NCBI RefSeq assembly: GCF_036971445.1
Contig: NC_091474.1
Location: forward strand, 123,938,001 to 124,002,000
Length of the DNA stretch: 64,000 nucleotides
Reading direction: 5' to 3'
DNA from: Narcine bancroftii
Taxonomy: Eukaryota
A model generated the notes under the pieces. That model saw only the letters and a program-made list of their open reading frames with translations. It was not told the DNA's origin and made no database searches. Position numbers and translations under genes: made by a program. This document shows, one piece after another, positions 1 through 64,000 of the stretch (within the stretch, counting starts at the first letter, position 1; each line of letters opens with the position of its first letter).

Positions 1-286
1 AGCTAATTAGAAATGTATGACTTGGTACTTCTGTCCAGGTCTAGGAGACCCTTATCTGATCCAGACTACCTCAACTTCCTACATTCTATTGTACCTTACC
101 ATTCCTTATCTTAGTCTTATGGTCTTGTCACAAAGACTAGAAGATTCTTATGTTAATCGTGCTGACTCTGCTTTCCTGCATCCTAAGCCCCAAGCTTATC
201 CTGTTTGAACTGGTTACAGCCATTTACTGATGAACTTTAGTTTCTTCCATGTTCATAATTTTAGATCAATTTTCCCATCTCTCACA
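1..286 (-). mobile_element. Partial LTR (U3 end) of the class-I ERV family, inserted into a Gypsy element at its gag/pro boundary
   Basis: Ends in CATCTCTCACA (reverse complement TGTGAGAGATG, the start of the LTRs at 5425, 22348 and 48998). Shares U3 motifs such as GAGACCCTTATCT and CTTCCTACATTCTA. Gypsy sequence resumes at 287. Confidence 0.8.
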
Positions 287-3200
287 CGGCCAAGCCAACC
301 ACTGTTCATGGCTCCAACGGTTGGCCACATGAACAGTCTCCTTTACATCACAGACAAATCCATGGGCCGCCGGTTCCTGGTGGACACAGGGCCTGAGCTG
401 AGCACCCTCCCTCCGACAGCACTGGAGACTCGTACCCAGGCCACTGGTCCAACCCTGTGGGCTGCCAATGGCTCTGCAATCAAGACCTATGACATCCGTA
501 GGGCGCAGATACAGATCGGAGAAGAAATGTTCGCATGGAAGTTTGTGCTGGCCTCAGTGTGCACCGCGCTGTTGGGGTCTGACTTGCTGAGGGCTCACGG
601 CCTGTTGGTGGATGTGAGGGGCAGGAGGCTGCTCAACGCCTGCACTTTTCACTCAGTGCGACTGGGTACGGCGACAGTCCCAGAATTTCCCCCAGGGACG
701 AGTATGCCGAGATCCTCAGTGAGTTTCCCACCATCCTGGAGCCACATTTCGAAATTGCTTTCCCCCGACATGGAGTGTTCCACCACATCTCCACACAAGG
801 CCTCATTTTGCATGCCAGAGCTAGACGACTGCCACCGGAGCAATTGAACCAGGCGAAGGAGGAATTCTCCAGGCTCCAGGAGTTGGGCATCATTCAGCGG
901 TCAGACAGTGCTTGGATGGTGCCTCTGCACGTGGTCCCAAAATCATCTGGTGGTTGGAGGCCCTGCGGAGACTACAGGCGGTTGAATGATGCCACGACTC
1001 CAGGCAGGTACCCGGTCCCCCATATCCAGGACTTCACGGCCAACCTCCATGGCGCGCGGTTCTTTTCTAAAGTCAATTTGGTGCAGGGATATCACTAGAT
1101 CCCGGTTCACCCTGATGAAGTTGGAAAGACTGCCATTATCACCCCTTTTGGCTTATTCGAGTTCCTCCGGATGCCGTTCGGGTTGAAGAACACGGCCCAG
1201 ATGTTCCAGCACCTCATGGATGTGGTGGGTAGGGATTTGGACTTTGTCTTTATCTACCTGGATGACATCCTGGTGGGCAGCTGCAGCCACGAAGAGCACA
1301 TGGTCCATCTCCATACCCTGTTCGCCTGTCTTGCAGAGCTCAGCCTCATGGTCAACAGGCCAGTTTTGGAAACAAACATTGCAGTTCCTGGGGCACACCA
1401 TCTCAGCATCTGGGGCAGCTCCGGCACTGGAGAAAGTGGCAGCCATCCAGCATTTCCCCAAACCCTCCACCCTTAAAGGCCTACAAGAATTTGTGGGGAT
1501 GGTAAATTTCTATCATAGATTCATCCCAAACACTGACCGCACCATGCACCCTCTATTCGTGCTGATCCCGGCAAAAGAGAAGACCTTGGCCTGGTCGGAG
1601 GAGGTGATCGAGGCCTTCACTGTGATGAAACAGGCCCTCGATGAGGCGATGCTACTGGTACACCCGCTCCCAGAAGCACACACACCGCTTTCGGTCGACG
1701 TTTCCGCTACGGCAGTCAGGGGAGTACTGGAACAGTGACTGGACGGGCAAACGCACTTGCTGGCCTTTTTCAGTAAGTAGTTTCAGCCGCCAGAACTTAA
1801 ATACAATGTGTTTGACCGGGAGCTCCTGGCGCTGTACCTGGCCATCCACCACTTTTGTTATTTCTTGGAGGGCAGAACTTTTACTGTTTTTACTAATCAT
1901 GAGCCCCTCACTTAAGCACTGGCTAAGGCCAAGGACCCGTGATCAGCCAGGCAACAGCGCCACCTTTCCTATGTGTCCTAATACTCCACAGACATCCGTC
2001 ACAGGGCGGGCAAGGACAATGTGGTCGCGGATGTGCTCTCCCGCCCAGCTATCAACATGTTAGCTCCCAGCCTAGACTACACATGACTAGCGCAGGCCCA
2101 ACAGCACGACACCGAATCACAAGCTCTCCGGACTGCCATCTCGGGTCTGCACCTCAAGGATATCTGGCTTCCTGACTCTGCCCAGTCGCTGCTCTGTGAC
2201 ACCTCCACTGGCTCACCATACCCGGTAATTCCACAGGAGTGGAGGGCAAGGGTCGTCAGCTCCATCCACGATCTCGCCCACCCCTCAATAAAGGCAACCG
2301 TGAGGATGGTGGCGCAATGATTCGTCCAGCATGGACTCAAGAAAGAGGCAGCAGCGTTAACCCGCAACTGCATTAGGTGCCAGGCATCTAAAATTCATAG
2401 GCACACGTAGGTCCCTATTCAACATTTCGACTTGGCAACGTGGAGGTTCCAGGATTCCACGTAGATATTGTGGGCCCCTTGCTGGTGTCCAGAGAGTTGT
2501 GCTACCTGTTTACGAAAGAGGACAGAGCAACGAGATGGCCTGAAGCCATCCTGGTCCACGAGGCATCAGAAGAGAGAGTGCCAGAGCCCTGGTTAGCCAG
2601 TGGATCGATCGTTTTGGCGTGCCGGTGCACATCACGAGCGACAGAGGCACTCAGTTAACCTCCGCGCTATGGACTCAACTGGCGAGGCTTTTAGGGTTAA
2701 CACTTCACCACATCACGGCCTACCACCCACAGTCTAACAGGTTGGTGGAGAGGTTCCACCGGCACTTGAGGTTCGCTCTGATGGCAAGGCTTTCCGGCCC
2801 GGACTGGGTAGACGAGTTGCCCTAGGTCCTCCTTGGGATCAGAACGGTGCCCAAGGAGGAACTGCAAGCCTCGTCAGTAGAGATGGTTTACAGCACCCCA
2901 CCCTCCCTGCCAGGTGAACTTTTGGCCCAGTGGCTGATGCGACGCACAAGGAAGGTGAGCGGCTTACAGATCTCCGCAAAAGACAGACAACCTAATCCCG
3001 CCTTCCCTATCACATCACTTGACCCTACCATCCCATCGACCCAAAAAACTGGATGTGGCATAGTTTTTATTTGTCTGGAGAGGATCACAGGGGGCCGTTG
3101 CAGCACCAATACAAAGGGCCATATAAGGTACTCCAGCGGTCGGGTGGAACTTTCGCCTTAGATGTGGGAGGCAAGGAGGAACTCTTTACTGTGGACCGCT

Positions 3201-3572
3201 TAAAGGCCACTCATTTGGACATCCCAGCTGGTGCAGATGGCCGTGCCCAAGCACTGGGGCGACCGCCAAAGCAGCAGGACGCATAACCAGTTCTGGGGGG
3301 TGTTGTGTGGTGGTGCACATCCTCATGGCGAACCGGTCTCACGTGTATCGCTATGTGGTGGGGCAGCCATGGGGAGATAGAGTTGTTAGGGTTTCTCTCT
3401 GACGCCAGCCTCCCTTCCAGCACACCCCATGGGCAGCAATTATGATGTCACCACACACGTGGTGACTGAGCCCGAGCTGGCCTTAAAGGGGCCGCGCTGA
3501 ATTTGAATATACAGTCATTAACGATCTTTGTTGTGGTGACTGCATTTTTCTCCAGCTCCTCACAGTGCCACA
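287..3572 (+). mobile_element. pol: Degenerate Ty3/Gypsy LTR retrotransposon (pro-RT-RNaseH-integrase plus 3' LTR 3306-3572)
   Basis: Broken ORFs with FLVDTG (protease), WRPCGDYRRLN, MPFGLKN and YLDDILV (RT), HVDIVGPL and ITSDRGTQ...VERFHR (integrase), and YKGPY. G-rich PPT near 3295, then LTR TGTGG...CCACA. Many stops and frameshifts. Same family as 42493-46595. Confidence 0.92.
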
Positions 3573-5424
3573 GGACCACCTTGGCATGACATGCTAGACC
3601 AGTATTTGCTTGGGGCTGTTCTGGGTGGGACCCATCAATTTCTGGCCTTCTCTGGCCTCCAGGGTTCTATGTGCTGGGCTGCTTGTCGCAGTTACTGGTC
3701 TACCTCTTTCACTCAGCCCAAGGGGTTGGATTGCTGTGGCTGGCCACGGCAGGTCTGGTTCTACCTTCTGGCTGTGAGGTAATTCATGGACTTAGGCATC
3801 AGACAGTGGCTGCATTGGTTAATGTGTTGTTTCCACCATCTGTCTCCCACTAGAACAGAGAATGAGCAGGGGCTCAACTACCACCTTTGTGACTTTGTAT
3901 TGTCTGTAATCTTGTGCCATTATTCTCTGGGCCACCTCAAGTGTTCTAGGTAAGATTTGTGGCAATGTGGATTTTTCTAAACAGAGGCTCAGGTCAGCGT
4001 GAGCCGAGGACAGTCTTGTCTGCAGGTTGCAGCCAAACATCAATTCTGGTGGGGTGTGTTTTGTGGTAGAATGCAGTCTGTTTCTGTACCCCATAAGGAA
4101 ATCTGCAATTCTGTGAGTGCAGGAGGCATTTAGGAGTTTCTTGGTTTTTATCACCTTTTTGAATGTTTGTACAAAGTGTTCTGCATCTCCATTAGTACTT
4201 GTGTGATAGGGTAATAAACAAAATATGTCTGATATTGTTGTTGGACATAAATTTCTTAAAAGGTTTTGATGTAAATCGGGGTACATTGTCCATGACTAAT
4301 TCATGAGGTAATCCATATGTGGCAAACATGATCCATAGACAGTCAATTGTAGAATCAGTTTTGGTGTTTTTCTCCCATGAATGGCCCCGTGAAATCTATG
4401 TGAATCCGATGCCAGTCACTGGAAGGCCATTTCCATGGGTTGGCCTCAGCCTGTGGCATTTTTGGCTGCATTGACTGACATATTTTGCATTCTCTCACTG
4501 TTGTTTCAATGTTTCTGTCTATTGATGGCCACCAAACGTGCATCCAGGCCAACACTTTCATTCATAACATTTCTGGATGGTTGTGGTGCAGCTCTGATAA
4601 TATGGTGTCTTGCCATTTTGCCTGGATAATTGTATGGATACCCCAAAGTAAACATCCTTTTTCAACTGTTGGCCTGTGAAGTAAGCTTTCAGGTCTTCTG
4701 GTATGACCTCAGATTCTGGCAATCCATTAAGGGTGAAGTATAAGACTTGACTTAACGTTGCCTCCTTTCGGGTTTCATTGCTGACCATCTGGGGTGTAAG
4801 TTGTAGCTGTTCTTGGTTGAGAGCTGCTGCTTCTGCTGTCCATTTAATAATTTGTTCTTATTGTTCAGTTTCAGGTAGTGGTAAATGTGATAAGGCATCC
4901 ACATGGCTATTGAGTGTTCCCAGTTCCTTGTAGTTGCACGTGGCTAGTAGCATGGCCCATCTTTGAATTCTGGCTGTAGCTAATATTGGTATCCCAATAT
5001 TTGTGGGGGTCCAGAATCAAACATAAAAGTTTGCTCTCAGAGATTAGGGTTAAGTTCTTCCATAGAGATATTGGTGGAATCTTTTTTACACCAAAAATTA
5101 TTGCTAATTCTTCTTTATCCAGATGTGCATAATTGCATTTGTTTGCAGTTAATGTCCGTGAAGCATATGCCACTGGTTGCTCACTATTTTCTGCTCCCAG
5201 TCCTACTGATGAAGCATCAATGGCTAGAGTCACTTCCTTCTTTGAGTCATAGTGGATCAGCACCTCATTGTTGACATTAATATTTCTTTTAGTCGATCGA
5301 CTGTGTTTTTTGTTTCCGTATTCCAGTACCATTTTTGATCTTTCTCGAGTTTAGGGGGGGTGCATAGAGTAGACATGTTAGGGATATGTTTCCAATAGTG
5401 ATTTATAAGCCGTAGAAAGGACAG

Positions 5425-6124
5425 TGTGAGAGATGAGTAAAACTGATATAAAATATGAATATGAGGAAACTAATACAGATATATGGGTAAATGAATAAAG
5501 CCAGTATGAACAGGATAAGAAATGGATATTAGAATGTAGGAAGCAGAGTCAGTCTGAGTAAGATAAGAATCTTCTAGCCTTTAGACAGAATCAGCAAGTT
5601 CACCGTATGTATGAGATAAGGATAGACAATAGATAATAGAATGTAGGAAGTAGAGTTAGTCTGAATAAGATAAGGGTCTCCTAGCCCTAGACAGAATTAC
5701 CAAGTTCTGCATATGAAATTAGTAAGCCCTAGACAGTATTAGTAAGTTCTGCATATGAAGAGGCTGTAGCCCTGAGAGTTGGGAAGGTGTAAATTAGAAC
5801 AAAGACAGGTTTGTGAAAAGGACAATGAGGATAATGACATGATGATACACCGACAGGATACCCCCTGGTCCTCCAAGTTCACAGAAACAGCACGTAGGCA
5901 GGCAGGATTGCCTAATGCCAAACCTATCCAGGAGGCAGAAGAATGTAAGGGGGAGGGTATTCGTATACTGAAATAAACTGTATAAAAGTTGGGTGAGACC
6001 CAGAGTATGTGTGTATTCCCAGGGTAAGGGGAAGCACCCAATTTTGCATTGTTGTATAATAAATGTTCTTTGTTCTCAATTTTTGTCTCGAGCAATTTCT
6101 GTGAAGGTACTTCTATTTCTAACA
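5425..6124 (+). mobile_element. Solo LTR of the class-I ERV family (700 bp variant)
   Basis: TG...CA ends, 4-bp TSD ACAG (5421-5424 / 6125-6128), TATAAAA near 5981 and AATAAA near 6058. Homologous to the proviral LTRs at 22348 and 27808. Confidence 0.93.
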
Positions 6125-6214
6125 ACAGTAATTCTGACTCGTTGGTTGGATATGGGGCTTTGCAAATGGCTTCTGTGGCTGCTGGATTCATTCACATGCC
6201 CTCTTTGTCAATTG

Positions 6215-7212
6215 TGTTACGAGCCCAGATGACCCATAAACCCAGCAGCAATAGATATTCACCAAGACAAATGATTACTTAAACAAAAGCTGCTTTTAAT
6301 TATCTTTAAACATGTAAATAGAATCAAACTTGAACTTATCATTATTGACTTAACTAACCTAACCACCCCCTACTAACTCCAAGCACATGTGTATGTAATG
6401 TGTGTGTAATTTCAGAAAAGTTCTTTGTTTCACAGTCCAGTCTCACTTCTCATTCTCCAAGTTCACTGGTTGCAGGCAATTCTTATACTGTGCACAAAAT
6501 TTAACACTTAGAAAGTTCACCAGGCTTTGTTACTTGAAATGTAAATGGTTACTGCTCAGGAGGGTTCTTCTCACTTTTCAGAGAGGGATTTATTATTCCA
6601 GGACATCCACAACTGATGTACTTCCATCAGTCACCACAGTGTACTGCTGATGAAACTTGCCTCTTCAGATGATAACCTCTTTCTTTCAGATCATCACATA
6701 GTTCCTTTTTGTTTCACTTATTCCAAGTGGAACATTAGACAGCCAGTCCTCTCCTCTTGAATGAGCCACAATTGTTTTGACAGGCTGAAATAAGCATTCA
6801 CAACCCATCTTCCAAATTGGGTTCTCCACAAGCTTGCCAGCTTGTCCTGTTCCAGTCCCAGTTGCTGCTGCTGACTGTAAAACTGCAGAACCCTCTGTCA
6901 CTGTCTCTCTCAAACCTGTTTGACTATCTCTGTTTGTATAACCACATGACTCTCCTAACAGCAATTCCACACCTGACAGTATGCGGCTCCAACAAGTTCT
7001 TTCATCTGTTGCCTTTTTTGTAAACAACAATTCATTAGTGAAGTTTTGGGTACTCTCTAAAGCTTCTGCAAAGTCTCTGGGGCTAACATGTCTTACATGA
7101 GCAGAGCTCCAGTATTTTAAATAAGATCTGTTTTAAAGTGTATGTATGTACCCTACTCTAACAAACCTTACCCAATTTATCTCCTAAAAACATATCTGTA
7201 TACTCTGTCACA
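6215..7212 (-). mobile_element. Solo LTR of a second family (about 1 kb)
   Basis: TG...CA ends with 4-bp TSD ATTG (6211-6214 / 7213-7216). Reverse-complement homolog at 13952-15443. Strand assignment is inferred. Confidence 0.82.
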
Positions 7213-8032
7213 ATTGTAATTCCCAAGTATGTCACTGAGGGCAGCATGAAGACACGTTTATACTGTCATAATCGTACATTGGCCTGTTGTAGTCTGCTTA
7301 GGATCTTTTCAATGTTTTGTGTATTCTCTGTCATTTCAGCCGATGATGATGATATCTTCAAAGTAACATCCCACTGGTATTCCATGTAGTCATTTGTCCA
7401 TTGTAGTTTGAAAAATTGCAGGTGTTGCTGAGATTCCATATAGCATGCATGTATAGGTGAACAATCCCATTTGGGTATTGATTGTCACATATAGTCTTGA
7501 TTCTTTATCCAACTCTATTTTTTGGTATGCCTGTGACAAATCTATTTTTGTGAACTTTTGCCCTCCATTTAGTGCTTGTAATAGTTCTTCTGCTTTGGCC
7601 AAGGGGTGTTCTGGTACTTATAGTGCCTGTTTTATGTTGACTTTGTAAGTGCCACAAATGCAAATCTCACCATTTGATTTCTGAACACGCTGCCCAATCA
7701 CTGTATTTCTATTGGTCCTAATATATCTTCATCTTTTCATCTATTTAACTCAGCTTCACTTATGCCTTTGTTTGCAAATGGGACTGTCCTGGCTTTGATG
7801 AACTTTGGTTCCACATTCTCTGGAGTGTGGCTTGAACCTCTTTGATCTTCCCCAATCCTTGTTGGGAGGCCACGGTGTGTTTGTTGAGAATTTGGTTGAG
7901 TTCATGCTGAGTGTTCTCTTTGTGGTTTACAGTCAGTATTGAACTGATCTCCAGCCAGTCTAGGAGAATGTGTTGTAGCCAGTTCCTTCCGAAAGTGTTG
8001 ATCGCTGTTTATCTATGATGTAGAGGGATAGT

Positions 8033-8828
8033 TTACCTATCTCGGCTGCACCATTTCATCAGATGCAAGGATCGACAACGAGATAGACAACAGACTCGCC
8101 AAGGCAAATAGCGCCTTTGGAAGACTACACAAAAGAGTCTGGAAAAACAACCAACTGAAAAACCTCACAAAGATAAGCGTATACAGAGCCGTTGTCATAC
8201 CCACACTCCTGTTCGGCTCCGAATCATGGGTCCTCTACCGGCATCACCTACAGCTCCTAGAACGCTTCCACCAGCGTTGTCTCCGCTCCATCCTCAACAT
8301 TCATTGGAGCGCTTTCATCCCTAACGTCGAAGTACTCGAGATGGCAGAGGTCGACAGCATCGAGTCCATGCTGCTGAAGATCCAGCTGCGCTGGGTGGGT
8401 CATGTCTCCAGAATGGAGGACCATCGCCTTCCCAAGATCGTGTTATATGGCGAGCTCTCCACTGGCCACCGTGACAGAGGTGCACCAAAGAAAAGGTACA
8501 AGGACTGCCTAAAGAAATCTCTTGGAGCCTGCCACATTGACCACCGCCAGTGGGCTGATATCGCCTCAAACCGTGCATCTTGGCGCCTCACAGTTTGGCG
8601 GGCAGCAACCTCCTTTGAAGAAGACCGCAGAGCCCACCTCACTGACAAAAGGCAAAGGAGGAAAAACCCAACACCCAACCCCAACCAACCAATTTTCCCC
8701 TGCAACCGATGCAACCGTGTCTGCCTGTCCCGCATCGGACTTGTCAGCCACAAACGAGCCTGCAGCTGACGTGGACATTTACCCCCTCCATAAATCTTCG
8801 TCCGCGAAGCCAAGCCAAAGAAAAGAAA
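8033..8828 (+). mobile_element. 5'-truncated RTE-clade LINE (3' end of ORF and tail)
   Basis: FTYLG...ANSAFGRL...QLRWVGHVSRMEDHRLPK...CNRCNR...SRIGLVSHKRAC, followed by an A-rich tail. Near-identical to the copy at 24591-25265. Confidence 0.92.
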
Positions 8829-8844
8829 AGGGATAATGTTTTTG

Positions 8845-9126
8845 TTGCCCATTCAGAGCCAGCTCTTCAGCGCTTGATGTCCTGTTTTGCGGAAACTGCC
8901 AAAATGTTTGGCCTGGAAGTCAGCCTGAAGAAAACGGAGGTCCTCCATCAGCCAGCTCCCCACCATGACTACCAGCCCCCCCACATCTCCATCGGGCACA
9001 CAAAACTCAAAACGGTCAACCAGTTTACCTATCTCGGCTGCACCATTTCATCGGATGCAAGGATCGACAACGAGATAGACAACAGACTCGCCAAGCCAAA
9101 TGGTGCCAAGCCAAAAAAAGAAAGAG
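8845..9126 (+). mobile_element. Second, internally deleted RTE LINE insertion
   Basis: VAHSEPALQRLMSCF...KKTEVL...FTYLG...NRLAK then a jump to the terminal GCCAAGCC-A-rich tail. Flanked by AGGGATA(A/G)TGTTTTTG (8829-8844 / 9127-9142). Confidence 0.85.
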
Positions 9127-10529
9127 AGGGATAGTGTTTTTGGTTGTTGTGGCTTGTATTGCATCTTGACCATACATTTCACAAACACTTTGGTTTTGTC
9201 TCCAGAAGGTGTGGTAGCAAGCGTTGCTTTAAATGTAATGGCATTAGAGACACTGGAGCTCCTGTATCGAGTTCCAATTTCAGAGGTTCATTATTTATTT
9301 TTAGTTGAATATAAATCACTGTGCTTTTTTTGTTTATCTTTCAGATATGTGAGACTATAGATGTTGTTTTGTTGTTGTTTGGGCTGTTCTCTCTCTCTGC
9401 TAGAGCTTTGGCCTCGGTTGGGTGTTTATCAGCATTATGTCCAGTTGCGTTTTACTGTTTCTTTAATTGGACATTTTGCTTTGACAGTTCTAAAAGCAAT
9501 CTCGAGAGTTACTTCATCATCCATTGCCAGTAATTTTTGCTTTGCCTGGCAATCTGCCCACCCCATCACCAATCGGTCTCAATGTGCTTGGGTCAGAAAC
9601 TTCTCGAAGTGACAGTGGGTGGACAGTTTACGCACTGGTGCCAGGTATTAACTTACTGCTTCCCCAGGGATTTCTTCCTTTTATAGAATCGTTGCCTTTC
9701 TGCCATAACCAATGGTCTGAGGCTTAAGTGGCTCCCCAGAACTGTGCATAATTCGATGTATGTCTTCATCCCTGGGTCTGGGGAAAGCAAAGTTTTAAGG
9801 AGATCGAATGTTTGCTGCCCATTATACTGAGTAATAGAGGACTTCTTCAGTTTACTGGGTTTTCAATAATATTATGGGCTACGTGGGAGTGGTTAAACCA
9901 TTCTACATAATTATACCTTTTTTCTGCTTCATTGAATTCTCCAAACTTTCCCTCCACCATCTTGGCACGCTTTTGCTTTGATCTTTTGTCAGGAACTTGT
10001 GGAGGTTGTCAGGTTGTCAACTTTTATCTTTATGCTTTTGCTTCCCCCGATTGGTGCATGGAGTACACGTAAGTTTCGTTACGTTCCTCGTCACCGCTGT
10101 TGTGTATGCACTTACACAATTAGGACTTGGAGACATGGGGGTTTTTCATTTTTTAATACCATCAGACTAACATAGGTATCGACATACCGACATGGATAGG
10201 TACTATGATAATGAACAGCAGGGCTGACTTTACACAACACTCACTGGGTTACGACTTTTCGAGGACTATTTTTATTTATACAAAATGTTTACACTCGATA
10301 CTGCTGCAAAACCACTAAGTGTGTGACTTGTTCATGACAATAAATTCTGATTCAGCATACAGACTCATCCCCTCAATCAGCCTTGTAGGTTCGAAAGCTT
10401 GTAATTTCCCTTCCTAGGTGTAAATTCCTCGATCACATCTTTCCACAACCTTCTCTGTACCAAGGAGAGAAACAATGATTTTTCCCAGAGGACTCTTCCA
10501 ACTCCCTGTTACTGGCGGCGGTCGGGGTC

Positions 10530-10670
10530 TGTGATTGGTGGCTGTGACATATCCAATGAAATGTTTAGAGGAAACTCTTTCTGTTCATTCGTCCAAATCG
10601 ACCAATGATACTCGTTGCCATGCCAATTCCCTCATTAGCATAGCAGGATAGCACTACCTTTTTAAACCGC
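10530..10670 (+). promoter_or_regulatory. H2B promoter (CCAAT boxes, octamer-like ATTAGCAT, degenerate TATA)
   Basis: GATTGG near 10533, CCAAT near 10553 and 10602, ATTAGCAT near 10634. The same layout with TATTTAAA precedes the other three H2B copies, and an octamer next to TATA is typical of vertebrate H2B promoters. Confidence 0.7.
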
Positions 10671-10718
10671 ACTTGTTCCTGTTTCAACTTATTTTTGGGT
10701 GTGAAATCGAGAAAAGAA

Positions 10719-11090
10719 ATGCCTGGATCGAAAGCAGCGCCCAAGAAGGGCGCCAAGAAAGCGGTGTCTAAGCCAACTGGCAAAGGCGGCAAGAGGCGCA
10801 GAAGGTCGAGGAAGGAGAGTTATGCCATCTACATCTACAAAGTGCTGAAGCAGGTTCACCCCGACACTGGGGTCTCCTCCAAGGCCATGAGCATCATGAA
10901 CTCGTTCGTCAACGATATTTTCGAACGCATCGCGGGCGAAGCTTCCCGCCTGGCCCATTACAACAAGAGATCGACCATCAGCTCCCGGGAGATCCAGACC
11001 GCCGTGCGCCTGCTGCTGCCCGGGGAATTGGCCAAACACGCCGTGTCGGAGGGGACAAAGGCGGTGACCAAGTACACCAGCTCCAAGTAA
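10719..11090 (+). CDS. H2B: Histone H2B, replication-dependent (123 aa, PGSKAAP N-tail type)
   Basis: Intact intronless ORF with [19 protein letters not shown]...[22 protein letters not shown]. The ATG is at 10719; the ORF track starts at an upstream TTG. Confidence 0.97.
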
Positions 11091-11129
11091 AGCCCCCACC
11101 AAGTGCCGACGACTCGAACCGAAAACAAC

Positions 11130-11145
11130 GGCTCTTTTAAGAGCC
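11130..11145 (+). terminator. Histone mRNA 3' stem-loop
   Basis: GGCTCTTTTAAGAGCC followed by a purine-rich HDE-like AAAGGAG near 11161. Confidence 0.95.
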
Positions 11146-12469
11146 ACTTCCAGTCTCATTAAAGGAGTTCTCCGAATCCCCCTGCGTGGAATTGGAGCAG
11201 AATGGGCTCTGGTTCTATTTGTTTCCGGGTTTGTGGAATTGCCGACGTGTTTGGGAGGTTGGTGTCACTGGCGATCTCATCCTCGTATCGCTCCTGTTTT
11301 CCTGCCCGCTGGACTGACGGTAAATTAACCCTCTACAGCAGTTGGTCTGATTTTGAAATACTTTACCCACGTTTTTACAACCAGAGCCGATTAATGCAAC
11401 TAAAAGTTGTTGATAACGTTATTAATTGTTGTGTTGGTGACATTTTAACTGGATTTCCCCGTATTGTAACAGCTGATCAGATTTCTACTCGGGAACATTA
11501 TTGGATTGAACCCGAGAGTCTGTAGGTGCTGTTATTGCATTAAAAACATGAACCCGTTGGAGTAATACAGCAGGTCTCGCAGCGTTCACAGCAGGTAAAG
11601 GTATAACCAACATTACAGGCTTGAGTCCTTCAATATGCGAGTAAAAAGCAGGCAATGACTTGGCGCTGCCGTCTCGGATCCGCCTGCAGTTTGTAAACAG
11701 TGTCCCGTCCATAACGCGATGCTGTTTACATCAAATTCCCCCACTGTTAAGGTGTGAATCGGCATTATTCCCATCGGTTGAAAGAAGCGGAATATTAAAT
11801 TACCGATCCCGGATCTGTGAATGAATTCTCCCGCGGTCTGTCTTACAAGCGCCGAGTTGGGGTTTCAAATAATTTTCTTGCGGTCTTTTCCAATGACAGT
11901 TTGGGAATTGAAGCTGTGACTTGGCGACTGTTCATTGATGTAGTCGCTCAGAAAGGACGTGGGGGCGGGATGATGCGATCATTTTCCGGAGAAATTGTGT
12001 GGAAGGCGAGAAGGAGAGGAATGGGCTGTGGGCAGCCAGGTCTGAAGCGGGCCGGAGGGACAATTTGTGGAAGGGCGAACGCCAGCTGAGGGTGTGCGGG
12101 GCATTTGTGTTTCGTGGATTTGTGTCCCCCCTCCCCCAATCTCTTTGTAGCGCAGAATTACCTTTACCTGCCCTTCTCATATTTCTGCTCCACCACCTTC
12201 CTTCGCCTTAATTAAACCGACCTTTGTTTCTTCCTTCCTCCAGCCCATTCTTCTCCTTTTCCCCTTGTGATAGTTGTGGGTGTCTTGGGTGGTGTTTTAC
12301 AACTGAAACTTTATGGAAATATGAGATCCTTTTAGACAGCCACATGGATGAAAGAAATAGAGGGTTACGAAGCCAGAAGGGTTTAGTATTTTTTTGGTTG
12401 GAATATATGTCGTTCGACGCCACATCAAGGGCTTATACTGCGCTGTCGTGTTCGATGTTCAATTAGCCC

Positions 12470-12760
12470 TCACGATTCTGATTGGCAGGAGCAGATGCCA
12501 ATCATACAGTGCAACGCAGCGATTGGCTACATCGCTGTCATGAACTGGATGGAGAGGAGAGAGTTTGAAGATCTGAGGCGGGCGGGGAATGTCATCTCTG
12601 ATCCAATGTGGACATTTGTCACTGGCGGTCAAATTTCCACCAATCACACCGCTCAGAGGCTGCAGTCTGATTGGCTGTTCTTTATTTTCAAACCGCCCGC
12701 CAATTTCAGTGAAACTCTAATCACTTCACTGAAAATCATTTGAGTTGTTATAAATAGCAT
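12470..12760. promoter_or_regulatory. Promoter-like block with no attached gene (multiple CCAAT boxes, GC boxes, CDE/CHR, TATA)
   Basis: At least six CCAAT/ATTGG motifs, GGGCGGG, TTCAAACCGCCCGCC (12687-12701) and TATAAATA near 12749. Paralogs at about 38700-39000 and 53745-54010 in reverse orientation. Confidence 0.5.
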
Positions 12761-13093
12761 TTGAAATGTCGATTAATTATATCCCCAGCCTTGTGTGTGA
12801 ATATCCGGAGCCGATTTACTGACCCGGTGCCGATTTGAGGGGCTTCAGCTCAGCCGGAGACGAGACAAGCGAGTGTTCCCCGGACCAGAGTTTGGGGGGT
12901 AACAGGTGCCAACAGATCGCGCATCATCTTAGTAATTTCCAAAGAGAAAGTCTATCGGCCGAAGGTCAAGTTTGTAAAATAGACGAGCCCTGACAAGCAG
13001 CAATGAATCTATGAGCAAGGGCAGAGAACGAGGACAGGTAATGAATTTCATGACAACGTGGCGAGGGGCTGCTCTCTCTGTGAGGGGGTGGGT

Positions 13094-13109
13094 GGCTCTG
13101 AGAAGAGCC
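13094..13109 (-). terminator. Histone 3' stem-loop of the H4 pseudogene
   Basis: Reverse complement is GGCTCTTCTCAGAGCC, followed by ACCCA. Confidence 0.92.
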
Positions 13110-13140
13110 TTTGTGTTGATGCAGGGACAATGCAGGCAGT

Positions 13141-13447
13141 TCAGCCGTCGAAGCCATAGACAGTGCGGCCCTGGCGTTTCAGAGCGTACACCACATCCAT
13201 GGCGGTGACCGTCTTGCGCTTGGTGTGCTCGGTGTAGGTGACTGCATCCATGATCACGTTCTCCAGGAAAACCTTTAACACCCCGCGGGTTTCCTCGTAG
13301 ATCAGCCCCAAGATGCGCTTGACCCCGCCACGCCAGGCGGCGGATGGCAGGTTTGGTGATGCCCTGGATGTTATCACAGCGGACTTTATGGTGCCCCTTG
13401 GCTCCACCTTTGCCCAGTCCTTTACCTCCTTTTCCTCTGCCAGACAT
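13141..13447 (-). pseudogene. H4: Histone H4 pseudogene (5-bp deletion frameshift plus missense changes)
   Basis: [17 protein letters not shown]...IRRLA in one frame and [17 protein letters not shown]...YGFDG in another. Length 307 bp versus 312 bp for the intact copies, with many CpG-decay substitutions. Confidence 0.95.
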
Positions 13448-13951
13448 GATGCCTCTTCACTCCGGTCACTGCTCAATAACACAGTCGCTGCTGCTGTCTG
13501 CTTTTCTATGCAGCACCCCGACCTGCCTGAGATACGTGCAGCCAAGAGGAGGGGAGGAGTCTGAGTCCATGTGACGGCAGAGCATAGAGAGCGGCCTCTC
13601 ATCTCCCAGCTCCACTCCGTTTCCCGGACGCAACCACCAATTTCCAACCGTTTATCAGAACTCAGACCGAAACTGGGTCTTTGAACAACGCACACAGTGT
13701 TTATTTGAGAATTTTCCCTCAATTCGGATGGGTAGAAATGAACTCCCTGACCATGAGCCGACGGTGATGTTCCTGTTAGGGCAGAGAACCCTCTGTAAGA
13801 TGTGAAGAAGTCGTAAAAACATGAGAATGCGGAGCTGGAGTCGGCCATCCGGTTTCTTTACTACAGTGCCTGCACTCAAAGTGCACAGTTTTAAAACAGC
13901 TACTTTACTGTTCAGACATACAGCTGGAAAACAGTCACTACATTGCCTGTG

Positions 13952-14156
13952 TGTCGGATTATGTTATATTTTATAACATATCTAGATTTTTTTTAAAGGA
14001 GATAAATTGTTTCAGGTTTTTTAGTGTAGGTCTCATACAAACACTTCAAAACAGATATTATTTAAAATGCTCAAGCCGGACAGTCTGCAGATCACGAACA
14101 GCCGCAGTCTGTCTTTGTGTAGTTGGCTGTTCTAAGAGAGTCATGTGATTTTCTCT

Positions 14157-14187
<31 letters not shown>

Positions 14188-15443
14188 GTTCTAAAGTTCT
14201 GCCACTGGGATTGGAACATGACAAGCTGGTAAGCTTGTTGAAAAATGCCATTTTGAAGACAGGTTGTGAGTACTTAGTTCAGCCTGGTCAAAGCCCTTGT
14301 GGTCCATACAAGAAGAGATGACTGGCTGTATTGAAATAAGGGAAACAAAAAGGAGCTCTGTGGTGACCTGAAAGAAAGAGGTTATCATCTGGAGAAACCT
14401 GATGGGCAAATTTCTTTAGCAAGACACTGAAGTGCCTATTCAGAAGGAATCAGTTGTGGGTGTCCAACGAGCAACAAATCTTGGGGTGTTGGGAGAGCAG
14501 GGCAGCGGCATCAGTGCGGGGAAGTCCCTGCACTGACAGTCCATGATGGCTGCCCCTGGAAGGGGAGCTGTCAGGCGCTCCCCAGCTGACTCTCATTCCC
14601 TTAGCAGCCGCTTTCAGGCAGCTGCATTCATGTGCAGGGGGGACCTTAGTGCTCCAGCAATTATCCCTCCCGGACAAGGGTTACAAAGTTCACCTTGCAG
14701 GCACCAATTAGCCTCCCGACAGCCGTGTATTGGCATAATATGTGGCCTTAGAATCGGGGATTATGGCCACCTGAAAGTGCCAAGTGTGTGAGAGAGAGAG
14801 ACTGCTGGTTTTCTGCAGAGGCTTTTGGAAGCTTGTTTGAAACCCCATTTTGGAAGATGGATTGTGAGTTCTGACTTCAGCCTATTCAAAGCCCTTGTGG
14901 TCCATACAAGAGGAGATGGCTGGCTTGTGGTGTTTTGCCTGAGATAAGGGAAACAGCAAAGGAACTCTGGTGACTTGAAAGAAAGAGGTTATCATCCAGA
15001 AAACCCTGATGGGGCAAGTTTATTTGGCAAGACACTGGAGTGGCTGATCAGAAGTAATCAGTCTGTGTGTGTCCAACGAGCAACAAATATCTCTCTGAAA
15101 ACTGACAAGAACCTTCCTGAGTGGTAACCTTTCAAACACCAAAGCCTGGTGAAGTTCATAAATGTTAAATTCTGTGCACAGTATTAGAATTGCCTGATAC
15201 TAGTGAACTTGGAGGAATGAGAAGTGAGATTGTACTGTGAATCAAAGAACCTTTCTGAACTTACACACACATTACATACACATGTGCTTAGAATTAGAAG
15301 GGGGTTAAGTGAGGTTAAATTAATAGTAATAAGTTAAAGTTTGATCTTGATTTTTCATGTTTAAAGAATTAAAAGCAACTTTTGTTTAAGTCTTGGTGAA
15401 TTTCTATTACTGCTGGGTTTTCGAATCCTCTGGGCTCATAACA
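13952..15443 (+). mobile_element. LTR of the second family with an internal duplication, (GA)n tract and nested MITE fragment
   Basis: Ends in GGGCTCATAACA, matching the reverse of 6215. The block at about 14160-14480 is repeated at about 14790-15090. Left end approximate; no TSD seen. Confidence 0.7.
14490..14781 (+). mobile_element. Fragment of a PIF/Harbinger-like non-autonomous element
   Basis: GC-rich, ends in GGCCACCTGAAAGTGCC, similar to the right end of 51519-52362. Confidence 0.55.
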
Positions 15444-15589
15444 CAGAACACAGGCATTTACAACGGTTACTGAACTGTGACAGCACAGACCTATCCAACA
15501 GTTACTGTACTGTAAGGTCAAAACCTTTAGAATAGTCACTGCACTGTGAAATCACAGGCTTACAACAGTCTCGCCCACTCCATCCTCCC

Positions 15590-15780
15590 CACCAATCGTT
15601 CCCTTGGGACCTACCCCTGTGGACACAGGAGATGATCCACATGTGCCTACACCTCTTCACTCATCATAATTTGTGTCCCAAAAAAGTCCTTCCAAATTAA
15701 GAACCTTCTCTTGTGAATCTGCAGGGGTCACTTGCTCCCATTGTGGTCTCCTCTACATCAGATAGACTTAGCCCTGATTG
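15590..15780 (+). mobile_element. Penelope-like element fragment (GIY-YIG region)
   Basis: Degenerate GTYPCG...SCESAGV...CSHCGLLYI. Homologs on the minus strand at about 37200-37390 and 50810-51245. Confidence 0.65.
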
Positions 15781-15899
15781 AAAGATCACTTTGGATCTGT
15801 CCAATGCAGTTCACTGTATTCAACCTTTCCTTCAGAAGAGAACCTGTGGGTGAAAAACAGAGACCATTCATTAAAAAACCCCTAATATTTTACAAATAT

Positions 15900-17935
15900 T
15901 TACAAGTTAAGTCAGTCAGGAGGTTTGGTCGAGAGCCACAGTACTGGAAGACTTTGGGTTTCCTGAACTTCCTGGACTCCCTGTGGTACAGAGTCAGTGG
16001 GTGTTGAGGTCCCCGGTTCAGGTCATGGGGTGGATTGGTCCACTTCCTGAGCAGTGTCCTCCGGGACCCTGAGTAGGGTACTCAGTAGTTACTGGCACAC
16101 TTGAGCTATTGGACTTTCATTTCTGGCAGGTGCCAGGTTACTGATTGAGATGGTGTCCTCTCTGCTGTCAGGGTATGCTACGTAGGCATAAATTGGGTTG
16201 GCGTGCAGCAGGTACACTGTCTCGATCAGGGAGTTTGTCTTGCTCCTCCTCTCGTGCTTTCTCAGCAGGAATGGCCTTGGTGCCATCGGCTCAGCCAGGA
16301 GGGTAGTCCCAGATGTGGATTTCCTCTGGAGTGTAAACATAAGCTCGTGAGGACTTGTGTTTGTCATCATGCAGAGGAGCGACCTTATGGAGTAGAGTTC
16401 CATGGGTAGGACATCTTGCCAGCGTAAGTCTAGAACGCCTTTGGATCAGGGGGCCTATTTCATGGCCTTCCATACATCGCATTTTTTTCAACTTGTCTGT
16501 TCCCCCGGGGATTGTAGCTGGTCATCCTGCTTGAGGCAATGCCCCTTATGAGCTGGTACTGGCATAGCTCTTCGCTCATAAACGATGAGTCCTGGTTGCT
16601 ATGATTATAGCTGAGATAGCGGAACAGGGTAAAAATAGAGTGCAAGACCCTGATGATTGTGGTGGTGGTCATGTCTGGGGAGGGGATGGCGAAGGAAAAT
16701 GTGAATAGTCGTTGATGACTCTGAGAAAGTACATGTTGGTGGAAGGGAGGGAACCCTTGAAATCAACACTGAGTCATTCGAAGGGGTGGGATGCCTTTAT
16801 CAGGTGTGCTTTTTTGTGGCGGTAGAAGTGCAGCTTGCACTCTGCGCAGACCTGCAGGACCTGGTCATTTCCTTGATGTCCTCCTTGGAGTTGGGCAGGT
16901 TGCGTACCTTGACAAAATGAGCGATGCGGCTGTTGCCTGTGTGATAAAGTTCATCATGCAGTGACCGCAACTGGCCAGTGTGTGCAGAGGCACAGCTTCC
17001 TCTTGACAGGGCATTTAGAGGTTCATTGAGCATACCTTGCCATGTTAGGGAGTTCGATCCTCCACCTGGTGATCTTATCATTCTTTATTTTGCCACGTTT
17101 GCATTATTAAACATAAATGCCTCAGATCGCTGGTCAGTGAGCAATGTAAGTTTTCTGCCAGCCAGGTAATGACTTCAGTCCCTGATGGCTTGAGCCTCTT
17201 TCTCCACAGACGGGTTCTGATACTCATGGCCTTGTAAGGTGTGGGAGAAAAAGGCAACCCACCTGCTCATCAGGTTAAGGGTAGTGACCTGAGCAGCGTT
17301 AGGGGCATCGTTTTCCACCTGGAAGGGTGCATTCTCATCCACCACATGCATGGTAGCCTTTGCAATGTCATAGTCGAAAGCCATTTGGGCTTCGGCCGAC
17401 AATGGGAAAGAGGTGGACTAAGAGGGGGCAGACCTCATCCACATAATGAGGCACCCACTGGGCATAGTAAGAGAAGAAACCCAAGCACTTCCTTAAGGCT
17501 TTCATGGTTCATGGGATCAGGAGGCTAACAGGGGGTGAATTCGATTGAGGTCAGAGCCAATAACACCATTCTCTAATGCTTAGCCCCGGATCATCAGACA
17601 TTTTGTATGGAACACACACTTACTGGAGTTGTACATGCGGTTCAGGGCCTTAGCCATGTTGAGAAACCTCTGGCGGTTGGCGTCATTGTCTTCCAGATAG
17701 CGTCCACAAATGATGACATTGTCAAGATAAGGGAAGGTGCTTTCAATCTGTACTCATTGACCATTTTGTCCATCTATCTCTGGAAGACTGAGATCCCATT
17801 GGTGATACCAAAAGGGACCATCCGGAACAGATAGAGCCCTTCTTCTGCTTCAAATGCTTTGTGGGGGTGGTCCTTGGAACTGATGGTATGCAGCTTTTAG
17901 GCCGATAGTCAAATAGACCAGGTACTTCACAATTT
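15900..17935 (-). mobile_element. pol: Degenerate Gypsy-type pol fragment (RT, RNase H, integrase)
   Basis: Minus-strand PFGITNG and YLDNVIICG (RT), FQVENDA...VAFFSHTL...SVEKEAQA (RNase H), and SYNPRGNRQVE and IRSLLCMMTNTSPHE (integrase). Boundaries approximate. Confidence 0.8.
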
Positions 17936-18401
17936 TCATTTATATAAAATGTTTACACTTCGATGCTGCTGCAAAACAACTAAGGTGGCTACTTGTTCAT
18001 GAATATAAATTCTGATTCAGCCCAGAGCGACCAAAACCTGGTATTCAGACTCATCCCCTCAACAGTCTTGTATGTCCGAAACCTCGATCAGATCTCCACC
18101 ACCCTTTGTTCCAAGCAGTGAAACAAAAATTCTCCCCAGCGGCCTTTTCCCACTCCACACGTCAGTATTACTGCCTACGAGGCAGGGACTGCCTTCTGTT
18201 ACTGGCGGCGGTCTGTGATTGGTGGCTGTGACATATCCAATGAAATGTTTAGAGAAAATTCTTGTTGTTCATTCGTCCACATCGACCAATGATACTCGTT
18301 GCGTCCCCATTCCCTTATTAGCATAGCATGAGGGCACTGCCTATTTAAACCGCACTCGTTCCTTCTTCAGTTTATTTCTGAGTGTGTAATCAAGAGAAGA
18401 A

Positions 18402-18773
18402 ATGCCTGACTCGAAATTAGCGTCCAAGAAGGGCGCCAAGAAAGCGGTGTCCAAGCCAACTGGCAAAGGCGGCAAGAGGCGCAGAAAGTCGAGGAAGGAG
18501 AGTTATTCCATCTACATCTACAAAGTGCTGAAGCAGGTTCACCCCGACACTGGGGTCTCCTCCAAGGCCATGGGCATCATGAACTCGTTCGTCAGCGATA
18601 TTTTCGAACGCATCGCGGGCGAAGCTTCCCGCCTGGCCCATTACAACAAGAGATCGACCATCAGCTCCCGGGAGATCCAGACCGCCGTGCGCCTGCTGCT
18701 GCCCGGGGAATTGGCCAAACACGCCGTGTCGGAGGGGACAAAGGCGGTGACCAAGTACACCAGCTCCAAGTAA
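18402..18773 (+). CDS. H2B: Histone H2B, replication-dependent (123 aa, PDSKLAS N-tail type)
   Basis: Intact ORF with ATTAGCAT and TATTTAAA upstream and a stem-loop downstream. Confidence 0.97.
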
Positions 18774-18812
18774 AGCCCTCACCAAGTGCCGACGACTCGA
18801 ACCGAAAACAAC

Positions 18813-18828
18813 GGCTCTTTTAAGAGCC
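18813..18828 (+). terminator. Histone 3' stem-loop
   Basis: GGCTCTTTTAAGAGCC, with HDE GAAAGAG downstream. Confidence 0.95.
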
Positions 18829-19337
18829 ACTTCCAGTCTCACTGAAAGAGTTCTCCGAATCCCCTTTGCGTGGAAATGGAGCAGAATTGGCTCTGGTTCT
18901 ATTTGTTTCCGGTTTTGTGTAATTGCAGACGTGCTTGGGAGGCTGGTTTCACTTCTGTATTTCTGCCCGCTGGATGACGGCAGTTGGTCTGATTTTGAAA
19001 TACTTTACCCTCGCATTTTTACAACCAGAGCCGATTAATGCAACCAAAAGTTGTTGATAACGTGATTAATTGCTATGTTGGCGACATTTTAACTGGATTT
19101 CCCCGTATTGTAACAGCTGATCAGGTTTCTACTCGGGAACATTATTGGATTGAACCTGAGAGGTGCTGTTATTGCATTAAAAACATGAACCCGTTGGAGT
19201 AATACAGCAGGTCTCGCAGCGTTCATAGCACGTAAAGCTATAACCAACATTACAGGCTTGAGTCCTTCAATATGCGAGTAAAAAGCAGGCAATGACTTGG
19301 CGCTGCCGTCTCGGATCCGCCTGCAGTTTGTGAACAG

Positions 19338-19456
19338 GAGGTGAGGGGGGGGAGAGGAGGGGGAGAGGAGGAGGAGGGGGGTGGAGGAAGAGGAGGGGGG
19401 GAGAGAGAGGAGGGGGGGGAGAGAGAGGAGGGGGGGGGGGGAGAGAGAGGAGGGGG
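19338..19456. repeat. Poly-purine G/A low-complexity tract
   Basis: About 120 bp of almost only G and A (GGA repeats and G runs). Confidence 0.9.
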
Positions 19457-19701
19457 TGCGGGCGGATGCGCTCATTTTCCGGAGAAATTGTACGAAAGGG
19501 GAAAAGGAGTGAAATGGGCTGTGGGTATCGAGGTCTGAAGCGGGCCAGAGACAAATATTAATTCAATTAAGGGAGGCCGTGGGGGACGGTGGTGAAGGAG
19601 AAACATGAGAAGGACAGATCCAATTTATTCTGCGCTACAAAGAGAATGGGGTGTGACAAATGCACTCCCACAGCTGCCGTTCGTCCTTCCACACACTGAG
19701 T

Positions 19702-19717
19702 GGCCCTGAAAAGAGCC
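19702..19717 (-). terminator. Histone 3' stem-loop of the H2A pseudogene (one mismatch)
   Basis: Reverse complement is GGCTCTTTTCAGGGCC, followed by ACTCA. Confidence 0.85.
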
Positions 19718-19739
19718 TTTCGGTCTCCGATCGATGATT

Positions 19740-19984
19740 GTCCGCTTTGCTGCTCTTGGGGCTGGCGGCTCCGCTGCCTTCCTTGGACAACAGCCCGGTC
19801 TGGATCTTCAGCAGCACCGCGCCCTGAGCGATGGTCACCACTGCCAGCAGCTTGTTGAACTCCTCGTTGTTGCAGGTGTATCGGGGTGATGCGGGTCTTC
19901 TTGTCTGGGGCCGTGTTGCCGGCCCGGGACAAGCGAGACTTTGTCTTGGACCGAGTTTTGCCTCCTTTCCCTCGTCCCACACAG
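19740..19984 (-). pseudogene. H2A: Histone H2A pseudogene with a large internal deletion
   Basis: GRGKGGKTRSKTKSRLSRAG joined directly to NTAPDKKTRITPIHLQ, then frameshifted NNEEFNKLLAVVTIAQGAVLLKIQ. No ATG. Confidence 0.9.
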
Positions 19985-20187
19985 GTATTTTCGTGAACTG
20001 AAAAATAGGGCCGGAAAAAAAACCAAATTCCTGACATATATTTGAACACGAAATCCCTACTTCGCCGTGCGTTCGCTCCGGACCCACTCACAAAACCCAA
20101 TGAGGAAAAGATAAACTGTGAGGGGCCACAAGTGTTCCCCCCCACCAGGTTCAGAGACAGCTGCTACCCCACCACCGTCAGACCCCA

Positions 20188-20481
20188 TGTGGTGGTACAC
20201 CACTGGCCTTATGCAGGGGGCAACTTCTGTACCTGCAGAAGAGTATGGGGACAAGACAACACCTGGGTGGCTGTCAATCAGCCGACTTGAACGGACCAAG
20301 CCCCAGCCAGTTGGGTGTCAATTACCCTCTGGGATACAAGCTTAAGCCGGCCCATCGAAGTCACTCTCAGAGTTTACAGTAGCACAAATCACGTCTGGCT
20401 CTGTGGAAGTTTAGGTCGAATAAAGTGTGGTACAGTCTTTTGGTTTTGTGTGTTTGCTTCTGACCGACAGCACACTGCACC
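20188..20481 (+). mobile_element. Solo-LTR-like insertion
   Basis: Starts TGTGGTG, AATAAA near 20419, and is absent from the paralogous flank near 42240. No clear TSD. Confidence 0.5.
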
Positions 20482-21279
20482 CTTCGAAAACAAACTCAAT
20501 CAGGGACTTATTTAAGACTCTTGTACATTAGTGATTTTTTTTCTCTGTATAGATTAGTTTGTTTATAAAAAACAGGCACAGTAATCAATGACCAAACAAA
20601 TTACTTTTTCTACTATCCCCCTGACACTGGGGAGCAGCTCCCACTGCACTCTGGTCCATTGTTAACACAATGACCCTGTTTGGTCAGGGGTAAGGGGACT
20701 GGTGAGGTGTCTTCATTGAATTTGACTATGTGCCTTCTCCAACATTTAGTAGGAACTACTGTATATATTGACCCACTTGATCAGTATTTTTTTTTAACTT
20801 TTTTTCTTGCAATGTACTTTGAGTTATTGATTGTCTCATGAGTGGTGTGACCTCTGAGAGGTGGATTGTATTGGGAAGGGTTGTGACTGTCATGTGGCTG
20901 CACTGCTCCCTACCTAGTCAAATTACCTGGACTCCACTCTCCAACTTGCCTGTACTTGGCCTTGGGCCATTGGCTGTTGTAATTAGATTAACCCTCCTGC
21001 CACTGAGATAATGGCCCCCAGTGGGCTTGTCCCTCCAGCACTAGAAAGGTGCCATTGCTCTTTGTTCTCTCTTTGCCAGCTTGGGACCACCCTGTTTCAC
21101 TCCAGGCCTAGAAATGTGGAAGGGTGCCGGAGAAACTGTTGGTAAGATGTGAACTGTTAAATGGGTTGGAAGTGTTCCTTGTAGCAAAGAGCTAAGAGGG
21201 GGTGGGGCATCATAGTGATTTCCCCCTGATCATTGTATGTACCAGTTCATTGTATGTATGTGTATTTTATTCCTATGCT

Positions 21280-22095
21280 ATTTTCCCACTTTTTTCAAAA
21301 GTTTATTTATTAAAGCATGATGCATATAATTAAGCATGAATAAAATGTAAAAAAAGCACAAAATATATACATGAATTTTAAAAAAAACTATTTGCCTACA
21401 ACCCCATCCCAACCCCTCTAATCTACCGCCAAAAAAAGATGAAAAACGAAGAAAGAGGAGATCACAAAACATAAAAATTCATCAATGTGTGGAAAGGGGA
21501 TTTAATAATTCAACCACCTATGATCCAAATACAGGCTCTGAATTTTTTTAAAGTAAGAAATAATTATCATGTAAATTATGTTATCTTTTCCAGTGGAATA
21601 CAAGACCATCTCTGAACACTCAAATCAATCTCATTTTTTCAATAATTGCCAAACATTTTCAAGCCACAGCTAAAACCAATCTCAAAAAAGTGATTTGAAA
21701 TCTATTTAATTCCAATTCTAAACTAATCCTCTTAATATTACCCAACAAGGACACCACAGGAACTAATAAAAATTTCACTTTCAAAATCAACCTCTCACAC
21801 GACCAGCTAGAATGTAAAAAAGAACCTACCTCCTTATGACTTCTAAAACATAAATCTGAAGAAAAAAAATTATATTTCCAGAGTTAAATATAATTAATGA
21901 ATAAAATTATAATGAACCAATTGATACCTTACATTTACAATTTTATTTATATTGTCCTTCCATAGATTCATTCAATCATCCTGAGAAATACATATACCTA
22001 AATCTTTCTCCCATTTCAAACTAGATTTATGAATATCCAGCTTAAGCATTTTATTTTGTCATGGAGCATACATTTCAGATATAAATCCCTTCTGG
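21280..22095 (-). mobile_element. L1-clade LINE 3' fragment
   Basis: AT-rich and similar to the 3' part (about 31480-32300) of the long L1 copy. Confidence 0.6.
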
Positions 22096-22347
22096 AAAAA
22101 TGAGCCAGAAAATGGAAGATGGAATTTAATGCAGATAAGAATGAGGTGTTACATTTTGGATGAACAAACTAAAGTAAGACATACACAGTAAATGGCAGAG
22201 CACTGAGGAGTGCAGAGGAACACATGGATCTGGGAATACAGAAACACAATACCCTAAAAGTGGTGTCAAAGGTAGACAAGGTTGTAAAGAAAGCTTTTTG
22301 CATCTTGGCCTTCATAAATCAAAGTATTGAGTACAGGAGTTGGGATG
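22096..22347 (+). mobile_element. CR1 LINE fragment, continuing at about 28320-28385 after the ERV
   Basis: KWKMEFNADKNEVLHFG...DLGI (CR1 RT C-terminal motif), split by the provirus with TSD GATG. Confidence 0.75.
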
Positions 22348-22870
22348 TGTGAGAGATGAGTAAAACTAATATGAAAATATGAAAGATGAAGAAAGCTAGT
22401 ATGGATATATGTGTAATGAATAAAGCCAGTATGAATAGGATAAGGATAGATAATAGAATGTAGGAAGTAAAGGTAGTCTGAATAAGATAAGGGTCTTCTA
22501 CCCTTAGACAGAATTAGCAAGTTCTGCACATAAGAAGTTTTGTAGCCCTGAGAGTCGGAAAGGTGTGAATAAGAACAATGACATGATGGGACACCGACAG
22601 GATACCCCTGGTCCTCCAAGTTCACAGAAACAGCATATAGGCAGACAGGATTGACTAATGCCAAAGTCATCCAGGAGGCAGAAGAATGTAAGGGGGAGGG
22701 TAGTTCTATACTGAAATAAACTGTATAAAAGTTGGGTGAGCCTCAGTGTATGTGTGTATTCCCAGGGTAAGGGGAAAGCACCCAACTTTGCATTGTTGTA
22801 TAATAAATGTTCTTTGTTCTCAATTGTTGTCTCGAGCAAATTCTGTGAAGGTACTTCTGTTTCTCACAGA

Positions 22871-22888
22871 TGGGGACTCGTCCGGGAT
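22871..22888 (+). other. tRNA-Pro primer binding site
   Basis: TGGGGACTCGTCCGGGAT, one mismatch to the canonical TGGGGGCTCGTCCGGGAT. Confidence 0.92.
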
Positions 22889-24217
22889 CCTAATCCTTCC
22901 GCTGACAGAGTGCCCGACAACGAGGGTAGGTGCACCCCGGCTGATTCAGCTGAACTCACAGACGGCGGGTGACTTATCAGTGGATGAAGCGAGTGATATC
23001 CGAGAAGAGGCATTGAGAACAAACGACGGGAGGACGTTAAGGAAGCGCGCTAGGAATAGCTACTGGATACCGGTAAGAGGAATTTTACTTACCTGTTAGT
23101 ATGGGAGGTGTGAGTAGCAAGGGAAATAGTCCTAAGGAAGGATGGGACAATCAGATAACTAAGCAATCAGATAGCATTAGGATTAATGCTATCTGATTGG
23201 GATGCGGGGAGAACTCTTGGGAAAGACAAACAGACCATGGTCAGGTATTGCTGTCTGGAATGGGTTAAAAAAACCCGATAAAAGGGAATTCGGTATATTG
23301 GCCAAAGTTTGGATTCGATGAGGACTGGATGTGTCAGGCATTGAACATCTGGCTCTATCAAAATCAAAGAGATAATATTGAGAGCAGAGAATATGCAGCC
23401 TAGCCTGCTGGCTCAGTGGATCCGTTGATCAACTGGTTTTGAATGGAAAGGAATGTAAGGACATTCTTGTGTCCCTGAAACACAAGGATGGGATGTGTTA
23501 CATTCCCTTCCTCCACCTTATGCTTCTCCTATGCCGATTCCTATCTTTTCCCTCTCTCCTATGTTAGTCTTCTTCACCTTCCCCTCCTCCCCCTCAGCTA
23601 AAGAAAGGAGAAGAAAGTAGGGGTGGTATGATGACCTGTTCACAAAGTACTAGATTACCACCTCAACTGACAAGAGAGGGAGGAGACTTTGATTCAAAAA
23701 AGTGTGAGACCCACCGGGAGGGAAGGGCAGAACCCTTTGATTCATTTCCCGGAGAGCAGGAATCTAGACATTATAAAGGAGAGGATAAACCAGAAATTAA
23801 CTGGATGAGACCTTTACGGGAAGTTCCCATGGGAGGAGGTCTCGGTTTCGTAAATGTGCCCCTGACTAGTACCGAGGTGCATAATTTTAAGAGAGAATGC
23901 CCAATAAACAGAAAGGAAAGGCTAAGATTTTGATGCAGGCAGTCAAGGAAGTCGTGGAGGGACAGCAAGGAAAGGGTAGGGGCTGTGTGCCAGTTCCTGG
24001 ACATTGGGAGGAGCTCTGGGATTGGGAGAGTAGAGACCAGAGCAGGGGCAAGGGTAGAGGGGAATTCCGGGGATGACAACCGTTCCCGGGACCTCGTGGT
24101 AATCCCGGTAGGAATTGGGAAACAGGAGCATTAGTTTGCTACCATTGTAAAAAGGAGGGACATTTTAAGAGAGAATGCCCAATGCGAGCCAGGGAGATGC
24201 GATCTTACGCACTGATG

Positions 24218-25649
24218 TGTTGGAATATAGGGGTTAATTAATCATAGAAAATATGTAGAATATATGCTTATGTACTTTTCAGTTTGTATACATGAATCCA
24301 GTACTATGTAACAATTTAATATTTACCTCATGGTGAAGGGAAAGAGTAATGTAAGTAAGGGCGTGCCACAGTATGTAGCAAAGTTGGCTGATTACAGTAG
24401 GTTTAGAATTGCCTGCTCCCAAAATACAAAAGAGAGGATATGTATGAAACAATTTAGTAGGAATGTTAATAGGCAAAAGGAGGTGTTGATTAACACAAAC
24501 AAAAAGAATCCTGACAGAGACTGTCAGAAACAAAGAGAATGAATCAGTAAGAAGGCTAAGACAGAAGGAGGTGTTGAGTAGAACACCTCTCTTCTTTGTC
24601 TTGGCTTCGCGGACGAAGATTTATGGAGGGGGTAAAAAGTCCACGTCAGCTGCAGGCTCGTTTGTGGCTGACCAGTCCGATGCGGGACAGGCAGACACGA
24701 TTGCAGCGGTTGCAAGGGAAAATTTGTTGGTTGGGGTTGGGTGTTGGGTTTTTCCTCCTTTGCCTTTTGTCAGTGAGGTGGGCTCTGCGGTCTTCTTCAA
24801 AGGAGGCTGCTGCCCGCCAAACTGTGAGGCGCCAAGATGCACGGTTTGAGGCGTTATCAGCCCACTGGCGGTGGTCAATGTGGCAGGCACCAAGAGATTT
24901 CTTTAGGCAGTCCTTGTACCTTTTCTTTGGTGCACCTCTGTCACGGTGGCCAGTGGAGAGCTCGCCATATAATACGATCTTGGGAAGGCGATGGTCCTCC
25001 ATTCTGGAGATGTGACCCATCCAGCGCAGCTGGATCTTCAGCAGCGTGGACTCGATGCTGTCGACCTCTGCCATCTCGAGTACCTCGACGTTAGGGGTGT
25101 GAGCGCTCCAATGGATGTTGAGGATGGAGCGGAGACAACGCTGGTGGAAGCGTTCTAGGAGCCGTAGGTGGTGCCGGTAGAGGACCCATGATTCGGAGCC
25201 GAACAGGAGTGTGGGTATGACAACGGCTCTGTATACGCTTATCTTTGAACCAACTGAAAAACCTCAGAACACCTCTACACCCCAGATAAATGCAGAGCAG
25301 GAAATTACGTGATAAATCTTATGCAAGAAATCTAGCAAAGAAAGCCAACTTTTGTTCCGTATGATAATGAAATCTAGCAAAGGAAGCCAACTTTTGTTCT
25401 GTATGATAAGGTTGAGCTATATAAACTGTAGAGACTGGACAGTAGAGGTCAGTCTTGGGGAATAGCGCACTGTGCAAGTGAACTATGAACTAATGACTGA
25501 ACCAGAACTCTGTTAAGTTTTATTCTTGTGCTGTGTAATAAACTGATTGTTGAACCGAATACTTTCTCCTATCACTTCATTTAACGAACACGCTGGACTC
25601 AGATGACACATAGACTAAATTAAGGGTAGGGTAAAGCCAGAGTCCGACA
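24218..25649 (+). mobile_element. Solo LTR of a third family inserted in ERV gag (contains an RTE)
   Basis: TGTTGG...CCGACA ends, TSD GATG (24214-24217 / 25650-25653), TATATAAA near 25418, AATAAA near 25537, and an internal direct repeat of GAAATCTAGCAAAG.AAGCCAACTTTTGTTC.GTATGATAA. Confidence 0.88.
24591..25265 (-). mobile_element. 5'-truncated RTE LINE with an 18-bp 5' inversion
   Basis: Same ORF end as 8341-8769. 11-bp TSD AGAACACCTCT (24580-24590 / 25266-25276). Confidence 0.93.
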
Positions 25650-25671
25650 GATGGAAGCAGATTATGAATAG

Positions 25672-26659
25672 GGGGGGGTCACGTTTCTCAGTCAATACAC
25701 ACCATGGGGCTGTACAGAGAACCATTGGTAAATTTAAGCATAGAACCCCACATTGACAAGATGACCTTTTTAGTAGATTCTGGGGCAGCCCGGTCTAGTA
25801 TTTTACAACCACCCGAGGGTGTTAAGATAGAGGGGACAGTGATGATTTCGGGAGTAGGAGGAAGAGATTTTACGGTCCCTATATTAAGGGATGTAAGAAT
25901 ACAAATGGGAGAGAAGATAGTAACGGAGGACATTCTACTAGTTCCCCAAGCTGGAGTTTGTTTGTTAGGACAAGATTTACAGGACCAATTGGCTATCGGC
26001 ACCAGACCACAGGAATCAGGTATCAGGGTTCAATTGTATGTATTAACCAAGGAGGATCGGGAACTAATAAATCCAGGAGTATGGGCAAAAAGAAGCAATA
26101 GAGGAGTGTTAGATATTCCTCCCCTGCAAGTTACTTTAAAAAATCCTGAGCAAGTAATTAGATGAAAGCAGTATCCAATTCCGATGGCTGGCCGAAAGGG
26201 GCTGCCGCCAGTAATTGACCAGTTGGTGAAAGATGGTATACTCGAACCTTGTATGTCACCTTTTAATACAATACCCCTACCCCTGAGGCGAACGACCAGT
26301 ACATATCCAAATATTTAAAGGGACTTTCTGCCTCTCTATACGAATTAAAACGGAAGGGTTTATTAGGTCAAAACCAACCCCTGGAGCATCCTATTCATTT
26401 TATTAAATCTGGTGATTGGGTATATGTAAAAGCATGGCAAGATCACCAACTAAAATCTGTCTGGGACGGCCCCTATTATGTACTTTTGATTACAGACACT
26501 GCAGTGCGAACAAAAGAAAAGGGGTGGACTCACATAGAACGAATTAAACAAGCTGCTGATCCACGGACTAAAGACATTGATAATCTACCCTCCACCTGGC
26601 GTGCAGTCCTTCATCCTTCTGATCTGAAAGTTGCACTACGCTGGGAAAAAGTGCTGTAA
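25672..26659 (+). pseudogene. pol: ERV pro-pol remnant: protease, RT N-terminus, large deletion, integrase C-terminus
   Basis: FLVDSGA...LLGQDL (protease), QYPIP...ILEPCMSPFNT (RT start), then IKSGDWVYVKAW...WDGPYYVLLITDTAVR (GPY/F integrase tail). Confidence 0.88.
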
Positions 26660-27757
26660 TGTTTTTACCATTTGCTGTTTTGTTTACTTGTTGGTTCCCA
26701 ATTTTTGGGAAATCACTAAATTGCTCACAATGTATTAAGTCCTCCTGGAATAGGGGCAGCAGAGGTGACAATTATTTACCTTTAGAATGCAGACAGGGCA
26801 CAGGTATAGAGTATAGTCATAGTGGGGTACCTTATTTAGTATGGGTTAATATAGGATCCCAACATGGACCAGGGAAGCAGATCGGCCCTAGGGGTGTAGA
26901 TTTGATTTGTATTTCGGCCTCTACAGGTATTAAAAAGAGGAGTTTTAAAGAGATAGCACAAAGAAGATGGTGGGGCAATGACAGACAGAATGTTAGTCAG
27001 GATTGTACATATGCTAATGTTCACAGACAGGCTGCAACTCACAGGTTCAGTGATACTTATGCTAATGTTCACAGACAAGCTGCAACTCACAGGTTAAGTG
27101 ACAAGAAACACCCCTCCCCAACTTGGTCTCCTGTAAATCATCCTTTGGGTCACACAGACATTCGGAATGTTAAGAACCACCACTGTAAGGGGAGTTCCAG
27201 TTGTAAACGACATAAGCTGCTCCAGAACACCACAGCTGTTTGGCATTTAAATCGTTTAATCAGACTCCAGCCTTGGAGATCATCACCGAACAGTGATGGC
27301 CCTGAATTTATGGGCTGAAGTAAGACGACAGATACGAGCCACAGTTCAACAAAACCGCCTGGCTCTCGATTACCTGTTGGCTGCTGAAGGCAATGTTTGT
27401 GAAAGACTGGTTAAGGACAATGCTCACAACGGTCAGGCGGTTAAAGACACTTCTTCAGGAGTTCGAAAATCTTCCCATGCCCAGGTTCAGACTTGGCAAC
27501 TTCGGTCCAGTGTGGGATGGACTAGACTTTTTATTGGTAACTGGAGTCTGATACCCACAGCCCTTATAGCAGCTGGACTCGCTATTCTGGCCATTATGGT
27601 GCTCCCCTGCCTAAAGACGTGTGCAGTATTTAATTCAATGGACCCCTCATCAGATCACTAAACCCAAAGGATGTATGTTTCCCAAATTCTGTCTGATGAT
27701 GCTGAGACTGCAGTTCGTTTACTGACTCGTTGGGAAATAGACCAAGTTTACAAGTAA
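26659..27757 (+). pseudogene. env: Short ERV env (ERV3/HERV-R-like TM), frameshifted
   Basis: Signal peptide MFLPFAVLFTCWFPIFG, LNRLIRLQ, immunosuppressive domain QQNRLALDYLLAAEGNVC, HAQVQTW, and a hydrophobic TM ending LPCL. Confidence 0.87.
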
Positions 27758-28650
27758 TACATTCCAGTTGAGAATTCACGAAGCATAGCTAAAAGAAAAG
27801 TGAGGATTGTGAGAGGTGAGTAAAACTAATATGAAAATATGAAAGATGAGGAAACTAGTATGGATATATGTGTAATGAATAAAGCCAGTATGAATAGGAT
27901 AAGGGTAGATAATAGAATGTAGAAAAGTAAAGTTAGTCTGAATAAGATAAGGGTCTTCTAGCCTTTAGACAGAATTAGCAAGTTCTGCATGTAAGATGTT
28001 AGTAAGCCCTGAGAGTCAGGAATGTGTGAATAAGGACAATGACATGATGTAACACCCCCCTGGTCCTCCAAGTTCACAGAAACAGCACATAGGCAGACAG
28101 GATTGCCTAATGCCAAACTCATCCAGGAGGCAGAAGAATGTAAGGGGGAGGGTACTTCTAAACTGAAATAAACTGTATAAAAGTTGGGTGAGCCCCAGTG
28201 TATGTGTGTATTCCCAGGGTAAGGGGAAGCACCCAACTTTGCATTGTTGTTTAATAAATGTTCTTTGTTCTCAATTTTTGTCTTGAGCAAATTCTGTGAA
28301 GGTACTTCTGTTTCTCATAGATGTTAACCCTAACCCTAATGTGTAAGACATTCGTGAGGTAAAATTTGGAGTATGGTGTGTACTCACAAGGCTTACATTC
28401 CCATTAGAGACGAACTTTGTTGCATCGGACAGTGTGTATTGAGAGGTTGCAGATTGGTGATATCACAAAGATTGAGACCGAAGATCGTATCCTTAGCGCA
28501 TGAAGACACCTAGGTATTGTTGGCACCAAGCAAAACCTCAGAACCAAGGTATGGTGGCCAAGTTGTGATAAAGACGCAGAGAAATTTGTTAAAACTTGTC
28601 ACGGATGTCAAATCACAAGTAGGAGTAATCCGCCAGAACCGATCCGGAGT

Positions 28651-29664
28651 ATGCATCTTCCGACAGGACCATGGATCGACGTAGCTGTTGATTTTCTTGG
28701 ACCTTTACCGACAGGTGAATCAATTATGGTAGTGATAGATTACTACAGCAGATACTATGAGTACGTGGTGTTGAAGTCCACAACCACTGAAAAAACAATA
28801 CAAACATTAGCAGAGATATTTGCAAGATATGGATTACCTGTTACATTATACTCTGACAATGGTCCACAATTCATTTCAGAGACATTTGCGGAATACACGA
28901 GGACCACAGGTATCCACCATCATAAAGTAACTCTGAAATGGCCGCAAGCCAACAGAGAAGTAGAGAGACAAAATCAGTCCATTGAAAAACGATTGAGGAT
29001 TGCACACGCAGAAGGACAAAATTGGCGAGAAGCATTGCTATCTTATGTGGCTGTCTATCGAGCAACGCTTCATGCAACCACTGGAAAAAGTCCTGCAGAA
29101 GCATTTTTTGGGAGAAAAATCCGCACAAAAATGCCAGAAATAAAGGAAATCCGAGACGACCAGGAGATGAGGGACCACGATGCTGAAAAGAAAGGTGCAG
29201 CAAAGCTGTACACAGATTCGAAACGTGGAGCCAAGTATTCAGACATCATGCCAGGAGATAATGTTCTAGTGAGGCATGAAACTGGTGGTAAGCTAGACAC
29301 ACCTTATTACCATCAACCCTATACTGTCGTATCCAGAAGTGGCAGTATGGTGACAGTCAAGTCTCCGACTGGAGTCCTGTATAAGAGAAATGTATCAAGT
29401 GTAAAAAGGTACCAGTCCAGAGATACATCGAGTGAAGAGGTTGAAAGGCCAATACGAGATGCTGAAACAGAGAGACCTGATGATGTTCCAGAGGCAGTTA
29501 CCAGCACTCCTGATGAAGTGACTAGAGCGCCAGAAACACCCGAAGCCGAGGCGAGCAGTATTTCCGACGCTGAGAGTGAACAACCGAGAAGTGACGACAA
29601 TATCGCAGGCAGGCCGAAACGAAACCGGAAAGTGCCCAAACGATACGAAGACTTTGTGCCATAG
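28651..29664 (+). CDS. Gypsy-type integrase core and C-terminus ORF (337 aa) in a pol fragment starting near 28390
   Basis: VAVDFLGP, IDYYSRY, SDNGPQF, ANREVERQN (DDE triad present). The upstream HHCC region (VWWP...CHGCQ) is frameshifted. TE-derived; expression not shown. Confidence 0.75.
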   Translation: MHLPTGPWIDVAVDFLGPLPTGESIMVVIDYYSRYYEYVVLKSTTTEKTIQTLAEIFARYGLPVTLYSDNGPQFISETFAEYTRTTGIHHHKVTLKWPQANREVERQNQSIEKRLRIAHAEGQNWREALLSYVAVYRATLHATTGKSPAEAFFGRKIRTKMPEIKEIRDDQEMRDHDAEKKGAAKLYTDSKRGAKYSDIMPGDNVLVRHETGGKLDTPYYHQPYTVVSRSGSMVTVKSPTGVLYKRNVSSVKRYQSRDTSSEEVERPIRDAETERPDDVPEAVTSTPDEVTRAPETPEAEASSISDAESEQPRSDDNIAGRPKRNRKVPKRYEDFVP

Positions 29665-30019
29665 TTTTAATAAAAACTTTGGGACAGTATTTTAATCTTA
29701 TATCATAAAGTGCATGTATGAGTGCTGTAGGAAGTAAATTTTATGTAGTTGAGTTATAGTATTACCTTACAGTGATGATCCTATTTTATTCAAACAGAAG
29801 CTCGTAATAGAGTATATTATTAACATCACATTTAACTCTGAGAATCTTTTTTCCTGTGGGCCAGGAAAACTTTCAGCTTATCAGTAATGCTAAAACACTG
29901 TGTTCAAGAATAGATATGTGTACAAAAGAGAGAAATGTAAACAAGAAGACAGTGGAAACAAACTGTGCAATACAGAAAATAAATATTCAATAATAAATAA
30001 GTAAGAGTCCTTAAATGAG

Positions 30020-31300
30020 TTTCTAATTGAGTTGGTTGTTCCGGAGCCGGATGGTGGAGGAGTAACAACTGTATGACTTCATGATGATGTTCATGTGTTG
30101 GTTCCAGGAAAGATCCTCCGAAATAGTGACACCAAGAAATTTAAATTTGCTCACCCTCTGCACCTCTGATCCCTCAAACCTCACTGAAATTATGGAGGAG
30201 ATGCTCTCACCAATTCTCATCGATTGTGGTCTTGAGATGAGGAAATGTAGGATCTAATTGCAGGGTTTGGAATTTGCTGATCAGTTTTGAGTGGATGTTG
30301 ATTTTGAATAAAGAGCCTCCTGATGTTTGCATCTTTACTCTCCAGGTATTTTTGAGCATTGTGTAGAGCCAGTGAGATGAGAACTGGCACAGACCTGTTG
30401 CTGAGGTGGGAAAATTAGAACAGATGCACATCGCCACTCAAACAGGAGCTGATATGTTTCAACTCCAGCCTTTCTAAAACGTCATCACTGTGCAGGTGAG
30501 TGCCTCTGGTCAGTCGTCATTTAGGCAGGTTATCACCCTCTCCTTGGGCAAAGGTACAATATAGACCTGTCTGAAACTGGTAGAAATCACACCCTGCCAG
30601 AGTGAGATGTTGAAGATATCCGTGAATACATTGGCGTGTTGGTTAGCACAAGTTTTTAGTACTCGGCCTGTAGTCCATCTGCACTGGATGCTTTCCTTGG
30701 ATTTACTCTTCAGAGGATCATCAGAAGACATGGGGAGTGGGTTTCCTCGGTCTGGTGGTCAAAATGGGTGGAGAAGGCATTGAGTACATCTGGGAGTGAA
30801 GCTTTGCTGTCTCCTACTGCAGCAGATTTGGTTTTATAGCAAGTGATGTCATTAAGAATCTGCCACAGCTGTTGAGTGTCCTTCATTGTTTCCATTTTGT
30901 CTGGAATCTCCACTTCACACGGGAGATGGCTTTTTGGAGGACATACCTTGTGTAGTGTTCTGGATATCCAGTCTGAAATGCATGTGATCTGGCGATCAGC
31001 AGGTTCTGGATTTCATTGTTAATCCAGGGCTTTTGTTTAGGGAAAACCCTGAATGATTTGGTGTGGACAAACTCTGAACAGCTGATTTGATAGAGTCTGT
31101 AACGGCCCTTGTTTAATCATTCATATCCTCATTTGAGTTCTTGAACACATCCCAATGCACTCGAGGCAGTCCTGTCAGTGTTTTCTATCTTCCTGCAACC
31201 ACCTTTTAGCTGTCTGGTCTCTGGAGCCTTTTTTATGGCTGTCTGTATGGAGGCAGAAGGAGCACAGCCAGGTGATCTGACTTGCCAAAATGAGGGGTTC
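30020..31300 (-). mobile_element. Degenerate Rex1/Babar LINE
   Basis: KFLGVTISEDLSW, VLKTCANQ...VFTDIFNISL...IVPLPK...CLND, and SLPDVLNAFSTHFD. Confidence 0.8.
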
Positions 31301-31469
31301 GGGAGAGAATGGTTGGCCTTTCTTATTCCTGGATTGAAGGAAGCTGTGGTGTGGTAAAGGGCATCACATTGGGAGAAGTAGGGATTAGGTTAATGGACAG
31401 AGAAGTTTCCCATGGAAATGGTATCTAAAACCAGAGGGAATGGGTTAAAGGTGAGAAGGTGGAGGTTTA

Positions 31470-34400
31470 TTTTTTAAAACTTTCTTTAAAATTTTCAAAT
31501 TACATAAAAACAATACATAAAATTAATAATAAAATAAACTAAACTAAAACAATATAAACCCACCCCACCCTCAGCATACCCCTCAAGGGGAGCAAAAAAA
31601 AATTATCAATCAACTACAAACATAAATTATATAATATCTTAAGATATTTCTAAACCCTTACATTCCAGATAAGATGACCACATTTGAACAAAAAAAGAAT
31701 AATTATCATGCAAATTATAAGTATTTTTTTCCATATAAATACAAGATCTCAATTCATTGTGCCAACGATTCAAATTTATTTCTACATCATCTTTCCAAGT
31801 AATTGCAATACACTACTATGCTACTGCTAATGCTAGACGACCAAAAGCTATCTGAAATTTGTCCAGCCCCAAACTAGTCAGTGAAACAATATAACCCAAC
31901 AAGAAAATTTCTGGATCTAATGGCAATTTAATCCTAAATAACTTTTCAAAAAATACTTTAATTTTTTCCCAAAATGGTTGGACTTTATTACAAAGCCAAA
32001 CTACATGTAAAAATGTTCCAAAATGTAACCCACATTCTAAAACATAAATCCGAATGACTAAATCCATATTTTTTTCAATTTCTCAAGGGTCAAATACAGC
32101 TGATGTAAAAAATTATAATTAACCAAACTATATCTTACATTAAGTAATTTAGTCATCCCATATTGGCACATCACTTCCCAGTCCTCTTGAGTTATATCAT
32201 AAGGTAAGTCACCTTCCCATTTATTTCTAGATTTATTTAAATTTGGTTTATTCATATTATCTTGCAACAAAGCATACATATCTGAAATAAAGCCCTTTTT
32301 TAATATATGCAAAATCAAAAACTCAAATTTCGTTAATTTGGTAATTCCATTTCTCTTCCATAATGATTTCTTAACAAAGCTTGAATCTGATAATATACAA
32401 ATAAGTAATTAACTGATATTCCAAATATTTCTCTAAATCGATTAAAAGAAAGAAACTGTTCTTCTTCAAAACAGTCTTGCACCACTTTTATTCCTTCAGA
32501 TTCCCATGCCCTTAAATACTTATTATTCATCGTAAAAGAAATAACACTATTTTGGTACAATGTAGCCTGAATTGATATCTTACACTTCGAACTTATAACA
32601 GAATTCCTTTTAGTCCAAATTCCTAATAAATGTTTTAAAACAGGCATGTTATATCCCTGTGATAAACCAGAGTCCCACTTAAATACAAACTGATGGACCT
32701 GAGAGTCAGAAATACAAGCTAATTCCATTTTAGTCCAACTAGGAGGTTGTATAATGTCCAACATTTTATTAATAAATTTTAATTGTGCGGTTTCATAATA
32801 ATTTTGGAAATGGGGTAATTGAAGTCCTCATAAAGCATATTTCCACATCAATTTCTGTAATGCTACTCTTGCTAACTTCTCCTTCCATAAAAACTTCTGT
32901 ACTGCCATATTCAAATCTTGAAAAAAATATTTTTGGAAGTTAACAAGGAATTGATTGGAAAAGATATTGAATATGTGGAAAAATATTCATTTTAATACAA
33001 TTTACCTGACCTATTAATGACAATGGAAGATCTTTCCATTTAATCAAATCCATCTTAATATTTTTCAATAATGGTACATAATTTATATAACAATTGATAT
33101 TTTGCATCAATCATTACTTCAAAATATTTAATTTTATCAGGCCATCGTAATTTTGTAATCCATTTACATTCATTGTAATCTCCATCTGAAATTGGCAATA
33201 TCTCACTTTTATCCCAGATTACTTTATTTCCAGACAAAACACCATATTGCTCCAGACATTCTTGCAAATGTTTTAAAGATTGTTCTGGGTAAGTTAAATA
33301 TATCAATACATCATCAGCAAACAAATGAATCTTATATTCCTCATTTGTAATTCTTATCCCTTTAATATTATCATTTTGTCTGATTGCTTGTGCCAATGGC
33401 TCTATGACCAATGCAAATAAGGTTGGTGACAATGGACAACTTTGATGTGTTGATCATGTTAGTTTAAATGGCAAAGAAGTTTGGCAATTTATCACCACCC
33501 TAGCAACTGGATTTTTATATGATGCCTTAACCCAACCAATAAAAAATGACCCAAACTTAAATTTTTTCCATTTTAATTAAAAGATTCCACTCAACTCGAT
33601 CAAATGCTTTTTCTGCGTCAACTGCGACCACCATTGGTAGGTTGGGTTGCTGACTCGATGCATTGATCAATGTTATCATTCTAAGAATATTATGAGAAGC
33701 ATATCTATTCTTTATGAAACCTGCCTGATCAGCATGTACTAATTGAGGTAAATATTTGGCAAGTCTATTCACCAGTATTTTTGCTATTACCTTATAGTCT
33801 ACATTTAATAAAGAAATTGGGCGATATGAGGCCACATTCAACAGATCTCTATCTTTCTTTGGTATTACTGTAATTATCGCACTTGAACAAGATTCTGGTA
33901 ATGATTTTTCATCCATTATTTGTAGAAGTACATCTAAAAATATAGGAGACAAATCATCATAAAACACCTCATAAAACTCAACAGTAAATCCACCATCTCC
34001 TGGAGATTTCCCATTTGGCGTCTCCTGTATAGTTTGCTTAATCTCAACATCTGTAAATGGAGATTTCAATTCTTTCACATCCTGTTTTCCTAACACTAGC
34101 AAATCTAATTCAGATAAAAAATTCAAAAGAACCATTATCTCAAACCCCCTCAGAAGTATACAATTTTTGATAAAATGATCAAAATTGATCATTAATTTCC
34201 TGTGGTTTATAGGTAATTGTTGAATTTCTTTTCACAGCATTAATAGTTCTCGAAGCCTGTTCTGTTTTCAATTGCCAAGCTAACACTTTGAGCTCTATCA
34301 CCTAATTCATAATAACGCTGCTTAGATCTCTGAATTAAATGCTCATATTGATAAGTTTGCAATGTATTATAATGTAATTTCAACTTAGTTAATGTAGCCT

Positions 34401-35823
34401 TTTTATCTTCATTCCAGTCTTTCTGGAACTCTTTTGCCAACTCAGTTATCTGTTTCTCCAATGTCAAACCTTCTGATAAACACTTCATTTTTTCCTTTGC
34501 TGAATAACTAATAATTTGGCATCCCATAAAATGAAATTACTCCGCACAGATTTCGTATTTATATTCAAAAAAGAAGAAATTTGTTCTTTAATACAACTAA
34601 CAAACTCGAGCTTCTTCAATAGCATAGCATTAAATCTCCAACGATAAGTTGACTGCATAACCTCAGATCCAGCCCTTGATATAGTAACATAGAGTGATCA
34701 GACACAACCCTACTCTTATTCATCCTGATTAATTCGAGCTTGAAGATAAGCAGATGCCAAAAACAAATCTATTCTAGAAAATGAATCATGTCTAGATGAA
34801 TAAAACAAAAAAATCTTTCTCTTTTGGATTTAATCTCCTCCAGATCTCAACTAAATTCAGATCTTTCATAAAAGACGTCAATTGCACAGCCATCTTCGAT
34901 TTCTCTACACTTTTCGGAAATTTATCCAATAATGGATCTAAAATACAATTAAAATCCCCTTCAACTAAAATGTTTTCCTTAGCCTGATTTAATGTCAGAA
35001 AAGCTTCAGATATAAATCGTTCATCATCTACATTAGGTGCATAGACATTCAACGAAGTCCATGGTCTGCAAAATATTCACCATTAAAACTCAACCCGCTG
35101 TCTCAAAAAAAGATTCCAATTCAAACGGTATTTTCTTATGAACCAAAATCGCCACTCCTCATACTTTAGAATTAAAAGAAGAAGCAATTACATGTCCTAC
35201 CCTATTTCTCTTCAATTTTAAATGTTCTTTTACAGTTAAATGTGTTTCTTCCAAAAAAGCAATATCAACCTTCATCTTTTTAATATAAGCCAACACACTT
35301 TATGCTTAATCGGATTATTCAATCCCTGTACAGTAAGTCGCAACATTTAAATTAGACATTTTATACTAAAAGAAATTCTGTTAATTTCACAATTCACACG
35401 TATATAACAAAAAAGTTCCCCTTGATCAAATAATAAAAAAAGACTCTAAAAGAAAATACAAAAAAACTTCTGCAATATAAAAAACACAGAAGAAAAGAAC
35501 TCCCCAAAACTACACCAATGTAGTAATTCCCCAATTAACTGGGTGTGCTAAAAAATTCCCATTTCTCTTATCAGACATCCTCCTCTTAGGTGACAATGGT
35601 CGTACAGCTCCTTGCATATCTGGTAAAGAATTAGCAAAAATTAATGCATCATGATCACTCTCAAAAAACTGAGATTGAAAGTTCCCATAGAAAACTTTGA
35701 ACACGGCAAACTTGTACCCTTTTCTCTGCAACACTTCTTTTGTTGAATTAAATTCCTTACTCCTCTTAATAATCTCCTGACTCAAATCAGCATAGGAAAA
35801 ACTCTATTGCAGATAAATTCTAT
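31470..35823 (-). mobile_element. 5'-truncated degenerate L1-clade LINE (ORF1 C-terminus plus ORF2), inserted in a CR1 fragment
   Basis: NVYAPN...GDFN (endonuclease), KSPGDGGF, YRPISLLNVDYK, DAEKAFDRVEW, FADD (RT). 10-bp TSD TGGAGGTTTA (31460-31469 / 35824-35833). Confidence 0.92.
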
Positions 35824-36189
35824 TGGAGGTTTAAAGAAGATCTGAGGAGGTGCTGGAGGCAGGAGCAGTGACAACATTTCAGAGGCAGCTGAACAAATAC
35901 TGGAATGAGAAGGACATTGGGGGACATGCAATTAATGCAGGCAGGTGGGATTGGTGTGGATCTGGGTAATTGATAGAATAGACATGGTGGGCTGAAGGGC
36001 TATTTGTTTTCCAACTTCTATGAAGAGTCTCCACCCCTAGCTGCAGTGGCTTTGGATGCCAGGGACTTCAGCTTGAAGCTTGCCACACAGAATTCCTTGG
36101 CCCAAGAGATGACCCATGTTCCCACTTTTACCAAACTGTTGGCCATTTCTGCTGATATTTCCCCACAATAATTCACCTATTCCCCACAT

Positions 36190-37000
36190 CACTGGAGTTT
36201 TGCCTGTTTTAATCCTCAACCATAGCTATGCTAAAGCTCAGGGAGTTGTTCTCACTGTCACCGAAATGCTCCCCTACAGAGAGATCTGCTGCCTGATCAG
36301 GGTCATTACCCAGTACAAGATACAGAATGGCCCCTCTCTTGTCGGCTATTTTACATATTGATTCTGCCCCATCTATTACTCCTGCACTTCGGCGGTGCCA
36401 GTCAACATGAGGGAAGTTCGTATCTCCCATTACAACAACTCTGTATTTTCTGCACCATTCCATAATTTGCCTCATTATCTGTTCCTCAGTGACCTAAGCA
36501 CTAACTGGAGCCTATAGATCACTCCCAGTACAGTGATTGCTCCCTACAGTGACTTCCATCCACAACAATTAAATGGACATTCCCCCTGCAGCATCCTCCC
36601 TTTCTTCAGCTGTGATACTATCCCTGACCAGAAATGCTACTCCTCCAATCCTCGTACTGACCTCCTATCCAATTCCTTTTTAAACACCTAAACCCATTAC
36701 CTGGATCAGCCAATCCTGTCCTTCAACCAGCCAAGTCTATGGCTACAAAATCGTTATTCCACGTGCTGATCAATGCATAAGTTTATCTCCTTTATTCTCA
36801 ATTCTCCTTGCATTGAAATTGACACATTTCAAACCCTCCACTGACTCCATTTATTTTGTCTCCCTTGCCTGTCCTTTCTCACAAACCCACAACACATTGA
36901 ACCATCCTTTCCTGCTTCTGCCTTCAGATTCTGGTTCCCATCCCTTTTTAAATATGTTTGAACCCTCCCTAACAACTCTAGCAAAACTGCTTGCCTGGAG
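36190..37000 (-). mobile_element. CR1 LINE endonuclease-region fragment
   Basis: RVVVMGDTNFPHVDW...AILYLVLGN...VGEHFGDSENNSLSF. Confidence 0.75.
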
Positions 37001-37997
37001 CCTGGTCCCTCTCCAATTTTTTGTACACTTCATACCTTCCACAGAAGAGATCCTAATGATTCACAAATCTGATCCATTGCCCTTACACCAACTCTTTTGC
37101 CATTTAAAAACAAATCTTTTCTACTTTTCCTCTCAGAGTGGATAACCTGACACTTCCCAGTTCAGTGACTGTTATAATACTGTGATGTAGAGAAGACATT
37201 AACGGGAGCCCTGGATGCATTAGTCGACCCATTCTGATTCACTAGTGAAAGGCTCTTCATTTGGAAGGACTGTTTAGGGACCCAAATGGTGGTGAGAGAA
37301 GAGGTGTGGGTACACGTGGCGCATCTCCTGTGGTCACAGGGGTAGATCCCAAGGGGATGGTTGATGAGGAGGCAGGAGTGGACAAGAGACCAGTTACTGT
37401 CAATCCAGTAACTGATTTACTCACTGTGCAGTGACAGTTGTTCCCTTACAGGACACAGACTGTCATAAGGGTTTGTGTCCTTCCAGAGACCAGAAGAAAG
37501 ATTTATGCACTCAGAGTGCAGTGACTGTTGAATAGTTCTGCACCCTGACGCCAAACTGAGTGGTGTTTAGATGACAGTGCGATGCTGTGACTGGAGGAAA
37601 GGCCTGTTTCCGAGACTGTGGAAAGGTTTTTTTCGTACAGAGACTGATGAAAAGTCAAGTGTCCTCAAAGTGCAGTGACTGTTGTAAATGAGGGTTTTAC
37701 AAATATTCGTTCGATCAGTGCAGTAACATTTTTTAAACTCTGTGCCTCACTAAACATCGTGTCCATTATAACTGGACACAGTTTCGGTTTGAGTGCTGAT
37801 AAACGGTAGTTAATTGGCGGTTGCGGCCGGGAAACGGGGCGGAGCTGGGAGATGAGAGGCCGCTCTCTGTGCTCCGCCGTCACTCGGACTCGGACTCCTC
37901 CCCTCCTCTTGGCTGCGCGTATCTCGGGCAGGTCGGGGCGCTGCATAGAAAAGCAGACAGTAGCAGCGACTGTGTTATTGAGCAGAGAGCGGAGTGA

Positions 37998-38318
<321 letters not shown>

Positions 38319-38349
38319 ACTGCCTGCATTGTCCCTGCATCAACACAAA

Positions 38350-38365
38350 GGCTCTTCTCAGAGCC
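38350..38365 (+). terminator. Histone 3' stem-loop
   Basis: GGCTCTTCTCAGAGCC + ACCCA, HDE GGAGAGAG. Confidence 0.95.
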
Positions 38366-40540
38366 ACCCACCCCCTCACGGAGAGAGCAGCCCCTCGCCA
38401 CGTTGGCATGAAATTCATTTCCTGTCCTCGTTCTCTGCCCTTGCCCATAGATTTCCCTTCATTGCTGCTTGTCAGGGCTCGTCTATTTTACAAACGTGAC
38501 CTTCGGCCGATAGACTTTCTCTTTGGAAATTACTAAGATGATGCGCGAATCCGTCGACACCGGTTACCCCCCCCCCACACCAAACTCTGGTCCGGGAACA
38601 CTCGCTTGTCTCGTCTCCGGCTGAGCTGAAGCCCCTCAAATCGGCACCGGGTCAGTAAATCGGCTCCGGATATTCACACACAAGGCTGGGGATATAATTA
38701 ATCGACATTTCAAATGCTATTTATAACAACTCAAATGATTTTCAGTGAAGTGATTAGAGTTTCACTGAAATTGGCGGGCGGTTTGAAAATAAAGAGCAGC
38801 CCATCAGACTGCAGCCTCTGGGCCGCGTGATGGCGGAAGTCTGACAATGCATTAAAAAAAATGTCCATATTTGGTCAGAGATAACATTTCCCGCCCGCCT
38901 CAGATCTTCATTCTCCTCACCATCCATTGATTCAGCCAATCACTGCCTTAAATTGTATGATTGTCATCTGCTGAAGCCAATCAGAAACCTTGGGGCGTAT
39001 TGAACTTAGAATCCTACAGTACAGGCTCTTCGGCCCTTGATGTTGTGTCCACATATGGTAGCTTAACAAAAAGGACTAAAAGCCTTTCGACCTCGTCACC
39101 ATCTTTCATCCATGTTGTTGAGAAACTGTCTTGTTAAATAACACAAATGTTTCACCCTCCACTACCATCAATTGTATTAACAGATAGGAGGAATGTTCTC
39201 TAAAATTCTCAGGGCCACAATTCCTCGACATTCAGTGCATTTTAATCAGGGAGAGTTAAAATTGTTAATTAAATGAAGTGACATTTTGGAAGAACTAACA
39301 CCATCTAATGATGAGGGCAGTGCAAATGAGGTCCACATGGACTTGAGTGAGGGCTCTGTAAAGTCTAACATAGAACACTGTAGATAAGGTGGGAGCCCAT
39401 GGATCCACGGCAAGAAAGCAAATAGGATTCAAGGTTGTAATGAATGAATGAATGGTGATCTTGTCCGTGATTCCCACCAGCTGTGTAGGTATAAAATATT
39501 CCCCAGAATGTGTGCCACAGCGTGAGGCAGTCTGAAAACATCCTCTGTCCTCAAGGAGCCCCACCACCCAGGGTAGCCATCTTCACTCTGCTATGATCAG
39601 GAAAAGAGCCTGAAGACGAGTCCTCAGCAGCTCAAGGACAGCTTCTTCCTGCTGCCATCAGATTCCATGCCTTCTGTTGACTTTTCGTGCACTATTTTTA
39701 TTTACACTGTGATCCTGCTGCAAAACAATGAAGGTAATAGCTTGTTTATGATAATAAATTCAGATTCAGCCCAGAACGACCAACAGCCAGTGTTCAGACT
39801 CATCCCTTCAATCAGTCTTGTAGGTTTTGAACCTTGTCATTCCCCTTCCAGATGTGAATACTTGGATTAGATTCCCCCCTCCCTTCTCAGTTCCAATGAG
39901 AGAAACATAATTCTCCCAAGTGGAGGTAGTCAGGGAACCCAGTTAAAATTACCTCGGAGGCTTGAAAACAAAACTTGCCCACCCGGCTGGAATGCCTGCC
40001 ATTATCGGGGTAGAGAAGGGGTCACTGCCATGGGGGGTGGGGGAAAACAATTGGGGTGAGTGAGGTTGGGGATGTGGGGAAATTACCGATGGTCCCCTTA
40101 GGGCGTCGCGTCACTTATAGCTTCAACACAGGGGTGGGAGCCCCTTGATTCTCCGAGATCACTATTTAATTGTTCCAACCCTCGCCCTCACCCATGCCCT
40201 CGCCCACCCACTTTATCCCCACTAATCTCACCTGGGTCCCCAGAGGGTGACCAAGGTGCTGCAGCTTAAAAGAACCTTGTGTTACCTTCAATGAGGCAGG
40301 AGCTGCCTTTTGTTCATGACTGCGGTTGGTGTGACATTTTCTGGTGGAACCTCTCCATCAACTTTGGTGACATATCCAATGAAATGTTTAAAGGAAACTC
40401 TAATTTTGATTATTTCAAATCGACCAATGATACCAGTTGCCGTGCCCATACCCACATTAGCGTAGCATGATAGAACTGCCTATTTAAACCGCACTCATTC
40501 GTGCTGCAACTTATTTTTGGGTGTGAAATCGAGAAAAGAA

Positions 40541-40912
40541 ATGCCTGGATCGAAAGCAGCGCCCAAGAAGGGCGCCAAGAAAGCGGTGTCCAAGCCAACT
40601 GGCAAAGGCGGCAAGAGGCGCAGAAAGTCGAGGAAGGAGAGTTTTGCCATCTACATCTACAAAGTGTTGAAGCAGGTTTACCCTGACACTGGGGTCTCCT
40701 CCAAGGCCATGAGCATCATGAACTCGTTCGTCAGCGATATTTTCGAACGCATGGCGGGCGAAGCTTCCCGCCTGGCCCATTACAACAAGAGATCGACCAT
40801 CATCTCCTGGGAGATCCAGACTGCCATGCGTCTGGTGCTGCCTGGCGAGTTGGCCAAACACGCCGTGTCAGAGGGGACAAAGGCGGTGACCAAGTACACC
40901 AGCTCCAAGTAA
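40541..40912 (+). CDS. H2B: Histone H2B, open frame but with several core substitutions (possible incipient pseudogene)
   Basis: Full 123-aa ORF with changes at normally conserved sites (human numbering Y37F, H49Y, I73M, T/S90I, R92W, V98M, L101V). The promoter octamer is mutated to ATTAGCGT. Confidence 0.85.
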
Positions 40913-40950
40913 AACTCCACCAAGTGCTGACGACTCGAACCGAAAACAAC

Positions 40951-40966
40951 GGCTCTTTTAAGAGCC
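40951..40966 (+). terminator. Histone 3' stem-loop
   Basis: GGCTCTTTTAAGAGCC. Confidence 0.95.
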
Positions 40967-41812
40967 ACTTCCAGTCTCACTGAAAGAGTTCTCCGAATCC
41001 ATTGGCATGGAATTGGAGAAGAATTGGCTCTGGTTCTTTTTGTTTTCGGGTTTATAATTGTAGACGTATTTGAGAGGCTGGTTTTACCAGCGATCTCATT
41101 CTCGTATCGCTCCTGTATTCCTGCCTGCTCCACTGATGGTAAATTAACCCTCTACAGCAGTTGGTCTGATTTTGAAATAGTTTACCCACGTTTTTACAAC
41201 CAGAGCCGATTAATGAGACCATGTTGTTGAAGTGATTAATTGCTGTGTTGACATTTTAACTGGATTTCCCCATATTATAACAGCTGATCAGATTTCTACT
41301 CAGGAACATTATTGGATTGAACCTGAGAGTCTGTAGGTGCTGTTATTGTATTAAAAACATGAACCTGTTGGAGTAAATCAGCAGGTCTCGCAGTGTTCAT
41401 AGCAGGTAAAGATATAACCAACATTTCGGGTTTGATCTCTTCTTCAAGATGCAAATAAAAAGCAGACAACGACTTTTGGCGCTGCCGTCTCGGATCCGCC
41501 TGCTTTGTTCATTAACAGTATGGGGGAGGGGAGGTGGTGCGGGCGGATGTGCTCATTTTCAGGAGAAATTGTAAAATTGTGCGAAAGGGGAAAAGGAGTG
41601 GAATGGGCTGTGGGTATCGAAGTCTGAAGCAGGCCGCAAGGACAAATGTTAATTCAATTAAGGGAGGGTGTGGGGGACGGTGGTGAAGGAGAAACATGAG
41701 AAGGGCAGGTAAAAGTTATTCTGCGCTACAAAGAGAATGGGGTGTGACAAATGCACGGAATACAAATACCTCACACACCCACAGCTGGTGTTCGTCCTTC
41801 CACACACTGAGT

Positions 41813-41975
41813 GGCTCTGAAAAGAGTCTTTCGGTCTTCGATCGATGATTGTCTGATTTACTGCTCTTGGGGCTGGCGGCTCTGCTGCCTTTTTGGACAA
41901 CAGCACGGCCTGGAACTTCGGCAGCACCGCGCCCTGAGCGATGGTCACCACTGTTGTAGACCAGCAGCTCATTCA
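41813..41975 (-). pseudogene. H2A: H2A C-terminal remnant with a mutated stem-loop (41813-41828)
   Basis: VVTIAQGAVLPKFQAVLLSKK; stem-loop GACTCTTTTCAGAGCC. Flanks are paralogous to 19560-20170. Confidence 0.85.
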
Positions 41976-44675
41976 CCAGTGAAAAGCGAACACACAAAAA
42001 AAAGTAACCGCAGAAAATAAGTGTCAATGCCCAAAGGACCTGAAATTTGAAAAGGTCGCCAAGGTAAAATTGAAAAATAGGGCCGCAAAAAAACAAATTC
42101 CTGACAGATATGTTTGAACACAAATTCCCTACTTTGCCAGGCGCTCTCTCCGGACCCACTCACAAAACCCACCGAGGGAAAGAGATAAATTGTGGGAGCC
42201 ACAAGTCTCCCCCCACCATGTTTAGGAACAGCTGCTACCCCTCAACAACATACTCAATCAGGGACTTATTTTAAGACACTTCATTTTGCACATTAGTGAT
42301 TTTTTTTCTCTGCATTGCAGTCAGTTTGTTTATATTTCTTTTTGCACAGCCAATAAGTGGTAATCCTGCCTCGCCTGCAGCAAAAAGGATCTCAGGGTTA
42401 TGTGTGATGTCACATATGTCATCTGACAATAAATCTGAATCTGAGCTTCTGTTCATTCCATGGTGAGAAATGCTGCAGATATAATTTTCCCATGTGGCAC
42501 TCTGCGCAGCTGGAGATAGCACAGTCCCCACACCAAAGGTCATTAACGACTGTTTATTCGAATTCAACCCGCGACCCTTTAAGGGCAGCGCGGGCTCAGC
42601 CACCGCATGCGTGGTGATGTCATATTCGCTGACCAGGCCGCGTGCTGGAAGGGAGGCTGGAGTCAGAGAGAACCCCTGACGACACCATCTTCCCATGGCT
42701 GCCCGCCACGTGGTGATTCATGTGGGGCTGGTTCGCCATGAGAATGTGCACTGCCACACAACCCCCACCCCCAGAACCGGCTACGCATCCCGCTGCTTTG
42801 CTGCCCAGCCCTGGCGCTTGGGCACGGCCATCTGCACCGGCTGGGAGAAGTCCAAATGAGCAGCTTTTAATCAGTCCACAGTAAAATGTTCCTCCTTCTT
42901 TGAGCGTCGCATCGGCCTCGGGCCGATAAATTTGCCTGGTAGGGAGAGTGGCGCACCGTATACCATCTCTGCCAATGAGGCTTGCAGGTCTTCCTTGGGC
43001 ACCGTTCTGATCTTGAGGAAGACCCAGGGTAACTCGTCTGCTCAGTCCAGGCCAGAAAGTCTTGCCATCAGAGCGGACTTTAAGTGTCTGTGGAACCTCT
43101 CCTCCAACCTTTTGAACTGTGGGTGGTAGGCCGTGGTGTGGTGGAGTGTTACCCCCAAAGGTTTTGCCAGCTGAGTCTATAGCGCGGAGGTAAACTGGCC
43201 ACCTCTGACATTCATGATGTGCGCCGATACGCCAAACAAGTGATCCACTGGCTGAACAAGGCTCTGGCACACGTCTCCGCCGATGTCTCATGGCTTCTGG
43301 GCATCTCGTTGCTCTGTCCACTATTGTAAAAAGGTAGCGCGACTCCTTGGACACCGGGAAGGGCCCCACGACATCCACATGGATGTGCTGGAACCTCCGC
43401 GTAGCCGAGTCAAAATGTTGGATAGGGGTCTGCGTGTGCCTGTGAATTCTAGAAGCCTGGCACCTGGTTCAGTTCTGGGCCAATTCTGCCACCTCTTTTT
43501 TGAGCCCATGCCAGACGAATCGTTGCACCACTATCCTCACTCATTTGCCTTTATTGAGGGATGAGCGAGATCGTGGATCGAGCCGACGACCCTCGCCCTC
43601 CACTTCTGTTGAACTACCGGGCGCCATGTGCCAGTGCAGGTGTTGCAGAGCAGCACCTGAGAGGAGTTGGGTAGATGAATATTCTCGAGGTGCAGACCCA
43701 AGATGGCGGTCCGGAGGGCTTTTGTTCCAGTGTCATGCTGTTGGGCAGGAGAGTGCGTCCGCGTTCACATTGTCTTTGCCAACCTTGTGCCGGATGTCAG
43801 TGGTGTATTCAGACACATAGGAAAGGTGGCGTTGTTGCCTGGTGGACCACGGGTCCTTGGCCATAGTCAGTGCTTGGGTGAGGGGATTATGATAAGTAAA
43901 GATTGTGAAAGTTCTGCCCTCCAAGAAATAATGAAAGCAGATGGCCAGGTACAGTACGATGAGCTCTTGGTCTAATGCGCTGTATTTAAGCTCCAGCAAC
44001 CGCAACTGGTTACTAAAAAAGGGCAGCAGGCGCCATTGCCCATCCAGCCACTGTTCCAATACTCTCCCGTCTTCTGTAATCAAAGCATCAACCGAAAGTG
44101 GCGTGTGTGCTTCCGGGTGCAGGTGTACCAATAAGGTCGCACCAGCAAGGGTCTGTTTTGTTGCTGTGAAGGCCTCGTCTGCCTCCTCCGACCAGGCTAA
44201 GGTCTTCTCCTTTGTTGCGATCAGCGCAAACAGAGGGCACGTGGTGCGGGTGGCGCTGGGGATGAATCTATGGTAGAAATTTACCATCCCCACAAATTCT
44301 TGTAGGCCTTTAAGGGTGGAGGATTTGGGGAAATGCTGGACAGCTGCCACTTTCTCCGGTGCTGGAAGCTGCCCCAGACGGTGAGATGGTGTGCCCCAGG
44401 AAATGCAATGTTTGTTTCCCAAACTGGCATTTGGCCTTGTTGACTGTGAGGCCAAACTCTGCCAGCCGGACGAACAGGGTATGGAGATGGGCTTTGTGCT
44501 CTTTGCGGCTGTGGCTGGTGACCAGAATGTTATCCAGCGTCCTTTAATCCCAGCGGCATCCGGAGGAACTCGAATATGCCGAATGGGGTGATAATAGCGG
44601 TCTTTCCAATGTCATCAGGGTGAACTTGGATCTGGTCGTATCCCCGAACTAAGTTGACCGTAGAAAAGAACTGTG

Positions 44676-44881
44676 TCACTCTTTATCTTGGGGGGGGGGG
44701 GGATTTAGACTAACTTTAAGCTAGGTCATTAATGTTGTGTACTAATTATTGGGGGGGGGGTTTAGTTTATTTAGTCTGCCGATGTAGTACTGTAATTTTT
44801 TATTATCTTATGTTTAATCTTTTTACTGTAACTTTCTATTTAATTCATGTTATAAAATCTTAAATAAAGTTTTAAAAAAAA
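44676..44881 (+). mobile_element. Short poly(A)-tailed retroposed fragment (L1 3' UTR-like) inside the Gypsy RT
   Basis: AATAAA plus A tail, with 14-bp TSD AGAAAAGAACTGTG (44662-44675 / 44882-44895). Confidence 0.82.
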
Positions 44882-45636
44882 AGAAAAGAACTGTGCACCA
44901 TGAAGGTTGGCCACGAAGTCCTGGACATGGGGGACTGGGTACCTGTCTAGAGTCGTGGCATCGGTTAACTCCCTATAGTCTCCACAGGGCCTCCATCCAT
45001 CAGATGATTTTGGGACCATGTGTAGAGGTACCACCCAGGCACTGTCTGACCGCTGAATGATGCCCAACTCTTGGAGCCTGGAGAATTTCTCCTTCGCCTG
45101 TTTCAATTTTTTTGGTGGCAGCCATCTAGCTCTGGCATGCAACAGGGTCCTTGTGTGGTGATGTGGTGGAAAACTCCATGTCGGGGGAAAGCGACGTCGA
45201 AGTGTGGCTCCAGGATGGCGGGAAACTCACTGAGAATTTCAGCGTACTCATCCCTCACGGCGGCTACTGTGGCAATTCTGAGTCTGTTGTCGTCCGCCAT
45301 GCCCAGTCGCACTGAGTGAAAAGTGCAGGTGTTGAGTAGCCTCCTGCCCCTCACATCCACGACCATGATCCCTCAGGAAGTTGGCCACTGAGGCCAGCAC
45401 AAACCTCCAGGTGAATTTTTCTTCACCGATATGTATCTGCGCTCCACGGTTGCCATTGGTCTTGATTATGGAGCCATTGGCCACCCGGAGGGTTGGACCG
45501 GGAGATCAGGTATGAATCTCCAGGGCTGTAGGGAGCAGGGCACTCAGCTCGGCCCCTGTGTCCACCAGGAACCAGCGGCCTGTGGATCTGTCTGTGACAT
45601 GAAGGGCGCTGTTTACGTGGCCAACCATTGCAGCCA

Positions 45637-46314
45637 TCAACGGTAGCTGGCCTGGTCATTTCCCTGAAAATTGCAGGGTTGGCAGGACTTACGAGCTTGC
45701 ACTCCCCAGCGCTGGTGGTAAAGGCACCATGTTGACTGGGTGTCCTCTGGCTTGTGCTTGGGGGCAGCCTGCGGTCGATGGGGTCCCGGTTTGGAAACCT
45801 GGCTGAGACCCGCCACATTTTCCTGCTTTGTGCACCAGAGGGCATCTACCTGGGCTGTGGCCTTATGGGGGTCAGTGAACTCCTCTTCAGACAAATGTAG
45901 CTGGATATCGTCTGGCATTTGTTCCAGGAAAATCTGGCAGAAGAGGAAACACGACGCGTGATCCTCCGCCAGAGCCAGCATCTCGTCCATCAGGGCTGAA
46001 GGGCTGCGGTCACCTAACCTGTCCAGGTGTAAGAGCCTGGAAGCACGTTGATGGAGGGTAAGGCCAAACTTCCCCAGGAGCAGGTTTTTGAGGGCGGTAT
46101 ACTTGCCCACTGGTGGTGATTGATGTATGAGATTGTCCACCCTTGGCGCCGTCTCCTGATCCAGCGCACCCATGATGTGGTAGAACTTTGTGTCGTTGGC
46201 TGAGCTGTTGTGCCGGTGGAATTGTGCCTCCAACTGCCTGAACCATGTTTGTGGGTGATGGGACCAGAAAGGGGGATGCTTGAGGGCTACGGTGTTTACC
46301 TCAGCTTTGTCCAT
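45637..46314 (-). CDS. gag: Gypsy Gag-like ORF (225 aa)
   Basis: ATG 33 bp after the PBS; LKHPPFW...WFRQLEAQF...LGDRSPSALMDEM...CLYHQRWG...CQPC (degenerate CHCC). Confidence 0.72.
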   Translation of the reverse strand: MDKAEVNTVALKHPPFWSHHPQTWFRQLEAQFHRHNSSANDTKFYHIMGALDQETAPRVDNLIHQSPPVGKYTALKNLLLGKFGLTLHQRASRLLHLDRLGDRSPSALMDEMLALAEDHASCFLFCQIFLEQMPDDIQLHLSEEEFTDPHKATAQVDALWCTKQENVAGLSQVSKPGPHRPQAAPKHKPEDTQSTWCLYHQRWGVQARKSCQPCNFQGNDQASYR

Positions 46315-47095
46315 CGTTAATTGGGTCCAGAAAGATGTCTGGGCCTGTCGGGGTCACCACTGTAGCACTCTGCACAACTGGAGAAAGCACAGTCCCCACA
46401 CCAAAGGTGTTTAATGACTGTTTATTCAAATTCAGCCACCAAGTGTGTGGTGATGCCATAATCACTGCCCAGGGCGCGCGGTGGAAGGGAGGCTGGAGTC
46501 AAGAAGAACCCATAATGATGCCATCTTCCCATGGCTTCCCTGCCACGTGGCGATATATGCGGGGCCAATTCGCCATGAGAATGTGTGCCACCACACCCAT
46601 TTCTTTGAACCTCTAACTGATCTGAACAAATGCCTACTCACAGAATATGGTTGTGGTTGAACTTTGTGGTAATGGAATTAGATTATGGACAGAATGCTTT
46701 CCACAGTACTCCTGTAGAAATTTAAAAAAACCTTTGGTGTCATACGAAATCTCCTCAAACTATTCACAAAGTATAGCCATTAGCATCATGATGCCATCAA
46801 CATAGAGGCACCAGGACTGATCCTTAGAGATGATGACCCCTCGATGAGGACTGGATCGTGTTCTGGTTTTCTCCAGGAGGAAAGCCTCTAGAGCACACAT
46901 GTCAAACTCTGGCCCGCGATATAATTATATTATATTACATATATATTAGAGTTGGCCCGCTGGCCGCCGCGCAAGTATAGCACATGCACAGCAGCAAGCA
47001 CTACCGTAGTAGTTTATAGCACTTCCACAGCAGGCACAGCAGTCACCGATATAGTTAACGGGAAAGTTAATTAGATATTCACAGCGGCGCCGATA

Positions 47096-47249
47096 CAACG
47101 TACCCGCCGCCTAGCTCCAACGGACCCGCCGCCTAGCTACAACGGACCCGCCGCCTAGCTACAACGGTCCCGCCGCCTAGCTACAACGGACCCGCCACCT
47201 AGCTACAACGGACCCGCCGCCTAGCTCCAACGGACCCGCCGCCTAGCTC
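47096..47249. repeat. 22-bp tandem repeat x7 (CAACGGACCCGCCGCCTAGCT[A/C])
   Basis: Seven contiguous near-identical units with no spacers. Confidence 0.95.
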
Positions 47250-47250
47250 C

Positions 47251-47565
47251 ATGTGCCTGGACGTGGTGGGTCACCTCCGCGTCTCCTTGAGCTTCATCTG
47301 TGGGCGGGTGCTGCTGGGCATCGGACTTTCCGCTGGGGTGGAGGTCGCGGACGAGTTCCACCGCTCTCACGGTATTCCCGGTGAGATGGCGAGACCAGCG
47401 GGGACTCCTTGGGTTGTTGGCGGCGGTTACAGCAGGCGGAGGCGGGGGCGGAGGAGGGAGAGGGGGCGGGGGGGATGCCGCTCGGGTTTGCTGGCTGGGC
47501 TGGGGAGGGCTCCCTGCAGACCTCCGCTCCCTGGCATGCTTCTCGGCAACGTGCGATCCTTGGCT
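47251..47565 (+). mobile_element. Captured 5' fragment of a Rex1/L2-like LINE ORF, strongly A-depleted
   Basis: Translates ...RRRRGRRRERGRGGCRSGLLAGLGRAPCRPPLPGMLLGNVRSLA, matching the basic N-terminus and LPSILLANVRSL motif that precede the APE domain of Rex1-like LINEs. Confidence 0.72.
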
Positions 47566-47809
47566 TAAAGGCTAGAGAGAAATATTATTTTATTTCTTAT
47601 TTGTTAATGCTTCTTATGGAAAGAGTTTAACCAAAACTATTATTAAACATTTATTTTAATAAGAAAAAGTTTAACATTACATATGTTGAGAGAAAACATG
47701 CAGATGTTGTTGAAAATTTTCAATAAATATTTAGTTCGGCCCTCGACTTAGTCCAAGTTTTTAATTTTGGCCCTCCGTGAATTTGAGTTTGACACCCCTG
47801 CTCTAGAGG

Positions 47810-48790
47810 GTGTGCAGGCGGGGGTTTACTGAAATGACTCCATGATTGAGGGGTATCTGCTCTTTGCTGAATTCCACCTACTGGGACATTCTCTTTGGAG
47901 CAGAGGAGGTTGTGAGGAGATCTGATCTTGGGACAAAACCAAGAAGGGGAATGAGAATTGATAGAAAGTCTCTGTCCCCACACGTGTAAGGACCAGGAAG
48001 TAGGGGTGATAAAAACTGGCCATGTGGTTGATAGTGAGGAGGGAAGCTGGGTATTGATGGGCCGGGCAGTTGAATCCTGGGAAGAGATGTGATGGAGGCT
48101 AAGGCCAAACATTGTCAGGAGACAACTGTCCCTCTGCACACAGTGTCACAGAGTGCAGAGGGACAGTTGGGCTCTGGAAACCACATCCAGAAATCCCTGA
48201 GGGTGGGGGATATGGGTCAGGTGAACACACTACACCTGCTTTCCCTGGACAGAACCCTAATGATGATCACCCTACTGGAACTGGATAAACAAGTGACAGG
48301 ACGGTGTACATTTCTGGTGAACACTTCACAGTAAGTTGGGAATGGTGTTGGAGGTACACACATACAGGATTTCTGAGGTTGGTGCCAAAATAGTCATTTC
48401 ACTATTGGGGTAAAAGGAGGTATAGTTGGATGTTGGTTTTACAAATGGGAGGAGAAGGAGGGTGGAGGCAGTTTAACTTTGGTTTGGAAACCACAAGAGG
48501 CCTTGACAGAGTCAAGGGGAAGGAACTACCTTCCTCAGCAGAGGTCAATAAATGTAAGGGCTGGGGTTGTGTAGGGAGATCAGGCAGGGTGGGTGGAAAG
48601 AGAGTAGAAGCTGAAGAAGATTTTCTTCTCCCAGAGTGAGCTGTAACTCTGAAACTCACTGCTTGAGAGGCTAATGGAGGGAGAAAGCCCAACATCAGGA
48701 AATCAAAGCAAGAGGAGCATCTGATGTCCCTGAGCGCTGTAGGCCAGGGATGTGGGGGTGAATGTTTGACCTGCAGGACACAGTAGAATG
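47810..48790 (-). mobile_element. Degenerate Penelope-like element fragment
   Basis: Minus-strand HKDSIPFS.F...ICSQ-like RT C-terminal motif near 47920-47960 and SRPLVVSKPKLN upstream. Heavily decayed. Confidence 0.5.
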
Positions 48791-48997
48791 AATGTTCTTA
48801 CTCTTTGCTGGACATTACCAGTCTATAATTCCCTGGATTCTCTCTCTTAACTTTTTAAAAATCAGGGTACCACATTTTCCAATCGTCAAGCATGTGCTCT
48901 GTGATGAAGGAGGATTCAAAGATCAAAACCAATGCCCCAACTCTCTCTTCCCTCAGCCACCTGAGTATATCACATCTAGCCTCAGGGAGTATCAACC

Positions 48998-49469
48998 TGT
49001 GAGAGATGAGTAAAACTAATATGAAAATATGAAAGATGAAGAAAACTAGTATGGATATATGTGTAATGAATAAAGCCAGTTTGAATAGGATAAGGGTCTT
49101 CTAGCCTTTTAGACAGAATTAGCAAGTTCTGCATATAAGAAGTTAGCCCTGAGAGTCGGGAAGGTGTGAATAAGGACAATGACATGATGGGACACCGACA
49201 GGATACCCCCTGGTCCTCCAAGTTCACAGAAACAGCACGTAGGCAGACAGGATTGCCTAATGCCAAACTCATCCAGGAGGCAGAAGGATGTAAGAGGGAG
49301 GGTACTTCTATACTGAAATAAACTGTATAAAAGTTGGGTGAGCCCCAGTGTATGTGTGTATTCCCAGGGTAAGGGGAAGCACCCAACTTTGCATTGTTGT
49401 ATAATAAATGTTCTTTGTTCTCAATTTTTGTCTCGAGCAAATTCTGTGAAGGTACTTCTGTTTCTCACA
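48998..49469 (+). mobile_element. Solo LTR of the class-I ERV family (472 bp variant)
   Basis: TGTGAGAG...TCTCACA with TSD AACC (48994-48997 / 49470-49473). Confidence 0.95.
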
Positions 49470-50399
49470 AACCTTAATGTTTGTAAAATGTCCAACACAT
49501 CTTCCTCAATTTCAACATTATCTAGCACACAACTCTACTCCATTTGGACCCCATCCTGATCAAGGTCCTGTTTTCTGGTGAACAGTGAAGAAACATATTC
49601 ATTTAGGACCTTTCCAAACTCTTATGCTTCTAGACACCTGTTGACTCTGTTACATTTAAGTGGTTTCGCCTTCATTTTCGTTATCCTGTTCTTAACACAT
49701 GCAAAGAATGCCTTGGGATCCTAATTAATTTTACTTGCCATGGCTTATGCCCGCTTTGAGCTCTCCTAAATCCTTTCTTAAGCTCCTTCACAGCCAGCTT
49801 ATAATTCTCATGAGCCCTTTGTGTTTCCTACTTCCTAAATCTAATGAAAGCTTCCTTCTTCCTCTTAACTAGCTGCCTCACCTGTTTGGTCAAGCACGCT
49901 TCCCTTTTCCTGCCCTGTTGCAGTAGGACAAACCTATCTGGAAGCTGAGCAAGTGGACCCGAAATATACTTCACTTTAATCTGTCTTTTTTCACATGAAC
50001 ATCTGTTCCCAATTTACTCTCCCTAGTTCCTCCCTCAGCCCATTGAAATTAATCATTTCCCAACTGAACACTTTCTCCATTTTGCCTGCTTTTATCCTTG
50101 GCCATAGCTATGCTAAATCTCAGGGAGTTTTTGCCGCTATCTACAAATTTGAACCACTGTCCCCTTGACTAACTCTTAAGACAGGTAACAAAAAATCTTT
50201 TCTGATTTTCCTCTCGGCATGGATAACCTAACACTGCCCATTTCAGTGACTATTATAAATCTGTGTCTGTACAGTACAATGTAAAACATAAAAGTCTGTA
50301 GACACTGTGTTTGTACTGTAGTAAAAACACCAAAATATAAGAGGAACTCAGCTGGCCTTTTGAGCATCCATAAATATATATATGTGGCACTTCAGCTAC

Positions 50400-50600
50400 A
50401 GGTCAGCACTACCCAATTACTCACAATTAACCTACACATCTGCTACATTTTGAACAGTACAAGGAAACCAGAGTATTAGAGGAAATCCCACGCAAACTCA
50501 GGGAGAAGGTACAAACTCCTTAAAGACAGCATGGATTCAAACCCCATTGCAATTGCAGGCACTGTGAAGATCTTGCGCTAATGTTTTGCCAACTGTGCAG
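50400..50600 (-). mobile_element. Degenerate V-SINE
   Basis: Reverse complement carries GGGTTTGAATCC (B box) and TTCTCCCTGAGTTTGCGTGGGATTTCCTC (V-domain-like); homolog of 53492-53745. Confidence 0.7.
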
Positions 50601-50809
50601 GCCTTTCAAGGAATTAGCAGGATGAGCAAACACCCAGAAATCTCAAATACAAACAATACTGGCTGGGGGAGGAATGCAGACCAACAAATGGTGTTAATTG
50701 GATATGATAAGGAGAGAAGTGTAAATTAATGAGGTCTGTGCATACAGAGACAGGGAAAAGGGAGAGAGACAGAGCTGGTGGAAGGTGACGATGGAAGAAG
50801 TATGGGGGG

Positions 50810-51245
50810 GTTGGTTAATGAAATTCTGAGAAGCCGATATTAATGCCACCTGTGTAGACGATGGTGTCCAGTTGAAAGAATCGTTGTTGTTCCTCTATTT
50901 TGCAGGTAATCTCAATCTGGCAGTGCTTGAGACTGTGAACAGATGTGTCGGCAAGGGAATGGGGTGGAGAAATTAAATGGGTGGCCACTGGGATATACAC
51001 GTTATTGCATCAGACAGATCCAATGTGATCAACAAGTCGATTTCCCAGTCTGGGCCCAATCTGTCCGATGCAGAGAAGGCCACAATGGGAGCACCGAATG
51101 CAGTAGATGAACTCTGCAGATTCACAAGTGAAAATGTTCTTCTTTTGGAAGGACATTTTGAGCCCCAAATGGTGGTTAGGGAAAAGGTGTGGGTGCACAG
51201 CATCTACTGCAGTCACAAGGGTAGGTCCCAAGGGAGGCAGTAGTG
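50810..51245 (-). mobile_element. Penelope-like GIY-YIG fragment
   Basis: FTCESAEFIYCIRCSHCGLLCIGQIG and PVATHL...CKIEEQQRFFQL.T...GGINIGFSEF. Confidence 0.8.
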
Positions 51246-51518
51246 GACAAGGGATAAGTTTCTATACAATTCAGTAACTGATTCACATCAGTGTCCTCAC
51301 TGTGCAGTGACAGGTGTAAAAGATTGTTCCCTTTCACTGTGACTATTCTAAAGGTTTTTGTTATTACAGTACAATGACTGTTGGATAAGTCTGTGCTGTC
51401 ACAGTTCAGTAAATGTTGCAAATGTCTGTGTCCTGGCAATTCAGTGACTCTTTTACAAATGTATGTCGAAACCTTACAGTATCTTTTAAAACTCTTGTGC
51501 CCTTTTAGTACAGGGACT

Positions 51519-52362
51519 TGGCTTTTTCAGGTGCGTTCTCTGCTAAGAATGCGCATGAAGAAGCAGAAGCGGCCCTTTAAATTGCAATTCAGGTGTCAGC
51601 ATTGAAAGCGCAGCGCTGGCCACCTGAAAGGACAGCTGAGCCAGATGCGCATCTGAGTGGCTCCTGTCCCTTGGCTGTCAAGACAGGATGGCTGGCTGTC
51701 AGCTGGGACAGCCAGCATGGACTATCAGCGTGGGGACGTCCCCACACTGATCCCACCGCCCCGCTCTCTCTCCACTCAGGAAATCAATCCCCACATTGAT
51801 CCCGCTGCCCGCTCTCTCCCCATTCACGGGGCTGGAGCGGCCGGCCGGGGGTGGGGTACGGGAGCTGTAGCACTGGCGGGTGAGTACGGGGGCTGGAGCG
51901 GCTGGCGGGGGAGGAGGCTAGAGTGACTATCGGGGGATAAAGAAACTGGAGCGACTGGCGGGGTAGAAGGAGGCTGGAGCGGCCGGTAGGGGAGAAGGAG
52001 GCGCTCGAGTTGGTTACCGGCATTGTTTCGACTAGCCCCCTTCTCCTCCGCCGGCCGCTCCAGCCTCCTCCCCTCCTGGCTGCTCCAGCCCCTTTCTCCC
52101 CACTCCCGAAATCAGTCCCCACAGTGTGGGGACAGCCCGCGCCGTCCGCCCGGCAGTGTGGGGACTGGAAGAGGAGCGGCCAGGATCTGGCCATTCAGAT
52201 GGCTGGGGAGGACACTGTGCTACGTGGATTATCCTTCCACGAGGGGGGTTACCAAGCTAGACCTGCAGGCACCTCCTGCACATTCACATGGCCTTCCCAC
52301 AGACGCATTTTGCCAAAATATGCGGCTTTACAAACGGGGCAATTGGCCACCTGTAAGTGCCT
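51519..52362. mobile_element. PIF/Harbinger-like MITE with an internal palindrome, about 420 bp upstream of H4
   Basis: Imperfect TIRs TGGCTTTTTCAGGTG / CACCTGTAAGTGCCT, 3-bp TSD ACT, absent from the paralogous H4 flank near 13860. Inverted arms GCTGGAGCGGCCGG / CCGGCCGCTCCAGC centred near 52020. Confidence 0.68.
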
Positions 52363-52771
52363 ACTGTTGTAAAGGGACCGGATGGCCGACTCCAGCTCCT
52401 CATTCTCATGTTTTTATGACGACTTCACATCTTACAGAGGGTTCTCTGCCCTAACAGGAACATCACCGTCGGCTCATTGTCAGGGAGCTCATTTCAATCC
52501 ATCCGTATTGAGAAAATCCTCTCAAATAAACCTCGTGCATTATTCTCGGACACAGTTTCGGTTTGAGTGCTGATAAACGGTAGTTAATTGGCGGTTGCGG
52601 CCGGGAAACGGGGCGGAGCTGGGAGATGAGAGGCCGCTCTCTGTGCTCCGCCGTCACTCGGACTCGGACTCCTCCCCTCCTCTTGGCTGCGCGTATCTCG
52701 GGCAGGTCGGGGCGCTGCATAGAAAAGCAGACAGTAGCAGCGACTGTGTTATTGAGCAGAGAGCGGAGTGA

Positions 52772-53092
<321 letters not shown>

Positions 53093-53123
53093 ACTGCCTG
53101 CATTGTCCCTGCATCAACACAAA

Positions 53124-53139
53124 GGCTCTTCTCAGAGCC
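53124..53139 (+). terminator. Histone 3' stem-loop
   Basis: GGCTCTTCTCAGAGCC + ACCCA. Confidence 0.95.
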
Positions 53140-53491
53140 ACCCACCCCCTCACGGAGAGAGCAGCCCCTCGCCACGTTGGCATGAAATTCATTTCCTGTC
53201 CTCGTTCTCTGCCCTTGCCCATAGATTTCCCTTCATTGCTGCTTGTCAGGGCTCGTCTATTTTACAAACGTGACCTTCGGCCGATAGACTTTCTCTTTGG
53301 AAATTACTAAGATGATGCGCGAATCCGTCGACACCGGTTACCCCCCCCCCCCACACCAAACTCTGGTCCGGGAACACTCGCTTGTCTCGTCTCCGGCTGA
53401 GCTGAAGCCCCTCAAATCGGCTCCGTATATTCACACACAGGGCTGGGGATATAATTAATCGACATTTCCAATGGTATTTATAAGAACAAAT

Positions 53492-53745
53492 GGGCCGCAC
53501 GGTTGGCGAAGCGTTGAGCGCGACGTCTTGACGGCGCCAGCGATCGGGACGGGGGTTCGAATCCCGCGCTGTCTGTCAGGAGTTGGAACGTTCTCCCCGT
53601 GTCTGCGTGGGTTTTCCCGGGGACTCCCGTCTCCTCCCTCCTTCTAAACGAACTGGGCTGCAGGGTAATTGGGTGTAAATTTGGTGACACAGACTCGTCG
53701 GCCGGAATAGCCTGTCACTATGCTGTATGTTTAAATTAATTTAAA
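53492..53745 (+). mobile_element. tRNA-derived V-SINE
   Basis: B box GGTTCGAATCC, V-domain TTCTCCCCGTGTCTGCGTGGGTTT, CR1-like tail GGCCGGAATAGCCTGT..TGCTGTA. Absent from the paralog near 38730. Confidence 0.85.
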
Positions 53746-55060
53746 ATATTCAGCGAAACTCTAGATTCCCTGAAATTGGCGGGCGGTTTGAAAATAAAGA
53801 GCAGCCAATCAGACTGCAACCTCTGAGCCGCGTGATGGCGGAAGTCTGACCCGCTGTCAAAAATATCCAAATGTGGCCAGAGATAACATTGCCCGGCCGC
53901 CCCAGATCTTCAAACTCTCTCCTTTCTATCCAGTTGATGACAGGATGCAGCCAAACGCTGCCTTAAAATGTATAATTGTAATCTGCTGATGTCAATCAGA
54001 ATTCCTGGGCGTATTGAACATGGAACAACACAGCGGAGTTCAGGCCCTTCGGTCCTCGATGTTGGCAAACAAGTCAGCAAAAGGACGCAAGGTTGTTCCG
54101 AACAGGATACAGACGGTGATGGAGGGATGACGGGCTTGCGATGGAACGTCACTTCACAGCAGGGGACCGCAGCAGCCGCCCTAGATCAACGCTTGGATAT
54201 GTGATCAGGGAGCTTCCAGCCAATGCCAGTATTGATAGGAGTCGAGACATGAGATGGTAATCAGTTGGTATGTCGGGGACAGCATTGTCCCATGGAATTT
54301 AATCCTAGTGAGTCCATGCGCATATATTTTTTGGAGGAGCAGAATGGCCCTGACGGATGAACAGAGGGACCTTGGCTTTGAAGTCAATGACCATATTTCC
54401 TAGAATAGATCCAGCTGCGTGAGGGATTATGGGCAGGGAAGACAGACATGGCTCTGCAGAGTTTTAAGACGCAGAGAGCGGACGTGAAGGCCGAAGCGGA
54501 CTGTTGAGGTTGTCAGCCCGCACCGGTGGCCCGCTGACGGCTACCACTGTCCTGTCGGCTCCCGCCGCCCCTGCCTTGAGGGGTCATGGAGGGAGAGGGG
54601 TGAGCGGGGAGATGGGTCACAGGCTGACGTCGTCATCAGACGCCCCTAACCTGCCGCTTGGAGCGGCTGGATAATTATAAGTGACGGAGGACCTATCCCC
54701 GAGAAGAGTTGCAATCGGTACATTCAGAAAGCCTTGTCTCTAGGTGAAAGGGCGGAGACTTTGTCTCGGGTAATTTCTTGCTTGAAAGGGAATGATTCTC
54801 TCCTGTAGATTCTTCAAACTCGGTGTTTCCGCATTCAAGGCAGGGACTGCCTTCTGTTACTGGAGGCGGTCGGGGTCTGTGATTGGTGGTTGTGAAGCCA
54901 TAGAGGATTTGGAGGAAACCTGCTGTTCATTCGTCCAAATCGACCAATGATACTCGTTTCCGTCCCCAATCCCTTATTAGCATAGCATGAGTGCACTGCC
55001 TATTTAAACCGCACTAGTCCCTGGTTCAGTTTATTTCTGTGTGTTTAATCTGGAGCAGAA

Positions 55061-55432
55061 ATGCCTGACTCGAAACTAGCGTCCAAGAAAGGTGCCAAGA
55101 AGGCAGTGTCCAAGCCAACTGGCAAAGGTGGTAAGAAGCACAGAAGATCAAGGAAGGAGAGTTACTCTATCTACATCTACAAAGTGTTGAAGCAAGTTCA
55201 CCCCGATACTGGCGTCTCTTCCAAGGCTATGGGCATCATGAACTCTTTCGTCAGCGATATTTTTGAACGCATTGCTGGCGAAGCTTCCCGTCTGGCACAT
55301 TACAACAAGAAGTCGACTATCAGCTCCCGGGAGATCCAGACTGCAGTGCGCCTGCTGTTGCCCGGGGAATTGGCCAAACACGCCGTGTCAGAGGGGACAA
55401 AGGCGGTGACCAAGTACACCAGCTCCAAGTAA
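55061..55432 (+). CDS. H2B: Histone H2B (123 aa, PDSKLAS type)
   Basis: Intact ORF, promoter and stem-loop. Many silent but few amino-acid differences from 18402-18773. Confidence 0.96.
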
Positions 55433-55471
55433 AGCCCCCACCAAGTGCCGATGACTCAAACCGAAAACAAC

Positions 55472-55487
55472 GGCTCTTTTAAGAGCC
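55472..55487 (+). terminator. Histone 3' stem-loop
   Basis: GGCTCTTTTAAGAGCC, HDE GAAAAGAG. Confidence 0.95.
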
Positions 55488-57610
55488 ACTTCCAATCTCA
55501 CTGAAAAGAGTTGTCCAAATGTGTCGGCATGGAATTGGAGCAGAATTTTTCTAGTTATTTTTGTTTTGATTTCATCTTGGTATCACTGCTGTACTCCAGT
55601 CCACTGAACTGACGGTAAATTAACTCCTCAGTTTTGTTATGATTTTGAAATACTTTACCCACATATTTTTACAATGAGATCTGATTAATGCGACCACATT
55701 GTTGTTGACATGTTATTTGCTGTGTTGAAGACATTTTATGTGGATTTCCCTGTATTGTAAGTGCTGATGATATTTCTATATGGGAATGTTATTGGTTCTT
55801 GTGGAATGAAACCTGAGAGTCCGTAGGTGCTGATATTTTATTAAAAACATGAACCCGTTGGAATGATGCTATATACATCCCGAATCGGCATTTGATCCCA
55901 TAGTTTGAAAGAAGTGGAATATTAACTTCCTGAACCCGGATCTTTGAATTAATTCCCACACGGTCTGTTTCAAACGTCGGTGTTCATGCATTTCTATCAG
56001 ATGTTTAAAATGCCTTTCTTGTTGAATTTATTTATGACAGTTTGGGGATTGATGGTGAAGTTTGTCGCCAGTTTATTGGTGAATGAGATGCCTCTCGTCT
56101 ATTTCACCTTCCCACAGACGTGAGCCGCTTCACCATGCTGTAGTCGCTCAGAAAGTACAAGGGGGCGGGAGGAAATTGTGAAAATGTCTCCTCAAAATGC
56201 TCACGAAGTATAGCCGCTGGCGAGGGTGATTCCATTGACATAGAGGCCCCAGGACTAATCCTCAGAGATGGTGACACCCAGGAATATGTACTTCACCCTC
56301 TCCACTACTGTCCTGTTGATGAAGAATGGGTCGTGTTCTGCTTTCCACCTGATGGAAAGTCTCCACATAGGGTGCAGGAGGGGGTTGACAGAAATAACTC
56401 TAGGACTGAGGCATATTTGCCCTTTGGTGGGTTCCAGCAGCTGGGGTCATTCTTTTTACAGATGGCATGAGGAGGAGGGTGGAAGCAATTTAACTGAGGT
56501 TTGGAAACTATAAGAGGCCTCGATAGGGTGGACAGGAAGGAACTGTTTCATCTTGTATTTGAATGTGTGATTTCTTAGAAAACATGAATGAAGGAAAAGG
56601 TTCTTTACTTTAAAGTTGATGTATACAGCCATGAGGCTGCAAGCCTCCATTACAGATCTCTCAAACAGCAGTCATCCATTCTCTGTGAGCCCCCTGCTGG
56701 CAGCTGTTAGAAACAGAATTACCTTTAAAGAAATTGCTCGAGACAAAAATTGAGAACAAAGAACATTTATTATACAACAATGCAAAGTTGGGTGCTTCCC
56801 CTTACCCTGGGAATACACACATACACTGGGGCTCACCCAACTTTTATACAGTTTATCTCAGTATAGGAATAACCCCCCCCTTACATTCTTCTGCCTCATG
56901 CTGGAGAGGTTTGGCATTAGGAAATCCTGCCTACGTGCTGTTTCTGTGCACTTGGAGGACCAGGGGGTATCCTGGCGGTGTCTTCTCATGTCATTATCCC
57001 CATTGTCCTTATTCACAACCTTGCCCTTGTCCCCATTCACACCTTTCCTACTCTCACAGTCCCTTCATATGCAGAGTTCGCTAATCCTGTCTAGGGTTTA
57101 CTAATTAAATATGCATAACTTGATAAATCTGTGTATGGCTTACTAATTATATATGTAGAACTGGCTAATACTATCTCAGGTTTTCTAATTATTTATGCAA
57201 GCCTTGCTAATTCTATCTGGGGCTTGGAGACCCTTATCTCGTTCAGACTAACTCTACTTCTATCATCAATTGTCTGTCCTTATCTCCTTCAGTTAGTGAA
57301 CTTGCTGATTCTCTAGGAGATTCTTATCTTACTCAGACAGTGTCAGCTTCCTGCCTTCTAATATCCATGTCTCATGTTGTTTGTACTGGCTTCATTCATT
57401 TACTTATGTATCAATTTTATTTTCTTCATATTGCAATATCAGTTTTTCTCATCTCTCACAATCCTCACTTTTCTTTTAGATCAGGAATACTGATCTCTCA
57501 CAATGATCAGTGTTACTGATCTCAATGTTACTGGTCTCAGTGTTACTGATCTCTACACTCCTCACTTTTCTTTTAGATCAGTATTACTGATGTGCTTAAC
57601 TGAAAATGTC

Positions 57611-58735
57611 TTACTTGACAACTTGGTGTTTTTCCCAGCTGGTCAGTAACCGGATTGCAGTCTCTGTGTCATTAGACAGAATTAGAGAAACATACATCCT
57701 TTGGGTTATAGTGTTCTGAAGAGGGGTTCGATTAATTAAATACTGCACCCAAGTCTTTAGGCAGGGGAGCACCATAAAGGTCAGAATAGCGAGTCCAGCT
57801 GCTACAAGGGCTGTGAGTATCAGGCTCCAGTTTTCAGTAAAAAATCTAGTCCATCCCACATCAGTCCAAGGTTGCCAAGTCTGAACATGGGCATGGGCAG
57901 ATTCTTGTCAAAGTCCTGAATCAGTGTCCTTAACCGCCTGACTGTTGTAAGCATTGTCCTTAACCAGTCTTTCAGAAACGCTGCCTTCAGCAGCCAACGA
58001 GTAATCGAGAGCCAGGTGGTTTTGTTGAACTGTGGCTCTGTCGTTTTTCTTCAGCCCCTAAATTCAGGGCCATTGCTTTCTGTTTGATGATAATGTCCAA
58101 GGCTGTTTGGAGTCTGATTAAACGATTTAAATGCCAAGCAGCTTTAGTGTTCTGTAGCAGCTTATGTCGTTTACAACTGGAACTCCCCTTAACGAGGTGG
58201 TGCTTATCATTTTGAATGTCTGAGGGACCCAAAGGATGTTTGAGAAGAGACCAAGCTGGGGAGGATTGTTTCTTATCATTTAACCTGTGTGTTGCAGCTT
58301 GTCTGCTAACATTAGCATGAGTATCATTGAAATTGTGAGTGCAAGCCTGTCTGTGTACATTAGCATATGTATTAACTCTCTCTCTCTGCGACATGTACAA
58401 TTCTGACTACCATTCTGTCTGTCTTTGTCCCACCATGTCCTTTGTGCTATCGCTTTAAAACTCCTGTCTTTAATACCTGTGTAGGCTAAGATACAAATTA
58501 GATGTACTCCACTAAAGCTGTTCAGTTCCCCTGGTCCGTATTGGAATCCCTTGTTAACCCATACCCCACTATGACTATACATTAAATCTATGCCCTGTCT
58601 ACATTCTAAAGGAAAATAATTGTCACCTCTGCTGCCCCTATCCCAGGAGGACTTAATACATTGTGAGTAATTAAGTGATGTCCCAGAAATGGAGAAGCAA
58701 CAATTAAACAATACAATAAATGGTAAAAACAACAT
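57611..58735 (-). pseudogene. env: Short ERV env, frameshifted
   Basis: MLFLPFIVLFNCCFSISG signal peptide, LNRLIRLQTALDIII, and TM LILTALVAAGLAILTFMVLPCL. Colinear with 26659-27757. Confidence 0.87.
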
Positions 58736-60534
58736 TACGGCACTTTTTCACGGCGTAGTGTAACTTTCAGGTCAGAAGGAAGACGGACTGCACGCCAGGT
58801 GGAGGGTAGATTATCAATGTTGTTATTCTGTGGTTCAGTAGCTGGTTTAATTCGTTGGATGTGGCTCCAGCCTTTTTCTTTCATTCGCACGGCAGTGTCT
58901 GTAATCAAAAGTACACAATAGGGGCCATCCCAGACAGGTTTCTGTTGGTGATGTTGGCATGCTTTTACATATAACCAATCACCAGATTTAATAAAAAGAA
59001 TAACAATCTGACTTTTCTTTGTGTTAGTGTAAAAATTGTAAAATGAAACACAAACCATATTTCCATGGGTTTTGAATATATTAGACCTTATTAAAATGTA
59101 GTTGGAGCTGCTTGTCTGTATGAGGCAACCAACCTGCAATTTGTTAGAGTGAGTACATAACAGACATTGCAGCACAAGAGCCCCTGCGAAAGAACTTGAA
59201 ACATATTCAACCTTTAGTTCTGCCTTAAGTACACAATTAGCCATAATGATTCGGCGAGTGATATTAACTGTATTCTAAATGAATTTATTTTAAAATAGCC
59301 GAGTGCGAATAAGACATGTCTTTGTCACTGCCGATGGCAATGAATTTGACGATTATTTAACATTGCTATTGTAATTGTAAACATTAAATGCCTTGTGTCA
59401 CAGCTCACAGGAGCTGGCCTTATTTAAAACAGTCTGTAAAACAGGCACCAAAAAATTTTAAAAGATGTTCTTATGAAGATTGCACACACAATCATTTAAG
59501 TACAGGCTAGTTTCTATTATATTCCACTTAAAGTTCTGCTGCATGAATCCTGGAGCTTGTGGAGTCATTATTGAATCAAGAAATATTGGTGCCATGCCAA
59601 TCTCATTCTAACATGCCAATTTCTCCAGTCCTTAAGTCAAGATGTACTGAATAGCATCTGGTACAAGATCTGTGAGTTATTAATGATATTATTATGCTTA
59701 TGCACCCAATTGTTCTGAACGATGCCACCAATTTAAATCATATTCCACCTATTGCAGTACTCACACAGCACCATAGACTAGTTCGCAGGTTTATTTCTCC
59801 ATTAAGCTAAATCCTGTCACGCAGGGATTACCTCCGTGATTATTTACAATGTAACTTCCGCACTACCGAATTTAAATATAAACCTGATGAATGGGGGGGA
59901 GAGTTATCATGAATTAAATTACAGCGGCAATACAGAGAAATTGTGCTGAGGCATTAATTTCACTCCGGAGGAAAATGCACCAGAGAAATGAATGATTAAA
60001 CTTATGGGAATCCCCAGAGGTATTTTTATTCTCCAAAGGTGGGTGATCTTTAAACTCACAGACCTTGACTGCTGAATGTGTAGAAGAAATGTACTAAATC
60101 TATTGATAGGGCTCCATACCTCTAACTGCAAGAGCGGACCCTGGAGCCTCAGTTTCAAGTGAACAGCATACAATTCATTAGAGCCACAACATGCTTAAAG
60201 GGACATGCACACTCCCCCTTCAACTGGCTGATCTTTACACATCACATCCTTTCTTTATCTCACATACACTTAAAGTTAAGATGTATAGAACTCACCCTAT
60301 TTGCGCAAACATTTCTCCCTGCAAATGTTATAACATCACTTAACTCTCAGGTACTCCCTGTGCAAAATCACATTTGAATACAATTTATTTCATAAATTGG
60401 AATTAACTGGTAGTTAAATTCGCTCATTCTACAGTATTGATAAACGATCATTTATGACTTTTAAATTTTAGCATGAATTTTAATCAATATTGGTCAGTGA
60501 CTGAAGTGGGAAGTCTAGTGATTTATGAAATTAT

Positions 60535-62036
60535 CTCTGGTCTCTACTCTTCCACTCCTGGCACTTCTCCCAACGTCCAGGAGCTGGCACACAGTCCCTG
60601 CCTTTTTCATGTTACTCATCTACTATTCCTTTAACTGCTTGCATTAAAATTTTCGCCTTTCCTTTCTGCTTATCCTCAGACCTCTGGATTTTTGTGCACT
60701 GTAGAAGCTGGGTAATTCCTTGCTCATGCCAATTTTCCATGTTTTGTAATTTTCTTCTAATGTCTGGGGCTGAGTTGGTAACAAAATCTGTTAGTACCAA
60801 TTGTTCCCCTGCTGGGGATTCTATGTCGAGACCCCATATTGTTGTATTGCCATGTGCAATCTATTCAGAAATGCAGAGGGGGTCTCCTCGGGACCTTGGG
60901 GAACCTCAAAGGCTTTCTTAAAATTCTGTCCCTTTGGGATAGATTCCTTGATTCCTCTTATCAAATTAACCCTGTATTCTTCCATCAATACCCGACCATC
61001 ATTGGTATTTTTATCCCAATTAGGTCTAGCCAAGGGGAATTTAGCTTCTCCAGGTACCGCATCTGGTCCCCCTTGGTGATCCTTATCCTAGACTCTAATC
61101 CCTGCCTGGCGAATCATTCCACGCTCATCCAAAGTAAACAAAGTCTTAAAGATAGATGTTAACTCATCCCAAGTATATATATTTGGTCCCAAAAATTGGT
61201 CTAACTGTTCGGCACATCCCTGGGGATCTTCTATCAGGGAGGTCAGTTCTTTCTTAAAGTTACGCACTTCAGTACTGGTCAGGGGCACATTTACGAAACC
61301 GAGACCCTCTCCCACGGGAACTTCCCGTAGTGGTCTCATCCAGTTGGTTTCTGGCTTATTAGGTCTGGGTTCCTGCTCCCTGGGAAATGAATCAAAGGGT
61401 TCTGCCCTTTCTTCCTGAAGAGTCTCACACTGTTCTGAATTAAAGATACCTCTCTCTCCTGTCAACAGAGGTGGTAATCCAGTGCTTTGTGAGCGAGTCA
61501 TCATACCACTCCTATTCTCTTCTCTTTTCTCTAGCTGTGGGGGAGGAGGGGAAGGTGCAGAAGGGTAAGGCATAGGAGGGGGAGGAAAGATAGGAGCCGG
61601 CATAGGAGGAACATAAGGTGGAGGGAGGGAATGTAAGCACATCCCACCCTTGTGGTTCAGGGACAAAAGATTCCTCCTCTCTCTTGTCCTTGCATTCTTT
61701 TTCATTCAAAACCAATTGATCAAACGATCCCCTGAGCCAGCAGGCTGCATATTCCCTGCTCTCAAGATTATCTCTCTGGTTTTGATAGAGCCAGATGTTC
61801 AATGCTTGACACATCCAGTCATCCTCAGATCCGAGCTTTGGCCAGTACACGGAGCTCCCTTTAACCGGGCTTTTAACCCATTCTATACAACAATACCTGA
61901 CCATGGTCAGTTTGTCCTTTCCACGGGTCCTTCCCGTGCCCCACTCAGATAACATCAACCCAAGCGGGCTGTACGTAGTTATCTGATTCTCACATCCTTT
62001 ACCAGGACTCTCTTCCTTGCTACCCACACTTCCCAT
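60535..62036 (-). pseudogene. gag: ERV gag (MA, late domain, CA), frameshifted and truncated before the zinc knuckle
   Basis: MGSVGS myristoylation-type start, WPKLGS, LPPPY, QGPEETPSAFLNRL (major homology region), FVTNSAPDIRRKLQ. Confidence 0.88.
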
Positions 62037-63029
62037 ATTGATAGGCAAGTAAAATTCCTCTTACCGAGTTCCAGTAGCAATGCTCTAGCGTGCTTCCTTC
62101 CGTCGTTTGTTCTCAATGCCTCTTCTCGGATATCACTCGCTTCTTCCACTGACCAGCCACCCGTCGTCCGTGAGTCCAGCTGAATCAGCTGGGGTGCACC
62201 TACTCTCGTCGTCAGGCACCCTGTCAGTGGAGGGAGTGTGATCCCGGACGAGCCCCCATTTGTTACAAACAGAATTACCTTTAAAGAAATTGCTCGAGAC
62301 AAAAATTGAGAACAAAGTACATTTATTATACAACAATGCAAAATTGGGTGCTTCCCCTTACCCTGGGAATACACACATACACTGCGGCTCACCCAACTTT
62401 TATACAGCTTATCTCAGTATAGGAATAACCCCCCCCCCTTACATTCTTCTGCCTCCTGCTGGAGAGGTTTGGCATTAGGCAATCCTGCCTACGTGCTGTT
62501 TCTGTGCACTTGGAGGACCAGGGGGTATCCTGTCGGTGTCTTCTCATGTCATTATCCCCATTGTCCTTATTCACAACCTTGCCCTTGTCCCCATTCACAC
62601 CTTTCCTACTCTCAGAGCAGTCCCTTCATATACAGAGTTCGCTAATCCTGTCTAGGGTTTACTAATTAAATATGCATAACTTGATAAATCTGTGTATGGC
62701 TTACTAATTATATATGTAGAACTGGCTAATACTGTCTAAGGTTTTCTAATTATTTATGCAAGCCTTGCTAATTCTATCTGGGGCTTGGAGACCCTTATCT
62801 CGTTCAGACTAACTCTACTTCTATCATCAATTGTCTGTCCTTATCTCCTTCAGTTAGTGAACTTGCTGATTCTCTAGGAGATTCTTATCTTACTCAGACA
62901 GTGTCAGCTTCCTGCCTTCTAATATCCATGTCTCATGTTGTTTGTACTGGCTTCATTCATTTACTTATGTATCAATTTTATTTTCTTCATTTCTTCATAT
63001 TGCAATATCAATTTTTCTCATCTCTCACA

Positions 63030-64000
63030 CAGCCAAGTCTAATGAAACAGGAACAATAATCCTTAAGGCATTGCAAACATGATCACTTTCATTACATCTC
63101 CCTTTCTTAAAACAAAAGTAGCTTACTTTTAACTAACATGTTTTTTTTTGTGTAACTCTGCAATTTTAACTTTAACACCAGGATCTTACATTTTCATTAT
63201 TATCAACATTGTTAACATTTTAAAACTTGTTTTGTGTATTCACATTTACATACATTAAAACATAGAGTGAATAAGATACCTCTGAATCGGTTAGGAGGAT
63301 TCATGTGTCTTGAAGATCTCCTGATTGATTGTTCTTGAATTCGAGTTGTTGCCTCAGACAATGTCTTCTTAGCTGTGTATTCAGGTTGTTCAATATTAAC
63401 CATCTTTCCATCGACTGTGGCTGGTCCCATTTGAAGATCTTGACGATCTCTTTGTAGAACACCACCTTCGTCTGGCTGAATGGTGCAATATTTTAGTTGG
63501 ACTTCACTAAGGACAGCTTCCTTCTGAGTCCATAAGCTTGTTTTGTCTTTTAGCCTTACTTGGTCACCAGTGTGCAGTTCTGGAAGGTTTTTTTGTTCCT
63601 CTGTCAAAGTTAATATTTTTGCTTTTCTTTACATTGTACTTTGAATTTCCTCACCTTCTTCCCCTCTTGTTTTTAGGAAGTTCTCCTGAATGGGTAGGTT
63701 TGATCTTAGCCTACATCCCACACTCGAGCGGCGTGGTGTAGTATACTAGCATGCTCTGATAGAAGTTTGTTCCACTGTCTTTTACCTTGTACATCAGTCT
63801 TTTCACTGTCTGTACTGAATTTTCCATTCAACCATTGGACTGTGGAAAATGAGGACTTGAGGTGGTGTGTACAAAATCCCACTCTTCGGCAAAATGTCGG
63901 AACTTTAAAGTACAAAACTGTGGTCCATTATCTGTTTAGACCTCACTTGCCACACCATGTCCAGATAATATGGCTTTCATACCTGTTATTACAGCATCTG
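63030..64000 (-). mobile_element. Gypsy integrase 3' fragment, PPT and LTR start; the LTR is split by provirus 2 and continues at about 56543-56704
   Basis: Minus-strand DNGPQF, LPELHTGDQVRL and RRSSRHMNPPNRF, then AAAGGGAGA-TGTAA (PPT/LTR boundary near 63096). Confidence 0.78.

Follow-up and report, generated by a model that had tools for sequence, protein, structure and literature searches.

A-to-G hypermutated Rex1-type LINE sequence as cargo of a hAT DNA transposon family in Narcine bancroftii

Traces of deaminase activity and of foreign cargo in mobile elements have been described in several systems, which we compare here as they appear in the accessible portions of the papers cited. In A-to-G hypermutated DNA of Rous-associated virus as well as of avian leukosis virus (PMC12925331), as in the cargo considered here, about half of the A are changed to G over a limited stretch, the changes being fixed by reverse transcription and ascribed to ADAR. 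Those were infecting retroviruses in cells, while in our case the sequence belongs to a non-LTR element, is fixed in the germline and has been amplified by a DNA transposon. Host-deaminase hypermutation kept in genomic retroelement copies is also known from APOBEC-edited LTR retrotransposons of vertebrates (PMC4866542); there it reads as sense-strand G>A made on the cDNA, whereas here it is sense-strand A>G in a LINE. ADAR is nowhere named in the text of that paper. Equally dense A>G clusters are produced by ADAR hyper-editing in repeat RNA of animals, in most vertebrates with upstream G depleted and downstream G preferred (PMC5625713). Those clusters were observed in RNA reads and are not heritable, whereas the present cluster is in DNA; its inverted partner was not found in the searches described below.

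Pack-TIR elements, like the hAT described here, move foreign cargo to new sites with target site duplications (TSDs); however, their cargo is host non-TE DNA taken at the DNA level (PMC8277862), whereas this hAT carries an edited retrotransposon insert with its tail, TE-derived throughout, and has kept a transposase. Bipartite non-autonomous LINEs resemble the insert in having only 5′ and 3′ LINE parts. The ORF-less LINE clades in the accessible text of PMC5786205 are RTE, Ingi, Vingi and R2, with Rex unmentioned there, and in this genome we found no free multi-copy bipartite family; the internal deletion of the insert may therefore be a one-off or postdate the insertion. In the literature searched (mostly open-access, without supplements) amplification of an ADAR-type edited retrocopy by a DNA transposon was not described. 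A 2016 review, in the part accessible, called the role of ADAR editing in evolution of retrotransposon subfamilies undetermined (PMC4982230).

The edited stretch and its parent LINE

The window analyzed is a 64-kb stretch of N. bancroftii DNA, and coordinates below refer to it. At 47251-47565 there are 35 A in 315 nt; by base count, this is the lowest-A 315-nt stretch of the window. Of the 34 A whose 5′ neighbour also lies within the stretch, 20 come after G, 11 after C, 2 after T and 1 after A, so that our recount (31 of 34 after G or C) agrees with the initial annotation, which had drawn attention to the A-poverty and to these neighbours. Frame 1 gives the Rex1-like peptide quoted there. The two TA dinucleotides left in the window copy are secondary: in alignment with the parent, one arose via C>T and the other via a private G>A. 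The 5′-neighbour count alone is weak evidence, because a parent copy (L036) already has 52 of 69 A after G or C; the case is carried by comparison with the parent, in which 33 of 65 aligned A are changed to G and none of 56 T to C.

The parent was searched for with a genome motif forcing A at one TAG site. Ten of the 13 matches were LINE copies running on into endonuclease and reverse transcriptase (RT); the other three were copies of the short-form element described in the next section. The parent LINE is ~83% identical to the cargo and, as had been anticipated, A-richer (69-70 A versus 31-33 in the cargo; GC 58-59% versus 68-69%). In Rex1 elements, a conserved 3′ UTR is followed by an oligonucleotide repeat that varies in length (PMC6274825, accessible text). 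Full copies of the parent LINE, 3.5 kb in length, have a conserved 3′ UTR and then a pentamer repeat of variable length. An AP endonuclease (PF03372, above cut-off in protein P0001) is encoded upstream of RT, with an RT-type peptide downstream; 28 of the 29 relatives found carry PF00078 or share the N-terminus, most of them have PF09004, and fish are among the sources. Because of the layout, the 29 relatives and the N-terminal motif, we call the parent Rex1-type, with putative placement in Rex1/Babar. The ancestral peptides guessed in the initial annotation fared well in four of five cases, the parent LINE having PWIV, ERKQKRG, LARLRK and LPSMLLSNVRSL; the guess for the first was wrong, as the parent has HSIPSEI and not HNIPDEI.

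The hyper-edited Rex1 ORF start occupies 47269-47564 on the plus strand, which is the LINE sense strand, and differs from three single LINE copies by 31-33 A>G changes in the window copy. In the comparison of the short form with the LINE, 27 of 33 and 9 of 10 loci were aligned (the remainder had no alignment anchors), giving A>G 33, T>C 0, G>A 1, C>T 5, A>T 3 and others 5. For the long form of the element (18 of 24 copies aligned, against 12 of 14 for the LINE) the counts were A>G 35, T>C 1, G>A 1, C>T 3, A>T 2, C>G 2 and T>A 1. The strand asymmetry of A>G versus T>C (35 versus 1) has binomial p=1e-9 and Fisher p=1e-10. From the first to the last edited site, 35 of 71 A are changed to G, and the fraction edited depends on both neighbours. 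By 5′ neighbour it is 8/8 after T, 7/12 after A, 10/21 after C and 10/30 after G (permutation p=0.0008); by 3′ neighbour it is 23/35 before G, 7/16 before C, 3/12 before A and 2/8 before T (G 23/35 versus 12/36 for the rest; permutation p=0.006). All eight TAG and all five AAG triplets are edited. The strand-specific dominance of A>G and the depletion after G, both named in advance as marks of editing, are thus present. The neighbour preferences published for human ADAR1 are U>A>C>G on the 5′ side and G>C~A>U on the 3′ side (PMC3113232); judged by these counts, the neighbour bias of the cargo follows the published ADAR order. Relative to the parent, CpG in the edited stretch rises from 15-18 to 25-26, the number of TA drops from 8 to 1-2, and A>G changes create two predicted G-quadruplex motifs, neither of which the parent has. 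The edited peptide had no matches in the protein search or the Pfam scan.

The edited stretch is sharply bounded; the hAT body and the Rex1 UTRs are unedited. In 1857 columns of hAT body (5 cargo-less versus 8 long-form copies) we counted A>G at 2 of 543 A, along with G>A 11 and C>T 8. Five blocks of the Rex1 5′ UTR have A>G at 1 of 40 A, and that one is the boundary site 47269. In the Rex1 3′ UTR there is no A>G in a 106-nt pairwise alignment, while the column count that includes a poorly aligned tail gives 2/29. Density of edited sites declines at the end of the domain, with 2/14 and then 0/4 A in the last two bins. Ordinary full-length LINE copies (five compared) have 0-6 A>G in 3.5 kb.

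There are also ~10 differences other than A>G in the ORF stretch. In the parts of the insert that lie outside the edited stretch, most differences from the LINE are sense-strand changes to T (L102-L125); in the 5′ UTR blocks these are C>T 5, A>T 4 and G>T 1, with no G>A. This excess in the UTR pieces may reflect a missing donor lineage. Two genome patterns meant for a donor closer than the known LINE subfamily gave 1 match (a short-form copy) and 9 matches (all of the known subfamily), and no such donor was found. A 610-bp 5′-truncated Rex1 copy (L147:959-1590) has three 3′ UTR variants in common with the insert; no other trace of a subfamily closer to the donor turned up. Measured against the column majority, non-CpG divergence is 1.7% for the long form, 1.1% for the short form (23 copies) and 0.9% for the LINE. 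This order indicates that the long form preceded the short form, and the LINE subfamily at hand is probably the true donor's younger sister. In runs X1, X2 and X7, which are RNA by guess, there are contigs (626-2284 nt) from the LINE 5′ region in its unedited state (L102:1246-1568); they may be a sign of transcription of the parent LINE.

The hAT element in its short and long forms

The edited stretch is enclosed in a 907-bp element at 46894-47800 with 16-bp terminal inverted repeats (TIRs) and an 8-bp TSD, CTCTAGAG, identical at 46886-46893 and 47801-47808. All its parts are given on the plus strand. The left TIR (46894-46909) is complementary to the right TIR (47785-47800) at 12 of 16 positions and forms the same end in cargo-less sisters. 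The hAT left end, 46894-46992, matches cargo-less copies up to the insertion point and is unedited (A>G at 1 of 35 A, long-form versus cargo-less copies). Then come unedited pieces of Rex1 5′ UTR, 46990-47093, beginning ~27 nt inside the LINE 5′ end with a 3-nt microhomology to hAT; LINE 28-113 aligns to 46990-47070. At 47094-47248 there is a 22-bp minisatellite of 7 units, expanded from Rex1 5′ UTR sequence that is single-copy in the LINE (one unit). Among 30 copies of the element (L056-L085) this array gives from 2 to 18 unit matches, and element length varies accordingly from ~0.8 to 1.7 kb. Next to the array lies the edited ORF start, joined at 47564, over one shared base, to the hAT right end (47564-47800), which is 94.8% identical to the right end of a transposase-bearing copy (L089).

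Two other features were seen in the vicinity. A palindrome with 23-bp arms, 91% complementary and separated by 1 nt, is located at 48123-48169. A broken LTR-retrotransposon occupies 42620-46314 on the minus strand, its right edge ~500 bp left of the hAT element; it contains a gag-like ORF (45637-46314) as well as RT/RNase H-like and integrase-like pieces, and is presumably of Ty3/gypsy type.

A search for cargo-free hAT turned up two loci, L045 and L046. Extended outward, L045 proved to be a 3.16-kb element that shares the TIRs and the edited cargo and contains a transposase as well. This long form is present at no fewer than 28 loci, i.e. at least 28 (24, one being a 1.4-kb deletion, plus 3 plus 1). 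Where both ends of a copy were located, the two TSDs differ by at most 1 mismatch in 15 of 16 cases, and TA is at TSD positions 4-5 in 16 of 16 left flanks. From left to right, the insert comprises LINE 28-113, additional pieces of UTR, the array of 22-mers, LINE 483-851, LINE 3441-3545 and a pentamer tail resembling the LINE's own, after which hAT resumes; relative to the LINE, 2.6 kb is lost internally. The Rex1 AATAAA is situated between the cargo and the transposase. An intact transposase ORF of 604 aa (L121:641-2452) has a Spin-doc zinc finger (PF18658, above cut-off) and GTF2IRD2-like relatives. The best relatives, 72-79% identical, are in other animals; the nearest named ones (77-79%) include a bryozoan and a teleost record, a patchy distribution of the kind that frequently accompanies horizontal transfer of hAT elements. 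On sequence grounds, the transposase-bearing element is a SPIN/Charlie-like hAT, ‘Charlie’ being the label we presume for the family.

Considering the best 30 of 315 transposase loci, ranked by likeness to a long-form copy, we found 23 with the cargo and 7 without. The empty site is visible in 5 of these 7 cargo-less copies: 13 bp of target was lost at insertion, with short microhomologies, and comparison with cargo-less copies revealed no TSD at the Rex1 insertion site. The insert ends in the Rex1 tail, which points to a retrotransposed RNA. The initial annotation had the RNA inserted into a DNA transposon with intact TIRs and TSD; the edited sequence is indeed hAT cargo, but the target was most likely the transposase-bearing hAT, the short element having come later by deletion. 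Likewise, it had taken the cargo to be edited LINE; that holds for the ORF start, while the insert is larger and includes unedited Rex1 UTRs and tail, and ~10 of the differences noted above are not A>G.

The 907-bp element of the window is, as its structure suggests, a deletion derivative of the ~3.2-kb transposase-bearing hAT. The junction specific for the short form has 231 matches in the genome. A DNA search of the genome with the element gave 288 candidates, and the 40 of these that were scored are 96-100% identical. In a first set of 30 loci, 17 had both ends, with 16 identical TSDs and 1 near-identical, differing between loci; in a second set of 30, both ends were found at 23 loci, and the TSDs agreed to within 1 mismatch in 23/23. 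Counting copies with the edited cargo, which had been proposed as a check, thus yields hundreds of TSD-flanked copies. Eight sequencing runs, from two studies and one organism, are listed. Contigs from short reads hold the cargo and the short-form joint in all four runs that were compared, the empty-site joint in two and long unedited LINE pieces in three; since such contigs from two studies contain it, the cargo structure is not an assembly artefact. At the hAT termini, contigs are roughly a thousand times deeper than over the transposase (L102:780-900, 3800-4000), and several other internal deletion joints were seen; together these indicate that the cargo-less hAT family has many more short derivatives.

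Origin of the A-to-G pattern

We consider it very likely that a Rex1 RNA was hyper-edited by ADAR and retrotransposed into a transposase-bearing hAT, with the result then spread by the hAT and its deletion derivative. ADAR would likely have hyper-edited one Rex1 LINE RNA over ~330 nt at the ORF start, Rex1 nt 480-820 presumably being double-stranded via antisense or inverted Rex1 sequence. The Rex1 RT would have read I as G during insertion of the RNA, starting from the tail, ~130 bp inside the hAT 5′ end; such an insertion would have occurred by target-primed reverse transcription, once, in the germline. The hAT would have stayed mobile, a later deletion would have yielded the 0.9-kb short form, and both forms would have carried the A-to-G pattern onward. 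The cut-and-paste spread of an editing record, foreseen in the initial annotation, is borne out by >250 loci, with TSDs at loci where both ends were found, and its edited LINE transcript reverse-transcribed into DNA is supported by the A>G spectrum, the neighbour order and the Rex1 tail. This reading starts from what is observed (the parent, the polarity, strand and neighbour bias of the changes, their limits, the 3′ UTR and tail, the empty site, the copy numbers); the pattern itself suggests ADAR as the enzyme. Several points weigh on the other side: of 30 A after G, 10 are edited all the same, the exact donor is missing, the Rex1 insert has no TSD, the UTR changes to T are unexplained, no dsRNA partner was found, the searches described below gave neither an unedited or free short Rex1 derivative nor a second edited Rex1 copy, and cell assays on human L1 RNA found no editing by ADAR1 (PMC5224506).

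The partner was looked for in several ways. Two LINE copies and the long form contain no long inverted match, and no inverted Rex1 was present within 9-10 kb around 15 LINE copies keeping the edited region; the longest predicted helix is 10-11 bp, and edited A are predicted to be slightly more paired than spared ones (0.43 versus 0.35). This lack of a duplex partner in the LINE, in the long form or beside the 15 LINE copies would suit some other one-strand process, such as reverse transcription that was error-prone or used a damaged template, another adenosine deaminase, or deamination of the inserted DNA while in an RNA:DNA hybrid; in model hybrids, ADARs are capable of editing the DNA strand (PMC12925331), and the unexplained excess of changes to T in the UTR pieces would fit as well. 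However, 35 changes of A were to G versus 2 otherwise, unlike the output of a sloppy polymerase; the 5′ and 3′ neighbour biases both match ADAR; had the first cDNA strand been edited, the sense strand would show T>C, which was seen once; and the cluster stops inside the LINE piece, with flanking hAT spared. We regard processes of this kind as very improbable. A reversed polarity, with the G-rich form ancestral or GC-biased and G lost from the LINE by CpG decay or APOBEC-type G>A, is hardly credible: decay of CpG is conceivable for the 10 of 35 sites that come after C, but 25 of 35 are outside CA context, the LINE copies are near-uniform for A, and the single T>C means that there was no symmetric GC gain. 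At conserved edited codons the 29 outside Rex1-type proteins agree with the LINE residue (S 29/29, R 28/29, R 23/29, I 20/29), which already contradicts a G-ancestral reading.

Editing of the RNA could also have preceded a DNA-level step, the edited RNA being retrotransposed elsewhere first and the edited genomic copy later captured by hAT through template switching in gap repair, i.e. by the Pack-TIR route. Microhomology at both junctions and the lack of a TSD fit gap filling (PMC8277862, accessible text), and the insert has several internal deletions. Against such a capture, the insert spans from near the Rex1 5′ end to the exact Rex1 tail with host flank on neither side, and genome pattern searches did not find a free edited source copy. 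An edited downstream pattern gave 19 edited matches, all long forms, and 14 unedited ones, but no free edited copy; a pattern for the Rex1-insert junction gave 18 matches, all long forms (13 known, 5 new), and no free derivative. Of the Rex1 3′-end matches, 25 of 26 are inside hAT. A pattern meant for a free unedited short Rex1 derivative gave 123 matches, and the 30 loci read from these all hold the edited cargo in hAT. Probing of one 31-nt site near the ORF 3′ end gave 0 matches to a second hyper-edited Rex1 copy. Capture at the DNA level seems to us quite improbable; for ADAR-type editing by either route, RNA insertion into hAT or later DNA capture, our confidence is high.

Implications for Rex1 and hAT evolution

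The presence of the parent, the empty site and the long and short forms in one genome allows the history of the edited molecule to be followed at single sites and in temporal order. The family provides a template for a genome-wide three-letter search. It is also a warning for annotation, as the edited cargo, having no protein matches, would pass as unique GC-rich sequence. One could speculate further that the insert is more than a passenger, and that the Rex1 5′ UTR and the edited stretch, with its added CpG and G-quadruplex motifs, act as a new control region in front of the transposase, so that one editing act would have founded or shaped a DNA transposon family; we think this unlikely, but if it were true, ADAR-scarred retrocopies would be a general and uncounted source of heritable change in vertebrate genomes. 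Under the preferred reading, ADAR-edited RNA inserted into hAT, the cargo is a sign that ADAR acted on LINE RNA, either in the germline or in the early embryo, and shows that inosine-rich RNA is still retrotransposable. One edited RNA molecule would thus have become a heritable, amplified part of the germline.

Follow-up and report, generated by a model that had tools for sequence, protein, structure and literature searches.

An endogenous retrovirus (ERV) in the genome of Narcine bancroftii carries foreign DNA in place of most of its enzyme genes, and it is probably one copy of a non-autonomous recombinant subfamily, founded by a single capture and then amplified in trans by helper viruses. 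The evidence comes from the anatomy of the provirus and of a sister copy, from the content of the foreign segment, and from contigs of other sequencing runs. All positions refer to the 64-kb stretch of DNA that was analysed, called here the window. I will refer to the provirus with the foreign segment as the carrier and to the segment itself as the insert.

The carrier provirus and its sister

The main features of the two proviruses are these:

62261-63029, minus strand: 5' LTR of the carrier, pairing with the 3' LTR; the CAGC duplication lies outside both LTRs
62241-62258, minus strand: primer-binding site, read from sequence; the sister provirus has the same site
60535-62036, minus strand: gag (MA, proline-rich region, CA and the start of NC), from tblastn with P0040 and the Gag_p30 match
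59003-60534, no strand: foreign segment, 1532 nt, 36% GC, replacing late NC, pro, RT, RNase H and most of IN
58738-59002, minus strand: C-terminal tail of the carrier's integrase (MLVIN_C, E 2.4e-8)
57614-58747, minus strand: env remnant, short and broken, recognised by its ORFs and by 82.6% identity to the sister provirus
56705-57460, minus strand: 3' LTR of the carrier, preceded by a polypurine tract
22343-28323, plus strand: sister provirus, of the carrier family and without the insert (RVP, MLVIN_C; 4-bp duplication GATG)

The carrier is a class I ERV, gamma- or epsilon-like, with two LTRs, a short target duplication and matches to Gag_p30 and MLVIN_C, an assignment made by these features, as the carrier has no RT by which to place it in a genus and only 23 amino acids of the sister's RT can be placed in a tree. 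The target duplication is CAGC, 4 bp in length. The LTRs are identical in 744 of 769 alignment columns, the remainder being 12 substitutions and 13 gap letters, so that the preliminary description, which had estimated about a dozen substitutions by eye, was accurate on this point. The primer-binding site I take to be of the tRNA-Pro type. What the carrier has kept are the signals that act in cis (LTRs, primer-binding site, polypurine tract), while its enzyme genes are absent.

The gag gene was compared by tblastn with P0040, a full-length Gag of 563 amino acids from Narcine bancroftii that includes a CCHC knuckle; an intact Gag of this kind is therefore on record in the species. P0040 matches the carrier as three segments in three frames (residues 1-160, 167-400 and 401-501), ending with residue 501 at position 60540. 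The carrier's gag thus has two frameshifts, near 61535 and near 60833, and is cut before the CCHC knuckle, the junction lying about 35 codons ahead of it. The Pfam match to Gag_p30 falls within ORFs at 60615-61087, and the closest named relatives of the carrier's Gag are RefSeq models from Narcine bancroftii itself, at 81% and 73% identity. At the other junction, the Pfam match to MLVIN_C lies directly inside the viral side. Both junctions are sharp and fall inside viral genes, and the gag frame reads through five codons of the insert before it ends. The env remnant has, by eye, features resembling those of TM, and a Pfam scan of it gave no match to an env family.

Two observations concern the 3' end of the carrier. 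The sequence at the polypurine tract and LTR edge is doubled (57439-57494 and 57537-57591, 87.5% identity over 56 nt), with short tandem units between the copies. The integration site adjoins a minus-strand word (56687-56704) that I liken to the CTCF core motif.

Compared by blastn within the window, the carrier and the sister are 82.6% identical over 57539-59002, with 91% identity near the left junction, and 78.4% identical over 60535-60673. Between these stretches, 59003-60534 matches nothing in the window at E<0.3, the sister included, a test of foreignness made against one deleted sister copy rather than a full-length helper. The coordinates and anatomy first proposed, with viral similarity lost from late gag to the integrase tail, were therefore right. 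The short ATAAAA.GAATA similarity noted earlier at the junction marks the end of homology to the sister copy; a reading of it as microhomology with a donor would be conjecture. The sister retains pro, a short start of RT and the integrase tail.

Deletions in the sister itself have removed most of CA and the greater part of RT, RNase H and IN. It is interrupted by a 619-nt repeat that occurs also at 8168-8786 (96% identity), and three telomere-like TAACCC units follow directly after it, at about 28327-28340. Solo or partial LTRs that also belong to the carrier family lie at 5424-6125 and 49158-49471 (from 48998 onward) and are 75-88% identical to the carrier's LTR, so that several integrations of the family are found inside 64 kb. 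The window also contains four related histone H2B-like units with long shared flanks (10623-11700, 18306-19337, 40445-41511 and 54965-55867), their histone identity being read from sequence, with many retroelements separating them. Histone 3' stem-loops reach the Rfam gathering score in just two of the four units, at 11125 and 55467. A tandem array of a 22-nt GC-rich unit, with about eight copies, occupies 47072-47273.

Content of the insert

The insert had been described as non-viral and free of any recognisable transposable element. This needs correction for about 200-300 nt of it, which are the relic of a retroviral RT lying antisense to the provirus:

59547-59750, plus strand: decayed N-terminal segment of a class I retroviral RT, antisense to the provirus, matched by MMLV RT
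59751-59830, plus strand: likely colinear continuation of the relic, with two frame breaks, through the region of the first catalytic Asp

In a search of PDB, MMLV RT matches the frame of 59547-59750 with an E-value of 4.6e-8; ten of the 14 matches listed are retroviral RTs and the other four are at chance level, while the other two plus frames of the insert gave one chance match and none. Among 1.84 billion proteins the relic found 60 matches at E<=1e-3. The best of these (E 9.4e-12) is P0043, an ERV-derived model from Mustelus asterias, with 60.3% identity over 68 amino acids by tblastn; a model from Amblyraja radiata ranks second and one from Mobula hypostoma fourth. Three stops interrupt the 72 codons of 59535-59750. 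The continuation through 59751-59830 comes from frameshift-aware alignments with P0044, P0045 and P0046 and is not significant alone, as 31 of 200 shuffles equal or exceed its score. The closest named proteins, XP_078090728 (Mustelus asterias), XP_032872110 (Amblyraja radiata) and XP_062925199 (Mobula hypostoma), have 50-60% amino acid identity to the relic. Relative to these class I ERV Pol proteins of cartilaginous fish, the relic is a fragment of 200-300 nt with stops, frame breaks and a long branch.

Where the relic overlaps the RT start of the sister, the two are identical at 7 of 23 amino acids (33 of 69 nucleotides), as against 12 to 15 of 23 for P0043, P0044, P0046 and P0057, three of which are named as cartilaginous-fish proteins. 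A tree groups the relic with these four at 87/85, on a long branch (0.61) and without a star; it has 19 rows, 17 of the 60 matches having been chosen, and 73 columns, of which the sister's RT fills 32%. The relic therefore likely derives from an ERV lineage other than that of the carrier, judging by these sequence comparisons, and likely did not arise by inversion of part of the carrier's pol. To that extent the original notion of a defective ERV carrying DNA foreign to its own family is upheld, by the 7 of 23 amino acids shared with the sister's RT and by the absence of any match to the insert in the sister. P0044, P0046, P0057 and P0043 share a domain of about 150 amino acids upstream of RT, with HxT-like motifs, which strikes me as reminiscent of 2H phosphoesterase.

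About 80% of the insert, or about 1.2 kb, found no match in the searches. Pfam scans of its six frames, with stops read as X, gave nothing at E<0.1 and missed the RT relic as well. A word-indexed protein search with the relic gave no match, and no related loci came up in viral contigs when these were scanned with P0043 and with P0040. As had been stated before, there is no TIR, poly(A) or long ORF: no TIR or repeat exceeds 22 nt, and ORFs wholly inside the insert have at most 91 codons. Rfam gave nothing at gathering score in the insert, the eight weak matches at E<=10 in 58900-60700 lying far below it. When RNA folding was assessed in windows of 120 nt, one of 27 fell below a z of -2 (-2.39, at 59260-59379), and that one lies inside a stretch that most copies of the element skip.

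Three candidates were tried and rejected. A LARD-like element, a kind with structured internal RNA, does not agree with a single low-z window among 27. A gapped DNA pattern drawn from 59910-59961 had no matches in viral contigs, and its five metagenome matches are attributed to chance, as blastn extends none of them (best E 0.09). The 179-codon ORF at 58735-59274, which runs from the insert into the integrase tail, is not accepted as encoding a fusion protein, given that in the majority form of the element 1 nt is deleted at 59128 and the 5' part of the ORF is skipped.

On the viral strand, A and T amount to 31.4 and 32.4% in the insert, 30.6 and 22.2% in gag, 31.4 and 26.5% in env, and 35.9 and 24.7% in the LTR. 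The bias of A over T that marks the viral parts is missing from the insert, which fits DNA that has long been resident in the host. The same figures tell against a different donor, in which the whole 1.5 kb is the interior of one older, internally deleted ERV, joined in reverse by recombination between ERVs with no ordinary host DNA involved. In its favour, the RT relic sits centrally in the insert, the left part loosely resembles the domain that lies upstream of RT, and the stretch 60014-60224 (plus strand) bears a weak, colinear resemblance to the integrase core of P0111. That resemblance (score 50, reached by 2 of 150 shuffles) is the best of 12 comparisons, fails once the 12 are counted, and is not regarded as established. 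The homologies looked for on either side of the relic are at chance, with scores as high in 51 of 200 shuffles for the upstream domain and in 84 of 200 for downstream RT. I consider an ERV donor throughout possible, though rather unlikely. It differs from the preferred reading, a single capture from a host region, in the donor alone, and the questions of donor and of DNA-level entry (discussed below) both overlap that reading.

Recurrence in other sequencing runs

Parts of the insert are present in 11 of 15 listed runs, from five studies and four organisms, none of which has as much as half of its words (best 0.33). The contigs of four of the 11 (X1, X5, X10 and X11) were aligned to 58200-61400. 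All 30 bins of this 3.2-kb region are covered in X1 and in X5, by 1303 and 569 contigs, respectively, of mixed identity. For single contigs over the insert, depth is 2124-3315 in X1 and 1107-1756 in X5, similar in order to that of gag and env; the comparison is with these viral parts and has no single-copy control, and depth is not copy number. No run with parts of the insert is recorded as RNA; X5, X6, X8 and X9 are RNA by guess only.

Both junctions are bridged among the pieces listed (32 of 1919): the left in X5 record 27 (depth 1545), which extends 31 letters or more to either side of it, hence in one of the four runs, and the right in X1 record 7, X5 record 28, X10 record 16 and X11 record 23, hence in all four. 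X10 record 14, with 16 letters on the viral side, and X5 records 29 and 30, each short on one side, were excluded as bridges. The full layout of gag, insert and integrase in these runs is pieced together from tiled contigs, none of those listed spanning the whole insert. An insert-free form of pol appears in X11, where a loose end at 59002 continues like the sister's integrase. Of the 181 loose ends 24 are listed, and a parent locus of low depth would escape notice among them.

The predominant form of the insert is not that of the window:

59232-59385, no strand: 154-nt stretch skipped by the majority form, kept by the window copy and a minority

The joint between 59231 and 59386 has depths of 3146 in X1, 1756 in X5 and 6.9 in X10, whereas contigs of the window type, which keep the stretch, have depths of about 150-170 in X1 and 127 in X5. 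The majority form differs from the window copy by about 4% (28 letters in 745 in X10 record 15), with several small indels across the insert. These 28 differences in 745 exceed the 12 in about 756 between the carrier's LTRs, so that the capture likely predates the carrier's integration.

X10 and X11 have depths of 2-7 and small shares of the insert's words (0.18 and 0.07). They may represent trace DNA, as further runs made from the samples of X7 and X10 have 0.00 of the words, and for these reasons no wider host range is claimed from them. Nor is the short list of organisms with parts of the insert taken to bear on conservation.

The prediction that further copies with the same junctions would exist is thus supported by the bridging contigs. 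It had also been said that the idea of transduction would fall if the insert proved to be a normal internal region of the ERV. At the level of the subfamily this is what the data point to: from the deep coverage and the bridging of both junctions elsewhere, the insert is likely what the copies of an amplified, non-autonomous subfamily ordinarily have as their middle.

A separate observation concerns Gag. The Narcine bancroftii Gag models P0001, P0002 and P0037-P0039 (315-316 amino acids; 12 XP accessions) have one capsid deletion in common and an identical frameshifted tail. A skip of about 337-346 nt that matches this deletion (60835-61173) is seen as joints in X10 and X5 and as a drop of depth in X1 and X5; the window copy does not have it. 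The open truncated-Gag frame at several loci could mark a young master lineage or, speculatively, might serve as a dominant-negative restriction factor.

Origin, spread and relation to known elements

Under the preferred reading, the donor would be long-resident host DNA (an older defective element, an intron, a lncRNA or a flank), inside which an ERV from a different lineage had already decayed. RNA of the carrier family would have recombined once with RNA, or less likely DNA, of this host region. The capture may have occurred by two non-homologous template switches on co-packaged RNA, or alternatively in two steps, the first a join at gag made by read-through or deletion, the second a single switch into the IN-env region. 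The product would then have spread by virtue of its LTRs, primer-binding site, leader and polypurine tract in cis, with Gag-Pol supplied by intact relatives; the filler would have drifted afterwards, and the dominant branch would have lost its 154 nt. I infer mobilisation in trans from the target duplication together with the missing pol. A word-indexed protein search with the pro-RT ORF of the sister found no intact helper Pol. The insert itself is likely neutral filler.

The foreign DNA might instead have entered at the DNA level, as filler when a resident provirus with a break or deletion was repaired, with reverse transcription responsible for the later spread only. The antisense orientation of the relic agrees with this, as does the absence of splice signals from both junctions, and none of the observations requires an RNA donor. 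No test made here speaks against entry by repair, which I consider rather unlikely; retroviruses are better known to capture sequence by switching templates onto co-packaged RNA. Such switching is discussed for recKoRV (PMC6112702).

It is improbable that the insert earns its place, whether by antisense RT RNA, made from hundreds of LTR-driven copies, that silences a rival ERV lineage (a virus-borne antisense or piRNA trap), or by a host regulatory element within the unassigned 1.2 kb that the family has scattered over the ray genome. If either were so, the insert would be kept for its benefit to the element or the host.

Improbable, too, is the version in the preliminary description, a conserved developmental enhancer transduced by the virus. 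Foreign, host-like DNA is indeed present, about 1.2 kb of it has no assigned origin, and the insert contains one TGATTTAT word. The claim that it is rich in homeodomain-type words fails, as none of 11 motifs is enriched at p<0.05 relative to 1000 dinucleotide shuffles. TAAT occurs 26 times with 27.0 expected, TAATTR twice with 4.5 expected, TGATTTAT once with 0.19 expected (p 0.17), and TTTAYGR three times with 1.2 expected (p 0.12). With the motifs at chance level and no excess of transcription factor sites among the 11, the term enhancer-like is not supported. Part of it is, moreover, an ERV relic, and the majority form skips 154 nt and has small indels across its length. A mis-join of the assembly at the window copy, to which one might turn because every listed run has less than half of the words of the insert (0.33 at best) and the exact copy is unseen in reads, is very unlikely, indeed close to nil, given that contigs of other runs bridge both junctions (the left in one of four, the right in four of four, among the pieces listed) and that the target duplication is intact.

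The preferred reading, a captured segment amplified with its defective carrier, may be set beside three known systems. Acutely transforming retroviruses capture v-onc sequences that replace viral genes, and depend on helpers. The ray element is like them in the replacement of viral genes by foreign sequence and in its likely helper dependence, and unlike them in that it carries no host coding sequence and makes no fusion with Gag, whose frame ends five codons into the insert.

The second system is ETn of the mouse, with a middle of no known origin. According to a review, ETn lacks coding capacity and depends on MusD for its mobilisation, with about 240 copies of ETn to 100 of MusD (PMC6466679). 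The ray element is similar as a non-coding LTR element whose ends are common to an autonomous family, trans mobilisation being demonstrated for ETn and likely here. ETn and MusD belong to class II (beta-like), in contrast to the class I ray element (Gag_p30, MLVIN_C).

The third system is recKoRV1 of the koala, in which the ends of KoRV surround a middle derived from the older element PhER, at many loci and with target duplications (PMC6112702). On that description, the two elements share the ends of a younger virus (5' LTR and leader on one side, env and 3' LTR on the other), a middle from an older non-coding retroelement, target duplications and presence at multiple loci. They differ in that the ray element keeps most of gag, has a middle of 1.5 kb mostly without match, and carries its retroviral part antisense to the carrier; for PhER, the cited passages give no orientation. 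The donor of recKoRV1 is PhER and its host the koala, whereas the ray element has a putative host-DNA donor and a ray as host. The ray element fits the testable features of the recKoRV/ETn kind and is a member of neither family, differing in host and in retroviral class or lineage. What deserves mention as different from the known kind is the antisense orientation of the retroviral relic, together with a cartilaginous fish as the host. The literature on Narcine retroviruses and elasmobranch non-autonomous ERVs that was surveyed, mostly open-access, contained no description of the element, and repeat libraries (Repbase, Dfam) may catalogue it.

Enhancer transduction is not indicated by present evidence. 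What the element does offer is an extension to cartilaginous fish, in which the biology of ERVs is little described, of the pattern seen with recKoRV and ETn, where recombination with old genomic DNA disables a retrovirus and the defective product multiplies. The insert is also a marker specific to the family, by which its expansion in electric rays can be dated.
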